Positions 1-64,000 of a DNA stretch of 64,000 nt are shown here, piece after piece. Positions within the stretch are counted from its first letter, which is position 1, and the number at the start of each line of letters is the position of its first letter. The notes below the pieces were generated by a model. It had not been told where the DNA came from. It saw only the letters and a list, made by a program, of their open reading frames with translations, and searched no databases. Source of the stretch: Sneathiellaceae bacterium (GTDB taxonomy: Bacteria; Pseudomonadota; Alphaproteobacteria; Ferrovibrionales; Ferrovibrionaceae); assembly GCA_040216765.1 (NCBI GenBank), contig JAVJON010000066.1, forward strand, positions 20,661-84,660, read 5' to 3'. A program made the translations under genes and the position numbers.

Positions 1-573
1 GTGATGTCCATGGGCTTCCTGGTGGCCGAGGACACGCCGATGATCTGGCGCGGGCCGATGGTGATGAGCGCCCTGGAGCAGATGCTGCGCGACGTGAACT
101 GGGGCGAGCTGGACGTGCTGGTCGTCGACCTGCCGCCGGGCACCGGCGACGCACAGCTGACCATGGCCCAGCGGGTGCCGATCACTGGCGCGGTCATCGT
201 CTCCACGCCGCAGGACATCGCGCTGCTGGATGCCCGCAAGGGCCTGAACATGTTCCACAAGGTCGAGGTCCCGGTCCTCGGCATCGTGGAGAACATGTCC
301 TTCTTCCTCTGCCCCCATTGCGGCGAACGCTCGGAGATCTTCGGCCATGGCGGCGCCCGGGCGACCGCGGCGGAACTGGATTGCGACTTCCTCGGCGAGG
401 TGCCGCTGCACATCACGATCCGCGAGACCTCCGACAGCGGCCGGCCGGTGGTGGCCAGCGAGCCCGACGGTCCGCATGCGCTGATCTACCGCCAGATCGC
501 CGACCGCATCGGCACGAAGCTGGACGGCCTGCTGGCGGGCGGCCCGAAGGGCCCGCGCATCGTCGTGGAATGA
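1..573 (+). CDS. apbC: Mrp/ApbC-type Fe-S cluster carrier ATPase, C-terminal part (5' end outside window)
   Basis: 190-aa ORF with Mrp/NBP35 hallmarks (VVDLPPGTGD switch region, CPHCG cysteine pair, GEVPL tail). It runs in from the window edge. Confidence 0.9.
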   Translation: MMSMGFLVAEDTPMIWRGPMVMSALEQMLRDVNWGELDVLVVDLPPGTGDAQLTMAQRVPITGAVIVSTPQDIALLDARKGLNMFHKVEVPVLGIVENMSFFLCPHCGERSEIFGHGGARATAAELDCDFLGEVPLHITIRETSDSGRPVVASEPDGPHALIYRQIADRIGTKLDGLLAGGPKGPRIVVE

Positions 574-652
574 GGCGGCGCGCAGCGGCTTCGCCGCCTG
601 GCCGCCCAGCGCACCGGCCCCGCCGCCGCATCGCGGCAGCCTATCCAACATC

Positions 653-748
653 GTCATCCTCGGCCCTCGAGCCGAGGATCCATTCCGCCAGCAGCGCGGC
701 ACTCCACCGCCGGAGGAATGGATCCTCGGGTCAAGCCCGAGGATGACG
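653..748. repeat. REP/MITE-like inverted pair of ~34-nt hairpin elements
   Basis: GTCATCCTCGGCCCTCGAGCCGAGGATCCATTCC at 653-686 and its near-perfect reverse complement at 715-748. Each arm is itself a hairpin (TCCTCGG..CCGAGGA). Intergenic location. Confidence 0.6.
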
Positions 749-819
749 GGCCAGGGGGCAGGGCGAAATAGGGGGCACCTGCACGCCGCCGGGCGCACCG
801 GCCCGGCGCCGGCGGCGGC

Positions 820-1767
820 CTATCGCAGCCGCGGGTTCAGCGCGTCGCGCAGCCAGTCGCCCAGCAGGTTGATCGCCAGCACCAGGATCGCCAGGGCGGC
901 GCCGGGGAAGATGGTGATCCACCATTCGCCGGAGAACAGGAAGTCGTTGCCGATGCGGATCAGGGTGCCGAGCGAGGGCTGCGTCGGCGGCACGCCGACG
1001 CCGAGGAAGCTGAGGGTCGCCTCGGTGATCACCGCCAGCGCCAGGTTGATGGTGGCGATCACCAGCACCGGCCCCATCACGTTGGGCAGGATGTGGCGCA
1101 GCATGATCAGGCCGCGCGGGATGCCGATCAGGCGCGCGGCCTGGACATATTCCTTGTTGCGCTCGACCAGGGTGGAGCCGCGCACGGTGCGGGCATACTG
1201 CACCCAGAACGACATGCCGATGGAGAACACCAGCACCCAGAAGGCGGTGTCCTCGCGGCGCACCCCGGTCAGCAGGCCGTGCACCACGCCGTCGATCAGC
1301 AGCGCGATCAGGATCGCCGGGAAGGTCAGCTGCACGTCGGCGATGCGCATGATCACCGTGTCGAGGGTGCCGCCGACATAGCCCGACAGCAGCCCGAGCG
1401 AGATCCCCAGCACCGCCGCGAAGGCGACCGAGGCGAAACCCACGGCCAGCGAGATGCGGGCACCGTGCAGGATCGCCGAGAGCACGTCGCGGCCCTGGTC
1501 GTCTGTGCCCAGCAGGAAGCGCGGGTCGCCGCTTTCCGACCAGACCGGCGGGGTCAGGGAATCCAGCAGCTGCAGGCTGGCGAGGTCGTAGGGATCGTGC
1601 GGCGCGATCCAGGGTGCCAGGGCGGCCCCCACCAGGAACAGCAGGGTCACGGCGGCAGCCACCATGCTGACCGGCGAGGCGAGGAAGGCATGCAGCATGT
1701 CGCTGTCCATGCCGCGTGCCAGCAGCCCCGGGGCCGACTTCCTGCCGCCTTCGGCCGGCGCGCTCAT
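820..1767 (-). CDS. ABC transporter permease, DppC/OppC-like (peptide/nickel family)
   Basis: BPD-type permease sequence (EAA-like loop ...ARLIGIPRGLIMLRHILPN...). I chose the internal ATG at 1767, which forms an ATGA overlap with the stop of the upstream permease. The 5' extension in the ORF track looks non-coding. Confidence 0.85.
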   Translation of the reverse strand: MSAPAEGGRKSAPGLLARGMDSDMLHAFLASPVSMVAAAVTLLFLVGAALAPWIAPHDPYDLASLQLLDSLTPPVWSESGDPRFLLGTDDQGRDVLSAILHGARISLAVGFASVAFAAVLGISLGLLSGYVGGTLDTVIMRIADVQLTFPAILIALLIDGVVHGLLTGVRREDTAFWVLVFSIGMSFWVQYARTVRGSTLVERNKEYVQAARLIGIPRGLIMLRHILPNVMGPVLVIATINLALAVITEATLSFLGVGVPPTQPSLGTLIRIGNDFLFSGEWWITIFPGAALAILVLAINLLGDWLRDALNPRLR

Positions 1768-2741
1768 TGCACTGTCCTTTCCACCCGCAACCGCGGGTCG
1801 ACGACGAAGTACAGGATGTCCACGACCAGGTTGATCAGCACGAACAGGAAGGCGATCAGGATCAGGTAGGCGGCCATGATCGGGATATCGACGTTCTGCA
1901 CCGCCTGCAGGAACAGCAGGCCCATGCCCGGCCACTGGAACACCGTCTCGGTGATGATGGCGAAGGCGATGATCTGGCCGAGCTGCAGCCCGGTGACGGT
2001 GATCACCGGGATCAGGGTGTTCTTCAGCGCATGGCGGAAATTCACCGCCCGGTCGCTCAGGCCGCGGGCGCGGGCGAACTTGATGAAGTCGGCGCGCAGC
2101 ACCTCCAGCATCTCCGCCCGCACCAGCCGCATGATCAGGGTCATCTGGAACAGGCCCAGGGTGATCGCCGGCAGGATCAGCGCCTTCAGGCCCGAGGCGG
2201 TCAACAGGCCGGTGCGCCAGATCCCGAGGTCGACCACCTCGCCGCGGCCGAAGCTGGGCAGCACCTGCAGGTTCACCGCGAAGACGAAGATCAGCAGGAT
2301 GCCGATCAGGAAGGTGGGCAGCGAGATGCCGACCAGCGAGACGGTGAGAAACACCTTCGACAGCCAGGCATGGCGCCTTATGCCGGTATAGACCCCCATC
2401 GGGATGCCGACGCAGACCGCGAACAGGGCCGAGGCGATGGACAGTTCCAGGGTCGCCGGCAGGCGTTCCAGGATCAGCCCCGCGACGGGCTGCTTGAACT
2501 GATAGGAGGTGCCGAAGTCGAACTGCGCCGCATTGCCGACGAAGCGGGCGAACTGCAGCCAGATCGGCTCGTTCAGGCCGAGCCGTTCGCGCAGCGCCTC
2601 ACGTTCCGCCGGCGTGGTCTCGACCCCGACCATCTGGTTCACGGGGTCGCCCACATAGCGGAACATCAGGAAGGCAAGGGACGCCACCACCAGCATGACC
2701 AGGATGGCCTGCAGCAGGCGGCGGAGGATGAATGCCGTCAT
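1764..2741 (-). CDS. ABC transporter permease, DppB/OppB-like
   Basis: 325 aa starting MTAFILRRLLQAILVMLVV, a typical DppB-family N-terminus, with a conserved permease core. Overlaps the next permease by 4 nt. Confidence 0.9.
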   Translation of the reverse strand: MTAFILRRLLQAILVMLVVASLAFLMFRYVGDPVNQMVGVETTPAEREALRERLGLNEPIWLQFARFVGNAAQFDFGTSYQFKQPVAGLILERLPATLELSIASALFAVCVGIPMGVYTGIRRHAWLSKVFLTVSLVGISLPTFLIGILLIFVFAVNLQVLPSFGRGEVVDLGIWRTGLLTASGLKALILPAITLGLFQMTLIMRLVRAEMLEVLRADFIKFARARGLSDRAVNFRHALKNTLIPVITVTGLQLGQIIAFAIITETVFQWPGMGLLFLQAVQNVDIPIMAAYLILIAFLFVLINLVVDILYFVVDPRLRVERTVQ

Positions 2742-2813
2742 GAACAGTGCCGGCGCATGCGCCGTGCGACCGGCGGGAGCGGGCGGACGAGCCGCCCGCT
2801 CCCGCCTGCGCCG

Positions 2814-4442
2814 CTACTTCTTGTTGACGTGGTAGAACATCAGCTGGTTGTCGGCGCGCTGCACAAGGTCGATATTGTCGGACACGCCCCAGGCCAGGCC
2901 CTGCTGGTGCAGGGGGATATGCCCGACATCCTCGTGATGCATGCGGAAGGCTTCCGCGATCATCTCGTCGCGCTTCGCCGGATCGTTCTCCACGAGGATC
3001 TTCGCGGTCAGCTCGTCCACCTTCGGGTTGCAATAGCCGCCCAGGTTGAAGGGGGATTCGCTGCCCTCGGCGGTGCGGCAATGCATCAGGTTCGATAGCA
3101 CGTTCCAGCTGTCGAAGGATCCCGGGGTCCAGCCCAGCAGGTAGAACGAGGTGTCGAAGCCGTTCGACTGCAGCACCTTTGCGAAATACTTCGCCTTGGG
3201 CTGGGCGTTCAGGTTCACCTTCACGCCGATCCGCGCCAGCATGGCGGTGACCGCCTGGCAGATCGCCTCGTCGTTCACGTAGCGGTCGTTCGGGCAGTCC
3301 ATGGAGACCTCGAAGCCATCCGCATAGCCGGCATCGGCCATCAGCTTCTTCGCCGCCTCGGGGTCGTAGGGATGGCGCTTGAACTGGTCCGAGAGCTTGA
3401 ACTGGAAGGGCGAGATCATCAGCGCCGCCGGCTCCGACAGCCCGCGCATGACCTTCTGCTTGATCGCCTCGATGTCGATCGCCTGGTAGAAAGCCTGCCG
3501 CACCCGCTGGTCCTTGAAGGGATTCTTGCCCTTCACGTTGGAGTACAGCAGCTCGTCGCGCATCTGGTCCATGCCGAGGAAGATCGTGCGCAGTTCCGGC
3601 CCGGTGAGCGCCCGGGTCCCGTCATTGCTGTCGACCCGCTTCAGGTCCTGCACCGGCACCGGATAGACCATGTCCATCTCGCCCGACAGCAGGGCGGCCA
3701 CCCGCGTGGCATCCGATGCGATCGGCACCAGTTCGACCCGGTCGACGTTGAACTTCTTGTCGGCCTTGTTCCACCAGTCGGCATTCTCGTCGAACACCGT
3801 CTTCACGCCGGTCTCGTGGCTGGCGACCTTGAACGGCCCCGTGCCGTTGGCGTTCAACGAGGCATAGTTCGGGTTCTCGTCGGAGGCGGAGGTGACCTTC
3901 ACCGCCTCGTTCGCCTCTGCCCATTCCTTGTCCATGATGCCCCAGGTGTCCCACTCGTAGTGCAGGATGGGGTTGGGCGCGGTGAGCACGAAATCGACGG
4001 TATGGTCATCGACCTTCTCGACCTTCACGTCGGCGCCGATCCGGGTCTTCAGGTCGGACTCCTTGGAGCGCACCCGTTCGGCGGAGAACACCACATCGTC
4101 GGCGGTGAAATCGTTGCCGTTGTGGAATTTCACGTCCTTGCGCAGATGGAAGCGCCAGCGGGTGGGCTCGATCACCTCCCAGCTCTCCGCCAGGCCGGGC
4201 TGGATCTGCAGGTCCGCGCCCCGCTTGGTCAGGCCCTCATAGACATTGCCCAAGGTGCCCAGGGTGAAGGTCTCGTTCAGGCTGTAGGGGTCCAGCCCCC
4301 GCAACTCGCCCTGGAATGCGTACTTGAAGGTCTCCGCACCCGCCGCGGTTGCAGTCAGGGCTACGGCGCCGACAGCCAGCCCAAGGAGCGCACCGCGGCA
4401 TCGCCGCGCTACCGTCCTGGCGGACATCCTGTTCTCGATCAT
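2814..4442 (-). CDS. ABC transporter substrate-binding protein, family 5 (peptide/nickel/opine type)
   Basis: SBP_bac_5-like sequence with a signal peptide (MIENRMSARTVARRCRGALLGLAVGAVALTATAAGA). Start set at the ATG at 4442. The upstream 140 codons of the ORF are Arg/Pro-rich GC artefact. Confidence 0.85.
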   Translation of the reverse strand: MIENRMSARTVARRCRGALLGLAVGAVALTATAAGAETFKYAFQGELRGLDPYSLNETFTLGTLGNVYEGLTKRGADLQIQPGLAESWEVIEPTRWRFHLRKDVKFHNGNDFTADDVVFSAERVRSKESDLKTRIGADVKVEKVDDHTVDFVLTAPNPILHYEWDTWGIMDKEWAEANEAVKVTSASDENPNYASLNANGTGPFKVASHETGVKTVFDENADWWNKADKKFNVDRVELVPIASDATRVAALLSGEMDMVYPVPVQDLKRVDSNDGTRALTGPELRTIFLGMDQMRDELLYSNVKGKNPFKDQRVRQAFYQAIDIEAIKQKVMRGLSEPAALMISPFQFKLSDQFKRHPYDPEAAKKLMADAGYADGFEVSMDCPNDRYVNDEAICQAVTAMLARIGVKVNLNAQPKAKYFAKVLQSNGFDTSFYLLGWTPGSFDSWNVLSNLMHCRTAEGSESPFNLGGYCNPKVDELTAKILVENDPAKRDEMIAEAFRMHHEDVGHIPLHQQGLAWGVSDNIDLVQRADNQLMFYHVNKK

Positions 4443-4617
4443 TGAAACATCCCCTGTCGTACACGCCTTCTCCCGCCGAGTGGGGCGGACCGGCGCTGGT
4501 TGGTTGCGACTTGTGCGGCGGGAAGCGCCGCCACATGTCAGCCGCAACCAGTATCGACGCGGGACCGGGCAGGACGCAAGCCGGCCCGAGCGGAACCGGC
4601 AGGCAGGGCTGCGATCG

Positions 4618-4911
4618 TCAGGACGGGCGACCCGGCGCCTGGGTCTCCACCGTATCCCAGGACTCGCCCGCGGCAATGATACAGATCGCGTTATGGGCAG
4701 GATCGATGGCGGCGACCGTCCAGGTCTCACCGTCCGACGAGGTGTAGAGCAGCACGAGGCGCCCGTCCGCCACGCCGCGGGCGACGGGCTGCTCGTGGTA
4801 CCTCTCGGCCAGCATGCGGTGGCCCTTTTCCGCGTCGACGCACATGCCGCCCTGCGCGGCAACCGGCAACAGGATCGCCAGAGCGGCGGCGGCGGCCAGA
4901 AGCGTTCTCAT
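4618..4911 (-). CDS. small secreted hypothetical protein
   Basis: 97-aa ORF with a clean signal peptide (MRTLLAAAAALAILLPVAAQG) and non-repetitive composition. No family recognised. Confidence 0.45.
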   Translation of the reverse strand: MRTLLAAAAALAILLPVAAQGGMCVDAEKGHRMLAERYHEQPVARGVADGRLVLLYTSSDGETWTVAAIDPAHNAICIIAAGESWDTVETQAPGRPS

Positions 4912-5249
4912 CTCGGCCTCCATGGATCGTCTCCGCCGCGATAGGGGCCGGCGCGGCGCACCGGCTGCCCGGACGGTCGGTCGCGCACCCCGTTCCCGAA
5001 GTGTCGTCCAGGAACGCCACCGGAAAATCGAAGTCTTCTCCAGCCAGCTTTCGGGGGCTTCAAGTCATCGCGACGTGTCGCGAGCATCTATGAAAATGAA
5101 ATGCCAGAACAGGAATTTGGTTCCGCTTCGAATGACGGGCGCCCCCGCCGGGCGCACCGGCGGCGTCCGGTGCGCTGCCGCACCTTCCGCAGATATCGAC
5201 GGGAAAGCGGGGCCGCCGATACAAGCGGGCCGGGATATCGCCCTGCCCG

Positions 5250-7967
<2,718 letters not shown>

Positions 7968-8017
7968 CTCTGCCTCGTCATCGTGGTGCCCGCCGCCATC
8001 CGGCGGCCGGTTGCCGT

Positions 8018-10063
8018 CTATCCTTCGACCTGCGAGAAATCCGCGACTGCATCAAGGGTTCCCCTGATGCGCCGCAACAGGCGCAACCGGTTCTCGCGCA
8101 GGGCCGCATCCTCCGCATTCACCGTGACCCGGTCGAAGAACGCATCGACCGGCTGGCGCAGGCCCGCCAGGATCGCACAGGCTGCCGCGAAATCCTCCGC
8201 CTCCAGGGCCCGCGAGGCGGTCCGGCCGGCCTCCGCCAGGGCCTCGCCAAGGGCTGCCTCCTCTGCCGCCGCGTAGCGGGCCGCATCCGGCGCCCCGTCG
8301 AAGCTGCGCCCGTCGCGCTTTTCCTCGATCGCGACGATGTTCGCGGCCCGCCGATAGGCGGCCAGCAGGTTGGCCCCGTCATCGCTCTGTAACAGATCGA
8401 CCAGCGCCTGCACACGCCTGGAGAGCAGCAGGAAGTCGTCCCGGCCCTCGCCGGCGGTGCCGTCCGCCGGCGCCATGGCGGCGGCGATCAGGTCGTGCCG
8501 CACGCCGTCGTCGCGCAGATGCACCACCAGGCGGTCGGCCATGTAGCCCAGCACCTCGTCCGCCGCCGGCCCCAGCAGCGGCCGCAGCGGCAGCCGCAGG
8601 CCGTTCTCCAGGACGATGCGGATGATCCCCAGCGCCGCGCGGCGCAGCGAGAAGGGATCGCGCGACCCGGTCGGCTTCTCGCCGATCCGGAAGAAGCAGG
8701 CCAGGGTGTCCAGCTTGTCCGCCAGGGCCGTCACGACCGCCACCGGGGCGGTCGGGCAGCCGTCGCTCGGCCCCTGCGGGGCGTAGTGCTGCGCCACCGC
8801 CTCCGCCACGGCCTCGTCCTCGCCGTCGTGCCGGGCATAGTAGCGGCCCATCACGCCCTGCAGCTCCGGGAACTCGCCGACCATCTCGCTGGTCAGGTCC
8901 GCCTTGGCCAGCAGGGCGGCCCGGTCGCAGGCGGCGGGGTCGGCGCCCGGCACCTGCGGCGCAAGCTGCGCGGCCAGGGCGCGCATGCGCGCCACCTTCT
9001 CGCCCAGGCTGCCCAGCTTCGCGTGATAGACGATGCCGTCCAGCGCCGGGACCCGGTCGGCCAGCCGGACTTTCCGGTCCTGGTCCCAGAAGAACCGGGC
9101 ATCCGACAGCCTCGCGCGCAGCACGCGCTCGTTGCCGGCGACGATCCGTGCCCCGCCATCCGTGGCCGCCATGTTGGAGACGATCACGAAGCGCGGCTGC
9201 AGCCGGCCCTGGCTGTCGTTCAGGGCGAAATACTTCTGGTGGCTGCGCATCGAGGTGACCAGCACCTCGCGCGGGATCTCCAGGAATGCCGGGTCGAAAC
9301 CGCCCAGCAGCACCACCGGCCATTCCACCAGGCCCGCGGTCTCCGCCAGCAGGCCGGGATCCTCGGCGACCGCCAGCCCCTCGGCCGCGGCGGCGGCCGC
9401 GGCGGCGGTCGCGATCGCAGCCCGCCGCTCCGCCGGGTCGAGCATCACATGGGCGGCACGCAGCTTCTCCCGGTAGTCGGCAAAGCCTTCGACGGCGAAG
9501 CTGTCGGCCGCCATGAAGCGGTGCCCGCGGGTCTCGGTGCCGCTGTGCAGATGTCCGAAGGCGAAGCGCACCGGGCGGCCGTCCAGCAGTGCCAGGATCG
9601 ACTGCAGCGGCCGGACCCAGCGCAGCTCGGTATCGCCCCAGCGCATGCTCTTCGGCCAGGGCAGCGCCGCCAGCGCATCGGGCAGCAGCTCGGCCAGGAT
9701 GTCGCGCACCGGGCGGCCGGGGATCTCCTGCACGGCGTAGAGGAAGACGCCTTTCGGGGTTTCGCGGCGCTCGCACTGGTCGATGCTGTCCAGGCCGGCG
9801 CTGCGCAGGAAACCGGCGATGGCCTTCTCCGGGGCATCGGCCCGCGGACCGCGCCGCTCCTCGCTGCGGCCCGCCTGCTCCAGCGGCAATCCGGTGACCT
9901 GCAGTGCCAGGCGCCGCGGCGTCACGAACCCGGCGATGCCGTCGAACGCCAGGCCCTGCGCCGCCAGGCGCTCGCGCACCAGGCGCTCCAGCGCGGCGGC
10001 GGCCTCGGCCTGCATGCGGGCCGGCATCTCCTCGGCCAGGGCTTCCAGCAACAGCTCCGCCAT
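8018..10063 (-). CDS. glyS: glycine--tRNA ligase beta subunit
   Basis: GlyS-like sequence from [18 protein letters not shown] onward. The ATG at 10063 lies 2 nt after the glyQ stop. The upstream part of the track ORF is discarded. Confidence 0.93.
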
Positions 10064-10065
10064 GG

Positions 10066-11001
10066 TCAGCCCGCCTGCCCGGCTGTTGGGCCGGCCGCGG
10101 CGGCCTCGGCCTGCGCCGGGGCATGGCCGCGGCTTTCCAGCCAGGCGGTGCAGCTGGCCCGTGCCAGGGTCCGCACCCGGCCGATATAGGCGGCACGCTC
10201 CGCCACGCCGATCACGCCCCGGGCATCCAGCAGGTTGAAGACATGGCTCGCCTTCATGCACTGGTCATAGGCCGGCAGCGGCAGCTTTGCCGCGGTCAGC
10301 GCCAGGCATTCCGCCTCGCACTCGGCGAAGCGGCGGACCAGCACCTCGGTATTGGCGTGCTCGAAGTTGAAGGCGGAGAATTCCCGCTCGGCCTGCAGGA
10401 AGACATCGCCATAGGTCGCGCCGGCGCCGTTCCAGTCCAGGTCGTAGACATTGTCGGCGCCCTGGACGTACATCGCCAGGCGCTCCAGGCCGTAGGTGAT
10501 CTCGCCCGCGACCGGGCGGCAGTCGAAGCCGCCGACCTGCTGGAAATAGGTGAACTGCGTCACCTCCATGCCGTCGCACCAGATCTCCCAGCCCAGCCCC
10601 CAGGCGCCCAGGGTCGGGCTTTCCCAGTCATCCTCCACGAGGCGCAGGTCGTGCTGCATCGGGTCGATGCCGATCGCCCGCAGCGAGTCGAAATACAGGT
10701 CCAGGATGTTGTCCGGGCTGGGCTTCAGCAGGACCTGGAACTGATAGTAGTGCTGCAGGCGGTTGGGGTTCTCGCCATAGCGGCCGTCCTTCGGCCGCCG
10801 CGACGGCTGCACATAGGCGGTGCGCCAGGGCTCGGGGCCAAGCGCGCGCAACGTCGTCGCCGGATGGAAGGTGCCGGCGCCGACTTCCATGTCGTAGGGT
10901 TGTAGTACGATGCAGCGGCGGGCCGCCCAGAACTGCTGAAGGGTCAGTATGAGGTCCTGGAATGACGGCGCCCCGGCTGCCGGGCGCTTAGCCATCGCCA
11001 T
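10066..11001 (-). CDS. glyQ: glycine--tRNA ligase alpha subunit
   Basis: 311 aa, highly conserved GlyQ sequence ([13 protein letters not shown]...[26 protein letters not shown]). Confidence 0.95.
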
Positions 11002-11207
11002 CGCCGCCTTTCACGTCTCGGGTTCCGGAAGAGCGGCCGGAACTTAGCCACCGCCCCGGCCAGGGTCAAGCGACCCGATGCCGCGGCCAGGAGGGCGTGG
11101 CGGGCACCGTTCCGGCGCCATGATTCGCAATGGCATGCGCGGGTGTCGCCGGGTATCGTCGCACCGCATTCCTCCAACTCGCGCCGCCTCCTGCCGGGAA
11201 GCGGGCC

Positions 11208-11259
11208 GCGAGCGGGACGGGCGTGCGGGGCGGGCGAGCGGGACGGGCGAGCGGGACGG
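11208..11259. repeat. 4 tandem copies of a 13-nt unit (GCGAGCGGGACGG; copy 2 degenerate)
   Basis: Read directly: units at 11208, 11221 (degenerate), 11234 and 11247. The array ends 9 nt before the kinase ATG. Confidence 0.6.
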
Positions 11260-11268
11260 GGGCGACAC

Positions 11269-12450
11269 ATGCAGCAACTTCTGGACGCCGCGTCCTACAT
11301 GGCGCACGGCTATTGCCTGTTGTGGCAGCCCTGGCTGATCGCCGTCCATGCCGGCGCCGATATCGCCACGGCCCTCGCCTATTTCGCCATTCCGGCCGCC
11401 ATCGTGATCTTCCTGCGGCGCCGCCGGGACCTGGCCTTTCCCAGCCTGGCCCTGCTGTTCGCCGCCTTCATCCTGCTCTGCGGCCTGACCCACGTGATGG
11501 GCGCGGTCACCCTCTGGCTGCCTGTCTACGAGCTGCAGGGCGCGGTGAAGCTGGCCACCGCCCTGGTGTCGATCGCCACCGCCATCGTGATCTTCCCGCT
11601 GATTCCCAAGGCGCTGGCGATCCCCAGCCCCGCTGCGCTGCAGCGCACGAACCGCCAGCTGGAAGAGGAAATCGCCGCGCATGAGCGGACCCTGCTGGAA
11701 CTGCGGGCAATGAAGGCCGAGCTGGAAGAGCAGGTACAGGACCGCACCGCGGACGTGGAGCAGGCGAACGGCCGGCTGCGCATCCTGGCGCGCGAGGTCG
11801 TCCACCGCTCCAAGAACCTGATGGCCGTGGTGCAGAGCCTGGCCTATCAGACCGCCCGCACCTGCCCCGACAAGGAGAGCTTCCTGGAGCGCCTGAACGG
11901 ACGCCTGAGCTCGCTGTCGGAGGCACTGGACGCGGTGGTCCGCAACGAATCGCGCGGCGCCTATCTGGAAGACCTGGTGCGTGGCCAGATGAGCTACTCG
12001 CTGGACACCTTTCCCGGCCGCATCGAGCTCGACGGGCCGTCGGTCATGGTGCGGCCGGAAGCGGCGCAGCAACTCGGCCTCGCGATCCACGAACTGGCCA
12101 CCAATGCGGTGAAGCATGGCGCCCTGGCCGGCGAGGACGGGACGGTTTCGGTTACCTGGCGACTGCGCCCCGGGGGCGCCGCCGGGGAGCCGCAGCGCTT
12201 CGCCCTGGACTGGCAGGAACGCTGGCCGGCGCGGCCGGACCCCGCGCAGGAGAGGCCTTCCGGCTTCGGCACCCTGCTGCTGGAACGCGCGGTGCCGGCC
12301 TCCCTGCGCGGCACCGCCAGCAGGCAGATCTCGCAGGACGGGTTTTCCTATTGCCTGGACGTCCCCACCGCCGACCTGCTGGCCTCGCCCGATGCCGACC
12401 TGGCGGAGGTGCTGGCAGACGGCCAGGACCGGGCCGCCAACCCCGGCTGA
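11269..12450 (+). CDS. HWE/HisKA_2-family sensor histidine kinase with an ethylene-binding-domain-like 3-TM N-terminus
   Basis: C-terminal half has the H-box HRSKNLMAVVQSL, an HATPase region and the W-x-E motif (LDWQERW) typical of HWE kinases. N-terminal 113 aa align with the ETR1 ethylene-binding domain (see findings). Start at the ATG at 11269. Confidence 0.85.
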   Translation: MQQLLDAASYMAHGYCLLWQPWLIAVHAGADIATALAYFAIPAAIVIFLRRRRDLAFPSLALLFAAFILLCGLTHVMGAVTLWLPVYELQGAVKLATALVSIATAIVIFPLIPKALAIPSPAALQRTNRQLEEEIAAHERTLLELRAMKAELEEQVQDRTADVEQANGRLRILAREVVHRSKNLMAVVQSLAYQTARTCPDKESFLERLNGRLSSLSEALDAVVRNESRGAYLEDLVRGQMSYSLDTFPGRIELDGPSVMVRPEAAQQLGLAIHELATNAVKHGALAGEDGTVSVTWRLRPGGAAGEPQRFALDWQERWPARPDPAQERPSGFGTLLLERAVPASLRGTASRQISQDGFSYCLDVPTADLLASPDADLAEVLADGQDRAANPG

Positions 12451-12496
12451 CCGCGTTGCCGCAGGATCGGCCGCCAGGGTGCGGCAGACCGGGGAA

Positions 12497-12526
12497 CAGT
12501 GGATCGGGGCGCAGTGGATCGGGGCG
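12497..12526. repeat. 2 tandem copies of a 15-nt unit (CAGTGGATCGGGGCG)
   Basis: Perfect tandem duplication read directly in the gap downstream of the kinase. Confidence 0.6.
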
Positions 12527-12540
12527 CAGGAAGGCCGGAA

Positions 12541-12765
12541 TCAGCCGAACGGGCAGTCGGCGCGGGCACAGGCAGCCTTCGTGCCGATCGGCACGAAGGC
12601 GCCGCAGGCCGTGCAGCGCAGGGTTTCGTCGGCCTGGGGCTCGGCCTTCCGGCGGGGCGGCGGTGGCGCACGACGCTCGACCGCCCCGTCCCGGCGGCCC
12701 CAGGCGCGGAAGACGAAGGCCACAGCAAAGATGGCCAGCAGCACGACGAGAATCTTCAGCAACAT
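12541..12765 (-). CDS. small membrane-anchored zinc-ribbon-like protein (PP0621-family-like)
   Basis: 74 aa: N-terminal TM helix, a basic/Pro linker, then CTACG...C..ADC, a four-Cys arrangement. The family assignment is from memory only. Confidence 0.5.
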   Translation of the reverse strand: MLLKILVVLLAIFAVAFVFRAWGRRDGAVERRAPPPPRRKAEPQADETLRCTACGAFVPIGTKAACARADCPFG

Positions 12766-12812
12766 GTCAAGGTCGGCCCTGCCGGATCATGAGAGTGGAA
12801 CAGGCCGCCATG

Positions 12813-13793
12813 CTACAGCCCGAAGCGGCTCCATAACAGCCGGTCCTCGACGGCGCCCAGGATCTGGTCGGGCAATTGCGCAAGTCCGGGCAGTGCCGGC
12901 AGCCCGGGCGGGCCGTCCCGCCCCAGGCGCAGGCCCGCGCGACGCTGCAGCCAGGACGTCCTGGCGTTCACCAGGCGCAGCCGCACCGTCTTGCCGAACC
13001 GGGCGCGCATCACCGAGCGCAGATCGCCCAGCCCGTCGATCAGCCCCAGTTCCCGTGCCTCGGCGCCAAGCCAGAAGGCGCCGCTGAACAGGTCGTCGTC
13101 GCGGCCGGCCGGCAGCCTGTCGCCGCGGCGCTGCCTGACCCAGTCGGTGAAGCCGTCATGCAGGCGGGCCTGCAGGGCCAGCAGCCGGTCCACATCCTCC
13201 TGCCGTTCCGGCAGGAAGGGGTCGAGGAAGGATTTCTGCCGGCCCGCGGTATGGACCCGGCGCTCCAGCCCCAGCCGCTCCAGCAGGCCGACCGCGCCGA
13301 AGCCGGAAGCGATCACGCCGATCGAGCCCAGGATCGACGAACGGTCGGCATAGATCTCGTCGGCGGCGCAGGCGATCCAGTAGCCGCCGGAGGCCGCAAC
13401 ATCCTCCGCGAAGGCGAAGACCGGCACGTTCTTTTCCGCGGCGAGCTGGCGGATCCGGTCGGCGATGGCGGCCGATTGCATGGGTGAGCCGCCGGGAGAG
13501 TTGATCGCCAGTGCCACCGCCGCCAGGCCCTTGGGCCGGAACGCCGCCTCGATCGGCCCGGCCAGGCCGGCAAGATTGAGGCGCGACGGCCGCAGGCCGC
13601 CCGCGGGCGGGCCGATCACCCCGTACAGGCGCAGCACCGAGACCTGCGGCCGCCGGCGGAACCAGCGCCGCGGCGGCCAGAGCGCACGCCGCGCATGCCT
13701 GTCGGCGGGCAGCGGGTCGGCGGGGGACGCCGGGGTCGCGGGGGAAGCGGGGCGGGGCGGCAGGCCCGGCGAGGGCGATAGGGGATCTGACAT
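12813..13793 (-). CDS. sppA: S49-family signal peptide peptidase (SppA, 36K type)
   Basis: Conserved S49 core (LAINSPGGSP..., AEDVAASGGYWIACAADEIYA). Start set at the ATG at 13793 (MSDPLSP...). Confidence 0.85.
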   Translation of the reverse strand: MSDPLSPSPGLPPRPASPATPASPADPLPADRHARRALWPPRRWFRRRPQVSVLRLYGVIGPPAGGLRPSRLNLAGLAGPIEAAFRPKGLAAVALAINSPGGSPMQSAAIADRIRQLAAEKNVPVFAFAEDVAASGGYWIACAADEIYADRSSILGSIGVIASGFGAVGLLERLGLERRVHTAGRQKSFLDPFLPERQEDVDRLLALQARLHDGFTDWVRQRRGDRLPAGRDDDLFSGAFWLGAEARELGLIDGLGDLRSVMRARFGKTVRLRLVNARTSWLQRRAGLRLGRDGPPGLPALPGLAQLPDQILGAVEDRLLWSRFGL

Positions 13794-13837
13794 GGCGGGT
13801 AGATAGGCGGCGTGCGGCGCGGCAGCAAGCGACCGGC

Positions 13838-14599
13838 TCAAAAGGCCGCGTCCGGCACTGCTGCCGCCTGCCGCAGGATCGCCTCTGCCGCCGGCAGGTA
13901 GGCCCCCGCCGAATCGTGCAGCACCAGGCCGGGCCCCAGGCGGAAGGGTGCCCGGCCGTCCTTGCGCCAGCGCAGCAGCAATCGCTTCGCCGGCTGGCCG
14001 GCCGAGGGCCAGAGCGGCGCCACGGCGACGCCGCGTCCCGCCCCCGGGAAGGCGGCCAGCAGCTCCGGCAGCCGCTCCATGCGCTGGACCAGGGTGACCG
14101 TGCCGCCGGGGCGGACCAGATGGGCCATGGTGGCGATCCAGGCGGCCAGGTCGCCGGCGGCGCCCTCCGCCCGGGCCCGTTCGCGGGCTGCCTGCGCCGC
14201 CGGCTGGCGGCCGGCAGCGACGAAGAACGGCGGATTGGCCATCGCATGGTCGAACCGCGCATGGCCGAGCCGCCGGCGAAACGCCGGAACCAGCGCATCG
14301 CCGCAGATCACGCGGAAGTGTGCGGCCCGGCCGTTGGCGGCGGCGTTGAGCACCGCCGCCAGGGCGGCCCCGGCCTGGACCTCCACGCCGGTCAGCTGCA
14401 GGCCCGCCACCCGCGCAAGCAGGCAGAGGGATGCCGCCCCCGATCCGGTGCCGATCTCCACCACGCGCTCGCCTGCGCAGGCCGGCACGGCTGCCGCCAG
14501 CAGCACGGCATCGGAGCCGGCACGCTGGCCGCCCGCCGGCTGCCACAGGTGCAGCCGGCCACCCAGGAAGGCATCGCCGCCTGTCGGATCGGCGTCCAT
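13838..14599 (-). CDS. class I SAM-dependent methyltransferase (N6-adenine/tRNA1(Val) m6A37-like, NPPF motif)
   Basis: SAM-binding motif VVEIGTGSGAASL and catalytic MANPPFF. Start at the ATG at 14599 (MDADPTGG...). Confidence 0.75.
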   Translation of the reverse strand: MDADPTGGDAFLGGRLHLWQPAGGQRAGSDAVLLAAAVPACAGERVVEIGTGSGAASLCLLARVAGLQLTGVEVQAGAALAAVLNAAANGRAAHFRVICGDALVPAFRRRLGHARFDHAMANPPFFVAAGRQPAAQAARERARAEGAAGDLAAWIATMAHLVRPGGTVTLVQRMERLPELLAAFPGAGRGVAVAPLWPSAGQPAKRLLLRWRKDGRAPFRLGPGLVLHDSAGAYLPAAEAILRQAAAVPDAAF

Positions 14600-14630
14600 G
14601 CAGGCCCGCCCGAAGCGCCTGTCGCGCCGG

Positions 14631-14855
14631 TCAGGCGCGGCGCTCGGACATCTCGACACCGGCATCGGAAAGGGCGCCGCGGGCCGCCGCCTCGTCCTCG
14701 TCGACCACCATGATCCGCCGCGGCAGGGCGCCGATGGAGCCCTCCAGGACGCTGGTATGCTGGTCCAGCACGATCGCCTGCACCCCGGCATCCGCCAGCA
14801 GCGCCGAGACATAGGAGATCAGGACCGCATCGTTGGTGCGCAGCAATTCGATCAT
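14631..14855 (-). CDS. DUF2007-like small protein (putative signal-transducing fold)
   Basis: 74 aa, MIELLRTNDAVLISYVSALLADAGV...VVDEDEAAARGAL, a typical DUF2007 pattern. Start at the ATG at 14855. Confidence 0.7.
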   Translation of the reverse strand: MIELLRTNDAVLISYVSALLADAGVQAIVLDQHTSVLEGSIGALPRRIMVVDEDEAAARGALSDAGVEMSERRA

Positions 14856-15133
14856 CGGGCATCTCCTTTGCCGGTGCCCGCCCGGGCTGCGCCGTGCGGA
14901 TACCGGAGTTTGCGGTGCGGCACATGGCTTGACCGGCCAAGGCAGGAAACTATTCTCGCGGTCAGCATGAACCATAGCCCAGGCCGGAACCGCCCAGAAA
15001 CCGCCCCGCCGCCGCAACACGCCCGGAGACCTGCCGTCACGGCAGTCCGGGCCGCGGCCCGGGCGGGCGCCCCGCAGACCGGCGCAGCAGGCGGCGCCTT
15101 CCCCGCCCGGCCAGCCCCGAAAAGATCCGTCCC

Positions 15134-16177
15134 GTGAACCTTTTGACGAGTACCGAAGTCCGCGGCCGGCCGAGCGCCCAGGCGATCGACCAGGCCAAGC
15201 GCGCCAAGCTGGCGCCCCTGCTGGACCTGGTCGGCACCGACCTGGCCCGGGTCAACGACGAGATCCTGCGCCGCATGGACAGCGACGTGGCCCTGATCCC
15301 CGAGCTGGCAGGCCATCTCATCGCCTCCGGCGGCAAGCGAATCCGCCCTATGCTGACACTGGGGGCGGCGCGGCTCTGCGGCTATGGCGGCAGCCGGCAT
15401 GTCCTGCTGGCGGCCTGCGTGGAGTTCATCCACACCGCGACCCTGCTGCACGACGATGTGGTGGACGAAAGCGACATGCGCCGGGGCCAGGCCACCGCCA
15501 ACACGGTCTGGGGCAACCAGGCCTCGGTGCTGGTGGGCGATTTCCTGTTCAGCCGCTCCTTCCAGCTGATGGTGGAGACCCGCTCCATCGAGGTGCTGCG
15601 GATCCTGGCCAACGCCGCCTCGGTGATCGCCGAGGGCGAGGTGCTGCAGCTGACCACCCAGAACGATGTCGCGACCACCAAGGAGCGCTACCTGCAAGTC
15701 GTCGAGGCGAAGACCTCCGCCCTGTTCCGCGCCGCCTGCCGGGTCGGCGCGGTGATCGCCAACCGCCCGGCGGAGGAGGCCGACGCCCTGGACGCGTTCG
15801 GCCTGAACCTGGGAATCGCCTTCCAGCTGGTCGACGACGCGCTGGACTATGCGGCGGAACAGCAGGAACTGGGCAAGACGATCGGCGACGATTTCCGCGA
15901 GGGCAAGATGACCCTGCCCGTGGTGCTGGCGATGCAGCGCGGCTCCGACGAGGAACGCGCCTTCTGGACACGCACCATGGCGGAGCTGGAGCAGGACGAG
16001 GCCGACCTGGCCCATGCCATCGCCCTGCTGGAGCGCCATGGCGCGGTGGCCGATGCCATCGCGCTGGCGGGCCGCTACGGCGAGCGTGCGATCGCCGCCC
16101 TGGACATGTTCCCGGAAAGCGACGTGCGCCTGGCCATGCAGTCGGTCGTCGAATTCTGCATCGAGCGGCGGCACTGA
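15134..16177 (+). CDS. ispB: polyprenyl (octaprenyl-type) diphosphate synthase
   Basis: Both Asp-rich motifs present (LLHDDVVDESDMRRG and FQLVDDALDY). GTG start. Confidence 0.85.
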   Translation: MNLLTSTEVRGRPSAQAIDQAKRAKLAPLLDLVGTDLARVNDEILRRMDSDVALIPELAGHLIASGGKRIRPMLTLGAARLCGYGGSRHVLLAACVEFIHTATLLHDDVVDESDMRRGQATANTVWGNQASVLVGDFLFSRSFQLMVETRSIEVLRILANAASVIAEGEVLQLTTQNDVATTKERYLQVVEAKTSALFRAACRVGAVIANRPAEEADALDAFGLNLGIAFQLVDDALDYAAEQQELGKTIGDDFREGKMTLPVVLAMQRGSDEERAFWTRTMAELEQDEADLAHAIALLERHGAVADAIALAGRYGERAIAALDMFPESDVRLAMQSVVEFCIERRH

Positions 16178-16273
16178 GCGCCACCCTCATGGTGGCCGCG
16201 AGTCCCGCACGGGCCCGCGCCGTATGCCGGCCGCCCGGGGCTGCGAAACGCGGGTCCGGCCGGATCTTCTGAC

Positions 16274-17995
16274 ATGTCTGCCATCGCTCCCTATCTGCGG
16301 CGCACGCGCATCGCCTATTTCTCCATGGAGATCGGCATGCGCGCCGAGATCCCGACCTATTCCGGCGGGCTGGGCGTGCTGGCCGGCGATACGGCGCGGT
16401 CCTGCGCCGATCTCGACCTGCCCATGGTCTTCGTCACCCTGGCCAGCCGCGCCGGCTATTTCCGCCAGCGCATCGACGGGGAGGGCCGGCAGGTCGAGGA
16501 GCCGGACTGGTGGGATCCGGCGGCATGGTGCCGGCCGCTCGACGTCCGCATTGCCGTGCCCGTGGCGGACCGGCAGGTCTGGGTCCGGCCCTGGCTGTAC
16601 CGTCTCGCCGCCGATCCCGGCCGGGCGCCCGGCAACGGCCCGGCCGGTGCCGGGGTACCAGTGCTGCTGCTGGATACCGACCTTGACCTCAACGACGAGG
16701 CGGACCGGCAGATCACGCAGCAGCTCTATGGCGGCGACGCGGAATACCGCCTCAAGCAGGAGATCGTGCTCGGCCTGGGCGGCCTGCAGGTCCTGCATGC
16801 CCTGGGGTTCGATCTGCACACCTACCACCTGAACGAGGGGCATGCGGCGCTGTTGACCCTTGGCCTGCTGAACCGCTGGCGGATCGCGCCGGAGGACCGC
16901 ATCGGCGACTGCGCGCCCTACGATGTCGCGGAGGTGCGCCGGCGCTGCGTCTTCACCACGCATACGCCGGTGGAGGCCGGCCATGACCGCTTTTCGCATG
17001 CCCTGTTCGAGCGCCTGCTGCCCGGTCTGGTCGAGCCCGACGCGCTCCGCAGCCTTGCCGGCGCGGATTGCGTGAACATGACCCGCCGGGCACTGAACCT
17101 GTCGGGCTTCGTGAACGGGGTGGCGCGCCGCCACGCCCGTACCACCGAGGGCATGTTCCCCGGCTATCGGGTGCATGCGATCACCAACGGGGTGCATCTG
17201 GGCAGCTGGGCGCATGACGCTTTCGCCCGGCTGTACGAGGCGCATTTCCCGGACTGGCGGCACGAACCGGAACTGCTGGTCCGCGCCCTGCAGCTGCCGG
17301 AGGACGAGGTCTGGCGCTGCCACCAGGCGGCAAAGGCGGAGATGCTGGACCTGGTGGCGCAGCGCACCGGCGCCCGCCTGGACCCGGCGCTGCCGGTCCT
17401 GGCGTTCAGCCGCCGCATGACCGGCTACAAGCGGCCGGACCTGCTGTTCAGCGATATCGAGAGGCTGCGCGCCATCGCCGGCCGCCACCCCTTCCAGGTC
17501 GTCATGGCCGGCAAGGCGCATCCCCGCGACCAGGGCGGCAAGGAAGCGATCCGGCAGTTGCACGGCTGGATGCACGGCCTGGCCGACGCGATTCCCTGCG
17601 CCTTCGTCCCCGGCTACGACATGGCGGTCGGCAAGGCCCTTGTCGCCGGCGCCGACATCTGGCTGAACACCCCGGTGCCGCCGCTGGAGGCCTCGGGCAC
17701 CAGCGGCATGAAGGCGGCCCTGAACGGCGTCCTGAACCTGTCCACGGTCGACGGCTGGTGGGTCGAGGGCTGCATGGAGGGAATCACCGGCTGGGCGATC
17801 GGCGAGGATCGCGAGGGCGGCGACGGCCATGCCGGCGCACTCTACGACAAGCTGGAGCAGGCGGTCCTGCCGCTCTACGCGGGCGATCCCGGCCGCTGGC
17901 GCTGGATGATGAAACAGGCGATCGCCTATACCGCGTGCTACTTCAATTCCCATCGCATGGTGCGCCGCTACGCCACCGAAGCCTATCTGCGCTGA
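16274..17995 (+). CDS. glgP: alpha-glucan family phosphorylase (GT35)
   Basis: 573 aa with the short-form glucan phosphorylase pattern (YFSMEIG...GGLGVLAGD..., EASGTSGMKAALNG PLP-lysine region). Confidence 0.85.
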   Translation: MSAIAPYLRRTRIAYFSMEIGMRAEIPTYSGGLGVLAGDTARSCADLDLPMVFVTLASRAGYFRQRIDGEGRQVEEPDWWDPAAWCRPLDVRIAVPVADRQVWVRPWLYRLAADPGRAPGNGPAGAGVPVLLLDTDLDLNDEADRQITQQLYGGDAEYRLKQEIVLGLGGLQVLHALGFDLHTYHLNEGHAALLTLGLLNRWRIAPEDRIGDCAPYDVAEVRRRCVFTTHTPVEAGHDRFSHALFERLLPGLVEPDALRSLAGADCVNMTRRALNLSGFVNGVARRHARTTEGMFPGYRVHAITNGVHLGSWAHDAFARLYEAHFPDWRHEPELLVRALQLPEDEVWRCHQAAKAEMLDLVAQRTGARLDPALPVLAFSRRMTGYKRPDLLFSDIERLRAIAGRHPFQVVMAGKAHPRDQGGKEAIRQLHGWMHGLADAIPCAFVPGYDMAVGKALVAGADIWLNTPVPPLEASGTSGMKAALNGVLNLSTVDGWWVEGCMEGITGWAIGEDREGGDGHAGALYDKLEQAVLPLYAGDPGRWRWMMKQAIAYTACYFNSHRMVRRYATEAYLR

Positions 17996-18067
17996 CTTGG
18001 CCGGCGAAAGTCGAGGCAGCCGCCGGGGAGACCGCCGGGTCACCGAGTCGTGCATCCGGTGAAGGCC

Positions 18068-18256
18068 CTCGGCCGCCTCTGTCAGACGCCGGTCGTCGAG
18101 GATCCAGGTGATCTCGCGATCGACCTGCGGCGGCTGCGGTTCCTCGACGATGAGCGGCCCACACGGGCCGCGCCCAAGCTGCTCGAAACTGCGTTGATGC
18201 GGGTGGTACCAGGTTGCGGGGAACGAACGCCGCGTCGGCGTGACCGAACCGGACAT
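18068..18256 (-). pseudogene. truncated multicopper oxidase remnant (paralog of the 33520-34953 gene)
   Basis: MSGSVTPTRRSF (Tat signal) is joined in-frame to WYHPHQRSFEQLGRG..IVEEPQPPQVDREITWILDD.RLTEAAE. 44 of 48 residues are identical to the intact MCO. The codons between the signal and WYHPH are missing, as is everything after TEAAE. Confidence 0.7.
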
Positions 18257-18395
18257 GCGACAGTTTTTCGGAAAGCCGTGGTCCGCAGTCGCCCGGCGAT
18301 GCACTGGGCATGCCTCAAGGAGCAACCGCACAGGCTGTCGAAACCGACATTGGTTCGGCGCAGGCGGAACCCGACCATCCGGGCGGATAGTAGCG

Positions 18396-18739
18396 TCAGG
18401 TCAGAAAGGCAGGTCCCGGTTGATGAGGTTCGAGCGACGTCGGGGCTCCTGCGAGCCATTTGGATCGGGCAGTAGAATGCCGCATCGGTCCTTGGGCGAC
18501 GGCCTGAGCCGCGTCGGCGATCACGCCCTGAACCGGAACAGTACAGTCGATGGTGCAACTCGGCGTTTGGCTGTCATCGTCCGCGGTCAGGCAGGAAACG
18601 CAGCCGGGCTTCGACATGGCGTCGACCGTAACGAAGCTAGCCGCTCGATGGCCCCTGCCATGTTTGTGGCATAGGCAGAGGCGGTCACCGAGACAAGGGT
18701 GACAACGATGCCAGCAAGAATGCCTGTCCCGCGTTTCAT
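18396..18739 (-). pseudogene. frameshifted copy of the small Cys-motif leader protein (paralog of 35094-35432)
   Basis: MKRGTGILAGIVVTLVSVTASAYA... is in one frame and ...SCTIDCTVPVQGVIADAA...WLAGAPTSLEPHQPGPAFLT in another. Together they align colinearly with the 112-aa protein at 35094-35432. Confidence 0.55.
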
Positions 18740-18916
18740 CGTGATTGGAGCCCAGCCTTGCGCCGCGATTGCGTCGAATGCCATTCGGCCAAACTGCTCC
18801 CGATTGTGAAGAAGGCGATCCTCGACCGCAGCCGGACCGTTGGCTGTCTGCTGCAAGAGACAGCCACAACAGCGACGCCCGTGCATCGGAAAAAATGAGG
18901 GCGAAGCGGCATGCAG

Positions 18917-19540
18917 TCAGGGAAGAGAAGAATCGGAGTTAAGAAGCTTAACCCCCTTCTCTCTCAAGGTTCCGTCAGGAGCAATGTAGCGGTACAGCGT
19001 CACGGTCGATATTCCAAGTTGTCGGCAAAATTCTGCGATATTTGCGTCGCGATCTCGCATGACGGCTTGGGCAATAATGAGGTGGCCTTTTGTCAGGACT
19101 GGCTTTCGTCCCTTCGACCGAAAGGATTCGGCCGGTCCGTATCGCATTAACTTCCACTCGCGCAACCGGTAGCGCTCGAACTCCGCAAGGGCTGCAATGA
19201 AGTTGAAGAACTGCGGGCCGCTTCCGGCCTGTGAGGTGTCGATTGACCCGCAATTTGCTTTGAGGACTCTGAGGTCCACTTGTCTGTCCGCCAGGCACTG
19301 GACGGTCCTGACGAGATGCGCCAGATCGCGGCCAAGCCGATCGAGACGCCAGACCACCAGCGTATCCCCCGCTTCGAGGGCATTCATGCAAGCCTCGAGT
19401 TGTGGGCGCGGGTCGCGTCGTGTCGTCGTCTGCTCTTCGAACAGGCGACTACCTGGCACCCCCGCAGCGGTCAAAGCATAGCGTTGCAGGTCGAGCAGTT
19501 CGCTGTCGTCGGACTTGGCCGTCCTGATATAACCGGTCAA
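18917..19540 (-). CDS. serine recombinase (resolvase/invertase family), divergent and possibly inactive
   Basis: Resolvase core GDTLVVWRLDRLGRDLAHLV, IDTS..G..FF.FIAALAEFER, and a C-terminal HTH (IAEFCRQLGISTVTLYRYI). The N-terminal motif is GYIRTAKSDD instead of GYARVST.DQ. A TTG at 19540 gives the canonical N-terminus; the track ORF extends to 19732. Confidence 0.7.
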   Translation of the reverse strand: MTGYIRTAKSDDSELLDLQRYALTAAGVPGSRLFEEQTTTRRDPRPQLEACMNALEAGDTLVVWRLDRLGRDLAHLVRTVQCLADRQVDLRVLKANCGSIDTSQAGSGPQFFNFIAALAEFERYRLREWKLMRYGPAESFRSKGRKPVLTKGHLIIAQAVMRDRDANIAEFCRQLGISTVTLYRYIAPDGTLREKGVKLLNSDSSLP

Positions 19541-19665
19541 CAGGCCAGTCCCCGCTTCCCCCTCCCAGGCAGAACCGTCACGTTCCTGGTGTTCCGGAAG
19601 CGATGTCGTCGCTGTATGCAATCGTTCGCTGAATTGCAGTCCACTACCGGGGCGGGGCTCGATCG

Positions 19666-20142
19666 TCACGGCTTTCCACCCCCGTGACCCTTGGCATGCC
19701 CAAGGGATTGTCGACGGCTTTTCAGGAACCATCGTTCCGCTGTGAACACGGCCAGGATGCCAGGGGCCGACAATCCGACGGGCATGCCAAACAACCGCTG
19801 CGCATAGGTCCCGAAGCTGCGCGCGACCAGGCTTTCGTTGATTACCATCGAGAATGCCATCAGCAATGCTCCCGCGCCGGCCGTTGTGCTACGGCCATAT
19901 GCCTTCTGGAGATACATGCCGATGCCGCCCGTCGAAGGGTGGGCATAGGACAGCTTCGCGCAGGAACAGGCGCTGAAGCCGCTGATCGCGGCCGCAAGAA
20001 CGAAGGCCGCCGGGAACCAGAGCCCGGCATAATCTGCGACCTGGCCAGTCGGAGCAAAGATCCCTGCGCCGATCATCACACCGGTGCCCAGGCCGATTGC
20101 ACCCGGAAACGAAAAGCTGCCCTTCTTGTAGTTTTCGGTCAT
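19666..20142 (-). pseudogene. 5' fragment of an APC-family amino-acid permease
   Basis: MTENYKKGSFSFPGAIGLGTGVMIGAGIFAPTG... matches only the first ~130 aa (about 3-4 TM helices) of a ~450-aa permease. It then runs into unrelated sequence next to the recombinase. Confidence 0.65.
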
Positions 20143-20270
20143 TCCCCTGCCCACTCGATCTTTGAGAGTGCTGCGCACCCGCCGCTGGTCGGACACCGGA
20201 CACCAGACACCGAATGCCGGCGCCAAGGCACCGGCATTCGGTTTTCCAGTCGCTATGGGCGCAGACGGCC

Positions 20271-21005
20271 TTAGAACAGCAGCCTGGTGCCGATAACCAG
20301 GAACAACTCGTCCACATCTGCGCCATCGGCCCGCCGGAAACTGGCGGTATCGCCAAACGCCCTCTCGTAGTGCACCCCGACATAGGGGCTGACGGCGCGG
20401 TCGATCAGGTCGTAGCTAAGACGCAGGCCAAGTTCCGCCGTGCTGAGACCGGCACCGACCTCGGCCTCGGTATCCTCCGAGAAGGCAAAGTCGATCTCCG
20501 CGGCGGGGGTGAGAATGATGCGGTTGGTAATCAGGAGCTCGTACTCGGCATCCAGGCGGGCCGAAACGTCCCCCTTCTCGCTGAGGAACAGGTCGGCATC
20601 GATCTCGAACCATTGCGGAGCCAACCCCTGGACACCCAGCACCCCGTAGAGCCGGTCATAGCCGCGTGGCATGTCGTAGCGGACACCTGCCTTGGCATCG
20701 AAAAATGTGGAGATCGGCGTTTGCAGCAGCAGCTGGTTCTCCAGCGTCTCAAAGGCACTGCTGTCCTTCTCGTACTCGCCCTTGCTCTGCAACCGCAGTT
20801 TCAAGTCGTCGGTCCCGGCAAGAGCGTCCCCATCCCAGGCATAGACGTCGGAGTTCCGTCCGATCCGATACTCCAGCTGCTCCACCGTGACGCCGTAGTA
20901 AAACAGCGGTTCCTTCTCCTGTGCGATGGCAGAATGACTCGTAGCGACCAAGCCAGTGCTGCCGAGGAGTCCGGCCGCAAGTGCCCTTAAATAGCGATTT
21001 TCCAT
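20271..21005 (-). CDS. copB: copper resistance protein B (outer-membrane CopB/PcoB)
   Basis: 244 aa with signal peptide and CopB-family beta-barrel sequence ending ...LFLVIGTRLLF. Starts 3 nt after the copA stop. Confidence 0.9.
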   Translation of the reverse strand: MENRYLRALAAGLLGSTGLVATSHSAIAQEKEPLFYYGVTVEQLEYRIGRNSDVYAWDGDALAGTDDLKLRLQSKGEYEKDSSAFETLENQLLLQTPISTFFDAKAGVRYDMPRGYDRLYGVLGVQGLAPQWFEIDADLFLSEKGDVSARLDAEYELLITNRIILTPAAEIDFAFSEDTEAEVGAGLSTAELGLRLSYDLIDRAVSPYVGVHYERAFGDTASFRRADGADVDELFLVIGTRLLF

Positions 21006-21008
21006 GCG

Positions 21009-23027
21009 TCAGCCCTCCGACCGCTGCGGCCCGGCGATCTGCACCGCCTTCTTTGGACCACCCTCGACAATCACCTTCCGGAACATGCCGCTGGCAGCGT
21101 GGTAGGACAGATGGCAATGGAATGCCCATTGGCCTGGAGCATCGACTTCGGTCTCCATGTACAGGGTGGTCCCGGGAGCAACGCTGACGACGTGCTTGAC
21201 CGGGTTCCATTGCCCAGCGCCAACATCCAAGATCGACCACATGCCATGCAGGTGCATCGGATGTGTCATCATCGTTTCATTGACGAACTTGAACCGGACG
21301 CGCTCGCCGTATTTCAGGCGGATCGGTTCTGCATCCTCATACTTGATGCCGTTGATGGACCAGGAATACCGCTCCATATTGCCAGTCAGACGCAGTTCGA
21401 TCTCTCGCGTCGGCGCGCGCTCCGGATAGAGCGGCCGGGCGGCACGCAGATCCGCATAGGATAGTACTTTCCCGCCATTTGCCGCTGATGGCAGCAATCC
21501 GCTGCCCTTGGCGTAGAATGGATCCTGGCCGGCACGTTCTGTCGTTCCAGCAGCGCCCTGCCTCATGGCGGCGGCATCCATTTTCGAATGGTCCATGCCC
21601 GCCGCCGGAGCGGCTTCCGCCTGGCTCATGCCACCCGTGCCGTGACCCATGGCGGCGTGGTCCATGCCCTGGGCGGGTGTGGAGTCCGCCTGGCTCATGC
21701 CACCCGTGCCGTGCCCCATGGCGGCATGGTCCATGCCCTGGGCTGGTGGAGAGTCCGCCCGGCTCATGCCACCCGTGCCATGCCCCATGGCGGCGTGGTC
21801 CATGCCCTGGGCGGGTGCGGGGTCCGCCTGGCTCGTGCCACCCGTGCCGTGACCCATGGCAGCGTGGTCCATGCCCGCCGCCGGAGCGGCTTCCGCCTGG
21901 CTCATGCCACCCGTGCCGTGACCCATGGCGGCGTGGTCCATCCCAGCCATACTGCCGTGATCCATGCCCATATCCGACATAGTCAGGAGCGAGGCAGGCC
22001 GCAGCTCCGGGACGTCTGCCACCATGCCTGGACGGGGAGCCAGGGTGCCGCGAGCAAAGCCCGATCGACCCATGGACTCCGCGAATATTGTGTAGGCTCG
22101 ATCCTCTTTCGGCTGAACGATCACGTCATAGGTTTCAGCGACCGCAATGCGCAACTCGTCAACCGTTACGGGTTTCACATCATTGCCGTCAGCTTGCACC
22201 ACCGTCATCTGCAACCCGGGGATTCGCAGATCGTAATAGGTCATCGCCGAGGAGTTGATGAAGCGCAGCCGGACTTTCTCACCAGGCTTGAAGATCCCGG
22301 TCCAGTTCTGTTCCGGCCCCTTGCCATTGATCAGGCCGGTGAAGCCCTGCAGGTCCTCGATATCGGTGGGCATCATGCGCATCTCGCCCCAGGCGGCGCG
22401 GTCCGCGAGTGTCGCGTCGAAGCCCTTCGACGCGACGTCGTCGAAGAAATCTCCCAGAGTGCGCTGCTTGCGATTGTAGTAGTCCGGCATCAGCTTCAAG
22501 TTCCGCATGATCCGGTCACCGGAGTGCGGGTGCTTGTCGGTCAGCTGGACGACATAGTCGCGATCGCTGGCAATCGCCTCACCGCTCTTCGGCGTGATGA
22601 CTATTGCTCCGAAGGCGCCATCGGGCTCCTGAAAGCCGGTATGGCTGTGGAACCAATAGGTTCCTGTCTGCCGGATCGGGAAGCGGTAGGTGAAGGTCTG
22701 TCCCGGCGCGATCCCGTCGAAGCTGATCTTCGGCACGCCATCCATCTGGAACGGCAGGATCAAGCCGTGCCAGTGGATCGAGGTGGATTCGTCGAGATTG
22801 TTGGTGACGTTGATAACCACATCTTCGCCCTCGGCAAAGCGAAGGACCGGGCCAGGCGAGGCCCCGTTATAGCCAATCCCAGTCTTGGTGAAATCGCCGG
22901 TGTCGATGGTGACACGGTCGACGCTGAGGTCGTAGGTGCCCGCCTGCAAGGTTGCGCTCTGCGCAAGGCCGAAACCAAGCGCCATGACGGTCAACGCGAG
23001 GCTGCTGCGTCCTGGTATCCAGTTCAT
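21009..23027 (-). CDS. copA: copper resistance multicopper oxidase CopA/PcoA with Met/His-rich repeat insert
   Basis: MCO copper ligand motifs (HWHG, WFHSH, HPMHLHG, HCHLSYHAASGM) plus an internal MDHAAMGHGTGGMSQ repeat array. Confidence 0.92.
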   Translation of the reverse strand: MNWIPGRSSLALTVMALGFGLAQSATLQAGTYDLSVDRVTIDTGDFTKTGIGYNGASPGPVLRFAEGEDVVINVTNNLDESTSIHWHGLILPFQMDGVPKISFDGIAPGQTFTYRFPIRQTGTYWFHSHTGFQEPDGAFGAIVITPKSGEAIASDRDYVVQLTDKHPHSGDRIMRNLKLMPDYYNRKQRTLGDFFDDVASKGFDATLADRAAWGEMRMMPTDIEDLQGFTGLINGKGPEQNWTGIFKPGEKVRLRFINSSAMTYYDLRIPGLQMTVVQADGNDVKPVTVDELRIAVAETYDVIVQPKEDRAYTIFAESMGRSGFARGTLAPRPGMVADVPELRPASLLTMSDMGMDHGSMAGMDHAAMGHGTGGMSQAEAAPAAGMDHAAMGHGTGGTSQADPAPAQGMDHAAMGHGTGGMSRADSPPAQGMDHAAMGHGTGGMSQADSTPAQGMDHAAMGHGTGGMSQAEAAPAAGMDHSKMDAAAMRQGAAGTTERAGQDPFYAKGSGLLPSAANGGKVLSYADLRAARPLYPERAPTREIELRLTGNMERYSWSINGIKYEDAEPIRLKYGERVRFKFVNETMMTHPMHLHGMWSILDVGAGQWNPVKHVVSVAPGTTLYMETEVDAPGQWAFHCHLSYHAASGMFRKVIVEGGPKKAVQIAGPQRSEG
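21591..21941. repeat. 5 tandem 69-bp (23-codon) coding repeats inside copA
   Basis: The anchor string GTCCATG recurs at 21591, 21660, 21729, 21798, 21867 and 21936 (period 69). Copies 1 and 5 are identical over all 69 nt. Confidence 0.9.
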
Positions 23028-23154
23028 ATCCTGCTCCTGTCACGCCCCAAACTCCGGGCAAGCCGGAGGTGGGCGCCGATCGATGCACTGCCGGAGGGCA
23101 GGTTCCCGGTGTCGCAGCTGAACGCCACGACACCGGGACCTGCGATGCCCTGTG

Positions 23155-23733
23155 CTATCGGATGTCGATGACGCCCTTCATTCCTGCCTCGTAGTGGCCG
23201 GGGACGTTGCAGGCGATTTCCACGGTGCCGGCGCTCGGAAAGGTCCAAACGACCTCGCCGCTCTGGCCCGGCTCCAACAGAACGCTGTTCGGATCCGAGT
23301 GACTCATCCCGTGGCCGCCCTTCATCTTGTCATGATTGATACGGTCGGCTTCGAGAACGCCATCGTTCACCATCGCCATCATCTCCTTCTGATGGGCGGC
23401 ATGCATTGCGGGGGTGCCGATATTGAACTCGTGCACCAATGTACCCTTGTTGGTGACAACGAAACGCACGGTCTCGCCGGCTTTCACATCCACCGCCGCA
23501 GGATCGTAGGAATTGTCGACGAGCACGATATCGACAGTCCTGTCCGCCTTGCTTGCCGCGGCAGCCTGCCCCATCAGACCGGTCGAGCCGGCTTGATGGG
23601 CATCACCATCATGGGAACCCGCGGCTTGCACTGGCGATCCGAAGGCAACGCCAAGTGTCAGGAGCGCCGCTGCCGCAGCGCCCCAGACCTGCTTGGTAAT
23701 AGAACTACGAACTCGATTGATCTTGGATTCCAT
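23155..23733 (-). CDS. periplasmic cupredoxin-fold copper-binding protein (plastocyanin/azurin-like)
   Basis: Signal peptide, His/Met-rich linker and a type-1 Cu C-terminal ligand pattern (...VEIACNVPGHYEAGMKGVI). Confidence 0.8.
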   Translation of the reverse strand: MESKINRVRSSITKQVWGAAAAALLTLGVAFGSPVQAAGSHDGDAHQAGSTGLMGQAAAASKADRTVDIVLVDNSYDPAAVDVKAGETVRFVVTNKGTLVHEFNIGTPAMHAAHQKEMMAMVNDGVLEADRINHDKMKGGHGMSHSDPNSVLLEPGQSGEVVWTFPSAGTVEIACNVPGHYEAGMKGVIDIR

Positions 23734-23983
23734 TTAATTCGTCCATCTCTCTCGCATAGCACCCTTCATGGGAAGTCGCCGGCAAGTGAGATTGCCGAGA
23801 CATCCGAATGTGTGGGGACCTGCTTTGAAGCCGTGACTTCGTCACATGACGGACCTACCGCAAGCGATCAGGCTCGCATGATGCGGTAGTCAAGTCATGG
23901 AGAAGTCGGGATTTGTTGCGCCCGTAAGAGCAACAATGGGACCGGTCCTCGTCGGCGTTTCGCGGACTCAGACTTGTGCAGGT

Positions 23984-24388
23984 TCAGGCGCTGACTCGAG
24001 GAGGGCGAAAGAGGCCATCGGAACCGCTCGGCGGCGGAGCGTCGCCTGGCCACCACGACCAATCGCGAAATGCAGTCCGGTGCTCACCAATCAAAGCACC
24101 AGGCAAAAGACCCGACAGGCAGCCAATGGCGCAGCACGACGCCGCATCATGGTCAACTTCGTGGTCATGCTGGCCGGAGTCATGATCGCCCATGGACTGA
24201 TCGTGCAGGTGGTACCCACCAGCAGCCGAAAATGGCACCAGATCGCACACTGCAGCTTGTGTCGGCACGTCCGGTCCAAATACGACCGGACCGGCAGCCT
24301 CGGCGGACGTCGACCAATACCCGATCAACAGCGCGAAAGCCGCGACAGCGAGGAAGAACTTCAACAAATGTGCAGGTACCGTCGCCAC
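23984..24388 (-). CDS. small exported His/Asp-rich CC-x3-C protein with Pro-rich tail (DUF2946-like, tentative), first gene of the cupredoxin-copAB operon
   Basis: A GTG at 24388 gives VATVPAHLLKFFLAVAAFALLIGYWSTSAEA (signal/anchor). Then HLHDQSMGDHDSGQHDHEVDHD, SCCAIGCLSGLLP and the tail ...GLFRPPRVSA. Paralog of 41376-42068. The start is uncertain because there is no in-frame ATG. Confidence 0.5.
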   Translation of the reverse strand: MATVPAHLLKFFLAVAAFALLIGYWSTSAEAAGPVVFGPDVPTQAAVCDLVPFSAAGGYHLHDQSMGDHDSGQHDHEVDHDAASCCAIGCLSGLLPGALIGEHRTAFRDWSWWPGDAPPPSGSDGLFRPPRVSA

Positions 24389-24665
24389 GACCAGTTCAGC
24401 TTTGTAGGTGACGAAGGCGTCCAATCTATCGGGCCGAGCAAGCCGAAGCAAGGCGTCGATAAGGGGGTTCACGCGGCTTTGAAGGGTTGTCGCCGAAGGC
24501 AGATCCAATCTACATCTCGACGGCAGCCTCTTCCGAACTCTTGCAACGTCGCTACCAAGTGGGCGCGGTTCAGGGTGGGCACTGCAGCCCGATCGAATGG
24601 ATACAGCCGATCTTGCCGATCCTTCGACATGGTGATAATGTATATAATACACAGATTCATCTTTA

Positions 24666-25046
24666 GTGAATATCGTGCGCTATCAAATCTACATTTTGAT
24701 TTGTATTGGTATCCTGGTCATCTTGGCACGGAGTGTCCCGGGCGTTTCCGTGGTCACTGCTACGGTTCTGCACAAGCGCCCCTTTGCTACTTCCGTAGAG
24801 ACGTCGACCTTCGCGTTTGTGCATTGTCGAAACGACGAATCCCCTCGACACGGGCATGAGCAGCCCTCCGACAATGGGGAAGGGCTGGCATTCTCCTGTG
24901 CTACGCCGCCATCTGTCGGGCTAACTACCGACCACCTGCAGGCATTCGTCATAGCCAGATCCGAGCGGCTGCGCCCTGACGTTACCAGAGATCCTGCCGG
25001 ACCGGACTTTGCTCCCCCGCGACGTCCTCCACGCACCTTCTGCTGA
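24666..25046 (+). CDS. small membrane-anchored Cys-motif/Pro-tail protein (same loose family), divergent from 23984-24388
   Basis: GTG start, then a TM helix (IYILICIGILVILA). LAFSCATPPSVGL resembles LACDFSCTVPAQGV of the 35094-35432 protein. The tail GPDFAPPRRPP resembles EPHPPRPS. Confidence 0.35.
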   Translation: MNIVRYQIYILICIGILVILARSVPGVSVVTATVLHKRPFATSVETSTFAFVHCRNDESPRHGHEQPSDNGEGLAFSCATPPSVGLTTDHLQAFVIARSERLRPDVTRDPAGPDFAPPRRPPRTFC

Positions 25047-25378
25047 AAGTTTCACGTCGGCGCCGTACGCAGCGCCGACGCCGGATACAGCAGGGTCGAG
25101 ATCTGCGCCCACATTGCTGCATCCGATTCCCGTCTGTAGGCCGCGCTGTCTGCCCCGGAATTCACCTGGGTGCCGGCGCTGCAACATCGGACGATGCCAT
25201 TCAGTGCCGCCAAAGCAAGGCCCGTCCCACGTGGGTAGCAAGCTCCGCTGAACATTCTACCGGTCGGAGCTTTCCTATGCCGCTTCGGATGCGGTCCTGC
25301 CGCCCTGTCGGCCGATCGACCAATACATGGTTTGGGATCGTTCGGAGGTGGCGCCACATCGAACAGGAATCCACGAAA

Positions 25379-25720
25379 ATGAAGATGCCGTTCTACGCCC
25401 ACGCGACGATGCGAAGCGCTCGTCTGTCAGGATTGGGATTGGCTGCTGGACTTGTCTTTCTTCTGGCTGTTCCCGCCGCCGGATTGGCACAGTCGAGGGA
25501 CCCGCACTGTTTCACCCAGATGCGGAACAGAATGCCCGTCGGACTGTTGCGACAGCAGCTGGATCAACAGGGCTGGCAAGTCCAGTCGATACGGCTCAAA
25601 TATGGCTGCTACGTTGTCCAGGCTCTGGATGCCAACGGTGAACAGGTCAGGGCCTATTTCGAGCCCCGCTTCCTGTGGCGCCGCGAAGTCGATGATGAGA
25701 AACAGACAGACAACGATTGA
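25379..25720 (+). CDS. small secreted PepSY-domain-like protein
   Basis: Signal peptide (MRSARLSGLGLAAGLVFLLAVPAAGLA), then LRQQLDQQGWQVQSIRLKYGCYVVQALDANGEQVRAYFEP, a PepSY-like pattern. The start among the nearby ATGs is uncertain. Confidence 0.5.
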   Translation: MKMPFYAHATMRSARLSGLGLAAGLVFLLAVPAAGLAQSRDPHCFTQMRNRMPVGLLRQQLDQQGWQVQSIRLKYGCYVVQALDANGEQVRAYFEPRFLWRREVDDEKQTDND

Positions 25721-25756
25721 GAGTTATAGAGTGCGTACCTAGGTAATGCAGTCGGG

Positions 25757-25784
25757 GCGGTTTCGCATTTTTTTTCGAAACCGC
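25757..25784 (+). terminator. 9-bp-stem hairpin with T-rich loop downstream of the PepSY gene
   Basis: GCGGTTTCG-CATTTTTTTT-CGAAACCGC read directly. The T run sits in the loop rather than after the stem, so it is not a textbook terminator. Confidence 0.3.
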
Positions 25785-25879
25785 TCCGACGAATACCGCA
25801 TTTCAGTCGATCCGGATCACTTTGATTGGGGTGCCGGGTCGTTCGGACAGAGTTCGACATCGGATATTTGGACCGCCTG

Positions 25880-26749
25880 CAGGTTCCGAGGCGCGATCAT
25901 CGCTTTTGCGCCTGTCATGCCGACCTCGCCAAGCGCGCCTGGCAAAAGATCGTTCTCCATCGTCAGCTGTCCGACCTTGGCGCCTTCGGCGGCTTTGTTC
26001 CGCTATTCCCATGACCGCAAGGGCAAGCATCCCCGCGCACATCTGGCCGGCTATGCTGGGATCCAGCAGGCAGATGCCTATGCCGGCTTCAACGAGCCCT
26101 CCAAACCGGAGCGGGCGCCGGGGCCGGTCCGGGAAGCCTGCTGCTGGGCGCATGCGCGGCAAAAATTCTTCAAACTGGCCGATATCAACCGCAAGGCAAA
26201 GGGTGGCAGGCCCGCTTCACCGCTGGCACTGGAGACAGTGCAGCGGTTCAATACCCTGTTCGACATCGAACGTGCCATCAACGGCCAAACGGCCGGGGAA
26301 CGGCCCAAGCCGCGCCAGGAGCAAGCGGCACCTCTGGTTGCCGAACTGCAGGCCTGGACGGGGGCCATCGCGGCCGGATGTCCCGTCACAGCAAGGCCGC
26401 AATGGCGATGGACTACATGCTGACCCGCTGGGCGGGGCTCAGCCGGATTCTCGAACACGGCCGGATCTGCCTGACCAACAATGTCGCCGAACGCGCATTG
26501 CGCGGCATCGCACCGGGTCGGAAGGCCCGGCTGTTCGCCGGCTCCGATCGCGGTGGCAAACGGGCCGCCTCCATGCACATCCTGATCGGCACAGCCAAGC
26601 TCAATGGTGTTGATCCACAAACCCGCCCACGCCGTGGCCGCCTGATCACCTACAGGACGGCGGTACTCACCGGAGGGTTCCGACTAAGCCAGGTGCACCA
26701 TCGCAACCTGGCAAAAGCGCTCGAAGAGCGTTGGCCCAGCCCCGACTGA
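25880..26749 (+). mobile_element. IS66-family transposase remnant (N-terminally truncated, at least one frameshift)
   Basis: FRYSHDRKGKHPRAHLAGYAGIQQADAYAGF...CWAHARQKFF in one frame. MSRHSKAAMAMDYMLTRWAGLSRILEHGRICLTNNVAERALRGIAPGRKARLFAGSDRGG...AKLNGVDPQ in another. No intact tnpA/tnpB and no clear IRs seen. Confidence 0.75.
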
Positions 26750-26791
26750 CCGGGCACAGAACGCCCCTCGCTTTCCCTGTCCGATTCCCAA

Positions 26792-27667
26792 TTATCCACG
26801 GCAACCATAGAAACCGCGATAGCCGACTCGAAGACCGGCGTCCAGTTCCAGCAGCAGATCGACTTCCTGCCGACCCGCCATCGGGTCCAACGCCGCTTCA
26901 CCCAAAGGCGGAGAAATACGCATTGCGATACCAATCGCCGCCAGTGTCAGTCCGTTCGCCGATCCAGCGGCATTGCCTGCATCGACTCGAACCAGGTCAC
27001 CGCTGAGCTTGACCAGTCCCGCTCCGTTTTCGCCGACGGCAAGAACCGGGGGGCTGTCCTCCGTATAGGTGAAGAAGCAGGCGGCGCCGTCGGGGAAGAG
27101 CCTGGCGACTTCGTCCGGCGTCATGAATTCCGGATCGAGAACTGCGACCTCGGCACTCGACAGCGCATCGGCCAGGGTTCCGACCTCTTTGGGCTCGCTT
27201 GCCCCGGATTCCGCGCCGTCGCCCGAGTCATCGATGCTGTCGATCAGATACCGCATCTCGGCGATTTCCTTGTCCTGCGCGAAGATGATTTCGTCAGCCA
27301 GCTTGCGCACCCGGGGGTCGGAAATATTCGCTCGGCTAGACGTCATGATGGCAATCGAATGATGCGGGATCATTGCACGCATGAAACTCGTGTCACCAAC
27401 GGTGACCTGGCTGCGGACCAGCCACAAGGATACACCGAAAGCCAGAAGGGCACCGGCAAAGATGGCGGCATTGAGCGTCTTGTTCGAATACATTGAGAGC
27501 ATGAACCCGAGCATGATCACCGCCATCGTCGCGCCCATGACCAAAGCCATGTAAAGACGGGTTTCCGAGAAAAAAACATGGGTCCACAAATATGTATTGA
27601 GGTACATCAATCCGAACATGACCACAGTGGACGTGAATATCATCGCGGCAAACCGGCCGTAAGCCAT
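26792..27667 (-). CDS. membrane DUF305-domain protein fused to an uncharacterised C-terminal domain
   Basis: 3-4 TM helices, then a DUF305-like half-domain (MIPHHSIAIMTS...DPRVRKLADEIIFAQDKEIAEM), then ~140 aa of unrecognised sequence. Start at the ATG at 27667. Confidence 0.7.
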   Translation of the reverse strand: MAYGRFAAMIFTSTVVMFGLMYLNTYLWTHVFFSETRLYMALVMGATMAVIMLGFMLSMYSNKTLNAAIFAGALLAFGVSLWLVRSQVTVGDTSFMRAMIPHHSIAIMTSSRANISDPRVRKLADEIIFAQDKEIAEMRYLIDSIDDSGDGAESGASEPKEVGTLADALSSAEVAVLDPEFMTPDEVARLFPDGAACFFTYTEDSPPVLAVGENGAGLVKLSGDLVRVDAGNAAGSANGLTLAAIGIAMRISPPLGEAALDPMAGRQEVDLLLELDAGLRVGYRGFYGCRG

Positions 27668-28166
27668 TCTGCCGCTCCCGTTTTTTGGTTCTTCGCTGTG
27701 GTTTGTCACGCCGTACCGACCTTTCACTTGACGCATTCGTATTACGTCATCAGATAACGCGCGTGCGCGACTTCCGGTTCCATAGCAGCGTTCAGCGGTC
27801 CTGGGGCCCCCACGATCCATCGACCGTCGAGTTTTTTGCCACGGGCCGTCGCGCATTCTCCCCCATACATGCATGTCCACAAAGACAGTGGGCTACGCGA
27901 CGACAGAAGACGTCGGAGGACCTCCACCGCACAGGGGCGTCACCACCCATTACACAGAAAACCTGCAACTCAAAAATAATATTGTTTAACCATATTGTTA
28001 TTAAACTGGCGCGATCGCATCATTCTTGCCCTATTTACTGCAGACATTTATTTGCGTATTATGGTTGCATCGACTGGCATCTGACCGGTGCATTGTTTCC
28101 GTCTCTCTCGCTATTCCCCCCTTCTGTGTAGTGGGACGGTTTCAGTAAGACGACGGGCCTCACCTC

Positions 28167-28808
28167 ATGAAAATATCCGACAGTTTCTCTGGTGCCGCTC
28201 TGTCTTTGGTGCAACGCAGGCGCAAAGTGGCGCTTCTTTTCATTGTCTTCGGAACCGTGTCTTGGGCTTTTCTTAACGATCACCATTTTCCAGGACGCAC
28301 TTATGAGCAAATCACCGGGACTGTTGGCATAGTTTTAATTGGAGTATGTGTTCTGGGTCGCGTCTGGTGCTCCTGGTTCATATCCGGAAGAAAGAAAAAG
28401 GAACTGGTTCAAGAAGGACCTTTTTCTATGTCAAGAAATCCATTGTATATGTTCTCTATCATCGGCGCATCCGGAGCGGGATTAACAGCCGGAAGTATTG
28501 TTCTGACTATATTAATCTTTTCAAGCGTTCTATTTGTATTCAACTCAGTTGTGACTCATGAAGAGAATTTTCTTTTAAATCAATTTGGCGATAAATATAT
28601 TTTATACTGCGCCACCGTCCCGAGATGGGGTATTCGTATGTCCAGTTTTTCTTTCTATGTAGAATATTTCACCAACAAACCAAATGGTAAATTGTTTTTG
28701 ATCTCGATCAGAGATTCATCTCTATTTCTCCTTTGTATTCCCCTATTCCGGGCCATCGATGAAGTCACGCACACCGGATTTTTTCGCCCTGTTTTCGCCC
28801 TGTATTAG
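28167..28808 (+). CDS. ICMT/PEMT-family membrane methyltransferase (CzcN/NccN-like)
   Basis: Multi-TM protein with the family motif ...LVQEGPFSMSRNPLYMF... Strikingly AT-rich codon usage compared with every neighbour. Confidence 0.7.
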   Translation: MKISDSFSGAALSLVQRRRKVALLFIVFGTVSWAFLNDHHFPGRTYEQITGTVGIVLIGVCVLGRVWCSWFISGRKKKELVQEGPFSMSRNPLYMFSIIGASGAGLTAGSIVLTILIFSSVLFVFNSVVTHEENFLLNQFGDKYILYCATVPRWGIRMSSFSFYVEYFTNKPNGKLFLISIRDSSLFLLCIPLFRAIDEVTHTGFFRPVFALY

Positions 28809-29036
28809 ACCCTGTGCCTAGAGCATGATCACCTGGGCCGGCAACATACCGTGAGTTACAGCATAACGTGAGTTGATGAGGTAGTTGTTGGTGGGAGTTG
28901 ATCCGGCAGCGTTCCGATGCACCATCAGAGTGCCTCGCGGTCGCGTTCCTGGACAGTCTCAGCAGATATCTGAGCTTGGCGAACAGCTGTTCGAATGGGT
29001 GTTCAGCCCCGGCATGTGGTAGATCCGAACTCCCGA

Positions 29037-29777
29037 TTAGCCAATTCGACCGAGGGCCGGGAACAGGTCCAGCATCCAGTAGGAGAACTCTGCAAGGCGG
29101 CCGGTCATCATGGCGAGCCCCATCAGCACGAGCACTCCTCCCGCCACCACCTGGAGCGCCGCGCCGAGCCGACGGACCCTCTTGAGTCTGACGGTCAGAC
29201 CGTCGGCGAAAATGGCGGTCGCGAGGAACGGCACGCCAAGGCCCATTGAGTAGATCGCGAGAAGCGCCACCCCATCGGCAACGCTCGCGCCCGTGGCACT
29301 GACCGTCAGGATAGCGCCAAGGATCGGGCCGATGCAGGGCGTCCAGCCAAACGCAAAGGCGAGGCCGAGGACGTAGGCATAGATCGGCCGCCCGCCAGGC
29401 AGATCCACATGATAGCGCCAGTCGCGCAGCAACCAGCCCGGCCGGAAGGCACCCATCATGACGATTCCGAAGGCCATCACCACGGCGCCTGCGATGAGAG
29501 ACAGTTCGTAGCTGTTGGCGATCAGCAACTGCCCCAGCGCCGTCGCGCTGGCGCCCAGGACAACGAATACCGTGGTGAACCCCAGCACGAAGTTTATGCT
29601 GAGCCCGATGGCCGGGAGCCGGGCCCGGAACGCACTGCCGCTTGCCGGCGCCTGGCCCGGCCCACCGGCGATGTAGGAAATGTATCCCGGGACGAGCGGC
29701 AGGACGCAGGGCGACAGGAACGAGACCGTTCCCGCGGCAAAAGCCGTGAGCAGGCCGACGTTTGACAGTTCAAACAT
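29037..29777 (-). CDS. ccdA: CcdA/DsbD-core thiol-disulfide electron-transfer membrane protein (ScsB-core-like)
   Basis: 246 aa, 6 TM helices, both conserved Cys motifs (FLSPCVLPLVP and GWTPCIGPILG). Confidence 0.85.
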   Translation of the reverse strand: MFELSNVGLLTAFAAGTVSFLSPCVLPLVPGYISYIAGGPGQAPASGSAFRARLPAIGLSINFVLGFTTVFVVLGASATALGQLLIANSYELSLIAGAVVMAFGIVMMGAFRPGWLLRDWRYHVDLPGGRPIYAYVLGLAFAFGWTPCIGPILGAILTVSATGASVADGVALLAIYSMGLGVPFLATAIFADGLTVRLKRVRRLGAALQVVAGGVLVLMGLAMMTGRLAEFSYWMLDLFPALGRIG

Positions 29778-29798
29778 GCAGGAGCCCGGCCACCGGCG

Positions 29799-30599
29799 TC
29801 ATTCCGGTGCCCGCGCTGCGGCGATCCTGGCCTGCAGCGTGGTCAAGTCGGTGGCACCGCGCAGGATCGCCTCGCCGATCACGAAACCGGGCGTGCCTGT
29901 GATTCTCAGTTTTCGGGCAAGCTCCATGTTGCGCTCGATCGACGCCGCAAGCTTCGGATCGCCCATATCCCGCTGCAGTCGATCGATATCGATGCCAAGG
30001 CTTTCAGCAAGAGCGAGCGCGGTGTCGCGGTCGATCCCACCGGTTTCCGCCATCATCGCCTTGTGGAAATCCACGTAGCGGCCCTGGCGCCGGGCGGCCA
30101 GTGCGGCCTTGGCGGCAAACTCGGAATCGGCGCCGAGGATCGGCAACTCCTTGTAAACGATGCGCAGGTTCGGATCTGCCGCCTCCGCCTCGATCATCAC
30201 CGGAGCGACCCGGCGACAGTATGGGCAGTTGTAGTCGAAGAACTCGACCAGTGTGACATCGCCATCCGGATTGCCGCCGACCGGATCGTCCGTTGCTTGC
30301 AGCAGCGCCTCGCCTTCCGCCGCAAGAGCCTGCCTGGCCGCGCGCTCCTGCTCGGCAAGCTGCCGTTGCTCCAGGCCTCTCATCGCTTCCACGATCACCT
30401 CTGGATGCTCCAGGAGATAGGCCCGAACCCGAGCGCCGAAATCGGTCTCGCCAATCGCCACCGCCCCCTCGCCCGCCGGCGTCTCCTGACGAAAGCCCGG
30501 ATCCAGGAGCAGCCAGGCGCCAATGCCGGCAACCGCGATCAGAAGCACTGCAAGCGCACCAACCAGACCGGACCGCCGGCTTCTATGTTCAACCTTCAT
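29799..30599 (-). CDS. membrane-anchored DsbA-family thioredoxin-fold protein, CPYC active site (ScsC-like)
   Basis: N-terminal anchor, a helical linker and a DsbA fold with FFDYNCPYCRR. Confidence 0.85.
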   Translation of the reverse strand: MKVEHRSRRSGLVGALAVLLIAVAGIGAWLLLDPGFRQETPAGEGAVAIGETDFGARVRAYLLEHPEVIVEAMRGLEQRQLAEQERAARQALAAEGEALLQATDDPVGGNPDGDVTLVEFFDYNCPYCRRVAPVMIEAEAADPNLRIVYKELPILGADSEFAAKAALAARRQGRYVDFHKAMMAETGGIDRDTALALAESLGIDIDRLQRDMGDPKLAASIERNMELARKLRITGTPGFVIGEAILRGATDLTTLQARIAAARAPE

Positions 30600-30671
30600 T
30601 TCCCTGCTCCGAATGGTTGATCGAATAACATGCAGCTACCGGCCGGCTTTCCAGATAACCCAGGTACATTT

Positions 30672-31466
30672 TCATGTATTTTCATCCCAGAGGAATTCAG
30701 TAATACGGTTCCACCAGCCCGGATTCTGGTTCTGCGATTGGCTGTGGGCATTATTCGCGACACCGTTCAGGTAAAGGACAAGATTGAGCGATTTGAATTC
30801 CACACCATGGAAATTCGCCGCCCAGGTCCCATCGGGACCGATCACATGGGTGACGGCGCCATGAATCTGCTGGCCGTCCGGTGTCGGGCTGAAACTGTGG
30901 CCAAAGGCTTCGGCGAGCTTCCGCGTCCTGCCTTCCAACGCCGGGTCGGTCGTGGCCAGGAAGCGCCAGTTCGCCGGATCCAATCCATGCGCGGGACCGA
31001 AAGCCTCGCGGACCTCCGCCGTGTCGTTGGACGGATCGGTCGAAACGCTCAGGAACTGCACGAGCTCCCGCATGGGGGTGTCATTCACCAGGGCCTGTAC
31101 TTCAGCGATCTTATCGGCATGCAAAGGACAGATGTCCGGGCAGGATGCATAAATGAAGTGTAAAACAATGAGTTTACCAGTATAGTCTGAAAGTCTTGCG
31201 AGTTTCCCTTGTGCGTCAGTAAGCTCGAAGCTCGGTGCCGGACGGCCGATGACCTGGAAATAAGGTTCCTTGTCCGCCATGACTTTGTCCAGATCGCCGC
31301 CGGGATGATTTGCAGCGACCGGCGTGACGGCGAGGAGAACTGGAACAAGGAAGAGACTTGCCGACAATAGGCGTGTGAATCCACGCGTTCCGGCCTGTTG
31401 CCGCCGACGCGATGGCAACCCGTTGACGATCATCATTGCCATGCCGTCACGCCTCCGGTTTTTCAT
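30672..31466 (-). CDS. SCO1/SenC-family copper chaperone / thiol-disulfide protein
   Basis: CxxxC motif (FIYASCPDICPLH), a downstream conserved His and a thioredoxin-like fold. Alternative start at 31442 (MAMMIV...) would remove the 20-nt overlap with the upstream gene. Confidence 0.85.
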   Translation of the reverse strand: MKNRRRDGMAMMIVNGLPSRRRQQAGTRGFTRLLSASLFLVPVLLAVTPVAANHPGGDLDKVMADKEPYFQVIGRPAPSFELTDAQGKLARLSDYTGKLIVLHFIYASCPDICPLHADKIAEVQALVNDTPMRELVQFLSVSTDPSNDTAEVREAFGPAHGLDPANWRFLATTDPALEGRTRKLAEAFGHSFSPTPDGQQIHGAVTHVIGPDGTWAANFHGVEFKSLNLVLYLNGVANNAHSQSQNQNPGWWNRITEFLWDENT

Positions 31467-31713
31467 CGTCCGGCGTCGATCTCGATCCGTGCAGGCCCTT
31501 GCACATGCACAGCCCGGCTCCGCACATTGCCAGGCAGGGCAGAACGCTGAGCAGGATCGGTGCGACCCCGATTGCGGACAGCCAGCCCCAGTTCAGCGCC
31601 ACCCCAACGCCGGCGGCGGCGAAACCGGACAGAAGCCATACCCGTCTGTCCCGCAGCCACAACCATCGAATCCGCCCGTAGGTCAAGTCGCTTGAAAGCA
31701 TAGGGTTGGTCAT
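31447..31713 (-). CDS. small 2-TM Cys-rich inner-membrane protein
   Basis: 88 aa with two hydrophobic helices and the cluster LPCLAMCGAGLCMCKG. Sits tightly between tlpA-like and SCO genes. No family recognised. Confidence 0.5.
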   Translation of the reverse strand: MTNPMLSSDLTYGRIRWLWLRDRRVWLLSGFAAAGVGVALNWGWLSAIGVAPILLSVLPCLAMCGAGLCMCKGLHGSRSTPDDEKPEA

Positions 31714-31716
31714 CCT

Positions 31717-32250
31717 CTAGTCCTCTTTGTCGCTCGACGTGACTATTCGCTCGAAGAAGGAAATCATCTCGGCCGTATCCCACTCGGCAGGCCCCACCAG
31801 GCGCGCAAGTTCGCGGCCTTGTCTGTCGATGAGCAGGGTGGCGGGCAGGCCAGGGATTCCCAGCGACCGCGCGGCCGTACCGCGCCTGTCGACGAGGATC
31901 TTCAGATGCTCGATGCCGGTATCGTCGTAGAACCGGCGGACGACGTCCGGGCCCGCCCGATCGATCGAGAGCGCCAGAACCTCGAATGCAGGGCCGCCGA
32001 GGCGCGCCTGCAGCCGATCCAGGGTCGGCATCTCCCTTCGGCAGGGGCCGCACCAGGTGGCCCAGACATTGAGCAGAATGACCTTGCCGCGCCAGGCAGA
32101 GAGATCGTGCCGCTTGCCCGCTTCGTCCTCGAAGGACATCTGCGGCACGTCCCGCGGCTCTGGATGCAGCTGCATGCCGACGGGGTCGGCAGCCCGGGCC
32201 TGAGGCACGACAAGCAGCATCGCGACCATGCCGACAATGAGGAACCGCAT
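31717..32250 (-). CDS. TlpA-family periplasmic thiol-disulfide oxidoreductase (ScsD-like)
   Basis: Signal peptide and NVWATWCGPCRREMP active site. Confidence 0.85.
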   Translation of the reverse strand: MRFLIVGMVAMLLVVPQARAADPVGMQLHPEPRDVPQMSFEDEAGKRHDLSAWRGKVILLNVWATWCGPCRREMPTLDRLQARLGGPAFEVLALSIDRAGPDVVRRFYDDTGIEHLKILVDRRGTAARSLGIPGLPATLLIDRQGRELARLVGPAEWDTAEMISFFERIVTSSDKED

Positions 32251-32254
32251 GGGT

Positions 32255-32854
32255 CTACTCCTTCGGCTCCGCGCGCAGGCGGGACAACAGGGGAAAGATC
32301 TGCTTGAAGACGAGGTCCTGCGTCAGCGGGCCGGCATGCCTGTAGGCAATCCTGCCGTCAGGGGCGACGATGTAGGTTTCCGGCACCCCATAAACTCCCC
32401 AGTCGATGGCGACCCGGCCATCGAGATCCGCCCCGGTGCGGGCATAGGGATCGCCGAGCCGGTCCAGGAAGGCAGCGGCTTCGGCGGGCTTGTCCTTGTA
32501 GTTGAGACCGAAGACGGGAACCGTGCCGCCGTTTGCCAGCCGCATCAGGATTGGGTGCTCGGCCCGACAGGGTATGCACCAGGAGGCGAATACATTGACC
32601 AGGGAAACCTGACCCTCCAGATGCGCACTGGACAGGCCCAGAGCCCTGCCTTGAACCGGCGGCAGGGAAAACTCCGGGACCGGCTCGCCGATCCGGGCGG
32701 ACGGCAGGGCCCTGGGATCGCGGTCGAGGCCCCAGGCCAGCGCGGCGGCAACAAGGGCGAAAACCGCGGCCGGGAGCAGGAAGCGCAATGCCATCCGGTC
32801 CCGCCGCTGTCGCGCGACGGTGCCGACCGCGTCAGCCATCCCGTCCTCCGGCAC
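32255..32854 (-). CDS. DsbE/CcmG-family thiol-disulfide oxidoreductase
   Basis: Membrane anchor, NVFASWCIPCRAEHP active site and the GVYGVPETY motif. The true start may be an internal ATG (32839 or 32794). Confidence 0.85.
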   Translation of the reverse strand: MPEDGMADAVGTVARQRRDRMALRFLLPAAVFALVAAALAWGLDRDPRALPSARIGEPVPEFSLPPVQGRALGLSSAHLEGQVSLVNVFASWCIPCRAEHPILMRLANGGTVPVFGLNYKDKPAEAAAFLDRLGDPYARTGADLDGRVAIDWGVYGVPETYIVAPDGRIAYRHAGPLTQDLVFKQIFPLLSRLRAEPKE

Positions 32855-32996
32855 CCGAACGGGCGAAGAGGTACTTGATCAGCGCCGCTGCGGCGAGAAT
32901 CAGGACCAGGACGACAAGCAGTCCGACAAGCCCCATTCCCCAACCCATCATCCCGCCCATCATGCAGTTCGTTCCATCCATCATGTCTTGCTCCAT
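32832..32996 (-). CDS. tiny Met-rich single-TM protein
   Basis: 54 aa: MEQDMMDGTNCMMGGMMGWGMGLVGLLVVLVLILAAAALIKYLF... Located in the copG/dsbE gap on the operon strand. Coding status is uncertain. Confidence 0.4.
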   Translation of the reverse strand: MEQDMMDGTNCMMGGMMGWGMGLVGLLVVLVLILAAAALIKYLFARSGAGGRDG

Positions 32997-33052
32997 CGGG
33001 CCGGTGGCGGCAGGGCGCCGCAGCCCGTTCAGTTGCTTCCGGGGACGCCCCG

Positions 33053-33493
33053 CTACTCCGTGGCATAGACCCGAGGCGTTTCGGCACCGATCTCGTAGAT
33101 CGTGAACGGTTCCGACTTCCTGCCGCCCATGCCGGGCGAGCCCGACGGCATGCCGGGCAAGGTCACGCCCTTGATGTCCGGCCTCTCGTCGAGGAGGCGG
33201 CGCACCGCCGCGATCGGGACATGACCGCTGACCGCATAGCCGTCGACGAACGCCAGGTGGCAGCCCTGGAAATCGTCGGGGATTCCCGCCTTCCGGCTCA
33301 TCACGACCAGATCGTGGGTTGGCTTGACGTCGACGGCGAAGCCGTTCTCCCGCAGGTAGTCGGCATAGTTCTCGCAGCAATCGCATTGCGGGTTCTTGTA
33401 GAGCGTGGCGCTTTCCTTCGGCTCGGCAGCGAGGAGCGGCGCCGAAATGGCAATACCGAGCCCGAAGGCGGCGATGGTCAGGAGCTTTCTCAT
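33053..33493 (-). CDS. copG: CopG-like DUF411 periplasmic copper-binding protein
   Basis: Signal peptide, CDCC motif (NPQCDCCENYADYL) and the conserved C-terminus GVTLPGMPSGSPGMGG. Start at the ATG at 33493. Confidence 0.85.
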   Translation of the reverse strand: MRKLLTIAAFGLGIAISAPLLAAEPKESATLYKNPQCDCCENYADYLRENGFAVDVKPTHDLVVMSRKAGIPDDFQGCHLAFVDGYAVSGHVPIAAVRRLLDERPDIKGVTLPGMPSGSPGMGGRKSEPFTIYEIGAETPRVYATE

Positions 33494-33519
33494 GAAATCA
33501 GTCCTTGTTGAGGGAAAGG

Positions 33520-34953
33520 TCAGGCGACGCGGATGACGCCCATCATCCCGGCCGCCTGGTGCTCGAGGATGTGGCAATGGAACATCCAGTCGCCCGGATT
33601 GTCGGCGACGAAGGCAATCTCGACCCGCTCCCGCGGGGCCATCAGGACGGTGTCCTGCCATTCGCGCCGGGCCGTCGGGGTGCCGTTTCGCGAGATCACC
33701 CGGAACGAATGGCCGTGCAGGTGGATCGGGTGAGGCCAGGCGGTCGCGTTCGTCATCGCGATCACATGCGATCCGTCGCGCCGCAATGTCAGGAACGGCT
33801 CCAGCACATGGCCATCGGCGGCCACACCGTTGACGAACCACATGCCGCCTGAGCGCATCATGTTCATCATCGAGCCCATCTGGCCGCCCATCTCCTGCAT
33901 GACCATCTGGCCCATCATCCCGCCGTTGAAGGTCACAGCGTGCCGTTCGGCATTGCCCAGGTCCGGTTCGGGCAGAGGATTGGGCGCCAGGGCGACCGCG
34001 CCTTCCGCCCGCGCCTCCCTGACCGGCTTGCCGTCATAGACGAACGCGGTCAGACGGTAGGCAAGACGCGGATAGAAGCGGTCGACAAGGTCGATCCGGT
34101 CGCCGGCGGTCCCGGTCATGTCGATGATCAGATCGGCCCGCATTGCCGGGCCGAGGACGACCAGGCCGTCCTGCGGTTCGTGCGAGGTGACCGGCTGCCC
34201 ATCCAGCGCGATGACCTGCGGCCGTAGCGCTGCGAAATCGAGACCGAAGATCCGCGCGTTGGCGGCATTGATCAGGCGCAGACGGATGCGCTCGCCCGGC
34301 CGTACCGACAATGGTTCCGGCATGCTGCCGTTGATGGTCAGGACGTTCCCGAACCTGCCGCCATGGCTCATGTCGTGACGGTTGCCGAAATCGTCACTGA
34401 TCTCGGCCGCCTCTGTCAGACGCCAGTCGTCGAGGATCCAGGTGATCTCGCGATCGACCTGCGGCGGCTGCGGTTCCTCGACGATGAGCGGACCATAAAG
34501 GCCGCGCCCAACCTGCTCGAAACTGCGCTGATGCGGGTGGTACCAGAACGTCCCGGCATCGACCGCGTCGAACTCATAGACGAAGCCCTCGCCCGGCCCG
34601 ATCGGCCGCTGCGTGAGATGCGGCACCCCGTCCATCGCGTTCGGGATCCGAAGGCCGTGCCAATGCACCGTAGTGTCTTCGGCAAGCCCGTTCTCGACAT
34701 GGATGCGGAGGCGCTGGCCCTGCCGGACCCTGATTTCCGGGCCGGGCAGACGATCGTTGAAACACCAGACTGCCGTCTTGCCGTAGGGCTGCGCAACCAG
34801 CTGGGCGGAGCCTTTCCCGGCACGCAACCGGACCTCCTGTACTGGCGCCGCCCCGGCCTGCGCGAGGCCTGGCAATGGCAGTAGAAGACCGGTAACTGCT
34901 GCTGCAGAGGACGCGAGGAACGAACGCCGCGTCGGCGTGATCGGACCGGACAT
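33520..34953 (-). CDS. Tat-exported three-domain multicopper oxidase
   Basis: Twin-arginine signal (TPTRRSFLASSAAAV) and Cu-ligand motifs HWHG, WYHPH, HPIHLHGH, HCHILEHQAAGMM. Confidence 0.9.
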   Translation of the reverse strand: MSGPITPTRRSFLASSAAAVTGLLLPLPGLAQAGAAPVQEVRLRAGKGSAQLVAQPYGKTAVWCFNDRLPGPEIRVRQGQRLRIHVENGLAEDTTVHWHGLRIPNAMDGVPHLTQRPIGPGEGFVYEFDAVDAGTFWYHPHQRSFEQVGRGLYGPLIVEEPQPPQVDREITWILDDWRLTEAAEISDDFGNRHDMSHGGRFGNVLTINGSMPEPLSVRPGERIRLRLINAANARIFGLDFAALRPQVIALDGQPVTSHEPQDGLVVLGPAMRADLIIDMTGTAGDRIDLVDRFYPRLAYRLTAFVYDGKPVREARAEGAVALAPNPLPEPDLGNAERHAVTFNGGMMGQMVMQEMGGQMGSMMNMMRSGGMWFVNGVAADGHVLEPFLTLRRDGSHVIAMTNATAWPHPIHLHGHSFRVISRNGTPTARREWQDTVLMAPRERVEIAFVADNPGDWMFHCHILEHQAAGMMGVIRVA

Positions 34954-35093
34954 GAGAGACTCTTCCTGGAAGCCGTGGTCCGCAGTCGCCCGGCGCTGCC
35001 CTGGGCATGCCTAGGGAGGCAACTGCACATGCCGCCGAGATCGATGCCTTCTCGGGGCCGAATGGAACACCGCCACCCGAATGGATCGCGGCG

Positions 35094-35432
35094 TCAGCTC
35101 AGGAAGGAAGGTCTCGGTGGATGCGGTTCGGGCGCCGTGGGAGCGCCGGTCAGCCAAAGGAAGCGGGCAGCGAAATGCCGCATCGGGGCTTGGGCAAAGG
35201 GCGTGGCCATATCGGCCATCACGCCCTGCGCCGGGACCGTGCAACTGAAGTCGCAGGCAAGCCTGTCGCCGTCTTCCCCGCTCGCGCAAGCGTCGCAACC
35301 GCTCATCGAAACGGCATCGGCGGGGGCACAATTGTCTCCGGAGCCGCTCGCCATCGTCGTGGCTTCGGCGGATGCCGTCACCAGGAACAGGGCGACTACG
35401 ACACTGGCGACTATGCTAAGAACGCGCTTCAT
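35094..35432 (-). CDS. small exported C-x3-C / Pro-tail protein (DUF2946-like, tentative), first gene of the MCO-copG-redox operon
   Basis: 112 aa: signal peptide MKRVLSIVASVVVALFLVTASA, an Asp/Cys-rich middle (SGCDACASGEDGDRLACDFSCTVPAQG) and the tail FLWLTGAPTAPEPHPPRPSFLS. Confidence 0.6.
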   Translation of the reverse strand: MKRVLSIVASVVVALFLVTASAEATTMASGSGDNCAPADAVSMSGCDACASGEDGDRLACDFSCTVPAQGVMADMATPFAQAPMRHFAARFLWLTGAPTAPEPHPPRPSFLS

Positions 35433-35681
35433 GGCGAAGTCAGACTAGTCTTGCGGCGGGGCCGCGTCGATTGCCATTCTGCCGCAGTGCACTTGATTGT
35501 GAAGGTGACGAGACCCCCGATGCGGACGCAGCATCGTTGAGTGCGCCGCACCGAAAGATGCCGCGCTCGTGGGACCTCGGATCGCGGATGAACCACCGGC
35601 CGGACCTGGCGCCACGAACCGCCGCAACCGGCCCCTTGCTCCGGCGCAGTTCATCGGCTAATAGAGGCGCCCGCGTGGCGA

Positions 35682-35758
35682 CGGAGTGTAGCTCAGCCTG
35701 GTAGAGCACTGTCTTCGGGAGGCAGGGGCCGGTGGTTCGAATCCACTCACTCCGACCA
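35682..35758 (+). tRNA. tRNA-Pro (anticodon CGG)
   Basis: Manual cloverleaf. Acceptor CGGAGTG/CACTCCG. D-arm GCTCAGCCTGGTAGAGC. Anticodon stem CTGTC/GGCAG with loop TTCGGGA (CGG). T-arm GGTGG-TTCGAAT-CCACT. Discriminator A and encoded CCA. Confidence 0.9.
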
Positions 35759-35842
35759 GCGCGCCCGGAACGCCGGCCCGGCAGGACCGGCGGCGCATCC
35801 GGGCCCTGGTCGGGGCCACCCTCGCCGCGCTAGGCTGATGTC

Positions 35843-36376
35843 ATGACGATTTCCCCGGAATATCTGGAACAGCAGAAAGCGCTGCACCAGAACCCGAACT
35901 ACGGCGTTGCCTCGCTGCAATATGCCGACCTGGTGATTGCCGTCGCCGACCAGGTGAAGGCGAAGAGCATCGCCGACTATGGCGCGGGCAAGTGCAACCT
36001 CCGCAGGAAGATGCAGGAACTGGGGCGCGGGGAATTCGCCTACCACCCCTATGACCCGGTGTTTCCCGAATACGGGACACCGACGCCGGCCGACCTGGTC
36101 TGCTGCATCGACGTGCTGGAGCACATCGAACTGGATTACCTGGACGCGGTGCTGGCGGACCTGCAGCGGATCACCGTGAAGGTCGGCGTCTTCACCATCC
36201 ATACCGGCCCGGCGGTCAAGCACCTGCCCGACGGGCGCAACGCCCACCTGATCCAGCAGCCGCCGTCCTGGTGGCTGCCGCGGCTTTGCCGGCATTTCGA
36301 GATCGTGCACCTGCAGCGCACGCCGGGCGGCTTCTGGATCCTTGTGGAACCGCTGGCCGCCAGCGGCACCGCCTGA
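35843..36376 (+). CDS. class I SAM-dependent methyltransferase
   Basis: 177 aa with a SAM-binding loop (IADYGAGKC) and a Methyltransf_11/23-like core (VCCIDVLEHIE). Confidence 0.7.
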   Translation: MTISPEYLEQQKALHQNPNYGVASLQYADLVIAVADQVKAKSIADYGAGKCNLRRKMQELGRGEFAYHPYDPVFPEYGTPTPADLVCCIDVLEHIELDYLDAVLADLQRITVKVGVFTIHTGPAVKHLPDGRNAHLIQQPPSWWLPRLCRHFEIVHLQRTPGGFWILVEPLAASGTA

Positions 36377-36410
36377 CGGCCGCCCCCCTCCCGCGCTTCA
36401 GCGAGGTCAC

Positions 36411-37307
36411 ATGGCGATCACCTTCCACCGCGAGATGAACTTCCGCTATGGCGAGGCGGACCGGATGTCGCCGCTGGTGCGCCGTGTCATCGCCGAGAAT
36501 CCATCGGCCTTCACCTTCCATGGCACCGGCACCTATATCGTCGGCGACCCGCAGGGGAAGATGGCGGTGATCGACCCGGGCCCCGCCCTGCCCGCCCATC
36601 TGGAGGCGCTGCTGGCGGCGACTTCCGGCGGCCAGGTCAGCCATATCCTGATCACCCATACCCATGAGGACCATTCGCCGCTGGCGGTGGACCTGGCGGC
36701 CGCCACCGGCGCGCCGATCTACGGCTTCGGCCCGCATCCCACGCCGCCGAAGGGCGCGCGGTCGGAGGAAGCGGGCGACATGGTGTTCCGGCCCGATGTG
36801 CGGATCGGCGATGGCGGGATGATCCGCGGCGAGGGCTGGACCTTCGAGGCGATCCACACGCCGGGCCATATCTCCAACCATCTCTGCTTCGCCCTGCAGG
36901 AGGAGAAGGCGCTGTTCCCCGGCGACCATGTGATGGGCTGGTCGACCTCCGTCGTCTCGCCGCCCGACGGCAGCATGGCCGACTATTTCGCCAGCCTGCG
37001 CAAGCTGCTGCCACGCGACGAGTCCGTCTACTATCCCACCCACGGCCCGCAGATCCCCGACCCGCTGGACCATGTGCAGGCGTTCATCGCCCATCGCGAG
37101 GCCCGCGAGGAGCAGATCCTGGCCTGCGTCGCCGACGGCCAGGCCACGATCCCGGAGATGGTGGCCCGGATGTACAAGGATGTGCCGGCCCACCTGCACC
37201 CGGCGGCGGCACGCTCGGTCCTTGCCCACCTGATCCACATGACCGGCGACGGCCGGCTGGCGGCCGACCCGGAACCCGGCGAGGCGGCCCGCTACAGCCT
37301 GCCATAG
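36411..37307 (+). CDS. MBL-fold metallo-hydrolase
   Basis: HxHxDH motif (ILITHTHEDHSP) plus downstream His/Asp ligands. Start at the ATG at 36411 (MAITFHRE...). Confidence 0.85.
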   Translation: MAITFHREMNFRYGEADRMSPLVRRVIAENPSAFTFHGTGTYIVGDPQGKMAVIDPGPALPAHLEALLAATSGGQVSHILITHTHEDHSPLAVDLAAATGAPIYGFGPHPTPPKGARSEEAGDMVFRPDVRIGDGGMIRGEGWTFEAIHTPGHISNHLCFALQEEKALFPGDHVMGWSTSVVSPPDGSMADYFASLRKLLPRDESVYYPTHGPQIPDPLDHVQAFIAHREAREEQILACVADGQATIPEMVARMYKDVPAHLHPAAARSVLAHLIHMTGDGRLAADPEPGEAARYSLP

Positions 37308-37386
37308 CGGGGTCCGCGTCCGCACCGGCTCCATCCCGCCAGGAGCCGACCCGCCGCGGCGACTTTCACGCCGATGCTCAGGGTAG

Positions 37387-37418
37387 TTGACTCCGTACTA
37401 TGGTACGGCCTCTAGCAT
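37387..37418 (+). promoter_or_regulatory. mer-type promoter/operator: -35 TTGACT, 19-20 bp spacer holding the dyad CCGTAC-N4-GTACGG, -10-like TAGCAT
   Basis: TTGACTCCGTACTATGGTACGGCCTCTAGCAT read directly. The Tn501/Tn21 merOP, as I recall it, is TTGACTCCGTACATGAGTACGGAAGTAAGGT. GGAGG lies at 37424-37428 and the ATG at 37436. Confidence 0.65.
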
Positions 37419-37435
37419 GCCCTGGAGGCCATGAC

Positions 37436-38104
37436 ATGAAACGCACAACCATCGGTCGCGCAGCAGCATTGACCCGGGTCAATGTAGAGACCATCCGCTT
37501 CTATGAACGACGCGGCCTGATCGCGCAGCCGCCGCGCCCCACCGATGGCGGGTCGCGGGACTATGGCCGGGAGGTCATCGACCGGATCCTGTTCATCCGC
37601 CAGGCACAGGATATCGGTTTCTCGCTGCGCGAGGTTGCGGACCTGCTGGCGCTGCGCAACGAACCCGGCGCCGATTGCGCGGAGATCCGCGTGCGCACCC
37701 AGGCCAAACGCGACGAGGTCCAGGCCAAACTCGGGCATCTGACGCGGTTGCGCGATGCGCTGGACCTGTTGATCGCCAACTGCCCGGGCAAAGGTGCGCT
37801 CGACGCCTGCACAATCCTGGAAGCCATGGCACACCGGTCTGGAACCTCCGCGAAACATCGGGAACAGAGCATGGAAACCACGACCCTGAAGATCGAGGGC
37901 ATGCATTGCCATGCCTGCGCCCGGACGGTCCAGGCGGTGCTGCAGCGGGCGACAGGTGTGCTTCGGGCGGAGGCGTCGTTCGACAAGCGACAAGCCCGGA
38001 TCCTGCACGATCCGCAGAAAGCCGGCGCGGCGGAGCTGGCGGCCCTGATCGAGAACTGCGGCTACGCGGTCGAGATTCTTCCACCCCAGGCCAATGCACC
38101 GTGA
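37436..38104 (+). CDS. merR: MerR-family metalloregulator (Hg-type Cys triad) fused to a C-terminal HMA (MerP/CopZ-like) domain
   Basis: [18 protein letters not shown] (MerR has [15 protein letters not shown]). Cys81, Cys116 and Cys125 have the same spacing as MerR Cys82/117/126. From aa 146 the sequence [18 protein letters not shown]... is an HMA fold. Confidence 0.85.
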
Positions 38105-40554
38105 CCGCGACCGCTCCACTTGCCGATGGACTGCGGCCCCTATGGCCGGCAGAACCGGGCGGACGGCCGGACCGGGCACGGCTGCGCGCGCGGATCGGCG
38201 GTCTGCATTGCTCGCTCTGCACCGGCACCATCGAGAAGGCTCTTGGCCGCCAGGCGGGTGTCCATCGCGTCTCTGTCAGCCTGACGCATGAGCAGGCGCT
38301 GATCGAGTTCGACCCGCGGGCGGCGAACCCCGAGGCGTTGCTGCGCATCCTGCAGGACATCGGCTACACCATCCACGACCCGAACAAGCTGCGCCCCTTT
38401 GATGAAGAGGAGCGCGAACTGGTCCTGGAGGGGCGGCGCTTCCTGATCGCGACGATCTGCAGCCTGCTGTCGATCGCGCTGATCACGGAGCCGGGCGGGC
38501 CCCTGTCCATTGTTCTGCCCGGATTGGCGACAGCCAGCCTGACGGCCTTCGTGTTCCTGGTCCTGCGGGCCAGGGGCGTGCTGCCGGCCCTGGCCGGTGC
38601 GGCCTGCCTGGGCGCGTCGGCGACCGGCCTGCTGCTGCTGGCCGGCGGCGGGCATCTCAGTGTCTTCGCGCCATGGCTGACCGGCGCCCTCGCCGCGATT
38701 CTGGTGTTCGGTGTCGCCCGGCACATCCTGTTCATGGCAGCCCAGGCCCTGCGCCGTGGCATCCTCAACCAGCATGTCCTGCTGGAGGCCGGCGCGATGG
38801 CGGGCATCGTCGGGGGCCTGATCGGCCTGGCGCTGGACCGGCCCGGCTATCCGACCGCCCCGTTCTTTGCTGTGGCTACGATGGTCGTCACCTATCACAT
38901 CTTCTCGGAATGGCTGTCGCTGATCGTCAAGACCCGCTCGTCGCAGTCGGTCAAGCGTCTGCTCGACCTGCAGCCCGACACCGCCCATCTGCTGAGGCAG
39001 GGGACGGAACAGGTTGTACCGGTCCGCGACCTCGCCATTGGCGATCTGCTGCGCGTCCGGCCGGGCGAGCGCATCCCGGTCGACGGCACGATCACCGAGG
39101 GGCGTTCCGCCGTCGACCGGTCGCTGGTGACCGGCGAACCGATACCCGTTGCCTGCCGGACCGGCGACTCGGTGATCGGCGGCACGGTGAACGGCACCGG
39201 AAGCCTGGTGGTGCGCGCCGACAGCATCGGGCAGGACAGCTTCCTGCAGCGCGTCGCCCGGGAAATCGAGCATGCGCGTGCGCTGAAGCCGGGCCTGCTG
39301 CATCTCGTCGACAGGGTGCTCCGCATATACACCCCCACGGTGCTGACTATTGCCCTTCTCGCCTTTGCGGGCTGGGCGGCCCTGCCACTGCTTCTCGGCC
39401 TGGCGCCGGACCTGAAACGGGCCGTTTTCGCCAGCCTGAGCGTGCTGGTGATGGGCTATCCCTGCGCGGTCGGGATCTCGGCGCCGCTATCGATCGTCCG
39501 CGGCGCCGGCGAGGCGGCGGAGAAGGGCATCCTGATGCGCACCGGCGAGGCCTTTCAGGGATACCGCCTAGTGCGGCAGATCGCCTTCGACAAAACCGGA
39601 ACATTGACCGAGGGCCGGCCGAAGCTCCACGAGGTCGAGTCCTGTACCGGCGATCGCGAGGAACTGCTGGCCCTGGCCGCGGCAGCCGAGGCTGCCTCTG
39701 AGCATCCGCTCGCCCGCGCGGTGATCGAGGCCTGTTTCGAGGCCGGCCTGACGCCGCCGGCGGTCGACGGCTTCGAGGCCCTTCCCGGGGAAGGGATCAG
39801 GGCGCATGTCGCTGCGGCCGAGATCCTGATCGGTCGCCCCGATCTCATGCAGGCGCATGGCATCGCCGTTCCGGACCGGCTGCGTCGTCGTGTCGAGGTG
39901 CTCCAGGACCGGGGACGAACGGTGATCCTTGTGGCGCGCGAGGGCATGCTGCTGGGGCTGCTGGCCCTTGGCGACAGTTTGCGCCGGGACGCACAGGAGA
40001 CTGTCGAAAGGCTGCGCACCGGCGGCATCCGGCCGATTCTGATCACAGGCGACAACCGGCGAGCCGCCGACCGCCTGGCACGTGAACTCGGCATCGATGA
40101 GGTCCATGCGAACGTTCTGCCCGGGCAGAAGGCCGCACTGATCCGTGATCTCCAGGCTGGCGGCCGGACAGCCATGGTCGGCGACGGAATCAACGATGCA
40201 CCCGCTCTCATGCAGGCGGATATCGGCATCGCCATGGGCTCGGGCACCGACATCGCGATCGATTCCGCCGACATCATCATCCTCAACGACCGGCTCGCCA
40301 GTATCCCTGCGGCGCAGGAAATCAGCCGCAGCGGCTACCGCAAGATGCTCCAGAACATCTCGCTGGCCTTCCTGTTCAACGGCATCGGTGTGCCGCTGGC
40401 GGCGACCGGGCTGGTCTATCCGGTGTGGGCCATGGTCGCCATGGCTGCCAGCGTGACGGCAATCTTCGTCAATTCGCTCTGGCGGCGCCCCGGGCTGTTT
40501 CTCGACGCGATCGGAAGTGTCGGCGCTCCGGCGATCGGGAGCGGTCCCGCTTGA
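38101..40554 (+). CDS. P1B-type heavy-metal-translocating ATPase with one N-terminal HMA domain and an atypical TM4 motif YPC
   Basis: [10 protein letters not shown] (HMA), [29 protein letters not shown]4 reads [12 protein letters not shown] instead of CPC/CPH/SPC. The GTG start at 38101 overlaps the merR stop (GTGA). Confidence 0.9.
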
Positions 40555-41276
40555 CCGGCGCCGAAGCGCTCCTGCAGGACATCTCGTCCCTCTCGCCGCT
40601 TGCCCTGGCACTTGTCGCCGCAGCGGGGCTGGTGGTCGGCGTCGCTCCAAGTTCCTTTCCGCTTCTGTCCGTGGCCATCGGTCTGACCGTCCAACAGCGG
40701 GAAAGCAGGCTGGCGGGCGGCTGGCGGGCCAGCCTGCGGCTCACCGCCGGATTCGCGCTGGGCATCGCCCTGGTCGATGCGGCATTGGGCGCCCTGTTCG
40801 GCCTGGCCGGCTTTGCTGTCCTCAGAATTCTGGCGAGCTATCTGGCACTGGCCTACCTTCTGATCGCGGCGTTCACCGCCTTTGCCGGTCTGGCGCTGCT
40901 TCGTGTCGTCATCGTCTCGCTGCCCGTACTGCAGCCCGCGGCGCAGCCTGCCGGCGGCTTCCTGCGAAGCCTGCTCCTGGGCCTGCCGTTCGGACTGTCG
41001 ACCTGTCCAGCCTGCACACCTTTGCTCCTGCCCGTGCTGGCCACCGCCGCGGCGACCGGCGACCCGGCCCTGGGCGCCGCCCTGCTGGGCATGTTCGGTA
41101 TCGCCCGCGGCATCCCGCTGGTGGTCGCGGGCCTGGCGGCGCGCAGCCTTTTCCGCACCGACCGCTCCGCCAGGTTCGTTGTCATCGCCGAGCATATTGC
41201 CGCCGCCTTGATGTTCGGCGCGGCGGCCTACTTCGCCTATCAGGCGTTGCGCTATGCGGGATGGCTCGCCCCGTAG
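40551..41276 (+). CDS. CcdA/DsbD_2-like 6-TM membrane protein with a single CPAC motif
   Basis: Topology and sequence resemble the CcdA at 29037-29777. The first conserved Cys motif is replaced by APSSFPLL and the second by [13 protein letters not shown] putative TTG start overlaps the ATPase stop (TTGA). Confidence 0.7.
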
Positions 41277-41375
41277 GCCCCCCATCGGCCGGCCCTCTGC
41301 AGGCTCGGCAACGTCGGGACGGGCGCCCCCATATCATCGCAGGGAAGCAAATCTGGAAATCTTGGCCGACTTGAA

Positions 41376-42068
41376 GTGACCTCATCCTTCGACCGTGTTC
41401 GGACACTGTTCCTGGCCTGTAGCGCAGTCTTGCTGCTGCTGGTTTATTGGGCGGCGCCGGCCAATGCCATGGTCGATGGCCGGCATGCCGTGCACATGAC
41501 ACTCTCGACGGCGGCCATGACCTGCCACCCCGACAATGCGGCCACAGCTGACAATCATCCCGCGGGCGACCCTGCCGAAGAAGGCGCGGCCGCAGCGGAC
41601 CAGGACGGGGATCATCACGGCGGCGGCGCACACCGGGACACAGGCTCCTGCTGCGCGGTCGGCTGCCTCTCCGGTCTCCTGCCCGCCGCCCCGACCGAAG
41701 CGCAGCGGGCAGCCGCCTCCGCGACTGGTCGCGATGGCCCGACAGGCATCCGCCGCGGGCCGGCTTCGCTTCCCCTTATCGCCCTCCTCGCGCCGAGTCT
41801 GAGCCGACGCCGGCCTGAGTCCGCCCTCCGCGGGCACAGGTCGGCCGGGAGTACGGCGCTATCGGCGCCGAAAAGCCCGCCGCCGCTTTCGCCTTGGCGA
41901 CCATCCCGCGGCCGTTCTGGCCGTAAGGCGGGATTCCGCCTGGCAGCGAAGTCGCACCTGGAAGCCCGGCTCCAGCACAGGATCACGGCGGCTTGCCGAA
42001 TGCCGGCACCCTCCGTGACAGGCGCTACTGCGCGTATCTGCGCGACAATGGATGGATCGACCCGATGA
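41376..42068 (+). CDS. small exported His-rich CC-x3-C protein (paralog of 23984-24388); the 3' extent is probably artefactual
   Basis: GTG start; MTSSFDRVRTLFLACSAVLLLLVYWAAPANA; DGDHHGGGAHRD; SCCAVGCLSGLLP. The homolog ends ~50 aa after this motif, whereas this ORF runs on for ~130 aa of low-complexity sequence. Confidence 0.4.
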   Translation: MTSSFDRVRTLFLACSAVLLLLVYWAAPANAMVDGRHAVHMTLSTAAMTCHPDNAATADNHPAGDPAEEGAAAADQDGDHHGGGAHRDTGSCCAVGCLSGLLPAAPTEAQRAAASATGRDGPTGIRRGPASLPLIALLAPSLSRRRPESALRGHRSAGSTALSAPKSPPPLSPWRPSRGRSGRKAGFRLAAKSHLEARLQHRITAACRMPAPSVTGATARICATMDGSTR

Positions 42069-42100
42069 AGATCAGAACCGAGCGAGATCGCTTTTCGACA

Positions 42101-42280
42101 ATGAAGCTGGCCTGTAGCGGCGCAATGGCGTGCGCGATGCTGGCCCTGACAATGGGAGCCCCGCAGGCCGCTGGAGGGCATGGCGGCGGGGCCGACCACG
42201 ACATGCCCGCCGGACTGACGGGGCAGGCGGCCGACGTGGCCGATGCCGACCGGACGGTGGAAATCGATCTGGCGGCCATG
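42101..42280 (+). pseudogene. 5' fragment of a cupredoxin gene (paralog of 23155-23733)
   Basis: MKLACSGAMACAMLALTMGAPQAAGGHGGGADHDMPAGLTGQAADVADADRTVEIDL parallels ...VQAAGSHDGDAHQAGSTGLMGQAAAASKADRTVDIVL. Homology then stops. Confidence 0.5.
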
Positions 42281-42447
42281 TGCCGGTCGCGACGGTCCGC
42301 CGGCTGCTCGACGAAAGGCCGGGCATCGCGGGCGTGACCTTGCCCGGCATGCCGAACGGATCGCCGGGCATGGGCGGACGCAGGTCGGCCCCGTTCCAGA
42401 TCTACGAAATCGGTCCCGCCCCCATGCGGATCTATGCTGTCGAGTGA
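42274..42447 (+). pseudogene. 3' fragment of a copG/DUF411 gene
   Basis: GHVPVATVRRLLDERPGIAGVTLPGMPNGSPGMGGRRSAPFQIYEIGPAPMRIYAVE matches the last 57 aa of the intact DUF411 protein at 33053-33493. It is in a different frame from the cupredoxin fragment. Confidence 0.65.
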
Positions 42448-42585
42448 CCGGATCGCCGGCCCCGCTGCGGCGTGTCGACCGCCGGTGGAATTTGATCTGG
42501 CGCAATGCGGGGACGGCGCGTCCGGCGCAGGATGACGGGTATGCAGAGCGGATGGGCGTCTGCGCCGAAGCCGGGGAGAGACGAG

Positions 42586-43284
42586 ATGCAGGCCAGGGAT
42601 GTGATGACAGGGGCGGTGTTCACCGTCACGCCGGAGACCAGCGTGGCGGCGATCGCCGCATTGCTGCTGGAAAGGCGGATCAGCGCGGTGCCGGTGGTGG
42701 AGGGCGACGGCCGGGTCGTCGGCATCGTCAGCGAGGGCGACCTGATGCGCCGCCCGGAATCCGGGACCGAGCGGCGGCCGTCCTGGTGGCTGTCCCTGCT
42801 CTCGGAACCGCAGGACCGGGCGCTGGCCTACCTCAAGAGCCATGGCGGCACAGCCCGCGACGTGATGACCCGCGACCCGGTCACCGTCGCACCCGACGCC
42901 ACCCTCGAGCGGATCGCGGGAATCCTGGAACGCCGGCATATCAAGCGGGTGCCGGTGGTCGACGGCGGCCGGCTCGTCGGTTTGGTCAGCCGCGCCGACC
43001 TGCTGCGCGGCCTGGTCGCCCGCCAGGCGGGCCCTGTCGATGCCCGGTCGGACCCGGAGCTGAAGGCGGCGGTCGAAAAGGCCCTGTCCGGGGCCGGCCT
43101 GCGCACCGACTTCCTCAGCGTCGTCGTGACCGCGGGCACCGCGCATCTCTGGGGCGTCGTCAATTCGGACGTGGAGAAGCAGGCTGCCGGCGTCGCCGCC
43201 GGATCGGTACCCGGCATCGCCGGCATCCGCAACGAGGTCGGCATCATGCCGGCCAATGTCCGCGCGGCGCTCTGGGCCGAATAG
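42586..43284 (+). CDS. CBS-pair plus BON domain protein
   Basis: Two CBS repeats (MQARDVMTGAVFTV..., ARDVMTRDPVTV...) followed by a BON-like C-terminus (DFLSVVVTAGTAHLWGVV). Start at the ATG at 42586. Confidence 0.8.
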   Translation: MQARDVMTGAVFTVTPETSVAAIAALLLERRISAVPVVEGDGRVVGIVSEGDLMRRPESGTERRPSWWLSLLSEPQDRALAYLKSHGGTARDVMTRDPVTVAPDATLERIAGILERRHIKRVPVVDGGRLVGLVSRADLLRGLVARQAGPVDARSDPELKAAVEKALSGAGLRTDFLSVVVTAGTAHLWGVVNSDVEKQAAGVAAGSVPGIAGIRNEVGIMPANVRAALWAE

Positions 43285-43326
43285 GCATCCAGCCGCCCCG
43301 ACCTCTCCGGCCGGGCCGGCGCAGTC

Positions 43327-45015
43327 TCAGGCCGCGCGCCCGCCCCGCAGCAGGCGGCCCGGCAGGCGCCCGTCGGCGGCCAGGGCATCCTGCCCGGCGC
43401 GCCGGATCACGGTGCCGTTGACGATCACCGCGTCGATGCCGCTGGCCGCCGCAACCAGCCGGTCGGCACCGGCGGGCAGGTCGTGCACCCGGCGCAAGGA
43501 TCCGGCCCCTACCGTCGCCGGGTCGAACACCACCAGATCCGCCGGGCGGCCTTCCGCCAGCAGGCCGCGGTCGGCGATCCCGAACAGCTCCGCCGGGCGC
43601 TGGGTCAGGCCATGCACGGCCTGCTCCAGGGTCAGGGTGCCCTTCTCCCGCACCCAATAGCCCAGCAGGTGGGTCGAATAGCAGGCATCGCAGAGCTGGC
43701 TGGCATGTGCGCCCGCATCGGACAGGGCGATCACGCAATGCGGGTCGGCCAGCAACTCGGCGACCTCCGCCTGGTCGTGGTTCATGATCGGGAAGCGGAA
43801 GCGGGCGCCGAAATCGCTGTCCAGCGACATGTCGAGCGCCAGGTCGAGCGGCGCCACCCCGCGCTCCGCCGCCACCGCCGCCAGCGGCCGCTCCTCGATC
43901 CCGGGATCCTGCGGCGCCATCGAGATCACCGCACGCTCCGCCCAGCCCGACAGCGGGTTCTTCTGCCCGGCCGCCGTGTCGGCCCGGAACGCCTCGCGGA
44001 ACGCAGGGTCGGCATAGATCCCGCGCCGGCCGGCGCGGTCGGTCGCCATCGTCGCCTTGAACAGCTGCCGCACCTCGAAGGGAAAGGGCTCGTTGAAATC
44101 GAAGTCGAACATCAGCGGCCGGCAGGCGACCTGCGGCACGATGCGCAGGCCGTCACGCTGCTCCGCCGCGGTCAGGTCCAGGTGCCGGCGGTGCGAGCCG
44201 GGGCCGGACAGGCCCGCCAGCAGCGCCGTCCAGGTCACCGTCACGTCATGCTCTTCGGCGATCCGGCGGAACTGGTCGTGGAACAGGGTGCGGCCGACAG
44301 TGGCCTGCATCAGGCCCCGCCCGGCCTGCTTCATCGCGCCAACCAGGTCGGCGATCTCGTCGACCGTGGCGAAGCGGCTGGGCACCGGCTTGCCGCCGAA
44401 GCCGTGATGAGTGGCGGCATGGCTGGTCGCGAAGCCCAGCGCACCGGCCTCGCCCGCTTCCCGCGCCAGGCGGGCCATCGCGGCCACCTCGTCGGCATTG
44501 GCCGGGCGCTCCACCGCGGCCTCGCCCATCACGTTGAGGCGCAGCGGCGTATGCCCGAACAGCACGCCGACATTCACCGCCATGCCCTGGCGGTCGAGCA
44601 GGTCGAGATAGTCCGGAAAGGAGGTGAAGGGCCAGTCGCTGCCCAGCCCCGCCTCCAGCGCCTCGAAGCTCATCCCCTCGACCTTCTCCAGGGTGCGCAT
44701 GACCATGTCGCGATGCTCGGGCCGGGTCGGCGCGACGCCGAAGCCGCAATTGCCGATCACCACCGTGGTCACGCCATGCCAGGGCGAGATCGAGGCCATG
44801 CGGTCCCACAGGATCTGGGCGTCGTAATGGGTATGGACGTCGACGAAGCCGGGGCAGACCACCCGGCCCGCGGCGTCGATGGTCGCCTGCGCCTCCTCCG
44901 GCGCGCGGCCGAGCGCCACCACCCGGCCGCCGGCGATGCCGACATCGCCCTGCCAGCCGGGGCGGCCGGTGCCGTCGACGATGGTGCCGCCCGCGATCTT
45001 CAGGTCATAGGCCAT
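43327..45015 (-). CDS. N-acyl-D-amino-acid deacylase (D-aminoacylase) family amidohydrolase
   Basis: 562 aa starting MAYDLKIAGGTIVDGTG...PGFVDVHTHYD, a typical D-aminoacylase N-terminus and metal-binding motif. Confidence 0.85.
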   Translation of the reverse strand: MAYDLKIAGGTIVDGTGRPGWQGDVGIAGGRVVALGRAPEEAQATIDAAGRVVCPGFVDVHTHYDAQILWDRMASISPWHGVTTVVIGNCGFGVAPTRPEHRDMVMRTLEKVEGMSFEALEAGLGSDWPFTSFPDYLDLLDRQGMAVNVGVLFGHTPLRLNVMGEAAVERPANADEVAAMARLAREAGEAGALGFATSHAATHHGFGGKPVPSRFATVDEIADLVGAMKQAGRGLMQATVGRTLFHDQFRRIAEEHDVTVTWTALLAGLSGPGSHRRHLDLTAAEQRDGLRIVPQVACRPLMFDFDFNEPFPFEVRQLFKATMATDRAGRRGIYADPAFREAFRADTAAGQKNPLSGWAERAVISMAPQDPGIEERPLAAVAAERGVAPLDLALDMSLDSDFGARFRFPIMNHDQAEVAELLADPHCVIALSDAGAHASQLCDACYSTHLLGYWVREKGTLTLEQAVHGLTQRPAELFGIADRGLLAEGRPADLVVFDPATVGAGSLRRVHDLPAGADRLVAAASGIDAVIVNGTVIRRAGQDALAADGRLPGRLLRGGRAA

Positions 45016-45016
45016 G

Positions 45017-46147
45017 TCAGTGCCTCCCCGCCTGCGAAACAGGCTTGTCCAGGTCCAGCTTGAACAGCTCCGCGCAATTGTCGCGCAGGATCCACCGCTT
45101 CCGCTCCGGGTCGAGGTCGCGGGTATGCTCGGCCAGGATCTCCTGCGACCAGGGCCAGGTCGCGTCGGAATGCGGGAAGTCGTTCGCCCACATCAGCCGC
45201 CGGACGTTCAGCATGTCGGTCACCCGGAAGGCCGACCAGTCGTCCTGGAACGTCAGGTAGATGTTCTCGGCGAAATATTCCGACGGCAGCCGCGCCAGCT
45301 CCTGGCACTTCATCCAGTAGCGGTGGCGCTTGTAGGCATGGTCCATGCGGTACATGAAATGCGGCACCCAGCCGGCATCGGCCTCCACGCAGCAGACCTT
45401 CAGGCCAGGATGGCGCTCGAACACGCCGGAGAAGATCAGGGTGCCCAGCACGTCCTGGCAGCCGCGGATGATCGACTGGAAGGCGTTGATGCGGGGGCCG
45501 CGCGTCTTGAAGCCGTCATTCGGCCCGGTGAGGATGTGGAAGGCGAGCGGCAGGTCCAGTTCCACCGCCGTCGACCAGAACCGGTCGTAGCCCGGATCGT
45601 CGAAATCGGCCGCGCCCGGCATGCCGGACATCATCACGCCGCGAAAGCCCATCTCCCTGATGCGGTGCAGTTCGGCCGCGCCCGCCGCCGGGTCCTTCAC
45701 CGCGGCCTGGCCCATGCCGATCAGCCGGCCGGGTGCCTCGGCGCAATACTCCTGGAGCCAGCGGTTGTAGGCCTCCATGCAGGCCTGGCGATAGTCGAGA
45801 TCCTTGTGGGCGCAGAGCACCATGCCGACCGAGGCATAGAGGATCTCGGCCGCCACGCCGTCGCGGTCCTGGTCCGCCAGGCGGCAGGTCGGGTCCCAGC
45901 CGGAGCGGTACATGTCCGCGAACCGCACGCCGCCCATGCGCAGCTCCGCCGGGTCCTTGCCGGCCGCCGCCACCAGCCCCATCGGGATCGGGCGGTCCTC
46001 CAGGCCGGGGATCAGGTAGACGGCGCCGCGCGTCTCGTCCTCCACCAGATAGGGCGCGCGATCGCGGAACGCCGGATCGATGAAGCGGCTGTAGCAGTCC
46101 GGCGGCTCGGTGATGTGGGAATCGGCCGAGATCGGCTTGAAATCCAT
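45017..46147 (-). CDS. amidohydrolase_2 (ACMSD/decarboxylase-like) family protein
   Basis: MDFKPISADSHITEP... and ...MWANDFPHSD motifs of the amidohydrolase-2 family. Start at the ATG at 46147. The stop abuts the next gene's start. Confidence 0.8.
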   Translation of the reverse strand: MDFKPISADSHITEPPDCYSRFIDPAFRDRAPYLVEDETRGAVYLIPGLEDRPIPMGLVAAAGKDPAELRMGGVRFADMYRSGWDPTCRLADQDRDGVAAEILYASVGMVLCAHKDLDYRQACMEAYNRWLQEYCAEAPGRLIGMGQAAVKDPAAGAAELHRIREMGFRGVMMSGMPGAADFDDPGYDRFWSTAVELDLPLAFHILTGPNDGFKTRGPRINAFQSIIRGCQDVLGTLIFSGVFERHPGLKVCCVEADAGWVPHFMYRMDHAYKRHRYWMKCQELARLPSEYFAENIYLTFQDDWSAFRVTDMLNVRRLMWANDFPHSDATWPWSQEILAEHTRDLDPERKRWILRDNCAELFKLDLDKPVSQAGRH

Positions 46148-46281
46148 GCGGGTCCCTCCCTGCGCACCGTCTCCGCGGCGCCTGACAGACGTCAGGAGAG
46201 TAGGCGCCGCGGTCAATTCCGCACAAGGGCGGGCAGACTTTCCCAAACCATCCGGTGATCGCGATGAGAACGGAACGACCG

Positions 46282-46572
46282 TCAGTTCAAGCCGGGATCC
46301 AGATCCTGCCGGCCGAGGATGCGGACGACCAGCACGCGAGCCTCGTCGATCCGGTAGTAGATGACGTGACTCTCGTAGACGCTGCGGCGATATCCTGGCC
46401 GGATATGCTCTACGCTTGGGTAGAGCAACGGAGTCTCGGCGATCCGTGCAATCCGGGCCACAATCCCTTGCTGATAGCGCCTTGCCTGGACCTGACCGAA
46501 GGTCCTCAGGCCATAGAGAGCGATCTCCTCCAGATCTGCGGCAGCGGCTTTCGAGAGCCGGACCTCAGCCAT
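46282..46572 (-). CDS. parE: type II toxin, ParE/RelE family
   Basis: ~96 aa, MAEVRLSKAAAADLEEIALYGL...VIYYRIDEARVLVVRILGRQD, a ParE pattern. 8-nt overlap with the antitoxin. Confidence 0.8.
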   Translation of the reverse strand: MAEVRLSKAAAADLEEIALYGLRTFGQVQARRYQQGIVARIARIAETPLLYPSVEHIRPGYRRSVYESHVIYYRIDEARVLVVRILGRQDLDPGLN

Positions 46573-46816
46573 TTCCCGCTTCGTGTCGCTGTCGGGCTGA
46601 GGCAAAGATGTCCTCGACCGAACGATCGCTGATCCCGCTCTCCTCCCCTTCGATCAAGGCGCGACGCAACGCCGCCAGCTTGACCTCATGCTCCTCCAGG
46701 AGTCGCAGTCCGGCCCGCACGACTTCGCTCGTGGAACTGTAGCGGCCATCTGCAAGCTGCTTGCCGACAAAAGCCTCGAAGTGATCGCCCAACGTGATGG
46801 AGGTATTCTTGGCCAT
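46565..46816 (-). CDS. parD: type II antitoxin, ParD family (RHH)
   Basis: MAKNTSITLGDHFEAFVGKQLADGRYSSTSEVVRAGLRLLEEHE, the canonical ParD/CopG-RHH N-terminus. Confidence 0.8.
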   Translation of the reverse strand: MAKNTSITLGDHFEAFVGKQLADGRYSSTSEVVRAGLRLLEEHEVKLAALRRALIEGEESGISDRSVEDIFASARQRHEAGNG

Positions 46817-46861
46817 GGTATAGCCCCCGGTTCGGATACCAACAAATACCATATTTCGGTA

Positions 46862-48358
46862 TCATTGTGCCGGTGCGCAATCCGCCGGGCCGATCCTCGG
46901 AGCGGCAGCATCTGCCGGCAGCCCTATACCAGGATCTCCACCGCCGCCTGCCCGGGTGGTGAAGTTGAAGGCCAGGTAGCGGTAGCGCCAGCCATGCGCG
47001 GCGACCGCCTCCTGGAAGCCGCGATACTCGTGGTCGCGCCAGTCGGGCTGCATGAAATATTCGTCGAAGACGATCACCGTGCCCGGCACGATCCGCGCTG
47101 CCAGCCCCGCCAGCACGTCGCGGGTCGAGCTGTAGAGGTCGCAGTCGATGTTCAGGAGCCGCGCGGGCCCGGCTTCCTGCGCCAGGAAGCCGGGGATCGT
47201 GTCGGCGAACCAGCCGACATGCAGGCGGACATTGTCCGGCACCTGCGGCAGGCGGCCGCCGGTGGTGAAGGTGCCGGCCTTGAACTGCTGCCAATCCTCC
47301 GGCAGCCCCTCGAAGCTGTCGAAGCCATGCACCGGCCCGTCGTTGCGGCCGCCCAGGAAGCGCAGCGAGGCGCCGTGGCGCACGCCGAACTCCGCCGTGA
47401 AGCCCGGCAGGCGCGCGGCAGCATCGGCCGCTGCCAGGGTGCCGCAGCGGCTGCCCAGGAAGCGCGTATCCGGGTCGCGATGCGCATCGGCATAGGCCCA
47501 GCACTCCGGTCCGACATCGTCGCCCTCCCCCGCGGCGGCGAGGCGCGCGAAGACCGGCGCCGCCGCCGGCGGATCGGCCAGGGCGGTCAGCACCGCGCGA
47601 TGCAGCAGCGCCGACCGGTGGCCCGGCGCGGCGGCCAGGATCTCGTCCAGGCAGGCGATCGCGGCGCCCGGCCCCGCGGTTTCCAGCAGCAGCGGATGCA
47701 GGCCCATGCGGGCCTTGATGCTGTCGGGCCGGTGGGCCTGCAGGTCGCGGAAGGCGCGCACGGCGCCGGCGATGTCGCCGGTCTCCTGCAGGGCCTTGCC
47801 CAGGGTGCTGGAGGCGTCCTCGTCCCGCGGCGCGACCTGCAGGGCGCGGCGGCAGAGCTGGATGGCCTCCTCCGGCAGGCCCTGTTCCACCAGCAGGAAG
47901 GCCAGGTCGGCCAGCAGCTTCGGCTCGCGCGGGCTGGCCGTCACGGCTAGGCGATAGCAACCCTCCGCCCCGTCCAGGTCGCCGCGGGCGAAGCGCAGAA
48001 CGCCCAGCGCGTGCTGCGCCCCGGCATGCTGCGGCGCCTGCCGGACACAGGCGGCGAAAGAGGCTTCGGCCGCTTCAGTGTCGTCCGCCTGCTGCTGCGC
48101 CAGGCCCAGGTTGAACAGCATGTCGGGGGATTGCGGCGCAAGCCGCACGGCCTTCTGCAGCAGGACGAGGGCCCGCTCCAGGTCGCCGCGGCCCTGTGCC
48201 ACCAGGGCCAGCAGATGAACCGCATCCGGCGTCTTGGGCCACTTCTTCAGGACCTGGAGATAACCCGTCTCGGCCGCTGCGAGATCCCCGGAGCGATGCG
48301 CGCTCACGGCGCGCGACAGGATCGCCTGTGCCTTGGGTGGTGGCGGCCGCGTCGCCAT
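46862..48358 (-). CDS. TPR-repeat protein fused to a class I (TylF/macrocin-O-MT-like) methyltransferase domain
   Basis: The N-terminal ~230 aa are TPR-like repeats. The C-terminus has GFDSFEGLPED...NIDCDLYSSTRDVL...FDEY, a TylF-type pattern. The start (ATG 48358) is uncertain and 48439 is an alternative. Confidence 0.75.
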   Translation of the reverse strand: MATRPPPPKAQAILSRAVSAHRSGDLAAAETGYLQVLKKWPKTPDAVHLLALVAQGRGDLERALVLLQKAVRLAPQSPDMLFNLGLAQQQADDTEAAEASFAACVRQAPQHAGAQHALGVLRFARGDLDGAEGCYRLAVTASPREPKLLADLAFLLVEQGLPEEAIQLCRRALQVAPRDEDASSTLGKALQETGDIAGAVRAFRDLQAHRPDSIKARMGLHPLLLETAGPGAAIACLDEILAAAPGHRSALLHRAVLTALADPPAAAPVFARLAAAGEGDDVGPECWAYADAHRDPDTRFLGSRCGTLAAADAAARLPGFTAEFGVRHGASLRFLGGRNDGPVHGFDSFEGLPEDWQQFKAGTFTTGGRLPQVPDNVRLHVGWFADTIPGFLAQEAGPARLLNIDCDLYSSTRDVLAGLAARIVPGTVIVFDEYFMQPDWRDHEYRGFQEAVAAHGWRYRYLAFNFTTRAGGGGDPGIGLPADAAAPRIGPADCAPAQ

Positions 48359-48621
48359 GCCGGCAGCCCGGCCTTCCCGCCGCCGCCCTACCGCATCCTT
48401 CCGCCAGCACGTGCCCCCGAGGGGACAGGCGCCCCGCATACGAATGCAAATCTGGATACAAGCCCAGGCGGTGCATTGGCCATCGTCTTTGCCTCCTATT
48501 CGCGCGGCTCTCTGGCGGAGCCGTCGCCTCACGTTTTTTCGGCCCGTCGCGCGGACCGGTTGCCTCCTGTTTCAATCATTTTGCGTCGATTTGGCACGAC
48601 GGTCCAGGCGCGGCGCCAACG

Positions 48622-48650
48622 AAAAGCCCGCAGGGCGGTGCCGTGCGGGC
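48622..48650 (-). terminator. rho-independent terminator of the acyl-CoA synthetase gene
   Basis: On the minus strand: GCCCGCA-CGGCACCGCCC-TGCGGGC followed by TTTTCG, ~45 nt after the stop codon. Confidence 0.6.
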
Positions 48651-48694
48651 TCTCGGTGACCGGCCGGGCGGGAGGGCCCGGCGATTGCGGGCGG

Positions 48695-50350
48695 CTATTC
48701 CGCCGCGTCCGCCGTCGGCAGCTTGTGGTCGGCGAAGTCCTGCCGCAGCTTGGTCTTCAGCAGCTTGCCGGTCGCCGTATGGGGCAGCTGCTCGACGAAC
48801 ACCACGTCGTCCGGCATCCACCATTTCGCGATCTTGCCGTCCAGGAACGCGAGCATCTGCGCCCGGTCGACCTCCTGCCCGGGCTTCTTCACGCAGATCA
48901 GCAGCGGGCGCTCCTGCCATTTGGCGTGGTGCACGCCGATCACCGCCGCCTCGGCCACCGCCGGATGGGCAACCGCGGCATTCTCCAGGTCGATGGAGGA
49001 GATCCATTCGCCGCCGGACTTGATCACGTCCTTGGCACGGTCGGTGATCTGCATGTAGCCGTCCGGGTCCAGGGTGGCGACGTCGCCGGTATTGAAGAAG
49101 CCGTTCGCGTCGAGGATCTCGCCGCCCTCGCCCTTGAAATAGCCGGCGGTGATCCAGGGGCCCTTCACCATCAGGTTGCCGAACGCCTTGCCGTCGCGCG
49201 GCAGTTCCGCACCGTCATCGTCGACGATCTTGGTCTCCACGCCGTATACCACGCGGCCCTGCTTGCTCTGCACGTCGAAGCGTTCCTTGTCGGACTGCTT
49301 CGAATGCTTGGGCAGCAGGGTCCCGGTCGTGCCCAGCGGGCTCATCTCGGTCATCCCCCAGGCATGCACCACATAGGCACCGAGCTGGTTCCAGAACCGC
49401 TCGATCATTGCCCGCGGCGCGGCCGACCCGCCGATCACCACCCGCTCCAGCTTGATCGCGGACTTCACGTCCAGCTCCGGATGCGCGTCCAGGTACTGGA
49501 AGAACATCAGCCAGACGGTGGGCACGCCGAGCGAGAAATTGCACGCCTCCGTCTGCAGCAGGTCGCAGACCGATTCCCCGTCCAGCTTCGCGCCGGGGAA
49601 GACCAGCTTGGCGCCGCACATCGCCGCGGCATAGGGGATGCCCCAGGCATTGGCATGGAACAGCGGCACGATGATCAGGGCATTGTCGTAGGAGGACAGG
49701 CCCAGGCAGTCGCGCATGCAGACCGCGAAGGAGTGCAGCACCGTGGAGCGATGGCTGTACAGCACACCCTTCGGGTTGCCCGTCGTGCCGGAGGTGTAGC
49801 AGAGCGAGGAGGCGGTGTTCTCGTCGAATTCCGGCCAGTCGTAATCCTCGCTCTCGGCCGCCAGCAGGTCCTCGTAGCAGAGCAGGTTGGGCAGCTTGCA
49901 GTCCGCGGGCATATGCGCCCGGTCGGTCATCACCACATAGCCCTTCACGCCGGTCAGCTTGTCCGCCAGCCCTTCCAGCAGCGGCAGGAAGGTGAGGTCG
50001 ACGAACAGGAACCTGTCCCCGGCATGATTGGCGATGTACTCGATCTGCTCCGGGAACAGCCGCGGGTTCAGGGTGTGCAGCACCGCGCCCATGCCGGACA
50101 CGCCGTAGTACAGCTCCATATGCCGGTAGGTGTTCCAGGCCAGGGTGCCGATCCGGTCGCCCTGGGACACGCCCAGCCGGGTCAGGGCATTGGCCAGCCG
50201 TTGGGAGCGGGCATGCAGGTCGCGATAGGTGTAGCGGTGGATCGGCCCCTCGACGGTACGGGTCACGATCTCCGTTTCGCCATGGTAGAGCGCCGCATAC
50301 TTGATCAGGGACGAGATCAAGAGCGGTTCCTTCTGCATCAGGCCCAGCAT
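48695..50350 (-). CDS. AMP-dependent (long/medium-chain) acyl-CoA synthetase
   Basis: 551 aa with the AMP-binding signature ([14 protein letters not shown]), the GWGMTE-like motif and C-terminal TGDV...[13 protein letters not shown]. Confidence 0.9.
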
Positions 50351-50525
50351 GGGTGTCTCCTCGCGCGTTTCAGGCCCGCGCCCTGCGCCAGTCCGTTGCG
50401 GCTGGCAGGCTTCGGCACCGGCAAATCCATTTCCGGACCATCCCTGTCCGGACGATCCGTTCGATGGGGCGGAATATAGGAAGCCGAGCGGAAACGCCGC
50501 AAGCCAAAGCCCAACCGGCGCGCCG

Positions 50526-51515
50526 TCAGGCCCGCCGGTCCAGCCGCCCCAGCCAGGCCAGCAGGTCCGACAGGACCTCCGACCGGTTGACCTCGTTCAG
50601 CAGCTCGTGGCGGGCACCGGGATAGAGCCGCAGCTCGACCTGCCGCATGCCCGCCGCCCCCAGCCGGGCCGCCAGCGCCTGCACCGCCTTGCCGCGCGCG
50701 CCGACCGGATCCTCCGCGCCCGCCACGATCAGCAGCGGCAGCGGCCCTGTGCGCGCCTCTGCCAGGCCCGCGACAGCCGGTACCGCGGTGGCTGCGACAA
50801 GGCCGCGCACCAGGGCCGTCCAGCTGCCGACGCTGACCCGTGCGCCGCACCAGGGATCGTCCAGATAGGCCGCCACGGCCTGGGGATCCCGGCTCAGCCA
50901 GTCGAACGGCGTGGCCGCGCCCGGCACCGCGCGGGCATAGGCGCCGAAGCTCAGGCCGTGCAGCAGGACGCTGCGCCCCCGCTGGCCCAGCCGCAGGGCT
51001 TCCAGCCGGGCCAGGACCAGGCCCGCGCGGGCGGCCGGCGGAGGCAGGCCCGGCGGCCCGGAAAAGATCGCCGCGGCATAGGCGTCGGGCGCCGCCTCCA
51101 GCGCGGACAAGGCCAGGACGGAGCCCATGGAATGGCCGAACAGGATCGTCGGGCGGCCGGGCCAGCGCGCCGCGCCGGCGGCACGCACCGCCGCGACGTC
51201 GGCCACCAGCAGCGGCCAGCCATCGCCGTCCGCCATATGGCCGAATCCGCCATTGGCCGAAGCCGTCAGGCCATGGCCCCGCACGTCATGGGCGAGCACC
51301 GCATAGCCGGCCGCATTCAGCGCCGCCGCCAGCGGCGCATAGCGGCCGCAATGCTCGGCCAGGCCGTGCACGACCTGCACGATCGCGATCGGGTCGGGAT
51401 GCGGCCAGAGGCGCAGCCCCAGTTCTGTGCCGCCCGCGCCCGGATGCAGCGCCTCGACCCCGGCCGCCGGTGCGGCGGCCGGTTCGTCCCCGGGCTCAGA
51501 CGTGCTGTCCGCCAT
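50526..51515 (-). CDS. alpha/beta hydrolase (lysophospholipase/monoglyceride-lipase-like)
   Basis: HG oxyanion motif (VVHGLAEH), nucleophile elbow GHSMGS and a C-terminal His region (ARHELLNE). Confidence 0.8.
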
Positions 51516-52245
51516 TGATGTGGATCTCCGCGCCGTTCACGTAGGAGGCCTGCGGCGAACAGAGGAAGTAGATCGTCGCCGCCACCTCCTCCGGCTTGCC
51601 CAGCCGGCGCATCGGGATCTCGCGCTCGACGATCTCGTCGGTGCCGGGCGACAGGATCGCGGTGTCGATCTCGCCCGGCGCGATGGCGTTCACCCGGATG
51701 CCATGCGGGCCAAGGTCGTTCGCCATCTCGCGGGTCAGCGCGACCAGGGCCGTCTTCGACGTCGAATAGGCGGCGCCTGCGAAGGGATGCACGCGCGAGC
51801 CGGCGATCGAGGTGACATTGACGATGCTGCCCTTCGCCTTCTCCAGTTCGGCGAACAGGCCGCGGGTCAGCATGACGATGGAAAACAGGTTGACGTTGAA
51901 AACGGTCTGCCAGTCCTCGATCGGCGTGTTCATCGTGTTGAGGCGCGCGCCGCCGGGCCCTTTCGGCGAAATCCCCGCATTGTTGACCAGCGCGTCCAGC
52001 CCCGCGCCGTCCAGCCGGCGGCGAAGATCGGCGATGCCGGCCTCCAGCCCGTCCAGGTCCGCCAGGTCGAGCACGACGTGATTCTCCTCGCCCCCGTCCC
52101 AGGGGCAATGCTCGGAGAATGCCTGGCGGGAGATCGTGATGACCCGCCAGCCGGCCGCGCTGAAGCGCTTCACGGTGGCATGACCGATCCCACGACTGGC
52201 GCCGGTGAGAATGAGATTGCGCTGCCGTTCTGCCATGGGCGGCAC
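51496..52245 (-). CDS. SDR-family oxidoreductase
   Basis: TGASRGIG cofactor motif, NNAG, and the S...YSTSK catalytic tetrad pattern. Confidence 0.88.
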   Translation of the reverse strand: MPPMAERQRNLILTGASRGIGHATVKRFSAAGWRVITISRQAFSEHCPWDGGEENHVVLDLADLDGLEAGIADLRRRLDGAGLDALVNNAGISPKGPGGARLNTMNTPIEDWQTVFNVNLFSIVMLTRGLFAELEKAKGSIVNVTSIAGSRVHPFAGAAYSTSKTALVALTREMANDLGPHGIRVNAIAPGEIDTAILSPGTDEIVEREIPMRRLGKPEEVAATIYFLCSPQASYVNGAEIHINGGQHV

Positions 52246-52300
52246 GCTATCGGATCGTCAGGGCGTTTGCCACGAAATTGCGCGGGCGGCCCGGAGGCCG

Positions 52301-54241
52301 TCAGCCCTCCCCGCCGGCCGGGCCAGCGGCTCGCCCCGCGGGGGACTGCCCGTCGGATGCTGCCGGAAGCGGCCGCCCGGCAAGCCGGAAGATCCGCGTG
52401 ACATGGACCTGGCCGCGCAGGCGCACCTCGCCTTCGGGAGAGAAATCGAAGCCGGCTTCCGGCACCGCGGCCTGCCGGGTATCGTCGGAGACCAGGATCG
52501 TCGCCTCGCCGCGGTCCTTCAGCTCCCGCACATGCTCGGAGATCCGCTGCGCGGTGTTCACCGTGTCGCCGACGATCGTGTAGTTGACCCGTGTCGTGCC
52601 GCCGATATTGCCCACGGTCACCGGCCCGGTATGCAGGCCGATGCGCAGCTGGATCGTCGGCAACCCTTCCGCCTGCAGCGCCCGGTTGTCCTTGGCGATG
52701 GCCGCGGCCATCGCCAGCGCGGCGGAGCAGGCGCGCCGCGCATGGTCCGGCACGTCGTCGGGCGCGCCCCAGAACGCCATCAGCCCATCGCCCAGCATCT
52801 TGTCGACCGTGCCGTCATGGGCCTCGACACAATCCTCCAGCAGGGAGAAGTGGCGGTTCAGATAGGCGGCGACCTGCTCGGCCCGCATCGCCTCCGAAAG
52901 GGCGGTGAAACCGGTGATGTCGGTGAACATCACCGTCAGCACCCGGTTCTCGCTGACCAGCCGGTCGGTATGCCCCATCCGGATCAGGCGGCTCACCAGG
53001 CCGCGCGGCACATAGGTGACGAACCAGCGCATTGCGTCGGACATCTGGTTCATCGCCTGGGCGGTGTCGTCGACCTCTCGCACCCGGCTGCGCCGCAGGG
53101 TGGGCGCCGCCTCGAAATCCAGGCTGCGGATCAACCCGGCCAGGGCGGCGAAATCATGGAAGCGCCGGCTGAGCCGGCGCGACGCGACGGCCGCGGCAAG
53201 CACCGCGAGCAGCAGGATCGCCACGCTGGCCAGGACGACATTCACCGACCGGTCCAGCGCGGCATCCACGCTGTCCTCGCGCAGGATGGAGCCCACCAGC
53301 CAGGGTTCCGTGCCCGGACGCGGCACCTCGCGATAGAGATAGACATAGGTCGTCCCGTCGACCTGCCGCAGATGGCCGGTTCCGCCATAGACCCGGTTGG
53401 AGCGCAGGCGGTCGACCAGCGAGCCCTGCTGCCAGATCGCGGCGAGGATCGGGTCGCCGACCTCGTCCAGGCGCGGCAGCGGGCGCATCGCCGCGCGGCC
53501 GGCGAAGCCTCGGGCCAGGTTGGGATGCGCCAGCACGTACTGCCGCTCCAGCAGGATGAACGGCACGACGCCATAGCGCTCGTTCAACTGGTCGAAGGCC
53601 AGCGACAGGTCCGCCATGCTGATCACCGCGACCAGAAGGCCCCGCTGCCCCGCCGGACCGGTTGTCGGCAAACGAAAGTTCAGCAATGGCTGCTGCAGGC
53701 TGTCGTCCCAGAAGATCGCTCCCCAGCTCGGCTCCTCCTCGGCGACGCTGCGCGCCAGGGCCGCGGCGGCGGCCGGGTCCCCGATCGTCCGGCGCCGGAC
53801 GGTGACGCCGGTCTCGCTGTTAAGGGTCACCCGCAGCCAGTCGCCGTCAGCGGAGAAATAGTCCAGCGCCGTGAGCCCGGGAGTGCCGGCCAGGGCACCG
53901 GCCAGCAGGTCGACGAAACCGTCGTCCTGCAGCGGGTCGATGCCGCGCTTCTGCGCGATGTCCGCCACCAGGGCCGTCTGGTCGCGGACATGGTCGAAGC
54001 CTTCCGCCAGTTGCGCCTCGACGATCGTGGCGACAAGGCCGGCCTTCTCCCGCCCCAGGTCCACGATCGTGTTGCTGATGCCCCAGAAGCCGAGTGACAG
54101 CACGGCCATGACGGCGACCAGCACCACGCCGCCGGACGACAGCACCAGAAGCGGTCCGATCGGCACCCGCCAACGGCCGCGCCGGAAGTGCCTCCACAGC
54201 GCGACGCGGCGCCGTCCTGCTGACCCAGTCCCGTTGACCAT
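52301..54241 (-). CDS. membrane sensor adenylate/guanylate cyclase (periplasmic sensor domain - HAMP - class III cyclase)
   Basis: Two TM helices flank a ~290-aa periplasmic domain. A HAMP-like linker follows, then the cyclase core (VMFTDITGFTALSE...KMLGDGLMAFWGAP...IGLHTGPV). Confidence 0.88.
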   Translation of the reverse strand: MVNGTGSAGRRRVALWRHFRRGRWRVPIGPLLVLSSGGVVLVAVMAVLSLGFWGISNTIVDLGREKAGLVATIVEAQLAEGFDHVRDQTALVADIAQKRGIDPLQDDGFVDLLAGALAGTPGLTALDYFSADGDWLRVTLNSETGVTVRRRTIGDPAAAAALARSVAEEEPSWGAIFWDDSLQQPLLNFRLPTTGPAGQRGLLVAVISMADLSLAFDQLNERYGVVPFILLERQYVLAHPNLARGFAGRAAMRPLPRLDEVGDPILAAIWQQGSLVDRLRSNRVYGGTGHLRQVDGTTYVYLYREVPRPGTEPWLVGSILREDSVDAALDRSVNVVLASVAILLLAVLAAAVASRRLSRRFHDFAALAGLIRSLDFEAAPTLRRSRVREVDDTAQAMNQMSDAMRWFVTYVPRGLVSRLIRMGHTDRLVSENRVLTVMFTDITGFTALSEAMRAEQVAAYLNRHFSLLEDCVEAHDGTVDKMLGDGLMAFWGAPDDVPDHARRACSAALAMAAAIAKDNRALQAEGLPTIQLRIGLHTGPVTVGNIGGTTRVNYTIVGDTVNTAQRISEHVRELKDRGEATILVSDDTRQAAVPEAGFDFSPEGEVRLRGQVHVTRIFRLAGRPLPAASDGQSPAGRAAGPAGGEG

Positions 54242-54345
54242 CCGTCCTGTCGACCGTCAGTCGCGTTGACATTCGGCCGCTTGCGGCCATTCCAGGATCC
54301 CGCGGCCCGGCCTCGGCCGCCGCCCCTGCGCCTGCGGGCCGGCGG

Positions 54346-55233
54346 TCAGTGCATCATCAGCGCCGGTATCGGCGACCGGACCAGCACTTCCGCCGTGACG
54401 CCGCCGAAGATCAGGCGGCGCATCTGGCTTCGCGAATAGGCGCCGATGACCAGCATGTCGGCATTGAGCTCCTGGGCCACCCGCAACAGGGCCTTGCCGG
54501 GCCCCGCCGGGTCCGGCTGCACGATACGATGCGCGGCAGGCACGCCATGCCAGGCCAGATAGTCCACCACGGCCAGGGCCGGCGGCCCGAAATTGCGCTC
54601 CGGCTCGACGCCCAGGACATGCACCTCCGACGCGCCCGACAGGAAGGGCAGCGCCGCGGTCAGCGCCCGGGTGCACTCGATGGAGCCGTTCCATCCGACC
54701 GCCACGCGCTGGCCGAATCCGTCCGGCGCGATGCCCTGCGGCACGACGAACACGGGCCGGCCGGTGTCCCGCAGCGCGGCTTCCAGGACCGGCGACGGAC
54801 CGGCATCCGGAAAGGGGCGCGGCATGACGATCAGGTCCGCCATGCGCCCGCGTTCGGCGACGATCTCGTCCTCCCGCCCGACGACATGTTCGTAGGACGC
54901 GCTGTAGGCCGATTGCGGCGCGCCGCCGCCGGGGACGGGCGGGTCCGCCCGGCGGGGCACCCCCACCGCGGTGACCGCGGCCTCGAAGATCTCGTGGCAC
55001 CTGGTATCGCGGACCCGGCAATCCGCCGCGCTCGCTTCCATCACCTTCTCGATCATCCCCGCCGTCATGCCCTCGCCCAGGAACGCCACCGCATCCCGGG
55101 AATCGACCGCGGTGTAGAGCGCCTTGACGTGAGCGCCCCAGCGCTGCCCAAGCCGCAGCGCCACCCGCAGGGAATCGGCATCCGCCGGATGGTCGGCCAT
55201 CGGCACCAATATGGTTCGACACAGATCGTGCAT
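54346..55233 (-). CDS. tandem universal stress protein (UspA family)
   Basis: Two Usp-like halves, the second ending ...LIFGGVTAEVLVRSPIPALMMH. Confidence 0.8.
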   Translation of the reverse strand: MHDLCRTILVPMADHPADADSLRVALRLGQRWGAHVKALYTAVDSRDAVAFLGEGMTAGMIEKVMEASAADCRVRDTRCHEIFEAAVTAVGVPRRADPPVPGGGAPQSAYSASYEHVVGREDEIVAERGRMADLIVMPRPFPDAGPSPVLEAALRDTGRPVFVVPQGIAPDGFGQRVAVGWNGSIECTRALTAALPFLSGASEVHVLGVEPERNFGPPALAVVDYLAWHGVPAAHRIVQPDPAGPGKALLRVAQELNADMLVIGAYSRSQMRRLIFGGVTAEVLVRSPIPALMMH

Positions 55234-55317
55234 CCGCAGAGTCCCGCCTTTTCCTGGCCGGTGCCGCCGGGGTCTCCGCCCCGCATTGGCGCCAGCGCGC
55301 CTCCCAACGCAGACAGT

Positions 55318-56967
55318 CTACGCCATTCCCGAGGCTGCGCGGAGCCAACCGGCCGGCAATACCGCACGGGCGCGCCCGACGACCGCCGGTAGCCCGGCAC
55401 CGCTATCGACCCGCGACCAGTCCAACGGCCCGATATCATAGCGCTTCTGCTGCTGCAGGACCGCCGAATCGGCGTCCGACACATCGCCGCGCCGCTCCTC
55501 GAGCCGTTGCGCCAGCTGCGCTTCCGGCGCCTCCAGCCAGAGGCCGTGGAAGGGCGCGCCGCAATCCCGCGCCACAGCCTCGATCGCCGCCCGCTCAGCC
55601 GGATCGGCATGCACCGCATCGGCGATGACCGCCTGACCGGCCCGAAGCGCCGCCGCGGCCTGTTGCCGCAGCCTGTCATAGACCGCCGCGCCCTGCCCCC
55701 GCGCATAGGCTTCCTTCGGCAGGCTGTCGGTCGGCGCCACGCCCCACATGGCCTTGCGGATCGCATCGCTGCGCAGCACCACCGCCCCGGGGATCCGCCC
55801 CAGATCGGGCGCCAAGGCACGCGCGATGCTCGACTTGCCGGTCCCCGACAGGCCGCCGACCGCCACCAGCACGGCCGGCGCCGGGGCCTGATAGCCGCCG
55901 GCATCCGCCAGATAGGCACGGGCGATGTCCGCCTGCTCCTCTGCCGCCGCGGCGTCGGACTGCACGGCCGCCATGCTGCAATGGACATGAATGCGGATCG
56001 ACGCGCGCAGGGCCAGATAGAGCGGCAGCAGCGACAGGCCCTCGCCCGCCCCGGGCAGGTCGTGCAGCGCCTCCATCCAGGCATTGAGGATCCGGTTGGC
56101 CTGCGCCGGCCGGCCGTCATGCCACAGGTCCATCAGCAGGAACGCCAGGTCGTAGAGGATGTCGATGACCGCGAATTCCTGGTTGAACTCGATGCAGTCG
56201 AACAGCCGGGGCCGGCCGTCGAACAGGCAGATATTCCCCAGATGCAGATCGCCATGGACGTGACGGACGAGGCCCTTGCTGCGGCGGGCCTCCACCGCCT
56301 GGCGGCCGGCATCGAAGGCCGCTTCCAGCGCGTCGGCAAGCGCATCCACCCGGTCCTGCGCCAGGATCTCCGCGCCATGGGTGCGGATCTGCGACAGCGC
56401 GCCGTCCAGGGTCCTTCGCAGCTCCGCGACACCGCCGAAGTCGCATCGCGGCGCCTCGGACCGGTGCAGCCGCGCCACCTCCGCCGCCACCGCGTCGCAG
56501 ATCCGGTCGTCGAGGCGGCCGGCCTGCGCGACTTCGCGCAGCAGCCCGTCCCGGTCGAAGCGGCGCATCACCACCAGCCATTCGGCGACCTCCGCAGGAT
56601 CCAGGTCGCCGGCCTCGGCGCGGATCGCCATGGCGTCCTGGCCGGAACCGCCGGATGTCCGGACCACGGCGCCCAGGCCAAGATAGATCTCCGGCGCGGT
56701 ACGGCGGTTCAGGCGCAGCTCTGTCTCGCAGACCGCCCGGCGACGCTGCAGGGTCGAGAAATCCAGGAACGGGAACCGCACCGCGCGCTTCGCCTTCAGG
56801 ACATGGCTGTCGCCCAGGAAGATCGCCGCGCCATGGGTGTCGATCCGCCGGATCGCGGCCCCGGCGGGCTGTTTCAGCGCGGCGGGCCAGCTGGCGGGAT
56901 CCGCCAGCGCGGCGAACGCATCGCGCTGTGCGGCCTGTTCCGCGCTGCAATCGTCGGAATCGGACAT
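55318..56967 (-). CDS. bifunctional phosphotransferase (APH-like) / P-loop ATP-binding protein
   Basis: The N-terminal kinase-like fold has HGDLHLGNI. The C-terminal half has the Walker A motif GGLSGTGKS. Confidence 0.8.
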   Translation of the reverse strand: MSDSDDCSAEQAAQRDAFAALADPASWPAALKQPAGAAIRRIDTHGAAIFLGDSHVLKAKRAVRFPFLDFSTLQRRRAVCETELRLNRRTAPEIYLGLGAVVRTSGGSGQDAMAIRAEAGDLDPAEVAEWLVVMRRFDRDGLLREVAQAGRLDDRICDAVAAEVARLHRSEAPRCDFGGVAELRRTLDGALSQIRTHGAEILAQDRVDALADALEAAFDAGRQAVEARRSKGLVRHVHGDLHLGNICLFDGRPRLFDCIEFNQEFAVIDILYDLAFLLMDLWHDGRPAQANRILNAWMEALHDLPGAGEGLSLLPLYLALRASIRIHVHCSMAAVQSDAAAAEEQADIARAYLADAGGYQAPAPAVLVAVGGLSGTGKSSIARALAPDLGRIPGAVVLRSDAIRKAMWGVAPTDSLPKEAYARGQGAAVYDRLRQQAAAALRAGQAVIADAVHADPAERAAIEAVARDCGAPFHGLWLEAPEAQLAQRLEERRGDVSDADSAVLQQQKRYDIGPLDWSRVDSGAGLPAVVGRARAVLPAGWLRAASGMA

Positions 56968-56975
56968 GCGGCCCG

Positions 56976-57947
56976 TTATACCGCCCGGCGCCGGGCGACG
57001 GAGGAATGCGGCCGCTCCAGGCCGGCCGGGTCCTGGTGGATGATGATCTCCGCCCCCGGAAACCGCTCCCGGATCCGCTCCTCGATCTCGTCGGCGATGG
57101 CATGGGCAGCGGACAGCGTCATGTTGGGGTCCATTTCCAGATGCATCTGGATGATCGGCAGGGTGCCGGAATAGCGGGTCCGGAGGTCGTGGACCGCCTG
57201 CGCCAGGGGATGCGCCGTCACCACCGCGAGGATCTCCGCGCGCTTCTCCTCCGGCATCTCATGGTCCATCAGGTGGTTGAAGGAATCCCGGAAAATGGCG
57301 TAGGCGCCGCGCAGGATCAGCGCCACGATCGCCAGGCTGATGATCGGGTCGGCAAGCGGCAGGCCGAACCGGCTTGCCAGCACCAACGCCAGGATAACCC
57401 CCAGGTTGACCAGAAGATCCGTGGCGTAGTGCACCGAATCCGCCGCGATCGCGACCGACCCCGTGCGGCGCGAGACCGAGCGCTGGAACAGCACCAGGAT
57501 GGCGGTCACGACGATCGAAAAGCCGATCACCGCCACGCCTTCGATGCCATGCTCCACCGGTTTCGGATGGATCAGGCGCTCGATCGCCGCGAACAGCAGG
57601 AACACCGCGGATCCGGCGATGATCGCCGACTGCACCAGGCCGGCCACCCCTTCCACCTTGCCATGGCCGAAGCGATGCTCCCGGTCGGGCGGGCGGGCCG
57701 CATGATGCACCGCCAGCAGGGTCATCACGCTGGCCAGGCTGTCCAGCAGCGAGTCCACCAGCGAGGCCAGCATGGCGACCGACCCCGTGGCATACCAGGC
57801 GCCAGCCTTCACGACGATCAGCAGGAGCGCAGCGGAGACGGAGGCATAGCCGGCCAGCTTGGTCAGCCGGATCGCCCGCGCACGGTCGATACCGCTCCCG
57901 GCTTCGCCATCGCGCGCGCCCGCATTGCGCTCCTCGTCCATGCCCAT
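56976..57947 (-). CDS. cation diffusion facilitator family transporter (FieF-like)
   Basis: CDF signature (ASLVDSLLDSLAS...HRFGHGKVE) and a C-terminal cytoplasmic domain. Start at the ATG at 57947. Confidence 0.88.
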   Translation of the reverse strand: MGMDEERNAGARDGEAGSGIDRARAIRLTKLAGYASVSAALLLIVVKAGAWYATGSVAMLASLVDSLLDSLASVMTLLAVHHAARPPDREHRFGHGKVEGVAGLVQSAIIAGSAVFLLFAAIERLIHPKPVEHGIEGVAVIGFSIVVTAILVLFQRSVSRRTGSVAIAADSVHYATDLLVNLGVILALVLASRFGLPLADPIISLAIVALILRGAYAIFRDSFNHLMDHEMPEEKRAEILAVVTAHPLAQAVHDLRTRYSGTLPIIQMHLEMDPNMTLSAAHAIADEIEERIRERFPGAEIIIHQDPAGLERPHSSVARRRAV

Positions 57948-57985
57948 GCTACAGCCTCCTGCCGGACCCGGCCGGATCGCCGGGC

Positions 57986-58576
57986 TCAGGGATACAGCCG
58001 GGTATAGCTCCAGCCGCCCCCTGCCGGGATATATTGCGCCCTGTCGTGCAAACGGAACTTGCCGTCGGCCCAGAACTCGAATCGCCGCGGCACCAGGCGG
58101 AAGCCGGACCAGTGCGGCGGCCGCGGCACCCGGCCGACACCGAAACGGGCGGCCTCCCGCGCGACCGCCTTCTCCAGGCCGAACCGGTCCGCCAGCGGCG
58201 CCGACTGGTCCGAGGCCCAGGCGCCGATCTGGCTCTGCCGGGCGCGGCTGGCGAAATAGGCATCGGCCTCGGCGTCGGTGACCGGGGTGACCGCGCCCTC
58301 GACCCGGACCTGGCGCCGCCGGCTCTTCCAATGGAACAACAGGGCGGCCCTGGGGTTTCCCGTCAGGTCGCGGCCCTTCCGGCTGCCCAGATTGGTGTAG
58401 AAGACGAAGCCGGACGGGTCGGCCCCCTTCAGCAGCACCATCCGCAGGCTCGGCTGGCCCTCGGCATCGACCGTCGCCAGTGCCATGGCATTGGGATCGT
58501 TGGGTTCGCTGGCCTCCGCATCGGCAAGCCAGGCGGCGAAACTGGCGAAGGGATCGTCATCGGGACCGGGAAACAT
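57986..58576 (-). CDS. pdxH: pyridoxamine 5'-phosphate oxidase
   Basis: PNPOx pattern ([10 protein letters not shown]...FVFYTN..SRKG, RVEG, FEFW...RLHDR). Start at the ATG at 58576. Confidence 0.9.
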
Positions 58577-58942
58577 GGCTGAGCCTTCATTCTGCTGCGA
58601 CTGCCCCGTCGCCCGGCGACGGGCACGGAAAAGAATACCGGCGGTCACGACAGCGGGAGCGCCGGCCGGCAATGCCTTGAAATGGACCCGATTGCCGGCC
58701 TATTCCATGCGTCAGTGCGTGCCCGGAGTCCAGTTCGGACAGGGCCGCGAAGGGTATATCCTGGCCGCAAGGGGCAGGCGTCGCGCGGCACGCGGGCCGG
58801 GCCGGGCCGCGCCGATACGTTCAGCCTGCGTTCATGCGCGCCTGTCATCCTGCACGCTCGGCGCTTGGACCGTGCGGTCGGGCGCAGGCTGTCATACATT
58901 GGCCCCGGGAACCTGCGAGGGGCAACGAGGAGAGAGGAAGCG

Positions 58943-59434
58943 ATGTTGAGCTTCGGGAAATCGGTGGCCGGCAAGGCCGGAGTCTTTGTGATTGCGGCCG
59001 GGCTGCTGACCGCTTGCGCCGAGGATAGCGGTACGAAGCAGACGTTCGGCACCTTGCTGGGTGGCGTTGGCGGCGCAGTCGCCGGCTCCCAGTTCGGGTC
59101 GGGCACCGGACAGCTGGTCGCGGTTGCCGCCGGCACCCTGGCCGGTGCCTTCCTCGGCAGCGAGGTCGGCAAGTCGCTGGACCGGGCCGACAAGCAGGCA
59201 GCGGCCTCGGCAACCACCAATGCGCTGGAAAACAACGCGTCGGGACGGCCGGCGTCGTGGCGGAACCCGGACAGCGGCAATTACGGCACGGTCACGCCGA
59301 CCAGGACCTATCAGGAAGCATCGGGCCAGTACTGCCGCGAGTACCAGCAGACCGTTGTCGTGGGTGGCGAGAGCCAGAAGGCCTATGGCACCGCCTGCCG
59401 CCAGCCGGATGGCAGCTGGAAGGTCGTCAACTGA
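58943..59434 (+). CDS. outer-membrane lipoprotein, glycine-zipper / 17-kDa surface-antigen family
   Basis: Lipobox (AAGLLTAC), a Gly-zipper ([21 protein letters not shown]) and the conserved C-terminus (YCREYQQTV...[14 protein letters not shown]). Confidence 0.75.
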
Positions 59435-59462
59435 GCGGCGGCGTGGCCCGGCGGCCGGCAGG

Positions 59463-60920
59463 ATGACCGGCCGCCACCTGCCGGATGACACAGCATCGCG
59501 CCCGGCGCCGGTCGACCGGCGCCGGGCGCCCCGGCTGCCGCGCACCCTCAATGTGCTGCCCGCGGCGATCCTGCTCGCGCTGCTGTGCAGCCTTGTGCCC
59601 GTCGCGCGCGGCCTGGCCGATTTCGACGCTGGCCTGAAGGCCTACCAGGCCGGCGAGTTCCGCGCCGCATTCGAGGAATGGATCGACCTCGCCCGTGACG
59701 GCGACCCCGCAGCCATGCGCAATGTCGGCCATCTGTATCGCTGGGGGCATGGCGTCCAGCAGGACCTTCCCACGGCGGCCGACTGGTACCGCCGTGCGGC
59801 GGAGACCGGCCTGGACCGCGCCCAGGCAAACCTCGCCATGATGTATCTGGAAGGCCAGGGCGTGCCCGCGGACCCGGCACAGGCGGCCTACTGGTTCAGC
59901 CAGGCGGCCATCCAGGGCCATACCGTGGCTCAGTTCAACCTCGCGCAGCTCTACCAGCAGGGCCGTGGCGTGCAGCGCAACGAGGGCCTGGCCCTGGGCT
60001 GGCTGCAGCGGGCCGCGAAGGCCGGGCATCCCGGGGCCCTGGCGCAACTGGGCGCCCTGGTCGCGGAGGCACCGCCCCCGACCCCGGGCCTGCAGCGCAA
60101 GGATGCCCCGCCCGGCAGCGATGCCCCGCCGGCCGTGCCGGCGACGCCCGCGCCGCCCCGGCTCGACCCGGCCAGCGGCGAGTCGCTGGAAACGCCGGCC
60201 ACCGGCAGCGCACCGGAAATCCTGGACCGGCTCGCGGGCGTGTTCGGCAGCGACAAGCCCGCCGAGCCTGAGCCCGCGCCGCCGCCGCGACGGGACGCCG
60301 AAAGCGGCACTGCCAGCGTGCAACCGGTCCGGTCGCCGCCACCGCCCGCCGCCCCGCCGGCCGATGGCAGCGACGGGCCGGCCGCCGCCGGCGACCGCAG
60401 CGATGCCGAGCAATGGGTGCTTGCCCTGATCGAGGATGCGGTCACCGAGGAGCCGGCTCAGGCCGATGCCGCACCGGCCTTGCCGCGCGCCACCGCCGCG
60501 CCATCCTCTCCGGCGCCAGCGGCCTCGGCCGTGGCAGGAACCGCAGCATCGCAGTCGCTCCCGCCGGCCCGGAAGCCGGCGGCCGCCCCGCTCCCGCCGA
60601 TCGACCCGGGGGACGAGGCGGTGGCGGCCATGCGCCTCTACGACGAAGGCCGCTATGACGCGATGCGCGGCAATCTGGCCCCCATGGCCGAAGCCGGGAC
60701 GGGCCGGGCGCAGTACCTGCTGGGCTGGCTCTACGAACAGGGTCTCGGCGGGCCGGCCGACCCGGCACTGGCCTATTACTGGTATATCCGGGCCAGCACC
60801 GGCGGCAACCTGCAGGCGCGGCGCGCACTGGAGGATCTGCAGCGCCGGATCGACCCGGCGGTGCGCAGTCGGGCGGAAGCCCTGCTGCGCACCCGCGGAA
60901 GGTCCGGCAATGGCGGCTGA
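59463..60920 (+). CDS. Sel1-repeat (SLR/TPR-like) protein with a Pro/Ala-rich linker
   Basis: Several Sel1 repeats (A..N.G..Y..G.GV..D...A..WY..AA) at both ends, separated by a low-complexity Pro-rich region. Confidence 0.75.
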   Translation: MTGRHLPDDTASRPAPVDRRRAPRLPRTLNVLPAAILLALLCSLVPVARGLADFDAGLKAYQAGEFRAAFEEWIDLARDGDPAAMRNVGHLYRWGHGVQQDLPTAADWYRRAAETGLDRAQANLAMMYLEGQGVPADPAQAAYWFSQAAIQGHTVAQFNLAQLYQQGRGVQRNEGLALGWLQRAAKAGHPGALAQLGALVAEAPPPTPGLQRKDAPPGSDAPPAVPATPAPPRLDPASGESLETPATGSAPEILDRLAGVFGSDKPAEPEPAPPPRRDAESGTASVQPVRSPPPPAAPPADGSDGPAAAGDRSDAEQWVLALIEDAVTEEPAQADAAPALPRATAAPSSPAPAASAVAGTAASQSLPPARKPAAAPLPPIDPGDEAVAAMRLYDEGRYDAMRGNLAPMAEAGTGRAQYLLGWLYEQGLGGPADPALAYYWYIRASTGGNLQARRALEDLQRRIDPAVRSRAEALLRTRGRSGNGG

Positions 60921-61045
60921 TCCGCGCGGCCCGGCCGGGCGAGGGGGCGAAAACCTGCCCCTGCGCGCAAATCGGCCTATACTTTCACCCCCGTTCCGGC
61001 ACCTGTCGCAGCGGATGGTGCCGGAACCGGCCAAGCTGATCTGAC

Positions 61046-62035
61046 ATGCGCGATCTCTACAGCATTCTCGAGGTGCCTCGCAGCGCCAGCCAGGACGACA
61101 TCAAGAAAGCCTATCGGCGCCTGGCGAAGGAGTTGCATCCGGACCACAACCCGAACGACCGGATCGTCGCCGACCGTTTCAAGGAAGTCTCCAGCGCCTA
61201 CAAGATCCTGGGCGACATCAAGCAGCGCGGCCGCTACGACCGCGGCGAGATCGACGGCAACGGCAATCAGCGTGCCCGGGGCGGCCCCGGCGGCTTCAAT
61301 GCGGGGGGATTCGATCCGGGCCAACCGCAGGGCGGCCATCGCGCCGGCGCGCGGCGCGGCAGCCGCGCCCGCGAGGAAAGCGAGTTCTTCCGCCAGTTCG
61401 GTTTCGAAGGCGCCGCCACGGGCGGCGGGCCGGAGGACATCTTCTCCGACCTGTTCGGCCAGGGGCGGCGCGAACGGCCGAACCCCTTCACCGAACGCGG
61501 GGCGGACCGGACCTATGCGATTCGCATCGGCTTCCTGGATTCGGCGCGGGGCACCAAGCGGCGCATCACCCTGCCCAGCGGCAAGACCCTGGACGTCAAG
61601 ATTCCTGCGGGGATCGACAGTGGCCAGCAGATCCGCCTGAAGGGCCAGGGCGAAGCCGGGCCGCATGGCGCGCCGGCCGGCGATGCCCTGATCGAGGTCA
61701 ATGTCGATGCCCATGCCTTCTTCACCCGGAAGGGGGACGACATCCACCTGGACCTGCCGATCACCCTGCCGGAGGCCGTGCTGGGCAGCCGGATCCGCGT
61801 GCCGACCATCGACGGAATGGTGAACCTGAGCGTGCCCAAGGGGTCGAACAGCGGCACGGTGCTGCGGCTCAAGGAAAAGGGCGTGCCGGGCGACAAGGCG
61901 CAGCGCCGCGGCGACCAATATGTCAAGCTGATCGTGACCCTGCCGGACACGGCCGATGCCGAACTGGAGAAGCTGATCCGCAAATGGGGCAAGGACGGCG
62001 AGTACGAGGTCCGCCGCAGGTTCGTGGTCGACTGA
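61046..62035 (+). CDS. cbpA: J-domain co-chaperone, CbpA-like (no zinc-finger domain)
   Basis: J domain (DLYSILEVPRSASQDDIKKAYRRLAKELHPDHN), a G/F-like linker and DnaJ C-terminal substrate-binding domains. No CxxCxGxG repeats. Confidence 0.85.
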   Translation: MRDLYSILEVPRSASQDDIKKAYRRLAKELHPDHNPNDRIVADRFKEVSSAYKILGDIKQRGRYDRGEIDGNGNQRARGGPGGFNAGGFDPGQPQGGHRAGARRGSRAREESEFFRQFGFEGAATGGGPEDIFSDLFGQGRRERPNPFTERGADRTYAIRIGFLDSARGTKRRITLPSGKTLDVKIPAGIDSGQQIRLKGQGEAGPHGAPAGDALIEVNVDAHAFFTRKGDDIHLDLPITLPEAVLGSRIRVPTIDGMVNLSVPKGSNSGTVLRLKEKGVPGDKAQRRGDQYVKLIVTLPDTADAELEKLIRKWGKDGEYEVRRRFVVD

Positions 62036-62107
62036 CGCCCCGCCGCTGCCGGCCGCGACCGCCTGGTGGCGGTCCCGGCCGGCAACCTCCCCTGGCGGGA
62101 CGGCTGT

Positions 62108-63454
62108 CTATTGCGAGCCCTGCTGCTCGCTCGCGGCGCTGCTGTCCAGGGCGCCATAGACCATGTCGCGCAGCACGCTCCGCATCGGCACCCGGTGTTT
62201 CGGCGACTGCATCATGAAGAGGACGAACATGTCCTCCACCGGGTCGACCCAGAAATAGGTGCCGGCGGCGCCGCCCCAGTAATATTCCCCCACGCTCCCG
62301 GCGGCCTGCGCCAGGCCTTCGGAGGTCCGTACCGCGAAGCCGAGGCCGAAGCCGTAGCCGGGGCCCGGGAGGTAGTACTTGCCCGGCTTGATACCCGGGC
62401 CCAGGTGATCGGCGGTCATGAAGGCCACCGTCTTCGGGCCCAGGATGCGGGCGCCGTCCAGCTCGCCGCCGTTCAGCATCATCTGCAGGAAACGGGCATA
62501 GTCGCCGGCCGTGGAGACAAGCCCCCCGCCACCGGATTCGTAGGCCATCTGCTGCAGCGGGTCGAACAGGTCGATGGCGCCGATCTTGGCATCATCGGCG
62601 AAGGGCTGGGCGAGACGCCCGGCCTTCGACTGGTCGGTCACGAAGAAGCTGGTGTCGGTCATTTCCAGGGGGTCGAAGATGCGCGCCTTCAGGAAAGCGC
62701 CCAGGGTCTGGCCGGAGGCAACCTCGACCACCCGTCCGAGCACGTCGGTGGCATGGCTGTATTCCCAGGTCGTGCCCGGCTGATGTTCCAGCGGCATGGC
62801 GGCGATCTGCCGGCCGAACTCCTCGTTCGACCAGGTGGGATTGCCGATGCCGGCCTCGTTATAGGCCTTGCGCGCCGCGCCTGCGCCGAAGAAGCCGTAG
62901 GTCAGCCCGGCGGTATGGCGCAGCAGGTCCTGCACGGTCACCGGCCGGCGGGCCGGCTCCATCTTCGCTTCCCCCGCCCCGCCTGCCGGGTCCACCGCGA
63001 CCTGCAGTTCCTTGAACTCGGGGATGTAGCGGGCGACCGGGTCGCCGATCGACAGCTTGCCGTCCTCGACCAGCATCATCGCCGCCACGCTGGTCAGCGG
63101 CTTGGTCATCGAATAGATGCGAAACAGGCCGTCCCTGGTCATCGCGGGACCGTCGGGGCGGAGCTTGCCGACGGTTTCCAGATAGCCGATCTCGCCATGG
63201 CGGACGATCATCAGCACGGCGCCGGGAAAGGTCTTCGCATCGACGCGGTCCTGCAGCATCCCGGTGATCTTCTGCAGCCGGTCCGGCGACAGGCCAAGCG
63301 CCGCGGGGTCGCCCATCGCCATGTCCGCGGCGCAGACCGCGCCGCCGGACAGAAGGCCTGCCGCAATCAGCGCCGCGCCGAGCGTGCTCCTGATCCGCGG
63401 CGCTCCGGCTCGCAGGTCCCTGCCCCGCAAGCCGCCTACGGGCATTGCCGTCAT
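62108..63454 (-). CDS. serine hydrolase, class C beta-lactamase / esterase (EstB-like) family
   Basis: Signal peptide, SxxK motif (IYSMTKPL) and YxN-like motifs downstream. Start at the ATG at 63454. Confidence 0.85.
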   Translation of the reverse strand: MTAMPVGGLRGRDLRAGAPRIRSTLGAALIAAGLLSGGAVCAADMAMGDPAALGLSPDRLQKITGMLQDRVDAKTFPGAVLMIVRHGEIGYLETVGKLRPDGPAMTRDGLFRIYSMTKPLTSVAAMMLVEDGKLSIGDPVARYIPEFKELQVAVDPAGGAGEAKMEPARRPVTVQDLLRHTAGLTYGFFGAGAARKAYNEAGIGNPTWSNEEFGRQIAAMPLEHQPGTTWEYSHATDVLGRVVEVASGQTLGAFLKARIFDPLEMTDTSFFVTDQSKAGRLAQPFADDAKIGAIDLFDPLQQMAYESGGGGLVSTAGDYARFLQMMLNGGELDGARILGPKTVAFMTADHLGPGIKPGKYYLPGPGYGFGLGFAVRTSEGLAQAAGSVGEYYWGGAAGTYFWVDPVEDMFVLFMMQSPKHRVPMRSVLRDMVYGALDSSAASEQQGSQ

Positions 63455-63503
63455 TGTCGTTCCCTCCCGTTGATTTCTTGCCCCGCGGTTGGCGGCGGGT
63501 GCG

Positions 63504-64000
63504 CTATCGCAACAGCCGCCCGATGCCGCGACGTGGCGCGGCGGCGGTTGCTTCGGCGGAATATTGCGCCAGGAACGTGTCCAGGTCGATGGAAAGTGCA
63601 TCCTGCGCGGCGCCCCGGGCCGTCAGCATCCGCGACTGCAGGTCGGTTGCCCAGGGCCGCGCGCGCCGGCCCGGCCTGCCGCCGGGATGCGGCAGTTCCC
63701 GCCAGGCGAGGCCGGGCAGAAGGCGCAGGGCCGCCACCAGGTCGTAGAGCCGCAGCTGCCGCAGGTCGCGGCACAGCACCAGTTCCTGGCGGCCCTTGCG
63801 CAGGACGATGCGTGCCGCCACCAGGCGGGTGATGACGTCGTCCAGCATGTCCGGGGCCAGGCCCGCACTGCGCACCATGGGCGCCAGGCGCAGCGGCATG
63901 CCGGTCTGGCTGCAGCGCCGCAGCTCGTCCAGCAGCAGCATGCCGACCTCGAGGCGCCGCCGGTCCTGGAACTCCTCCTCCGGCACGCCGGCGGCGACCA
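63504..64000 (-). CDS. hypothetical protein, C-terminal part (gene continues beyond the window end)
   Basis: The open frame runs to the window edge and has coding-like composition. A possible relation to C-terminal extensions of YihY/BrkB-family proteins is only a weak recollection. Confidence 0.4.
   Translation of the reverse strand, partial: VAAGVPEEEFQDRRRLEVGMLLLDELRRCSQTGMPLRLAPMVRSAGLAPDMLDDVITRLVAARIVLRKGRQELVLCRDLRQLRLYDLVAALRLLPGLAWRELPHPGGRPGRRARPWATDLQSRMLTARGAAQDALSIDLDTFLAQYSAEATAAAPRRGIGRLLR

Follow-up and report, generated by a model that had tools for sequence, protein, structure and literature searches.

An orphan alphaproteobacterial gene for a putative minimal ethylene receptor that joins an ethylene-binding domain to an HWE histidine kinase

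Introduction

Outside plants, few receptors have been shown experimentally to perceive ethylene. The bacterial ones, SynEtr1 (slr1212) of Synechocystis PCC 6803 and AzoEtr1 (OH82_RS30505, reported in 2025) of Azospirillum brasilense Sp7, are both HisKA kinases with linked regulators. The plant receptor ETR1 of Arabidopsis consists of three transmembrane (TM) helices that continue into GAF, HisKA, HATPase_c and receiver domains, and it signals mainly through CTR1 rather than by phosphorelay. Ethylene binding by ETR1 requires Asp25, Tyr32, Ile35, Pro36 and Ile62, while Lys91 is needed for signaling (PMC10266040, PMC11819568). The roles of Asp25, of the Cu(I) ligands Cys65 and His69 on helix 2, and of a bridge between Asp25 and Lys91 have been described as well (PMC10266040). 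SynEtr1 is described as a histidine kinase with an ethylene-binding domain (EBD) that transfers phosphate to a response regulator; its description also includes a phytochrome-like photosensory domain, a HisKA kinase, a linked regulator and a small RNA. This aquatic organism responds to very low ethylene concentrations (PMC11819568, PMC6682694). AzoEtr1 is the sole characterized proteobacterial receptor and combines a classical HisKA kinase with an adjacent response regulator. Ethylene binding by this receptor has been shown experimentally, and complementation fails with the D35A and C75A mutants (PMC11819568; PLoS Genet 2025).

A second group of kinases bears on the gene described here. The HWE/HisKA_2 kinases of the general stress response, which include Brucella LOV-HK, Erythrobacter EL346 and EL368, Caulobacter LovK and PhyK, and Sphingomonas Pak, carry LOV, PAS and other mostly soluble sensors, are often encoded by orphan genes, and signal to single-domain regulators and PhyR. 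Passages of PMC5964349 and PMC12148442 describe HWE/HisKA_2 kinases as coordinating the general stress response of Alphaproteobacteria, and a passage of the latter states that some of them are not dimers. Our literature search found no EBD-HWE protein that had been characterized experimentally, no relevant paper tying the term "ethylene receptor" to HWE, and none tying it to Roseobacter or marine bacteria. Here we analyze such a gene in a 64-kb stretch of DNA (the window) from a Sneathiellaceae MAG.

Results

The kinase gene begins with ATG, ends with TGA and encodes 393 amino acids (Table 1). A longer reading frame that opens with GTG at position 11143 was rejected because the homologues and an identical NCBI protein are about 393 amino acids long and share the same initial methionine. 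The NCBI entry, found by exact-sequence look-up, is named [quoted passage not shown]. Housekeeping genes surround the kinase gene (glyQ/glyS and an S49 peptidase, from the ORFs and Pfam), and it is a monocistronic, chromosomal orphan in the Sneathiellaceae MAG. A 267-bp divergent intergenic region common to the kinase gene and glyQ contains a 13-nt tandem repeat, which is not conserved in the upstream sequence of Marinibaculum pumilum.

An orphan of this kind could be a decaying or nonfunctional relic of domain shuffling that has no current signaling role. The 64 kb contain no partner gene, the repeat lies immediately upstream, and no sigma-70-like promoter was recognized 5′ of the gene. We nevertheless regard this explanation as extremely improbable. 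The reading frame is intact and its catalytic motifs are complete; exact-sequence look-ups recovered the identical sequence from several independent assemblies; M. pumilum contains a 73% identical orthologue in the same synteny; and an alignment of 27 orthologues that represent several orders (A1) has 55 invariant columns. Moreover, orphan status is normal for HWE kinases, and the promoter scan considered only the sigma-70 consensus in a genome with 70% GC.

Table 1 Features of the kinase gene and its surroundings (positions in the window; res, residues of the kinase)
Feature	Position	Strand	Evidence or remark
EBD/coiled-coil/HWE histidine kinase gene, complete	11269..12450	+	ORF list, Pfam, exact-sequence look-up, Marinibaculum pumilum orthologue
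N-terminal extracytoplasmic segment, res 1-22	11269..11334	+	Invariant motif H13-G-Y-C16-L-L-W-x-P-W; outside the Pfam model
Ethylene-binding domain (EBD), res 23-118	11335..11622	+	Pfam ETR1_N, conservation, AF2, hydropathy
Juxtamembrane signaling helix/coiled-coil linker, res 121-175	11629..11793	+	AF2, coiled-coil matches, invariant columns
HWE_HK DHp domain, res 176-257	11794..12039	+	Pfam HWE_HK; alignment to 5EPV; codon check
Catalytic ATP-binding domain, about res 261-366	12049..12366	+	HATPase_c_2; PDB phmmer; Foldseek; invariant columns
13-nt tandem repeat GCGAGCGGGACGG x 4.1	11208..11260	.	Tandem Repeats Finder; directly 5′ of the kinase start codon
glyQ, divergent from the kinase gene	10066..11001	-	ORFs, Pfam of neighbours, orthologous locus
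glyS, beyond glyQ	8018-10261		Then pyruvate phosphate dikinase

The first-pass annotation had described the sensor as a look-alike of the EBD in which the binding residues of ETR1 fall at identical spacing, and had named a profile search for the EBD family as the point on which this reading might fail. That search recovered Pfam ETR1_N (PF25487) at 114.6 bits (cut-off 27 bits; E 2.6e-33), the match spanning profile positions 2–97 of 97. AF2 places TM helices at residues 21–51, 58–80 and 88–116 (mean pLDDT 85), and three hydropathy peaks agree. The predicted topology has three N-terminal TM helices and the N-terminus outside; the loop RRRRD (residues 50–54) after TM1 is predicted to be cytoplasmic and, read from the sequence, fits the positive-inside rule. 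Codon-by-codon checking located D31, Y38, I41 and P42 in TM1, I68, C71 and H75 in TM2, and K94 in TM3. These residues align with D25, Y32, I35, P36, I62, C65, H69 and K91 of ETR1, and the 44-residue spacing from the Asp to the His, which contains no gap, equals that of ETR1. The proposed spacing holds for all of the residues, and in helix 3, for which a match had also been proposed, K94 aligns with K91. The loop between TM2 and TM3 is three residues shorter than in ETR1 and equal in length to that of AzoEtr1, in which D35, C75 and K98 are the counterparts of D31, C71 and K94.

Beyond loop length, the window protein and AzoEtr1 have in common the N-terminal HGxC, the D/Y/I/P/I/C/H/K set and a PKALAxPS juxtamembrane motif; BLASTP aligned them without gaps over 154 amino acids at 40% identity (E 2e-38). 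With ETR1 the protein shares the three TM helices, the seven binding residues plus Lys91, and an extracytoplasmic N-terminal Cys. BLASTP against what we take to be the N-terminus of ETR1, a sequence whose numbering matches the published residue numbers, gave 32% identity over 97 amino acids (E 1e-13). Conservation of Cys71 and His75 among orthologues, a further point raised by the first-pass annotation, is complete in 119 of 119 homologues (58/58 short and 61/61 long forms) and in alignments A1 and A2. D31, Y38, I41, P42, I68 and K94 show at most one exception per column among the 119, and the key residues are also essentially invariant in the 27 orthologues of A1 and in the GTDB loci. Neither a PDB sequence search nor a Foldseek fold search found a solved EBD structure. 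Because the profile match is full-length and all binding and signaling residues are conserved, we conclude from the sequence that the sensor truly belongs to the EBD family and is no mere look-alike.

C-terminal to the sensor, AF2 models a single helix (residues 121–198) in which the linker runs unbroken into DHp helix 1, and weak matches to coiled-coil families cover residues 123–190. No PAS or GAF domain was found between sensor and kinase; Pfam returned ETR1_N, HWE_HK and HATPase_c_2 only. Conserved columns of A1 in and beside the linker comprise P113, P119 and P121 (in PKALAIPSP), L131, E134, H138 and T141, and the juxtamembrane consensus is common to EBD proteins of different output types. 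The AF2 model is a monomer with a pTM of 0.52. Dimerization and the continuity of the helix are model-based predictions.

The HWE family is defined by an H-R-x-K-N H-box, the His of the N-box, W-x-E and G-F-G. All of these motifs occur in the window protein: the phospho-acceptor His179 (codon 11803–11805) lies within E-V-V-H-R-S-K-N; the N-box reads H274-E-L-A-T-N279-A-V-K-H-G, with H274 in IHELATNAVKHG; and W315-Q-E317, the HWE signature, and G332-F-G334 follow. H179, H274, W315/E317 and GFG are invariant in A1 and align with Brucella LOV-HK. Pfam HWE_HK (PF07536) matched at 73 bits (cut-off 22.8 bits; profile positions 1–82 of 83) and HATPase_c_2 at 27.7 bits. The output had been annotated as HisKA_2/HWE; the HWE part of that assignment stands, while HisKA_2 reached only 15.5 bits, below its Pfam cut-off. 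A PDB phmmer search returned 5EPV/6PH4 (E 2e-28), which were also the best Foldseek matches (E 7e-17 to 4e-16; TM-score on target 0.72–0.78), and Foldseek retrieved 4R39 as well. Together, these motifs and matches identify the C-terminal part as an intact HWE-family kinase.

This output separates the window protein from the characterized receptors. AzoEtr1 is a 525-amino-acid protein with the order EBD-PAS-HisKA (H-box AHEMSQPL) plus HATPase_c, whereas the window protein has an HWE core and lacks PAS; in BLASTP, similarity to AzoEtr1 does not extend past residue 154, the kinase region included. We considered AzoEtr1 as an example of the same architecture and rejected it because the gene from the A. 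brasilense Sp7 plasmid encodes EBD-PAS-HisKA; the sensor assignment gains support from it, the output does not. The AzoEtr1 gene has a single-domain regulator immediately downstream and resides on a plasmid of a root-associated bacterium, neither of which applies to the window gene. Likewise, the GAF, HisKA and receiver domains of ETR1 are missing, and the layout described for SynEtr1 differs. In short, the features of an AzoEtr1/SynEtr1-type pathway, namely an adjacent regulator and a HisKA domain after a PAS, GAF or phytochrome-type domain, are absent. The kinase core belongs instead to the same family as the stress-response kinases, Brucella LOV-HK (5EPV/6PH4) and EL346 being the closest solved structures. 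Unlike those kinases, the window protein joins a transmembrane EBD straight onto the DHp.

The same EBD and HWE core occur in ETR1_N-PAS-HWE_HK kinases of about 500 amino acids (exemplified by an Aquisalinus flavus WP protein, P0103), which differ by one PAS domain between the coiled coil and the DHp and keep all binding residues. Their best BLASTP segments (41–45% of the query) are 55–63% identical to the window protein, and their bit scores match those of the short forms.

The EBD-HWE combination had been considered an unusual variant, a view that the surveys do not support. Among full-length representatives, the 87 whose EBDs were most similar included 29 with HWE_HK, 43 with HisKA and 9 with GGDEF, and the best 120 whole-protein matches were essentially all ETR1_N+HWE_HK or ETR1_N+PAS+HWE_HK. 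The layout is common in alphaproteobacterial genomes, and current Pfam already makes the domain call without anomaly. Nor are bacterial homologues restricted, beyond cyanobacteria, to a few plant-associated proteobacteria as had been supposed: when 1.84 billion cluster representatives were searched with the EBD alone, 8,289 matched at E<=1e-3, of which 5,857 reached E<=1e-10, and many hosts bear marine or aquatic genus names (Marinibaculum, Afifella, Leisingera, Roseobacter, Aurantimonas marina, Aquisalinus). Orthologues of the window gene, nearly all of them orphans amid housekeeping genes, are present in Marinibaculum, Afifella, Cereibacter, Leisingera, Roseobacter, Aurantimonas and sphingomonads. 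The window's own host, a Sneathiellaceae MAG, is no obvious plant associate. A GTDB scan with the degenerate pattern HELATNAxK matched HWE kinases generally and yielded at least 80 loci, the window's own genome not among them.

Outputs fused to the EBD include HisKA, HWE, GGDEF, EAL and SpoIIE. A single EBD-HWE fusion event was rejected: EBD identities are equal within and between output classes (0.51–0.57). In a neighbor-joining tree, the HWE forms group together only in part. These two observations indicate, at the level of sequence comparison, that the EBD module has been shuffled repeatedly.

The first reading had noted that no response regulator adjoins the kinase gene, and the statement extends to the whole window: an iterated profile search of all ORFs of at least 70 amino acids detected no receiver domain there and 61 in the comparison loci, and tblastn of the window with CheY and AzoRR gave no match. 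The kinase is also an orphan in M. pumilum, Afifella, Cereibacter, Leisingera, Roseobacter, MAGs and most of the GTDB loci that we examined. Linked partners of related kinases are single-domain regulators. In Aquisalinus, the start of a 119-amino-acid regulator abuts the stop of the ETR1_N-PAS-HWE_HK gene in an operonic arrangement; Microvirga has one downstream of the EBD kinase; a Blastomonas plasmid has two linked to an EBD kinase; and the partner of AzoEtr1 has 135 amino acids.

In two MAGs (L044 and L065), phyR and a FATGUY-like single-domain regulator directly adjoin genes for ETR1_N-PAS-HWE kinases, the only ETR1_N-HWE kinases seen beside phyR. This arrangement, the usual role of HWE/HisKA_2 kinases as PhyR inputs, and a weak match of the window protein to the NCBIfam PhyK model (E 4e-5) would suit a kinase that serves as a general-stress-response input, its three-helix domain acting as a membrane anchor or envelope-stress sensor in which ethylene binding is vestigial. 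We hold this to be very unlikely for the window protein. The EBDs of the two phyR-linked kinases lack Cys71, Tyr38 and Cys16 and, judging by these losses, probably do not bind Cu or ethylene, whereas no binding residue is missing from the window protein or its orthologues; such strict conservation argues for a functional ligand site. In addition, no phyR, nepR or ecfG was found in the window or in nine orthologous loci, so the window gene has the HWE/HisKA_2-type core of a stress-response input kinase without the linkage. The phyR adjacency was accordingly set aside as evidence on the canonical class, and because the phyR-linked members have lost Cys71, Tyr38 and Cys16, a connection of canonical EBD-HWE kinases to the general stress response would follow from family habit only.

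The extracytoplasmic segment before the Pfam domain contains a second conserved element. H13 and C16 are invariant in A1, in A2 and in every canonical EBD irrespective of output, and C16 is absent from both of the Cys71-less EBDs. ETR1 has two cysteines (4 and 6) at its N-terminus where the bacterial proteins have the H-G-x-C motif; MAFFT places Cys16 near these two in a region of uncertain register. It is possible that Cys16 is the counterpart of the dimer disulfide formed by Cys4/Cys6 of ETR1, or that the motif is an entry site for Cu(I).

These observations bear on whether ethylene is the physiological signal at all. The EBD may be an older, more general metal-gas sensor module that binds Cu(I), "ethylene receptor" being a plant-centered label; its signal could be redox state, the copper status of membrane or periplasm, or some other small pi-ligand of Cu(I), whether a further alkene (propene, isoprene), CO, acetylene or an isonitrile. 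The abundance of the EBD (8,289 representative clusters), its many outputs and its hosts without obvious plant contact are consistent with such a module, and the periplasmic His13/Cys16 motif, which is missing in Cys71-less variants, fits metal handling. A copper-resistance island and a Cu+ P-type ATPase also lie within 30 kb of the kinase gene, the nearby copper genes including CopA/CopB, ScsBC, SCO1 and a second multicopper oxidase. The island, however, is an insertion of lower GC that carries a resolvase and an IS66 fragment, and the syntenic locus of M. pumilum does not have it; we therefore take its proximity to be accidental, and a functional link between the kinase and the copper genes was rejected as coincidence. 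Moreover, all seven residues identified for ethylene by alanine scanning are invariant, not just the Cu ligands, and very low ethylene concentrations are bound by each of the three plant or bacterial EBDs tested so far, those of ETR1, SynEtr1 and AzoEtr1 (PMC11819568, PMC10266040, PMC6682694). A signal other than ethylene is thus an unlikely reading.

Discussion

By analogy with the characterized receptors, we consider it likely that the gene encodes a membrane sensor histidine kinase that acts, probably as a dimer, as a minimal bacterial receptor for ethylene or a small alkene. As in models of ETR1, SynEtr1 and AzoEtr1, each protomer would hold one Cu(I) on Cys71 and His75 of TM2, with Asp31 of TM1 assisting, and ethylene would bind to the Cu(I). 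A change at Asp31 could then be relayed through a polar bridge to Lys94 in TM3 and on through the juxtamembrane coiled coil, altering autophosphorylation of His179. Ethylene would most likely lower kinase output, since plants, Synechocystis and Azospirillum that lack the receptor behave as if treated with ethylene. The sign of the response, like the Cu dependence and the identity of the ligand, is extrapolated from these systems. To judge from the neighbors of homologues, the phosphoryl group would pass to an unlinked single-domain response regulator. The kinase may also feed the PhyR-NepR-sigmaEcfG general stress response, as many alphaproteobacterial HWE/HisKA_2 kinases do.

Ethylene formed photochemically in water reaches levels to which cyanobacteria respond (PMC6682694). 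With a Sneathiellaceae MAG as host, the ethylene that matters here would more plausibly come from photochemistry of dissolved organic matter, from algae or from microbes than from a plant host. A further and rather unlikely proposal is that orphan EBD-HWE kinases feed a gas signal, be it ethylene or a different Cu(I)-binding gas, into the single-domain-regulator/PhyR network that handles stress and lifestyle in free-living Alphaproteobacteria of marine and other aquatic habitats. Plant-free bacteria would then use photochemical or algal ethylene as a cue, with H-G-x-C serving as a Cu(I)-loading or dimer-locking element.

The window gene belongs to a large, easily recognized and unstudied class, in which a conserved Cu/ethylene site is joined by a single helix to a kinase of the family in charge of alphaproteobacterial stress and lifestyle decisions. 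Many members of the class seem to come from marine or aquatic carriers. Should the class prove to bind ethylene, the 393-amino-acid protein, which lacks PAS and GAF domains, would give structural and biochemical studies their smallest natural ethylene receptor, and the class would suggest that ethylene serves as an environmental cue in the ocean.

The kinase gene and its ethylene-binding domain

The EBD-HWE kinase gene is an intact open reading frame of 393 codons that begins with an ATG at 11269 and ends with a TGA at 12450. An alternative GTG start at 11143 was rejected because homologues of 370-410 amino acids begin at the same Met as the ATG product. An identical 393-amino acid NCBI entry, [quoted passage not shown], occurs in several MAG assemblies. 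The nearest named relative is the Marinibaculum pumilum orthologue (73% identity), for which gene order is maintained: pyruvate phosphate dikinase, glyS, glyQ and, on the opposite strand, the kinase, followed by the small ORF, S49 peptidase, methyltransferase, DUF2007, and polyprenyl synthase.

The first-pass annotation had likened the sensor to the ethylene-binding domain (EBD) of the Arabidopsis ethylene receptor ETR1, and a profile search recovered that family (ETR1_N, "Ethylene receptor 1-like, N-terminal domain") at a level well above chance. Each residue it listed (D31, Y38, I41, P42, C71, and H75) was verified codon by codon, as were I68 and K94, which correspond to ETR1 Ile62 and Lys91. 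The spacing also agrees, with 44 residues from Asp to His in both proteins. Across 119 homologues, the eight key positions show at most one exception per column, and all eight fall among the 55 columns that are invariant when 27 orthologues from several orders are aligned. The assignment of the kinase to this family is solid. BLASTP aligned the kinase with Azospirillum brasilense AzoEtr1 at 40% identity over 154 residues with no gaps (E 2e-38) and with the ETR1 N-terminus at 32% over 97 residues (E 1e-13; the numbering of the ETR1 sequence used fits the published residues). The AzoEtr1 gene was taken from the Sp7 plasmid; its length and D35, C75, and K98 numbering agree with the publication. 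The loop between TM2 and TM3 is three residues longer in ETR1 than in the kinase, whereas that of AzoEtr1 is equal in length. No solved EBD structure was found by either sequence or fold search.

It is unlikely that the sensor site reads copper status or a non-ethylene Cu(I) ligand, and less likely still that the protein is a stress kinase whose site is vestigial; that the gene is a relic is highly improbable. The seven binding residues are strictly conserved and ethylene-binding data exist for three homologous EBDs, which favors ethylene or a close analogue as the ligand.

Residues 1-22 lie beyond the bounds of the Pfam ETR1_N model and contain an H-G-Y-C-L-L-W-x-P-W motif that is invariant across the canonical bacterial EBDs examined, whatever their output. 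Cys16 is absent from both EBDs that lack Cys71 (L044 and L065, two comparison loci). The motif may serve either in Cu(I) loading or in a dimer disulfide.

Positions of features in the window and in comparison loci
Feature	Position	Strand	Residues	Details
EBD-HWE kinase gene	window 11269-12450	+		
13-nt tandem repeat GCGAGCGGGACGG	window 11208-11260			4.1 copies; end 8 nt 5' of kinase start codon
H13-G-Y-C16-L-L-W-x-P-W motif	window 11305-11334	+	13-22	before TM1
ETR1_N (PF25487)			23-118	profile 2-97/97; Pfam 114.6 bits, E 2.6e-33
HWE_HK			176-257	Pfam, 73 bits
HATPase_c_2				Pfam, 27.7 bits
15-nt repeat	window 12497-12529			2.2 copies; intergenic, 3' of kinase
74-aa ORF	window 12541-12765	-		
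Lower-GC insertion	window ~18000-35800 and 37507-40554			
651-aa cyclase-domain protein	window 52301-55317	-		
Second M. pumilum EBD protein	L018 5962-8421			contig 27
ETR1_N-PAS-HWE kinase	L044 5917-7350			soil MAG
phyR	L044 3362-4168			
ETR1_N-PAS-HWE kinase	L065 5938-7377			soil MAG
Aquisalinus flavus EBD-PAS-HWE kinase	L095 6001-7859			

Kinase domain and overall architecture

The annotated HWE output is borne out by the Pfam match and complete catalytic motifs. Both the H-box (E-V-V-H179-R-S-K-N) and the N-box (H274-E-L-A-T-N279-A-V-K-H-G) are present and invariant, as are W315-Q-E317 and G332-F-G334. The kinase belongs to both the EBD and HWE families, with its motifs intact. Sequence search matched only two solved structures, both of the Brucella LOV-HK kinase domain (5EPV and 6PH4; E 2e-28); these were also the top fold matches, followed by Erythrobacter EL346.

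An AlphaFold2 model built from the orthologue alignment (mean pLDDT 85) predicts three long sensor helices (21-51, 58-80, and 88-116) that agree with three hydropathy peaks. The RRRRD loop following TM1 predicts an extracytoplasmic N-terminus. In the model, the conserved PKALAIPSP motif forms a short helix break, helix 121-198 is unbroken and includes His179, and DHp helix 2 (202-225) precedes an alpha/beta ATP-binding domain. The modeled connection between sensor and kinase is therefore direct and helical. Neither Pfam nor the model revealed a PAS or GAF domain in the 393 residues, which argues for a minimal receptor comprising a sensor, a single signaling helix, and a kinase.

Flanking sequences

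The kinase gene is monocistronic, and glyQ is divergently oriented. No sigma-70-like promoter was detected upstream, and the 13-nt repeat was not found in the orthologous M. pumilum region. The 74-aa ORF, which has no match in Pfam, encodes a hydrophobic N-terminal helix and a Cys-rich C-terminus (CTACGAF...CARADC); its 81-aa M. pumilum counterpart occupies the same position, and the ORF is an annotated gene in MAG assemblies.

Comparison with the gene order of M. pumilum shows an inserted segment of lower GC (0.56-0.66 versus ~0.70). It encodes a resolvase, CopB, CopA multicopper oxidase, a cupredoxin, an IS66 fragment, DUF305, ScsB/ScsC-like proteins, SCO1/SenC, two redoxins, and a second multicopper oxidase, a content that suggests a mobile copper-resistance island. 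Just past its edge follows a Cu+ P1B-type ATPase that has an HMA domain. The location of this island 6 kb from the gene for a predicted Cu(I)-dependent sensor is probably a coincidence.

Candidate signaling partners

The absence of an adjacent response regulator, noted at first pass, extends to the entire 64 kb. An iterated receiver profile applied to all ORFs of at least 70 amino acids found no receiver domain in the window; the same profile found 61 receivers outside it, over 87 comparison loci. Pfam scans covering most predicted window genes revealed no receiver or Hpt domain. Within the window, the kinase is an orphan. Another orphan signaling gene there adjoins a universal-stress-protein gene; its 651-aa product has an adenylate/guanylate cyclase domain at the C-terminus. 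Orthologues in Afifella, Cereibacter, Leisingera, Roseobacter, and MAGs are likewise orphans amid unrelated housekeeping genes. The same holds for most canonical EBD-HWE genes among the GTDB matches listed.

Where regulators are linked to EBD-HWE-type kinases, they are single-domain response regulators. One lies downstream of the kinase in Microvirga and two are found on a Blastomonas plasmid; the AzoEtr1 partner is likewise a single-domain regulator, of 135 amino acids. In A. flavus, the start of a 119-aa single-domain regulator containing the FATGUY-like motif IPLLIVSGY abuts the stop of a canonical EBD-PAS-HWE kinase, providing the best available lead to the type of partner.

The L044 and L065 kinases directly adjoin phyR and a FATGUY-like single-domain regulator, and are the only phyR-adjacent ETR1_N-HWE kinases among the matches listed. 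Their EBDs carry Ala or Val in place of Cys71 and Leu in place of Tyr38. Judged from these substitutions, they presumably represent a degenerate, copper-free branch of the EBD fold. Their position at phyR indicates recruitment of the fold into general-stress-response loci and does not imply ethylene input.

Proposed mechanism

By analogy with ETR1, SynEtr1 of Synechocystis, and AzoEtr1 (PMC10266040, PMC11819568), Cys71 and His75, assisted by Asp31, would hold Cu(I), which would bind ethylene. The ligand-induced change would pass from an Asp31-Lys94 bridge through TM3 and the coiled coil to His179. Because receptor loss mimics ethylene in all three systems (PMC10266040, PMC11819568), ethylene most likely lowers kinase output. 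Homologue neighbors and the habits of HWE kinases suggest phosphotransfer to an unlinked single-domain regulator, possibly followed by PhyR and the general stress response (PMC5964349, PMC12148442). The host is probably marine; its ethylene could plausibly come from the photochemistry of dissolved organics or from other microbes or algae (PMC6682694).

Abundance and shuffling of EBD sensors

An exhaustive phmmer search of 1.84 billion cluster representatives with residues 1-125 yielded 8,289 matches at E<=1e-3, 5,857 at E<=1e-10, and 338 at E<=1e-30. The 87 full-length representatives whose EBDs are most similar all contain ETR1_N; HisKA occurs in 43 of them, HWE_HK in 29, HisKA_2 in 14, a receiver in 17, GGDEF in 9, and EAL in 4. 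With few exceptions, the best 120 whole-protein matches are ETR1_N+HWE_HK (~390 amino acids) or ETR1_N+PAS+HWE_HK (~500 amino acids). With HWE_HK in a third of the nearest representatives and dominant in these 120, the architecture is not the unusual variant that the first-pass annotation proposed; its observation is correct and its claim of novelty overstated.

EBD identity is 0.51-0.57 both within and between output classes, and HWE forms cluster only in part in a neighbor-joining tree, which indicates that the sensor has been shuffled among outputs. M. pumilum, the nearest cultured relative, encodes a second, canonical EBD protein (HisKA-HATPase_c-receiver-Hpt) that adjoins an OmpR-type regulator, so that one genome carries two EBD receptors with differing outputs. 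In literature other than Lacey & Binder 2016, Wang et al. 2006, and Carlew et al. 2019, we found no report linking an ethylene receptor to HWE output and none on ethylene receptors in marine Alphaproteobacteria. The kinase is a newly found, so far uncharacterised member of a very large known set of bacterial EBD sensor proteins, in which the HWE output class, experimentally untouched, is common in databases.

Follow-up and report, generated by a model that had tools for sequence, protein, structure and literature searches.

The window analyzed here, a 64,000-nucleotide stretch of Sneathiellaceae DNA, contains two intact small open reading frames (ORFs), A and C, which we consider, with a probability of roughly 80%, to be new members of the published CutF/CopL/CruR class of copper-responsive, ribosome-stalling leaders; by the same assessment, two frameshifted ORFs, E and D, would have belonged to this class before they were broken, and a fifth ORF, B, possibly belongs to it. 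In a single region, different copper modules would then be preceded by two intact leaders, each of its own subtype, by a possible third leader, and by two broken copies.

All five ORFs were found where a sequence-only reading of this DNA had located them, and Pfam searches agree with the copper-gene contexts it described. That reading had grouped the five as one family, each member with a C-x3-C or CC-x3-C motif, which proved too inclusive: a putative export helix, a His/acidic stretch, C-x3-C, and PP[R] near the stop codon are shared by A, C, D, and E, while B has neither form of the Cys motif, only single Cys residues at positions 54 and 78. Significant pairwise similarity is limited to two pairs, each joining an intact ORF to a frameshifted one: A (23984-24424) to E, and C (35094-35432) to D. 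Six-frame translation of the window gives 276 ORFs of 80-160 aa, of which only A, B, and C have both an N-terminal helix and [RH]PP among their 12 final residues, against a chance expectation of ∼0.2. These three have a hydrophobic helix (mean Kyte-Doolittle value at least 2.6) within their first 45 residues; an AxA-type site is present in A (SAEA/A) and C (SAEA/T), and the helix of B is an apparent uncleaved anchor. The ORFs are 134-146 aa (A), 126 aa (B), and 112 aa (C) in length and terminate in RPPRVSA, RPPRTFC, and HPPRPSFLS, respectively. Their third-codon-position G+C (0.63 for A, 0.60 for B, and 0.73 for C, vs 0.71-0.82 in neighboring genes) is weakly gene-like.

Conventional copper regulators are scarce in this region. 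The earlier observation that the inserted island lacks CopRS, CueR, and CsoR is borne out, as no regulator is encoded in 18069-29021 and no two-component regulator occurs within the window. The accompanying statement that a small Cys-motif ORF stands first in each of the copper operons goes too far: for the P-type ATPase unit, there is a MerR/HMA regulator (about 37400-38104, outside the 18069-29021 island) with its own MerR-type promoter, and the MerR operator dyad was found at that promoter only. An Rfam scan returned the tRNA only. A tRNA-Pro(CGG) gene adjoins, a position for which chance or an integration site seems more likely than a link to Pro stalling.

Leader ORF A (23984-24424, minus strand) corresponds to NCBI protein P0001, which is 146 aa from a TTG start at 24424; from the GTG start at 24388 chosen in the sequence-only reading, it is 134 aa. 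Its N-terminal helix is hydrophobic and ends in AEA; further features are a His/Asp stretch, the arrangement S-CC-AIG-C-LSG, and an RPPR tail. The putative copper-binding motif, C97-C98-A-I-G-C102 (TGC TGC GCC ATT GGC TGC; 24119-24136, minus strand), is invariant in alignment A1. The putative arrest-type motif, RPPR (CGC CCU CCU CGA; 23996-24007, minus strand), is located three codons before the stop, and in the predicted fold these codons also serve as the anti-Shine-Dalgarno strand opposite the ribosome-binding site of the cupredoxin gene. The spacer of 250 nt between A and the cupredoxin gene (23734-23983, minus strand) is structured (fold z = -2.8); its final ∼31 nt (23734-23764) contain the ribosome-binding site predicted to pair with the last codons of A, and a conserved block is found immediately 5′ of the cupredoxin start codon in three relatives. 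The putative regulated unit (20271-23733, minus strand; Pfam) includes genes for cupredoxin (23155-23733), the multicopper oxidase copA (21009-23027), and copB (20271-21005).

Close relatives of A are few: a word-indexed protein search found a single near-identical copy, exhaustive HMMER searching found only two true relatives, and tblastn against plasmids gave zero matches. The homologs P0003 and P0004 are each encoded upstream of a cupredoxin gene. A hairpin (23913-23936) and a GTGAC-N3-GTCAC dyad (23833-23845), previously proposed to take part in attenuation, are both present in the spacer of A; nothing specific was found for that role, and the comparative support falls instead on pairing between the leader tail and the ribosome-binding site (the spacer alignment comprises three sequences, too divergent for a covariation test of hairpin or dyad). 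A promoter scan of 23600-25450 was negative, a terminator scan of the same segment gave a single candidate within A, at chance level, and a search for inverted repeats between A and B returned zero.

Leader ORF C (35094-35432, minus strand; 112 aa) is CutF-like. It has a putative signal peptide of classical type, the motif CDAC (C46xxC49), the arrangement CDFSC-TVP, and the tail PEPHPPRPSFLS. The C60xxxC64 motif is encoded at 35241-35255 and PPR, five codons before the stop, at 35112-35120 (both minus strand). Within the last codons lies a predicted anti-Shine-Dalgarno element, CUUCCUG (35100-35106, minus strand), whose partner, CAGGAAG (34962-34968), is immediately 5′ of the oxidase start codon. 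A spacer of 140 nt separates C from its putative regulated unit (33053-34953, minus strand), which comprises a CutO-like multicopper oxidase gene (33520-34953) and a DUF411 (CopG/CutG) gene (33053-33493); thiol-redox genes continue 3′ of the latter, down to 29037. Together, C, the oxidase gene, and the DUF411 gene are a cutFOG-type operon. As with A, a word-indexed protein search with C found a single near-identical copy.

The family-level evidence comes from two genome-neighborhood surveys, a check suggested in the sequence-only reading, both of which gave strong support. In metagenome loci with a homolog of the oxidase, a C-type leader is encoded directly upstream, on the same strand, in 62 of 70 cases, compared with 0/181 for control ORFs on the opposite strand. 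An alignment of C with 60 leaders found upstream of oxidase homologs (61 members; alignment A6) has invariant columns at C49, C60, C64, and PP, and C possesses every one of them. The spacing from Cys to PP in these relatives is 40 residues in 39/60, as in C, and 42 residues in 16/60. An A-type leader is present at 32 of the 80 genome loci with a cupredoxin homolog (controls: 2/248, 1/133, and 2/228). One Cys column, represented by C97 of A, and one PP column are the only two invariant columns among these 32 sequences (alignment A3), and the spacing between them ranges from 39 to 48 residues (median 45). Apart from Cys and PP, columns in the two families average 18-28% identity. The profiles of the two families match over their C-terminal 25 columns (hhalign probability 95%, E = 4e-8), and the A-type profile gives no more than short terminal matches when aligned with B and with C. 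The 80 cupredoxin-copAB loci further show that leader and CopRS replace each other at this position: 31 have the leader only, 40 have a divergent CopR gene only, one has both, and eight have neither.

Pairing between the leader tail and the downstream gene is a second property shared within each family. In minimum-energy folds, the RPPR codons of A and the CUUCCUG of C pair with the downstream Shine-Dalgarno region, with pairing probabilities of 0.67 for A and 0.78 for C, the latter value being reached in 0/20 shuffles. Mean pairing probability is 0.35 in the A-type family (0.18 with shuffled tails) and 0.54 in the C-type family (0.24 with shuffled tails). Matched duplexes of tail and site are ∼3.5 kcal/mol better than those of mismatched partners (p = 0.0002 for each family), a result that holds under stratification by G+C. 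By duplex rank, A stands at 1/32 for its own ribosome-binding site and 1/32 for its own tail, and C at 2/61 and 1/61. Compensating changes can be read directly from alignment A5, for example CAUCUGAU/AUCAGAUG vs CAUUUGAU/AUCAAAUG. Duplex energy is not significant when compared with random windows of the same locus (A, p = 0.10; C, p = 0.43), because G+C-rich DNA pairs well by chance; this comparison was replaced by the shuffled-tail pairing probabilities and the matched-vs-mismatched permutations, and it is from such family-level tests that support for the pairing comes. The codons of the arrest-type motif are themselves biased: CCU encodes the leading Pro of the terminal PP in 19/32 leaders (13% background, p = 2e-9), and an Arg following PP is encoded by CGA or AGA in 12/18 (vs 19%, p = 2e-5).

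The two broken copies repeat these arrangements. D (18396-18869, minus strand; blastp 1e-26 to C) is a copy of C with a frameshift, located at the left end of the inserted island, with an oxidase fragment (145 nt; 18068-18211) on its 3′ side. E (41376-41818, plus strand; blastp 1e-13 to A) is a resident A-type leader disrupted by a 2-nt insertion near 41714, as judged against a 98%-identical relative whose gene is intact (128 aa), and its RPPR codons are at 41780-41791 (plus strand). Downstream of E, fragments of a cupredoxin gene (42065-42271) and of a DUF411 gene (42274-42444) form a cupredoxin(1-69)::DUF411 fragment. The sequence-only view of these ORFs as DUF2946-like, copper-responsive leaders holds for A and C, and for E and D before breakage, on the strength of the literature class and the two surveys; B is an unconfirmed candidate, to which we lean slightly as a leader of this class.

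ORF B (24666-25046, plus strand; 126 aa) has an N-terminal anchor helix, a His/acidic stretch, and Cys78, 44 residues before P122. Its RPPR (CGU CCU CCA CGC; 25023-25034, plus strand) is three codons before the stop, and a G+C-rich hairpin with an 8-bp stem and without a U run (25056-25079, plus strand) follows 10 nt after the stop. The downstream PepSY_2 gene (25379-25720, plus strand; Pfam) is separated from B by 332 nt and has IS66 fragments on its 3′ side. It is nearly as plausible that B is a chance ORF, in which A+T-rich promoter DNA yields the hydrophobic start and G+C-rich DNA the Pro/Arg-rich end. No homolog was found among 5.8 billion proteins (a collection in which B itself is absent), tblastn against plasmids gave zero matches, and NCBI left the ORF uncalled in three assemblies. 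B also has a GTG start without an obvious Shine-Dalgarno sequence, no C-x3-C, and a third-codon-position G+C of 0.60; pairing of its tail with the ribosome-binding site of PepSY is not seen (P = 0.01; -8.9 kcal/mol, which falls below the mean for mismatched pairs), the sole polymorphism seen is the non-synonymous P81T, and a spurious ORF ending in RPPR was seen once in ∼2100 control ORFs. The details of B nevertheless fit a leader in several respects. It is among just three window ORFs with helix and [RH]PP tail, where ∼0.08 further would be expected; RPPR lies at exactly the same distance from the stop as in A; the interval from Cys78 to the second Pro compares with a family median of 45; CCU encodes the first Pro of its PP, a choice shared by 59% of leaders vs a 13% background; and hhalign places Cys and PPR in family register (P = 0.002, not significant). 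The position of B, upstream of the PepSY gene and on the same strand, also argues against chance, as do the divergent two-component systems beside plasmid homologs of PepSY and the divergent leader pairs that exist elsewhere (L075/L076). Upstream of those plasmid homologs, two-component systems were found, not leaders. With PepSY as the anchor, genome and metagenome collections yielded no relatives.

By analogy with CutF, we infer copper binding, export, stalling, and a direction of regulation as follows. The leader would be translated and exported co-translationally by way of its N-terminal signal or anchor helix. The Cys/His motif is held 38-46 residues upstream of PP[R/K], itself 1-9 codons before the stop, such that a ribosome at PP would have the metal-binding motif just outside it. 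Copper binding to the emerging motif may then prolong the pause at PP, and the paused ribosome would cover the last leader codons, whose predicted partner is otherwise the Shine-Dalgarno region of the following gene. As the pause would cover the leader tail, the ribosome-binding site would be freed and copper would turn on translation of the resistance genes, namely cupredoxin-copAB for A and the CutO-like oxidase with CutG for C; in many relatives, the CopRS two-component system would do the work of the leader instead. The long spacers of A (250 nt) and C (140 nt) count against a melting model, and in the view of the CutF authors, melting by a stalled ribosome would be confined to short spacers (PMC9973294).

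A more specific version of this mechanism, which we regard as tentative, treats arrest site and riboregulator as one element: PP[R] and the codons after it would be the anti-Shine-Dalgarno strand closing a structured spacer of 50-250 nt onto the following ribosome-binding site, a copper-held ribosome would directly unmask translation, and this switch would have repeatedly replaced CopRS ahead of one and the same cupredoxin-copAB module. B could in this version be an orphan third type of leader that controls PepSY in another way, for example via the hairpin after its stop.

Regulation could alternatively be transcriptional, as for CruR, with a ribosome at PP keeping Rho off the long C-rich spacer until the pause ends, whereupon Rho would terminate transcription ahead of the downstream genes. 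CruR acts in this manner across a 162-nt spacer (PMC9426467), the spacers here are long (250, 140, and 332 nt), and a C-rich, G-poor stretch, read by eye, is found just 3′ of the hairpin at 23913-23936. The Rho-loading site is, however, hypothetical, and the comparative signal sits at the Shine-Dalgarno region, as expected of translational control; we consider the Rho mode unlikely, although the two modes are mutually compatible. Very improbable is a role of the small proteins as stable periplasmic chaperones or membrane-anchored copper binders that pass copper to cupredoxin or oxidase without regulating anything: their putative signal peptides and Cys/His motifs are like those of copper chaperones, they are encoded alongside cuproproteins, and this role was the first discussed for CutF in 2021 (PMC8456105), but CutF escapes detection in vivo and works in cis alone (PMC9973294), residues beyond the Cys and PP columns vary almost freely (18-28% mean identity), and a structural chaperone predicts neither the fixed Cys-PP distance and closeness of PP to the stop, nor the synonymous-codon bias in the arrest codons, the covariation of the last codons with the next ribosome-binding site, or the substitution of leader and CopRS for each other.

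Assignment to the DUF2946 family itself, the resemblance proposed in the sequence-only reading, is not supported by profile searches, in which none of the five ORFs reaches Pfam DUF2946 (PF11162; gathering threshold 23.7 bits) or NCBIfam CopL_fam (NF033807; cut-off 40 bits). A, B, C, D, and E have no match to DUF2946 at E ≤ 10, and the A homolog P0003 has a full-length, sub-threshold match (13.7 bits, E = 0.11); at E ≤ 0.1, matches occur in 8/32 A-type and 2/61 C-type leaders (best 0.0021). For CopL_fam, there is no match to A, 8.1 bits for ORF E, and a full-length match to P0003 (19.6 bits, E = 0.0011), compared with 107 bits for a genuine CopL; 6/32 A-type leaders match at E ≤ 0.1 (best 4e-5). 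The DUF2946 motif rule (CXXC and RAPP with 45 intervening residues) also differs from what is seen in A (CC-x3-C, RPPR, 38), C (C-x3-C, PPR, 40), and B (single Cys, RPPR). CutF-like proteins have been described as shorter than 150-170 aa and without a Pfam domain, with a signal peptide, a central Cys motif, and PP in the last 15 residues (PMC8456105; PMC9973294). A, B, and C are of this size, have no Pfam family above threshold, and have PP within the last 15 residues, and their spacers (250, 332, and 140 nt) also fit the CutF-like pattern. C-x3-C is present in A (C98-x3-C102), C (C60-x3-C64), D, and E and absent from B, where one lone Cys occupies the equivalent position; likewise, CutF-type shielding by an anti-Shine-Dalgarno sequence is predicted for A, C, and both families, and not for B. 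Of the relatives described so far, CutF comes nearest to C and CopL nearest to A, ahead of DUF2946 proper.

On the leader reading, the region illustrates how widely nascent-peptide metal sensing is used and that it travels with mobile copper-resistance islands. The alternation of leader and CopRS, the covarying tail pairing across long spacers, and the CCU and CGA/AGA bias go somewhat beyond the papers cited here. Such short, fast-evolving leader ORFs are overlooked or left nameless in annotation, as with the lack of HMM matches here and only two relatives for A, and therefore copper regulons seemingly without a regulator may often be leader-controlled.

Exported nascent peptides with a C-terminal, Pro-containing arrest motif, whose stalling exposes a downstream ribosome-binding site, are known from SecM and MifM/VemP. 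Unlike the leaders proposed here, these sense translocation activity rather than a metal, and they have no sequence relation to them. Among copper-responsive leaders, CruR/DUF2946 is a published example (PMC9426467), and CopL has been placed in the same set (PMC9973294). CruR (Bordetella pertussis bp2923) is exported, as is predicted for the leaders here, and is likewise encoded by an upstream ORF, with a set distance between its Cys motif and a C-terminal R-x-PP that lies three residues before the stop; it heads copper-related operons, often with PepSY-type partners, and DUF2946 is the closest Pfam model (weak matches, 8/32 A-type leaders). In CruR, copper relieves stalling and the uptake operon is turned off by Rho termination (PMC9426467), whereas the genes downstream of A and C are resistance genes, so copper should switch them on. 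CopL (Xanthomonas/Stenotrophomonas copLAB) shares with the A family its place as the first gene of a copA-copB unit, an N-terminal helix, a His-rich stretch, a CC...C-x3-C cluster, 37-38 residues from the last Cys to PP, and a terminal [LF][IF]RPP[IR]; it differs in that a cupredoxin gene sits between A and copA and in that all scores fall below the CopL_fam cut-off, with no hit for A itself, and hhalign of the A-type family against one CopL sequence aligned the signal peptide only. CutF is a 118-aa protein with a Sec signal, C69xxxC73, and the tail PEPEGPPPRL, which acts in cis only and whose stem-loop shields the cutO Shine-Dalgarno sequence (PMC8456105; PMC9973294; bioRxiv 10.1101/2025.02.05.636593). 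C differs from it in having an additional CxxC, and in C and its 60 relatives the predicted shielding strand lies inside the last codons of the leader, across a structured spacer of ∼136 nt from its target, whereas that of CutF belongs to a short intergenic stem-loop. By description, C otherwise closely parallels CutF of Rhodobacter capsulatus cutFOG: both are small (112 vs 118 aa), with a Sec-type signal peptide (putative in C), C-x3-C, 40 residues from the second Cys to the first Pro of PP(P)R (PMC8456105), and similar tails (PEPHPPR in C, PEPEGPPPR in CutF), and both are directly upstream of a CutO-type oxidase gene followed by DUF411/CutG, with an anti-Shine-Dalgarno sequence (CUUCCUG in C, CTTC in CutF) that shields, or in C is predicted to shield, the oxidase site.

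The sequence-only reading gave correct coordinates for five small open reading frames (ORFs), which it treated as one family heading copper genes: A (-), B (+) and C (-), plus a broken copy of C (D) and a broken copy of A (E). Pairwise similarity, however, is limited to A with E (1e-13) and C with D (1e-26). The C-terminal part of A reads ...SCCAIGCLSGLLP...WSWWPGDAPPP...LFRPPRVSA and that of C ...CDFSCTVPAQG...WLTGAPTAPEPHPPRPSFLS. The proposed common architecture holds for B in its helix, His/acidic stretch and tail (...PPRRPPRTFC) but not in the C-x3-C motif, which B lacks, its Cys residues standing singly at positions 54 and 78. Six-frame translation of the window gives 276 ORFs of 80-160 aa, of which A, B and C are the only ones with both an N-terminal helix and an [RH]PP among the final 12 residues (∼0.2 expected), and this architecture is far from chance. 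None of the five ORFs reaches a Pfam or NCBIfam model, and word-indexed protein searches returned nothing beyond near-identical copies for A and C, and no match for B. Exhaustive HMMER searching of 1.8 billion representative proteins yielded just two relatives of A, P0003 and P0004, each with a cupredoxin homolog directly downstream and sharing with A the motif SCCA[IV]GC[LV]S.LLP...W...[FY]RPPR. P0003 aligns over its full length, below threshold, with CopL_fam (E=0.0011, 19.6 bits, cut-off 40) and DUF2946 (E=0.11).

Contig JAVJWA010000124 (Algiphilus sp. MAG) matches the window with 100% identity. Positions 18069-29021, lower in G+C, are missing from L004, a related 2.76-Mb contig with 98% identity, and are therefore a 10.95-kb insertion. 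This is a mobile copper-resistance island, sited between a DsbD-like gene and a phosphorylase gene. By Pfam it carries a resolvase, IS66 fragments, DUF305, a methyltransferase, copB (20271-21005, -), copA (21009-23027, -), the cupredoxin gene (23155-23733, -), leader A (23984-24424, -), ORF B (24666-25046, +) and a PepSY_2 gene (25379-25720). Within copA (21589-21948, -), self-matches reveal several tandem 69-nt units of ∼86-88% identity; Met/His-rich repeats are known in CopA/PcoA proteins and would be the usual explanation. At the left end of the insertion lie ORF D (18396-18869, -), a frameshifted copy of C, and an oxidase fragment of 145 nt. To the right, the resident DNA includes thiol-redox genes (the last being the DsbD-like gene at 29037), a DUF411 gene (33053-33493), a CutO-like oxidase gene (33520-34953), ORF C (35094-35432, -), a MerR+HMA regulator, a P-type ATPase, a second DsbD-like gene and ORF E (41376 onward, +). 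E is a copy of A in which an insertion of 2 nt near 41714 breaks the frame; its L004 counterpart, P0003, is intact and has 128 aa. This insertion may be an assembly error; the cupredoxin gene 3' of E also stops after residue 69, where it is fused to a DUF411 gene reduced to its C-terminal third (region 41376-42444). The resident copAB unit, intact in L004, is lost in the window, and the island copy is its functional replacement.

As the sequence-only reading observed, the island lacks CopRS; an OmpR-type response regulator was not detectable there or anywhere in the window. The P-type ATPase unit has its MerR+HMA regulator, preceded by a MerR-type promoter (37381-37412, +; TTGACT, 20-nt spacer, TAGCAT) enclosing a perfect dyad, CCGTAC-N4-GTACGG (37393-37408). 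No further copy of the dyad is present in the window, which places the leader-headed operons outside the MerR regulon by this criterion.

With the cupredoxin as anchor, 80 loci were recovered from 185,579 species genomes (L009-L088), and a same-strand leader lies directly upstream in 32 of them (controls 2/248, 1/133 and 2/228). Most of the remaining loci instead have a divergent CopR/CopS pair ∼200-350 nt upstream, a version also seen on a Hydrocarboniclastica plasmid. Overall, 31 loci have the leader only, 40 CopR only, one both and eight neither (several of the eight being truncated contigs). Leaders occur mostly in Alphaproteobacteria, and CopRS mostly in Marinobacter and relatives. This near mutual exclusion argues that the A-type leader does the regulator's job, and A is a CopL-like leader of the cupredoxin-copAB unit. 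In the alignment of the 32 leaders (A3), the invariant columns are one Cys and one PP, spaced 39-48 residues apart (median 45), and the tails fall into RPPR/K, ETPPPR and DPPVPR subtypes. Weak matches to DUF2946 (8/32) and CopL_fam (6/32) occur within this set. In two Rhodospirillales MAGs (L075:2103-2925 and L076:2102-2924), a CutF-type and an A-type leader are divergent and 70 nt apart; the head-to-head leader pair is therefore not unique to the window.

A metagenomic survey anchored on the oxidase gave 70 assessable loci; at 62 of these, an ORF with a helix and PP tail lies upstream on the same strand, compared with 0/181 ORFs in the opposite-strand control. The expected recurrence of leaders in homologous neighborhoods is thus borne out for both cupredoxin and oxidase genes. 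C49, C60, C64 and PP are invariant in the 61-sequence C-type alignment (A6), and all are present in C, which is a CutF-type leader. The Cys-to-PP spacing is 40 residues in 39/60 and 42 in 16/60, and leader and oxidase gene are a median of 136 nt apart. The match between A-type and C-type profiles is confined to the C-terminal 25 columns (hhalign 95%, E=4e-8). Another named branch of the same leader-peptide superfamily may be DUF6153 (PF19650), which 4/32 A-type and 12/61 C-type leaders match weakly (E=0.00057 at best). The sole tRNA of the window, tRNA-Pro(CGG) (35682-35758, +), is oriented divergently from C at a distance of 250 nt upstream; its position beside a leader with a putative Pro-Pro arrest motif is probably coincidence or an integration hotspot.

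In minimum-energy folds, the A codons CGC CCU CCU CGA (RPPR, 23996-24007) form pairs with ...GCGAGAGAGAUGGACGAA (23734-23764), the ribosome-binding site of the cupredoxin gene, and CUUCCUG in C (35100-35106) pairs with CAGGAAG (34962-34968) before the oxidase start. The Shine-Dalgarno region pairs with the last 48 nt of the leader with a probability of 0.67 (A) and 0.78 (C), although duplex energies against random windows of the same locus are not significant (A p=0.10; C p=0.43). Mean pairing probability was 0.35 for A-type loci (n=34) against 0.18 for shuffled tails, and 0.54 for C-type loci (n=60) against 0.24, with the observed C-type pairing reached by ≤1/20 shuffles at 32/60 loci. Matched tail/ribosome-binding-site duplexes are ∼3.5 kcal/mol better than those mismatched between loci (p=0.0002 in both families, unaltered by G+C-stratified permutation); the own ribosome-binding site and own tail each rank 1/32 for A, and 2/61 and 1/61 for C. 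Compensating changes between tail and ribosome-binding site can be seen in alignment A5, for example CAUCUGAU/AUCAGAUG, CAUUUGAU/AUCAAAUG, CCAUCCUGAG/CUCAGGAUGG and CGUCCUGA/UCAGGACG. Codon usage in the arrest motif (23996-24007 in A, 25023-25034 in B, 35112-35120 in C) is biased as well: CCU encodes the first Pro of the terminal PP in 19/32 leaders (13% background, p=2e-9), and CGA or AGA encodes the Arg that follows PP in 12/18 (19% background, p=2e-5). These are rare codons that yield CCUCC-like strings, a bias that fits selection for a CCUCC-type anti-Shine-Dalgarno segment, slow decoding, or both. The A-cupredoxin spacer folds well (z=-2.8) and contains the hairpin (23913-23936) and dyad earlier suggested as attenuator elements; comparative support specific to either was not found in a three-sequence spacer alignment, which is too divergent.

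ORF B, which the sequence-only reading included among the leaders, stays a candidate, with odds slightly better than even that it is real. It has both a helix and an RPPR tail, which rarely occur together; as in A, the RPPR is three codons away from the stop, its first Pro codon is CCU, and 44 residues separate Cys78 from the second Pro. Its register against the C-type profile is correct, although the match is not significant. B also precedes a PepSY gene whose plasmid homologs adjoin divergent two-component systems, and divergent leader pairs have the L075/L076 precedent. However, B lacks a Cys pair, an obvious Shine-Dalgarno at its start, a homolog in any collection searched and an NCBI gene call; its coding signal is weak, pairing with the PepSY ribosome-binding site was not found, and a spurious RPPR-tailed ORF was present among the controls. 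A perfect 8-bp G+C hairpin, GTCGGCGC...GCGCCGAC (25056-25079, +), begins 10 nt past the B stop and lacks a U run on its 3' side; should B be real, the hairpin could serve in pausing or processing.

The published CutF/CopL/CruR class of exported copper-sensing leader peptides gains A, C, D and E as new members. By HMM score they do not qualify formally as DUF2946 or CopL_fam, and the family label first attached to them is not established. DUF2946 is the closest Pfam model for CutF-like proteins, which are defined by rules (<150 aa, a signal peptide, PP among the last 15 residues, same-strand downstream gene ≤1000 nt; PMC8456105, PMC9973294) that all four fit, with the hydrophobic N-terminal helix as putative signal peptide. 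They also show hallmarks of the CutF mechanism, by analogy with which they would bind copper, be exported and stall; the central idea of copper-responsive leader ORFs appears right. The class was already known, and the additions are the leader/CopRS exchange, the covarying long-range pairing between tail and ribosome-binding site, and the arrest-motif codon bias. In Bordetella pertussis, CruR is a DUF2946 upstream ORF, with CXXC and RAPP separated by 45 residues, in Rho-mediated control of a TonB-dependent transporter and PepSY_TM gene (PMC9426467). Rhodobacter capsulatus CutF has 118 aa, a Sec signal, C69xxxC73 and the tail PEPEGPPPRL (PMC8456105, PMC9973294, bioRxiv 10.1101/2025.02.05.636593), and leads the order cutFOG, followed by the oxidase CutO and CutG (PMC8456105, PMC9973294). 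C, its oxidase and DUF411 reproduce this order, and the 40 residues from the second Cys of CutF to the first Pro of its PP (C73 to P114) are matched exactly in C, from C60xxxC64 to PPR. Likewise, the last Cys and PP are 37 residues apart in genuine Xanthomonas CopL, which ends in LIRPPIG, and 38 apart in A, which ends in LFRPPRVSA.

What the first reader, a model, noticed from the sequence alone, without database searches (positions are those of the whole stretch)
29037..35432. Ten-gene operon coupling a multicopper oxidase/CopG pair to a complete Scs-like thiol-disulfide relay plus SCO1
The genes are co-oriented on the minus strand with very short gaps or overlaps. The order is leader, Tat-MCO, CopG(DUF411, CDCC), a tiny Met-rich TM peptide, DsbE/CcmG-like (WCIPC), TlpA-like (WCGPC), a Cys-rich 2-TM protein, SCO1 (CPDIC), anchored DsbA-like (CPYC) and CcdA. 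CcdA plus a CPYC-DsbA plus TlpA is the logic of the Salmonella, Proteus and Caulobacter Scs (suppressor of copper sensitivity) system. Here it is fused into one transcription unit with Cu oxidation (MCO and CopG) and a Cu chaperone (SCO). Two thioredoxin-like reductases appear instead of one. This suggests an integrated periplasmic unit that detoxifies Cu(I) and repairs mis-oxidised cysteines, and I have not seen it described as a unit.
Basis: partly seen in the sequence, partly recalled or inferred. Interest (0 to 1): 0.65.

Follow-up and report, generated by a model that had tools for sequence, protein, structure and literature searches.

The report
Extended cutFOG copper operon with thiol relay
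This is a real ten-gene copper-stress operon, widespread in Alphaproteobacteria, that joins the known copper-sensing cutF-cutO-cutG module to a CcdA-fed set of periplasmic thiol reductases, a Sco copper chaperone and two unannotated small membrane proteins; the parts are familiar but I found no paper describing the combination.

Summary
The block is not a chance arrangement. About 74 of 80 genome loci fetched through the small Cys-rich membrane protein carry at least part of the same co-oriented block. These loci are mostly Rhodobacterales, Rhodospirillales and Hyphomicrobiales, often on conjugative plasmids.

Genes 1-3 are the known Rhodobacter capsulatus cutFOG module. The "leader" is a CutF-type exported copper-sensing peptide with a Sec signal, CxxC and CxxxC motifs, and a PEPHPPR tail. 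[quoted passage not shown]

The conserved downstream core is TlpA, the Cys-rich 2-TM protein, Sco and CcdA, usually with CcmG/DsbE and a c-type cytochrome. The ScsC-like DsbA is a true ScsC homologue, but it is the least conserved member and there is no ScsB. "Complete Scs-like relay" therefore overstates the case.

The most likely function is copper-induced Cu(I) oxidation combined with a CcdA-driven reducing branch. That branch would keep cysteine-based copper sites, apocytochrome c and damaged periplasmic proteins reduced.

I rate this a new variant of a known kind, of moderate interest.

The parts
35476..35503 (-). Promoter-like site (TTCACA, 16 nt spacer, CAGAAT), about 45 nt upstream of the g1 start codon
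   Evidence: This is a consensus scan match only. In the sister module L066, RNA contigs begin 46 nt upstream of, to 65 nt inside, the leader ORF. Function here is inferred.
35094..35432 (-). g1: CutF-like exported copper-sensing peptide of 112 aa. It has an N-terminal hydrophobic signal, C46xxC49, C60xxxC64 and the C-terminal tail PEPHPPRPSFLS.
   Evidence: ORF. An equivalent ORF lies upstream of the MCO in 62 of 63 related loci. The invariant residues are CxxC, C and PxPP(R/K). R. capsulatus CutF is 118 aa with C69xxxC73 and P109EPEGPPPRL118 (PMC8456105). There is no Pfam DUF2946 hit.
35095..35106 (-). Anti-SD arm: the last codons of g1 plus part of its stop codon (CUUCCUG-AGCUG)
   Evidence: In the MFE and centroid folds this arm pairs with the SD arm at 34962-34975 (z = -2.05). 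The equivalent pairing is present in related loci with different sequences. Cognate arm pairs average -14.3 kcal/mol and non-cognate pairs -10.4, and 0 of 5000 permutations reached the observed value.
34962..34975 (-). SD arm (CGGCU-UC-CAGGAAG), containing the Shine-Dalgarno sequence of the MCO gene, 8 nt upstream of its ATG
33520..34953 (-). g2: Tat-exported multicopper oxidase (CutO/CueO type) of 477 aa with a Met-rich insert
   Evidence: Pfam Cu-oxidase_3, _2 and Cu-oxidase. It scores below the CopA and CueO equivalog cut-offs. It has a TRRSFL twin-arginine motif. It is 71% identical to the MCO of a Thalassobaculum plasmid.
33053..33493 (-). g3: CopG/CutG (DUF411) with a Sec-type signal, the C37xC39C40 motif and the MPSGSPGM motif
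   Evidence: PF04214, 79.9 bits. It aligns to P. aeruginosa CopG (6WIS) at E 3.9e-19 with CxCC conserved.
32832..32996 (-). g4: conserved micro-protein of 50-54 aa. It has a Met-rich N-terminus, one TM helix and an AALIKYL tail. Function is unknown; it is presumably a membrane-anchored Cu(I)-binding peptide.
   Evidence: ORF. It was called as a gene in L003-L005. It is 64% identical to the Thalassobaculum homologue. A strict motif search found the same ORF after DUF411 in at least 56 of 76 loci.
32255..32854 (-). g5: membrane-anchored CcmG/DsbE paralogue with WCIPC and GVYGVPETY motifs
   Evidence: TIGR00385, 169 bits against a cut-off of 123. The best solved relatives are B. japonicum CcmG/CycY (1KNG, 9e-41), and Pseudomonas and E. 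coli CcmG.
31717..32250 (-). g6: TlpA-type periplasmic thioredoxin with WCGPC
   Evidence: Its best NCBIfam match is rhizobial TlpA, at 150 bits, below the equivalog cut-off of 230. The best solved relatives are B. japonicum TlpA 1JFU and 4TXO (3.5e-34).
31447..31713 (-). g7: 88-aa two-helix membrane protein with an invariant RR...LNWxWL...PCxxMCxxGLC motif. It belongs to an unannotated family.
   Evidence: No Pfam or NCBIfam hit. The family has 1118 clusters at 50% identity. Some members carry CC or YHS-like tails. It lies immediately upstream of Sco in almost all loci, and it stands alone beside MerR or cus genes in six loci. The AlphaFold model is helical but of low confidence.
30672..31466 (-). 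g8: membrane-anchored SCO1/SenC copper chaperone with C109PDIC113 and the conserved His
   Evidence: PF02630, 59.5 bits. It aligns to bacterial and human Sco structures, including B. japonicum ScoI, with the CxxxC motif and the 'IHG' His aligned.
29799..30599 (-). g9: membrane-anchored ScsC-type DsbA with C125PYC128 and an N-terminal ScsC trimerisation-helix domain
   Evidence: PF18312 ScsC_N, 43.8 bits, plus DSBA. Solved relatives are 3GYK at 7.6e-48, Caulobacter ScsC 7RGV at 1.2e-45 over residues 53-264, Proteus ScsC 4XVW at 1e-29, and Salmonella ScsC 4GXZ at 7e-17.
29037..29777 (-). g10: CcdA, a minimal DsbD-family membrane electron transporter with six hydrophobic segments and Cys24 and Cys148 in SPC and TPC motifs
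   Evidence: PF02683, 48.6 bits. It is 59% identical to the CcdA of the Thalassobaculum plasmid.

Best explanation
This is a copper-stress operon made of two joined modules.

**Module 1 (g1-g3) works like R. capsulatus cutFOG.** The CutF-like peptide is exported co-translationally. When periplasmic Cu binds its cysteines, the ribosome pauses on the PEPHPPR tail. The paused ribosome sits on the last codons of g1, which otherwise pair with the Shine-Dalgarno sequence of the oxidase gene. Pausing therefore frees that site, and the Tat-exported multicopper oxidase and CopG are made and oxidise or handle Cu(I).

**Module 2 (g4-g10) is a reducing branch.** CcdA carries electrons from cytoplasmic thioredoxin across the membrane to three anchored thioredoxin-fold proteins.
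- The TlpA-like protein keeps the CxxxC site of the co-encoded Sco reduced, and probably other Cys-based Cu sites such as that of CopG.
- The CcmG paralogue keeps CxxCH sites of apocytochromes c reduced. Cytochrome c assembly is a process known to be poisoned by periplasmic copper.
- The ScsC-type protein reshuffles copper-catalysed wrong disulfides and binds Cu(I).
- The Met-rich g4 and the Cys-motif g7 are membrane Cu(I)-binding accessories. g7 is tightly linked to Sco.

**Shown here:** gene content, family assignments, conservation of the order, the co-varying anti-SD/SD pairing, and RNA coverage bounded by the block in a sister module.

**Inferred:** copper induction, all electron-transfer partners, and the roles of g4 and g7.
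For: -
- The order is conserved. The dominant block is [CutF]-MCO-DUF411-[tiny]-cyt c-DsbE-TlpA-C2-Sco-h159-CcdA. The window-type form, without cyt c and with ScsC in place of h159, occurs in Ferrovibrio, Mesorhizobium, a sister strain, and in partial form on an Aquibium plasmid.
- CutF features are present in 62 of 63 loci. The anti-SD/SD pairing is conserved with different sequences; cognate pairs average -14.3 kcal/mol, non-cognate -10.4, and 0 of 5000 permutations reached the observed value.
- PP(R/K) lies 1-5 codons before the stop codon (3 or 5 in all but one locus), so a paused ribosome would cover the anti-SD arm.
- The published CutF mechanism is in PMC9973294, PMC8456105 and bioRxiv 10.1101/2025.02.05.636593.
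- TlpA reduces ScoI and CoxB in B. japonicum (PMC7558416).
- Cytochrome c assembly is a key periplasmic target of copper (PMC4600104, title and abstract only).
- ScsC proteins are copper-binding isomerases, and TlpA and CcmG types are partners of DsbD-family transporters (PMC10907172).
- In five RNA or probable-RNA runs the sister module L066 is covered from the leader start to the ccdA end, with zero depth in the flanks and with contigs crossing gene junctions.
- The neighbourhood is a copper island: a MerR-HMA regulator, a P1B-ATPase, copAB, a cupredoxin and DUF305.
Against: - There are no expression or copper-induction data for the window itself.
- The leader does not reach Pfam DUF2946, and it has PP rather than the PPP of R. 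capsulatus CutF.
- The fold z-score for the window spacer alone is modest (-2.05).
- No MerR/CueR-type operator was seen on visual reading of the region upstream of g1; no search was run.
- CcdA reducing an ScsC-type DsbA has no precedent that I found. Known ScsC proteins use ScsB.
- The window lacks the cytochrome c gene that accompanies DsbE in most relatives, so the CcmG paralogue has no in-operon substrate here.
- RNA contig depths in the sister module are uneven. They are low over DUF411, and new contigs start just before the cytochrome c gene. Internal promoters or processing therefore cannot be excluded.
Confidence: 0.6

Rival explanations
1. This is a cuproenzyme assembly line rather than detoxification and repair. 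TlpA, Sco (and Cox11 in one variant), CcmG, the cytochrome c and CcdA would exist to metallate and mature a specific respiratory or oxidase complex, or the co-encoded multicopper oxidase itself, when copper is available. The MCO and CopG would serve as copper suppliers or redox adjusters.
For: TlpA to ScoI to CoxB is the established CuA assembly route (PMC7558416). One variant locus (L006) adds Cox11/CtaG and a Rieske protein inside the block. Most relatives encode a c-type cytochrome next to the CcmG paralogue. CutO is reported to be metallated via the CopA efflux route, by an unknown periplasmic chaperone (PMC8456105).
Against: No oxidase structural genes (coxA/B, ccoNOQP, nosZ) lie in or beside the block in any of the roughly 80 loci. 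The neighbours are resistance genes: a P1B-ATPase with MerR, copAB, cusCBA and DUF305. The block also travels on conjugative plasmids together with other metal-resistance genes.
Confidence: 0.2
2. This is a thiol-based Cu(I) capture and transmembrane relay. The two unannotated membrane proteins (g4 Met-rich, g7 PCxxMCxxGLC) and Sco would move Cu(I) between periplasm and cytoplasm, in the way MerT, MerF and MerP do for mercury. CcdA and TlpA would serve only to recharge the cysteines.
For: g7 is invariably next to Sco. It also occurs alone beside MerR regulators or cus genes. Family members carry cytoplasmic CC or YHS-like tails. The motif lies within a transmembrane helix.
Against: The evidence is entirely contextual. 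There is no homology to Mer transporters or to any solved protein. The structure model is of low confidence (pLDDT 61). This reading does not explain the CcmG or ScsC members.
Confidence: 0.12
3. This is merely a neighbourhood of independently transcribed copper and redox genes with no functional coupling.
For: The g8-g9 gap of 72 nt and the g3-g4 gap of about 60 nt could hold promoters. RNA contig depth in the sister module is uneven.
Against: The genes show strict co-orientation, overlapping or 3-26 nt junctions, and conserved order across three alphaproteobacterial orders and on plasmids. No terminator-like sites lie inside the block. RNA contigs cross the junctions and stop at the block's ends.
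Confidence: 0.05

Closest known systems
Rhodobacter capsulatus cutFOG operon (CutF nascent-chain copper sensor, CutO multicopper oxidase, CutG/CopG)
   Same: The first three genes have the same order. The leader is of similar size (112 against 118 aa) and has a Sec signal, a CxxxC motif and a PEP..PPR C-terminus. A stem hides the oxidase Shine-Dalgarno sequence. The oxidase is Tat-exported, and a DUF411 partner with CxCC follows it.
   Different: The tail here has PP rather than PPP, and there is an extra CxxC. Here the 5' arm of the stem lies within the last codons and stop codon of the leader. The published stem-loop is described as lying in the cutF-cutO intergenic region; how it compares in detail was not checked. 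DUF411 carries a Sec-type rather than a Tat signal. Most importantly, seven further co-oriented genes follow. In R. capsulatus the operon is described as tricistronic, followed by two hypothetical genes (PMC8456105).
Scs (suppressor of copper sensitivity) system of Salmonella, Proteus and Caulobacter
   Same: Both link copper to a periplasmic thiol-redox system. g9 is a true ScsC homologue with the N-terminal trimerisation domain seen in Proteus and Caulobacter ScsC. Membrane-anchored TlpA/CcmG-like proteins resemble ScsD. A DsbD-family membrane protein supplies electrons.
   Different: There is no ScsB, whose large periplasmic alpha and gamma domains define it; there is only a minimal CcdA. 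No ScsA is recognisable. ScsC is absent from most relatives of the block. The system is fused to MCO/CopG and Sco, which Scs loci lack.
Bradyrhizobium japonicum TlpA-ScoI (CuA assembly) and CcmG/CycY (cytochrome c maturation) reducing pathways
   Same: g6 and g5 have B. japonicum TlpA and CcmG as their closest solved relatives. g8 is a Sco with an intact CxxxC plus His site. The TlpA-Sco pairing is the most conserved part of the block.
   Different: These are extra copies placed in a copper-resistance island, not next to cox or ccm genes. g6 scores below the TlpA equivalog cut-off. An unannotated Cys-motif membrane protein sits between TlpA and Sco.
Corynebacterium glutamicum CopRS regulon (copO multicopper oxidase with a tlpA-like thioredoxin gene, cg3281-cg3289)
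   Same: This is a copper-induced cluster that contains a multicopper oxidase and, as I recall, a TlpA-like thiol:disulfide protein (PMC3140484; I saw only the title, abstract and term counts).
   Different: It belongs to an unrelated lineage and uses a different regulator (a two-component system). From what I recall it has no CutF leader, CopG, Sco, CcdA or ScsC in a single operon. I did not read the paper in full.

Membership tests
cutFOG / CutF-type translational copper sensor | Small ORF immediately upstream of the MCO gene, encoding a protein with a cleavable Sec signal peptide | tested here: met
   A 112-aa ORF ends 140 nt before the MCO start. It has an N-terminal hydrophobic segment at residues 1-29 followed by AEA. 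This is a heuristic check only, without a dedicated signal-peptide predictor.
cutFOG / CutF-type translational copper sensor | Cys-containing metal-binding motif (CxxxC) in the mature part | tested here: met
   The window protein has C60DFSC64 plus C46DAC49. CxxC and the first Cys of CxxxC are invariant in 14 diverse leaders, and the second Cys is conserved in at least 90%.
cutFOG / CutF-type translational copper sensor | C-terminal proline-rich arrest-like motif (R. capsulatus PEPEGPPPRL) | tested here: met
   The window has PEPHPPRPSFLS. The consensus in 62 of 63 loci is (D/E)PxPP(R/K). It is PP, not PPP, so arrest strength is untested.
cutFOG / CutF-type translational copper sensor | [quoted passage not shown] | tested here: met
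   Window positions 35095-35106 pair with 34962-34975. The pairing is kept with different sequences in 15 divergent representatives, and 0 of 5000 permutations reached the observed energy.
cutFOG / CutF-type translational copper sensor | Sequence membership in Pfam DUF2946 (PF11162), the family CutF is assigned to | tested here: not met
   There is no PF11162 hit at E up to 1 for the window leader or for two relatives. None of 47 relatives carries a precomputed Pfam domain. The authors note that CutF-like proteins were gathered iteratively and only loosely match this HMM.
cutFOG / CutF-type translational copper sensor | Copper-dependent ribosome stalling and Cu-dependent MCO synthesis | not testable with these tools
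   This needs in vivo or in vitro translation assays.
Scs system | ScsC: periplasmic DsbA-fold protein with CxxC, with an N-terminal trimerisation helix in the Proteus and Caulobacter forms | tested here: met
   PF18312 scores 43.8 bits against a cut-off of 25.8, with DSBA and a CPYC motif. 7RGV matches at E 1.2e-45 over residues 53-264.
Scs system | ScsB: DsbD-class transporter with a large periplasmic N-terminal (alpha) domain and a C-terminal thioredoxin (gamma) domain | tested here: not met
   g10 is 246 aa, consisting of six hydrophobic segments only. It matches only the TM domain of DsbD and TsoB models. No other DsbD-like gene lies in the operon. A second TM-only DsbD_2 gene lies at 40425-41276.
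Scs system | ScsD: membrane-anchored TlpA/CcmG-like thioredoxin | tested here: met
   Two such proteins are present, g5 and g6.
Scs system | ScsA: small membrane protein with CxxC | not tested
   No ScsA model or sequence was at hand. g7 is a small Cys-motif membrane protein, but its homology to ScsA was not examined.
TlpA-Sco (CuA assembly) pathway | TlpA-type thioredoxin equivalent to B. japonicum TlpA | tested here: inconclusive
   The best NCBIfam hit is NF047696 TlpA, at 150 bits, below the equivalog cut-off of 230. The best solved relatives are 1JFU and 4TXO at E 3.5e-34.
TlpA-Sco (CuA assembly) pathway | Sco with CxxxC plus a His copper site | tested here: met
   CPDIC and the aligned His are present. 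PF02630 scores 59.5 bits.
TlpA-Sco (CuA assembly) pathway | Genetic or functional link to a CuA or haem-copper oxidase | tested here: not met
   tblastn and called genes showed no oxidase subunit genes in the window block or in the related loci. Only one variant (L006) carries Cox11.
CcmG/DsbE (cytochrome c maturation) | DsbE-family HMM above cut-off, with WCxPC and GVxGxPET motifs | tested here: met
   TIGR00385 scores 169 bits against a cut-off of 123. WCIPC and GVYGVPETY are present. 1KNG matches at E 9e-41.
CcmG/DsbE (cytochrome c maturation) | Embedded in a ccm operon or next to a cytochrome c substrate | tested here: not met
   The window has no ccm genes and no cytochrome c gene in the block. 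Most relatives have a mono-haem cytochrome c gene directly upstream of DsbE.
CcdA | DsbD_TM domain with six TM helices and two conserved Cys in TM1 and TM4 | tested here: met
   PF02683 scores 48.6 bits against a cut-off of 27.1. Cys24 is in the SPCVLP motif and Cys148 in the TPCIGP motif. There are six hydrophobic segments.
CopG (DUF411) | DUF411 domain with CxCC and a Met-containing copper-cluster motif | tested here: met
   PF04214 scores 79.9 bits. CDCC and MPSGSPGM align with 6WIS.

The most novel reading that the evidence does not exclude
The two conserved, unannotated small membrane proteins may form, with Sco, a previously unrecognised membrane-embedded Cu(I) relay. These are the Met-rich g4 and the PCxxMCxxGLC protein g7, whose family has about 1100 clusters and no Pfam entry. 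Such a relay would be a copper counterpart of MerT/MerF. Its cysteines would be recharged by TlpA and CcdA, making the operon a self-contained thiol-based copper-handling machine rather than an assortment of known parts.
Probability: 0.15. Interest if true: 0.7.

Novelty: new variant of a known kind. Interest (0 to 1): 0.5.

Why it matters
How periplasmic copper damage to cysteines and to cytochrome c maturation is countered outside the enterobacterial Scs and Dsb systems is poorly known. This block shows that many Alphaproteobacteria, often marine and often on conjugative plasmids, carry one portable unit with three functions. These are a CutF-type copper sensor, Cu(I) oxidation, and a dedicated CcdA-fed reducing branch with Sco.

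It offers three things to experimenters. First, it is a natural test bed for CutF-type translational control beyond R. capsulatus. Second, it predicts new CcdA partners: TlpA acting on Sco, a CcmG paralogue and an ScsC. Third, it points to three conserved proteins of unknown function (g4, g7, and the h159 protein of relatives) that are now directly testable for roles in copper handling.

Tried and rejected
- Pfam and NCBIfam gave nothing for g1, g4 and g7, even at E up to 1. Pfam on ten long members of the g7 family gave only one weak YHS hit.
- The AlphaFold model of g7 had low confidence (pLDDT 61), so I did not run a fold search.
- I first read the contig breaks at 29022 and about 35700 in runs X1-X3 as evidence that the block moves as a unit. 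I rejected this. The sister strain L092 has the same upstream flank. The 29022 break reflects a roughly 10.7-kb insertion in the window, and the 35700 break is an assembly break at tRNA-Pro.
- No RNA runs were found for the window's own sequence, so I used a sister module instead.
- On visual reading of the upstream sequence I saw no MerR/CueR-type operator with a 19-20 bp spacer upstream of g1. The repeat finder failed on a strand argument and I did not repeat it.
- Rfam found only the tRNA.
- Eight literature searches found no description of the extended unit. The library lacks most subscription journals, so absence is not proof.

Full report
**Observation**

- Pfam and NCBIfam confirm a three-domain multicopper oxidase (MCO) with a twin-arginine signal.
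- They also confirm a DUF411/CopG protein with a CDCC motif.
- The DsbE-family protein scores 169 bits on TIGR00385, above its cut-off of 123.
- The TlpA-like thioredoxin has rhizobial TlpA as its best model, but below the equivalog cut-off.
- The remaining confirmed members are a SCO1/SenC protein, a DsbA-fold protein that also carries the ScsC N-terminal domain (PF18312), and a DsbD_TM/CcdA protein.
- Three products have no family hit: the 112-aa "leader", a 50-54-aa Met-rich single-TM peptide, and an 88-aa Cys-rich two-helix protein.

Each thioredoxin-fold protein has exactly the two active-site cysteines and one N-terminal hydrophobic anchor or signal. CcdA has six hydrophobic segments and its two conserved cysteines. 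Junctions are overlaps or gaps of 3-72 nt, except for the 140-nt leader-MCO spacer. The consensus scan found no terminator-like site on the coding strand inside the block, and it found one promoter-like site just upstream of the leader.

**Closest solved relatives**

| Gene | Closest solved structures |
|---|---|
| g9 | Caulobacter ScsC (7RGV, E 1e-45), aligned through the N-terminal helix; also Proteus and Salmonella ScsC |
| g6 | B. japonicum TlpA (1JFU and 4TXO, 3.5e-34) |
| g5 | B. japonicum CcmG/CycY (1KNG, 9e-41) and other CcmG proteins |
| g8 | Bacterial, human and B. japonicum Sco proteins, with CxxxC and His aligned |
| g3 | P. aeruginosa CopG (6WIS), with CxCC and the Met motif conserved |

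g5 also carries the WCxPC and GVxGxPET motifs.

**Conservation of the unit**

A megablast against plasmids found the MCO-DUF411 pair on about 100 alphaproteobacterial plasmids. Annotated regions of a Thalassobaculum plasmid and of Roseovarius mucosus pSMR3-1 show the same co-oriented block. In both, a c-type cytochrome follows the small peptide and an unannotated roughly 160-aa membrane protein ("h159") takes the place of the ScsC-like gene.

Exact-protein look-ups located the window's source (a MAG) and an identical order in Ferrovibrio sp. They also found an expanded variant that adds Cox11 and a Rieske protein.

A genome scan with an alignment of the Cys-rich protein found relatives in 463 species genomes, and 80 loci were fetched. 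I annotated these by tblastn with the window proteins and extra references.
- At least 38 loci carry MCO-DUF411-cyt c-DsbE-TlpA-C2-Sco-h159-CcdA.
- About 74 loci carry at least part of the block.
- Six loci have the Cys-rich gene alone, beside a MerR regulator or cus genes.

The window-type form lacks the cytochrome c and has ScsC instead of h159. It recurs in Ferrovibrio, Mesorhizobium qingshengii, Mesorhizobium sp. 65-26 and a sister strain. An Aquibium oceanicum conjugative plasmid lists most of the same genes, though not the MCO or DsbE. Stappia has both the cytochrome c and ScsC.

The most conserved core is TlpA-C2-Sco-CcdA behind MCO-DUF411.

**The "leader" is a CutF-type sensor**

In R. 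capsulatus, cutFOG encodes three products. CutF is 118 aa with a Sec signal, C69xxxC73 and P109EPEGPPPRL118. CutO is the multicopper oxidase, and CutG is the CopG homologue. Copper binding to nascent, exported CutF prolongs ribosome pausing on the proline motif. This melts a stem-loop that hides the cutO Shine-Dalgarno (SD) sequence (PMC8456105, PMC9973294, bioRxiv 10.1101/2025.02.05.636593).

The window leader has the same layout: a hydrophobic N-terminus, C46xxC49, C60xxxC64 and the tail PEPHPPRPSFLS. An equivalent ORF precedes the MCO in 62 of 63 related loci. Its invariant features are the CxxC motif, the first Cys of CxxxC (the second is conserved in at least 90%) and a (D/E)PxPP(R/K) tail.

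Folding the spacer pairs the last codons and stop codon of the leader (35095-35106) with the SD region of the MCO gene (34962-34975). The same long-range pairing appears in other lineages with quite different sequences. Examples are CGCTCATCTGAT with ATCAGATGAGAGCG, ACATCCTGAT with ATCAGGATG, and CTGCCTGTCTGAA with TTCAGATCAAGGCAG.

Among 15 divergent representatives, cognate arm pairs average -14.3 kcal/mol and non-cognate pairs -10.4. None of 5000 permutations reached the observed mean. The PP(R/K) codons lie 1-5 codons before the stop codon, 3 or 5 in all but one locus. A ribosome paused there would therefore cover the anti-SD arm.

The leader does not hit Pfam DUF2946. It works like CutF, but HMM-level membership was not shown. 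Rfam has no family in this region apart from the neighbouring tRNA.

**Transcription**

No RNA data exist for the window sequence itself. For the near-identical Rhodobacterales sister module (L066), contigs from five RNA or probable-RNA runs show a consistent pattern. They begin between 46 nt upstream of and 65 nt inside the leader ORF. They end near or within about 700 nt after the end of ccdA. In the flanks the depth is zero, and single contigs cross the MCO-DUF411, cyt c-DsbE-TlpA and TlpA-C2-Sco-h159-CcdA junctions.

Depth is uneven. It is low over DUF411, and new contigs begin just before the cytochrome c gene. Internal promoters or processing therefore remain possible. Contigs carry no strand information and may include DNA. 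This supports a transcribed block bounded by the operon's ends, but it does not prove a single transcript.

**Context**

- A tRNA-Pro(CGG) gene lies 250 nt upstream of the leader.
- Beyond it lie a methyltransferase-like gene, an MBL-fold gene, a MerR regulator with a fused HMA domain, a P1B-ATPase and a second TM-only DsbD-family gene.
- Downstream of ccdA the window has a roughly 10.7-kb lower-GC insertion. It carries a resolvase, copB, a CopA-type oxidase, a cupredoxin, IS66-like fragments, DUF305 and a PEMT-like gene.
- This insertion is absent from a sister strain, where ccdA abuts a phosphorylase gene.

**Mechanism**

My best explanation has confidence about 0.6.

The first module is a CutF-controlled Cu(I)-oxidising unit. 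The second is a CcdA-fed reducing branch. In that branch, TlpA would keep Sco and other cysteine-based copper sites reduced; this step is known from B. japonicum CuA assembly. The CcmG paralogue would protect cytochrome c maturation, which is a documented periplasmic target of copper (PMC4600104, title and abstract only). ScsC would repair or prevent wrong disulfides and bind Cu(I) (PMC10907172). All partner assignments are inferences from family knowledge and gene linkage.

The rivals are three. The first is a cuproenzyme assembly line (0.2), supported by the Cox11-containing variant but opposed by the complete absence of oxidase genes and by the resistance-gene neighbourhood. The second is a membrane Cu(I) relay built around g4, g7 and Sco (0.12). 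The third is unlinked neighbours (0.05).

**Comparison and novelty**

Genes 1-3 are a new member of the cutFOG kind. The Scs analogy holds for ScsC and the ScsD-like proteins. It fails for ScsB, and ScsC is the least conserved member. The TlpA-Sco and CcmG pathways are the closer functional models for the core.

Within the searchable literature I found no description of the extended unit. I therefore rate it a new variant of a known kind. It is of moderate interest because it is widespread, portable, and contains three conserved proteins of unknown function.

Noticed in passing
window 35682-35758 (+): A tRNA-Pro(CGG) gene lies 250 nt upstream of the operon's first start codon, on the opposite strand. 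Assembly graphs of several public runs break exactly here.
   Followed up: partly
window ~18300-29020: This is a roughly 10.7-kb lower-GC insertion (GC 0.56-0.63 against about 0.70) relative to a sister strain (L092), where ccdA directly abuts the phosphorylase gene. It carries a resolvase (18917-19732), CopB (20271-21005), a CopA-type multicopper oxidase (21009-23027), a cupredoxin (23155-23733), IS66-like ORF fragments (about 25.7-26.7 kb), DUF305 (26792-27880) and a PEMT/ICMT-like methyltransferase (28167-28808).
   Followed up: partly
window 40425-41276 (+): A second TM-only DsbD-family protein (DsbD_TM plus DsbD_2, with a CPAC motif) lies immediately downstream of the P1B-ATPase. Relatives sit between MerR and the ATPase on the Thalassobaculum plasmid and in other loci. 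It is possibly another membrane thiol or metal carrier of the copper island.
   Followed up: partly
window 41376-42447 (+): ORF 42130-42447 matches only the C-terminal half of DUF411, so it is a second CopG that is truncated or frameshifted. The preceding ORF 41376-42068 is a Cys/His-rich exported-looking protein (GSCCAVGC) with no Pfam hit.
   Followed up: no
window 37400-38104 (+): A MerR-family regulator has a fused C-terminal HMA metal-binding domain and is translationally coupled to the P1B-ATPase gene.
   Followed up: no
window 31447-31713 (-) and loci L054, L058, L073, L082, L086, L045: The Cys-rich 2-TM protein belongs to a sizeable unannotated family: 1118 clusters at 50% identity, no Pfam entry, and an invariant PCxxMCxxGLC motif. 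The family also occurs alone, directly upstream of MerR regulators or beside cusCBA genes. Some members have duplicated modules, C-terminal CC motifs or a weak YHS domain.
   Followed up: partly
L001 6214-6693 (-), L002 5513-6004 (-), and most of L012-L091: A conserved roughly 160-aa multi-TM protein with no Pfam family ('h159') occupies the position directly upstream of ccdA that ScsC holds in the window. Its function is unknown.
   Followed up: no
L006 8001-14700: An expanded variant of the block (GCA_973903545.1) lacks DUF411. It adds a third redoxin, Cox11/CtaG, a Rieske protein and further small ORFs between TlpA and CcdA.
   Followed up: no
L017, L052, L055, L056 (upstream of the MCO): In several sister loci a divergent pair sits next to a MerR regulator just upstream of the operon. 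The pair is a DsbA-like gene plus a Sco- or redoxin-like gene, each 27-43% identical to g9 or g8. A DsbA-type function may therefore be supplied from outside the block where ScsC is missing.
   Followed up: no
L066 2450-3570: RNA contig depth in the sister module drops over DUF411. New contigs start at 3417-3567, just before the cytochrome c gene, in four runs. This may indicate an internal promoter or processing site.
   Followed up: partly
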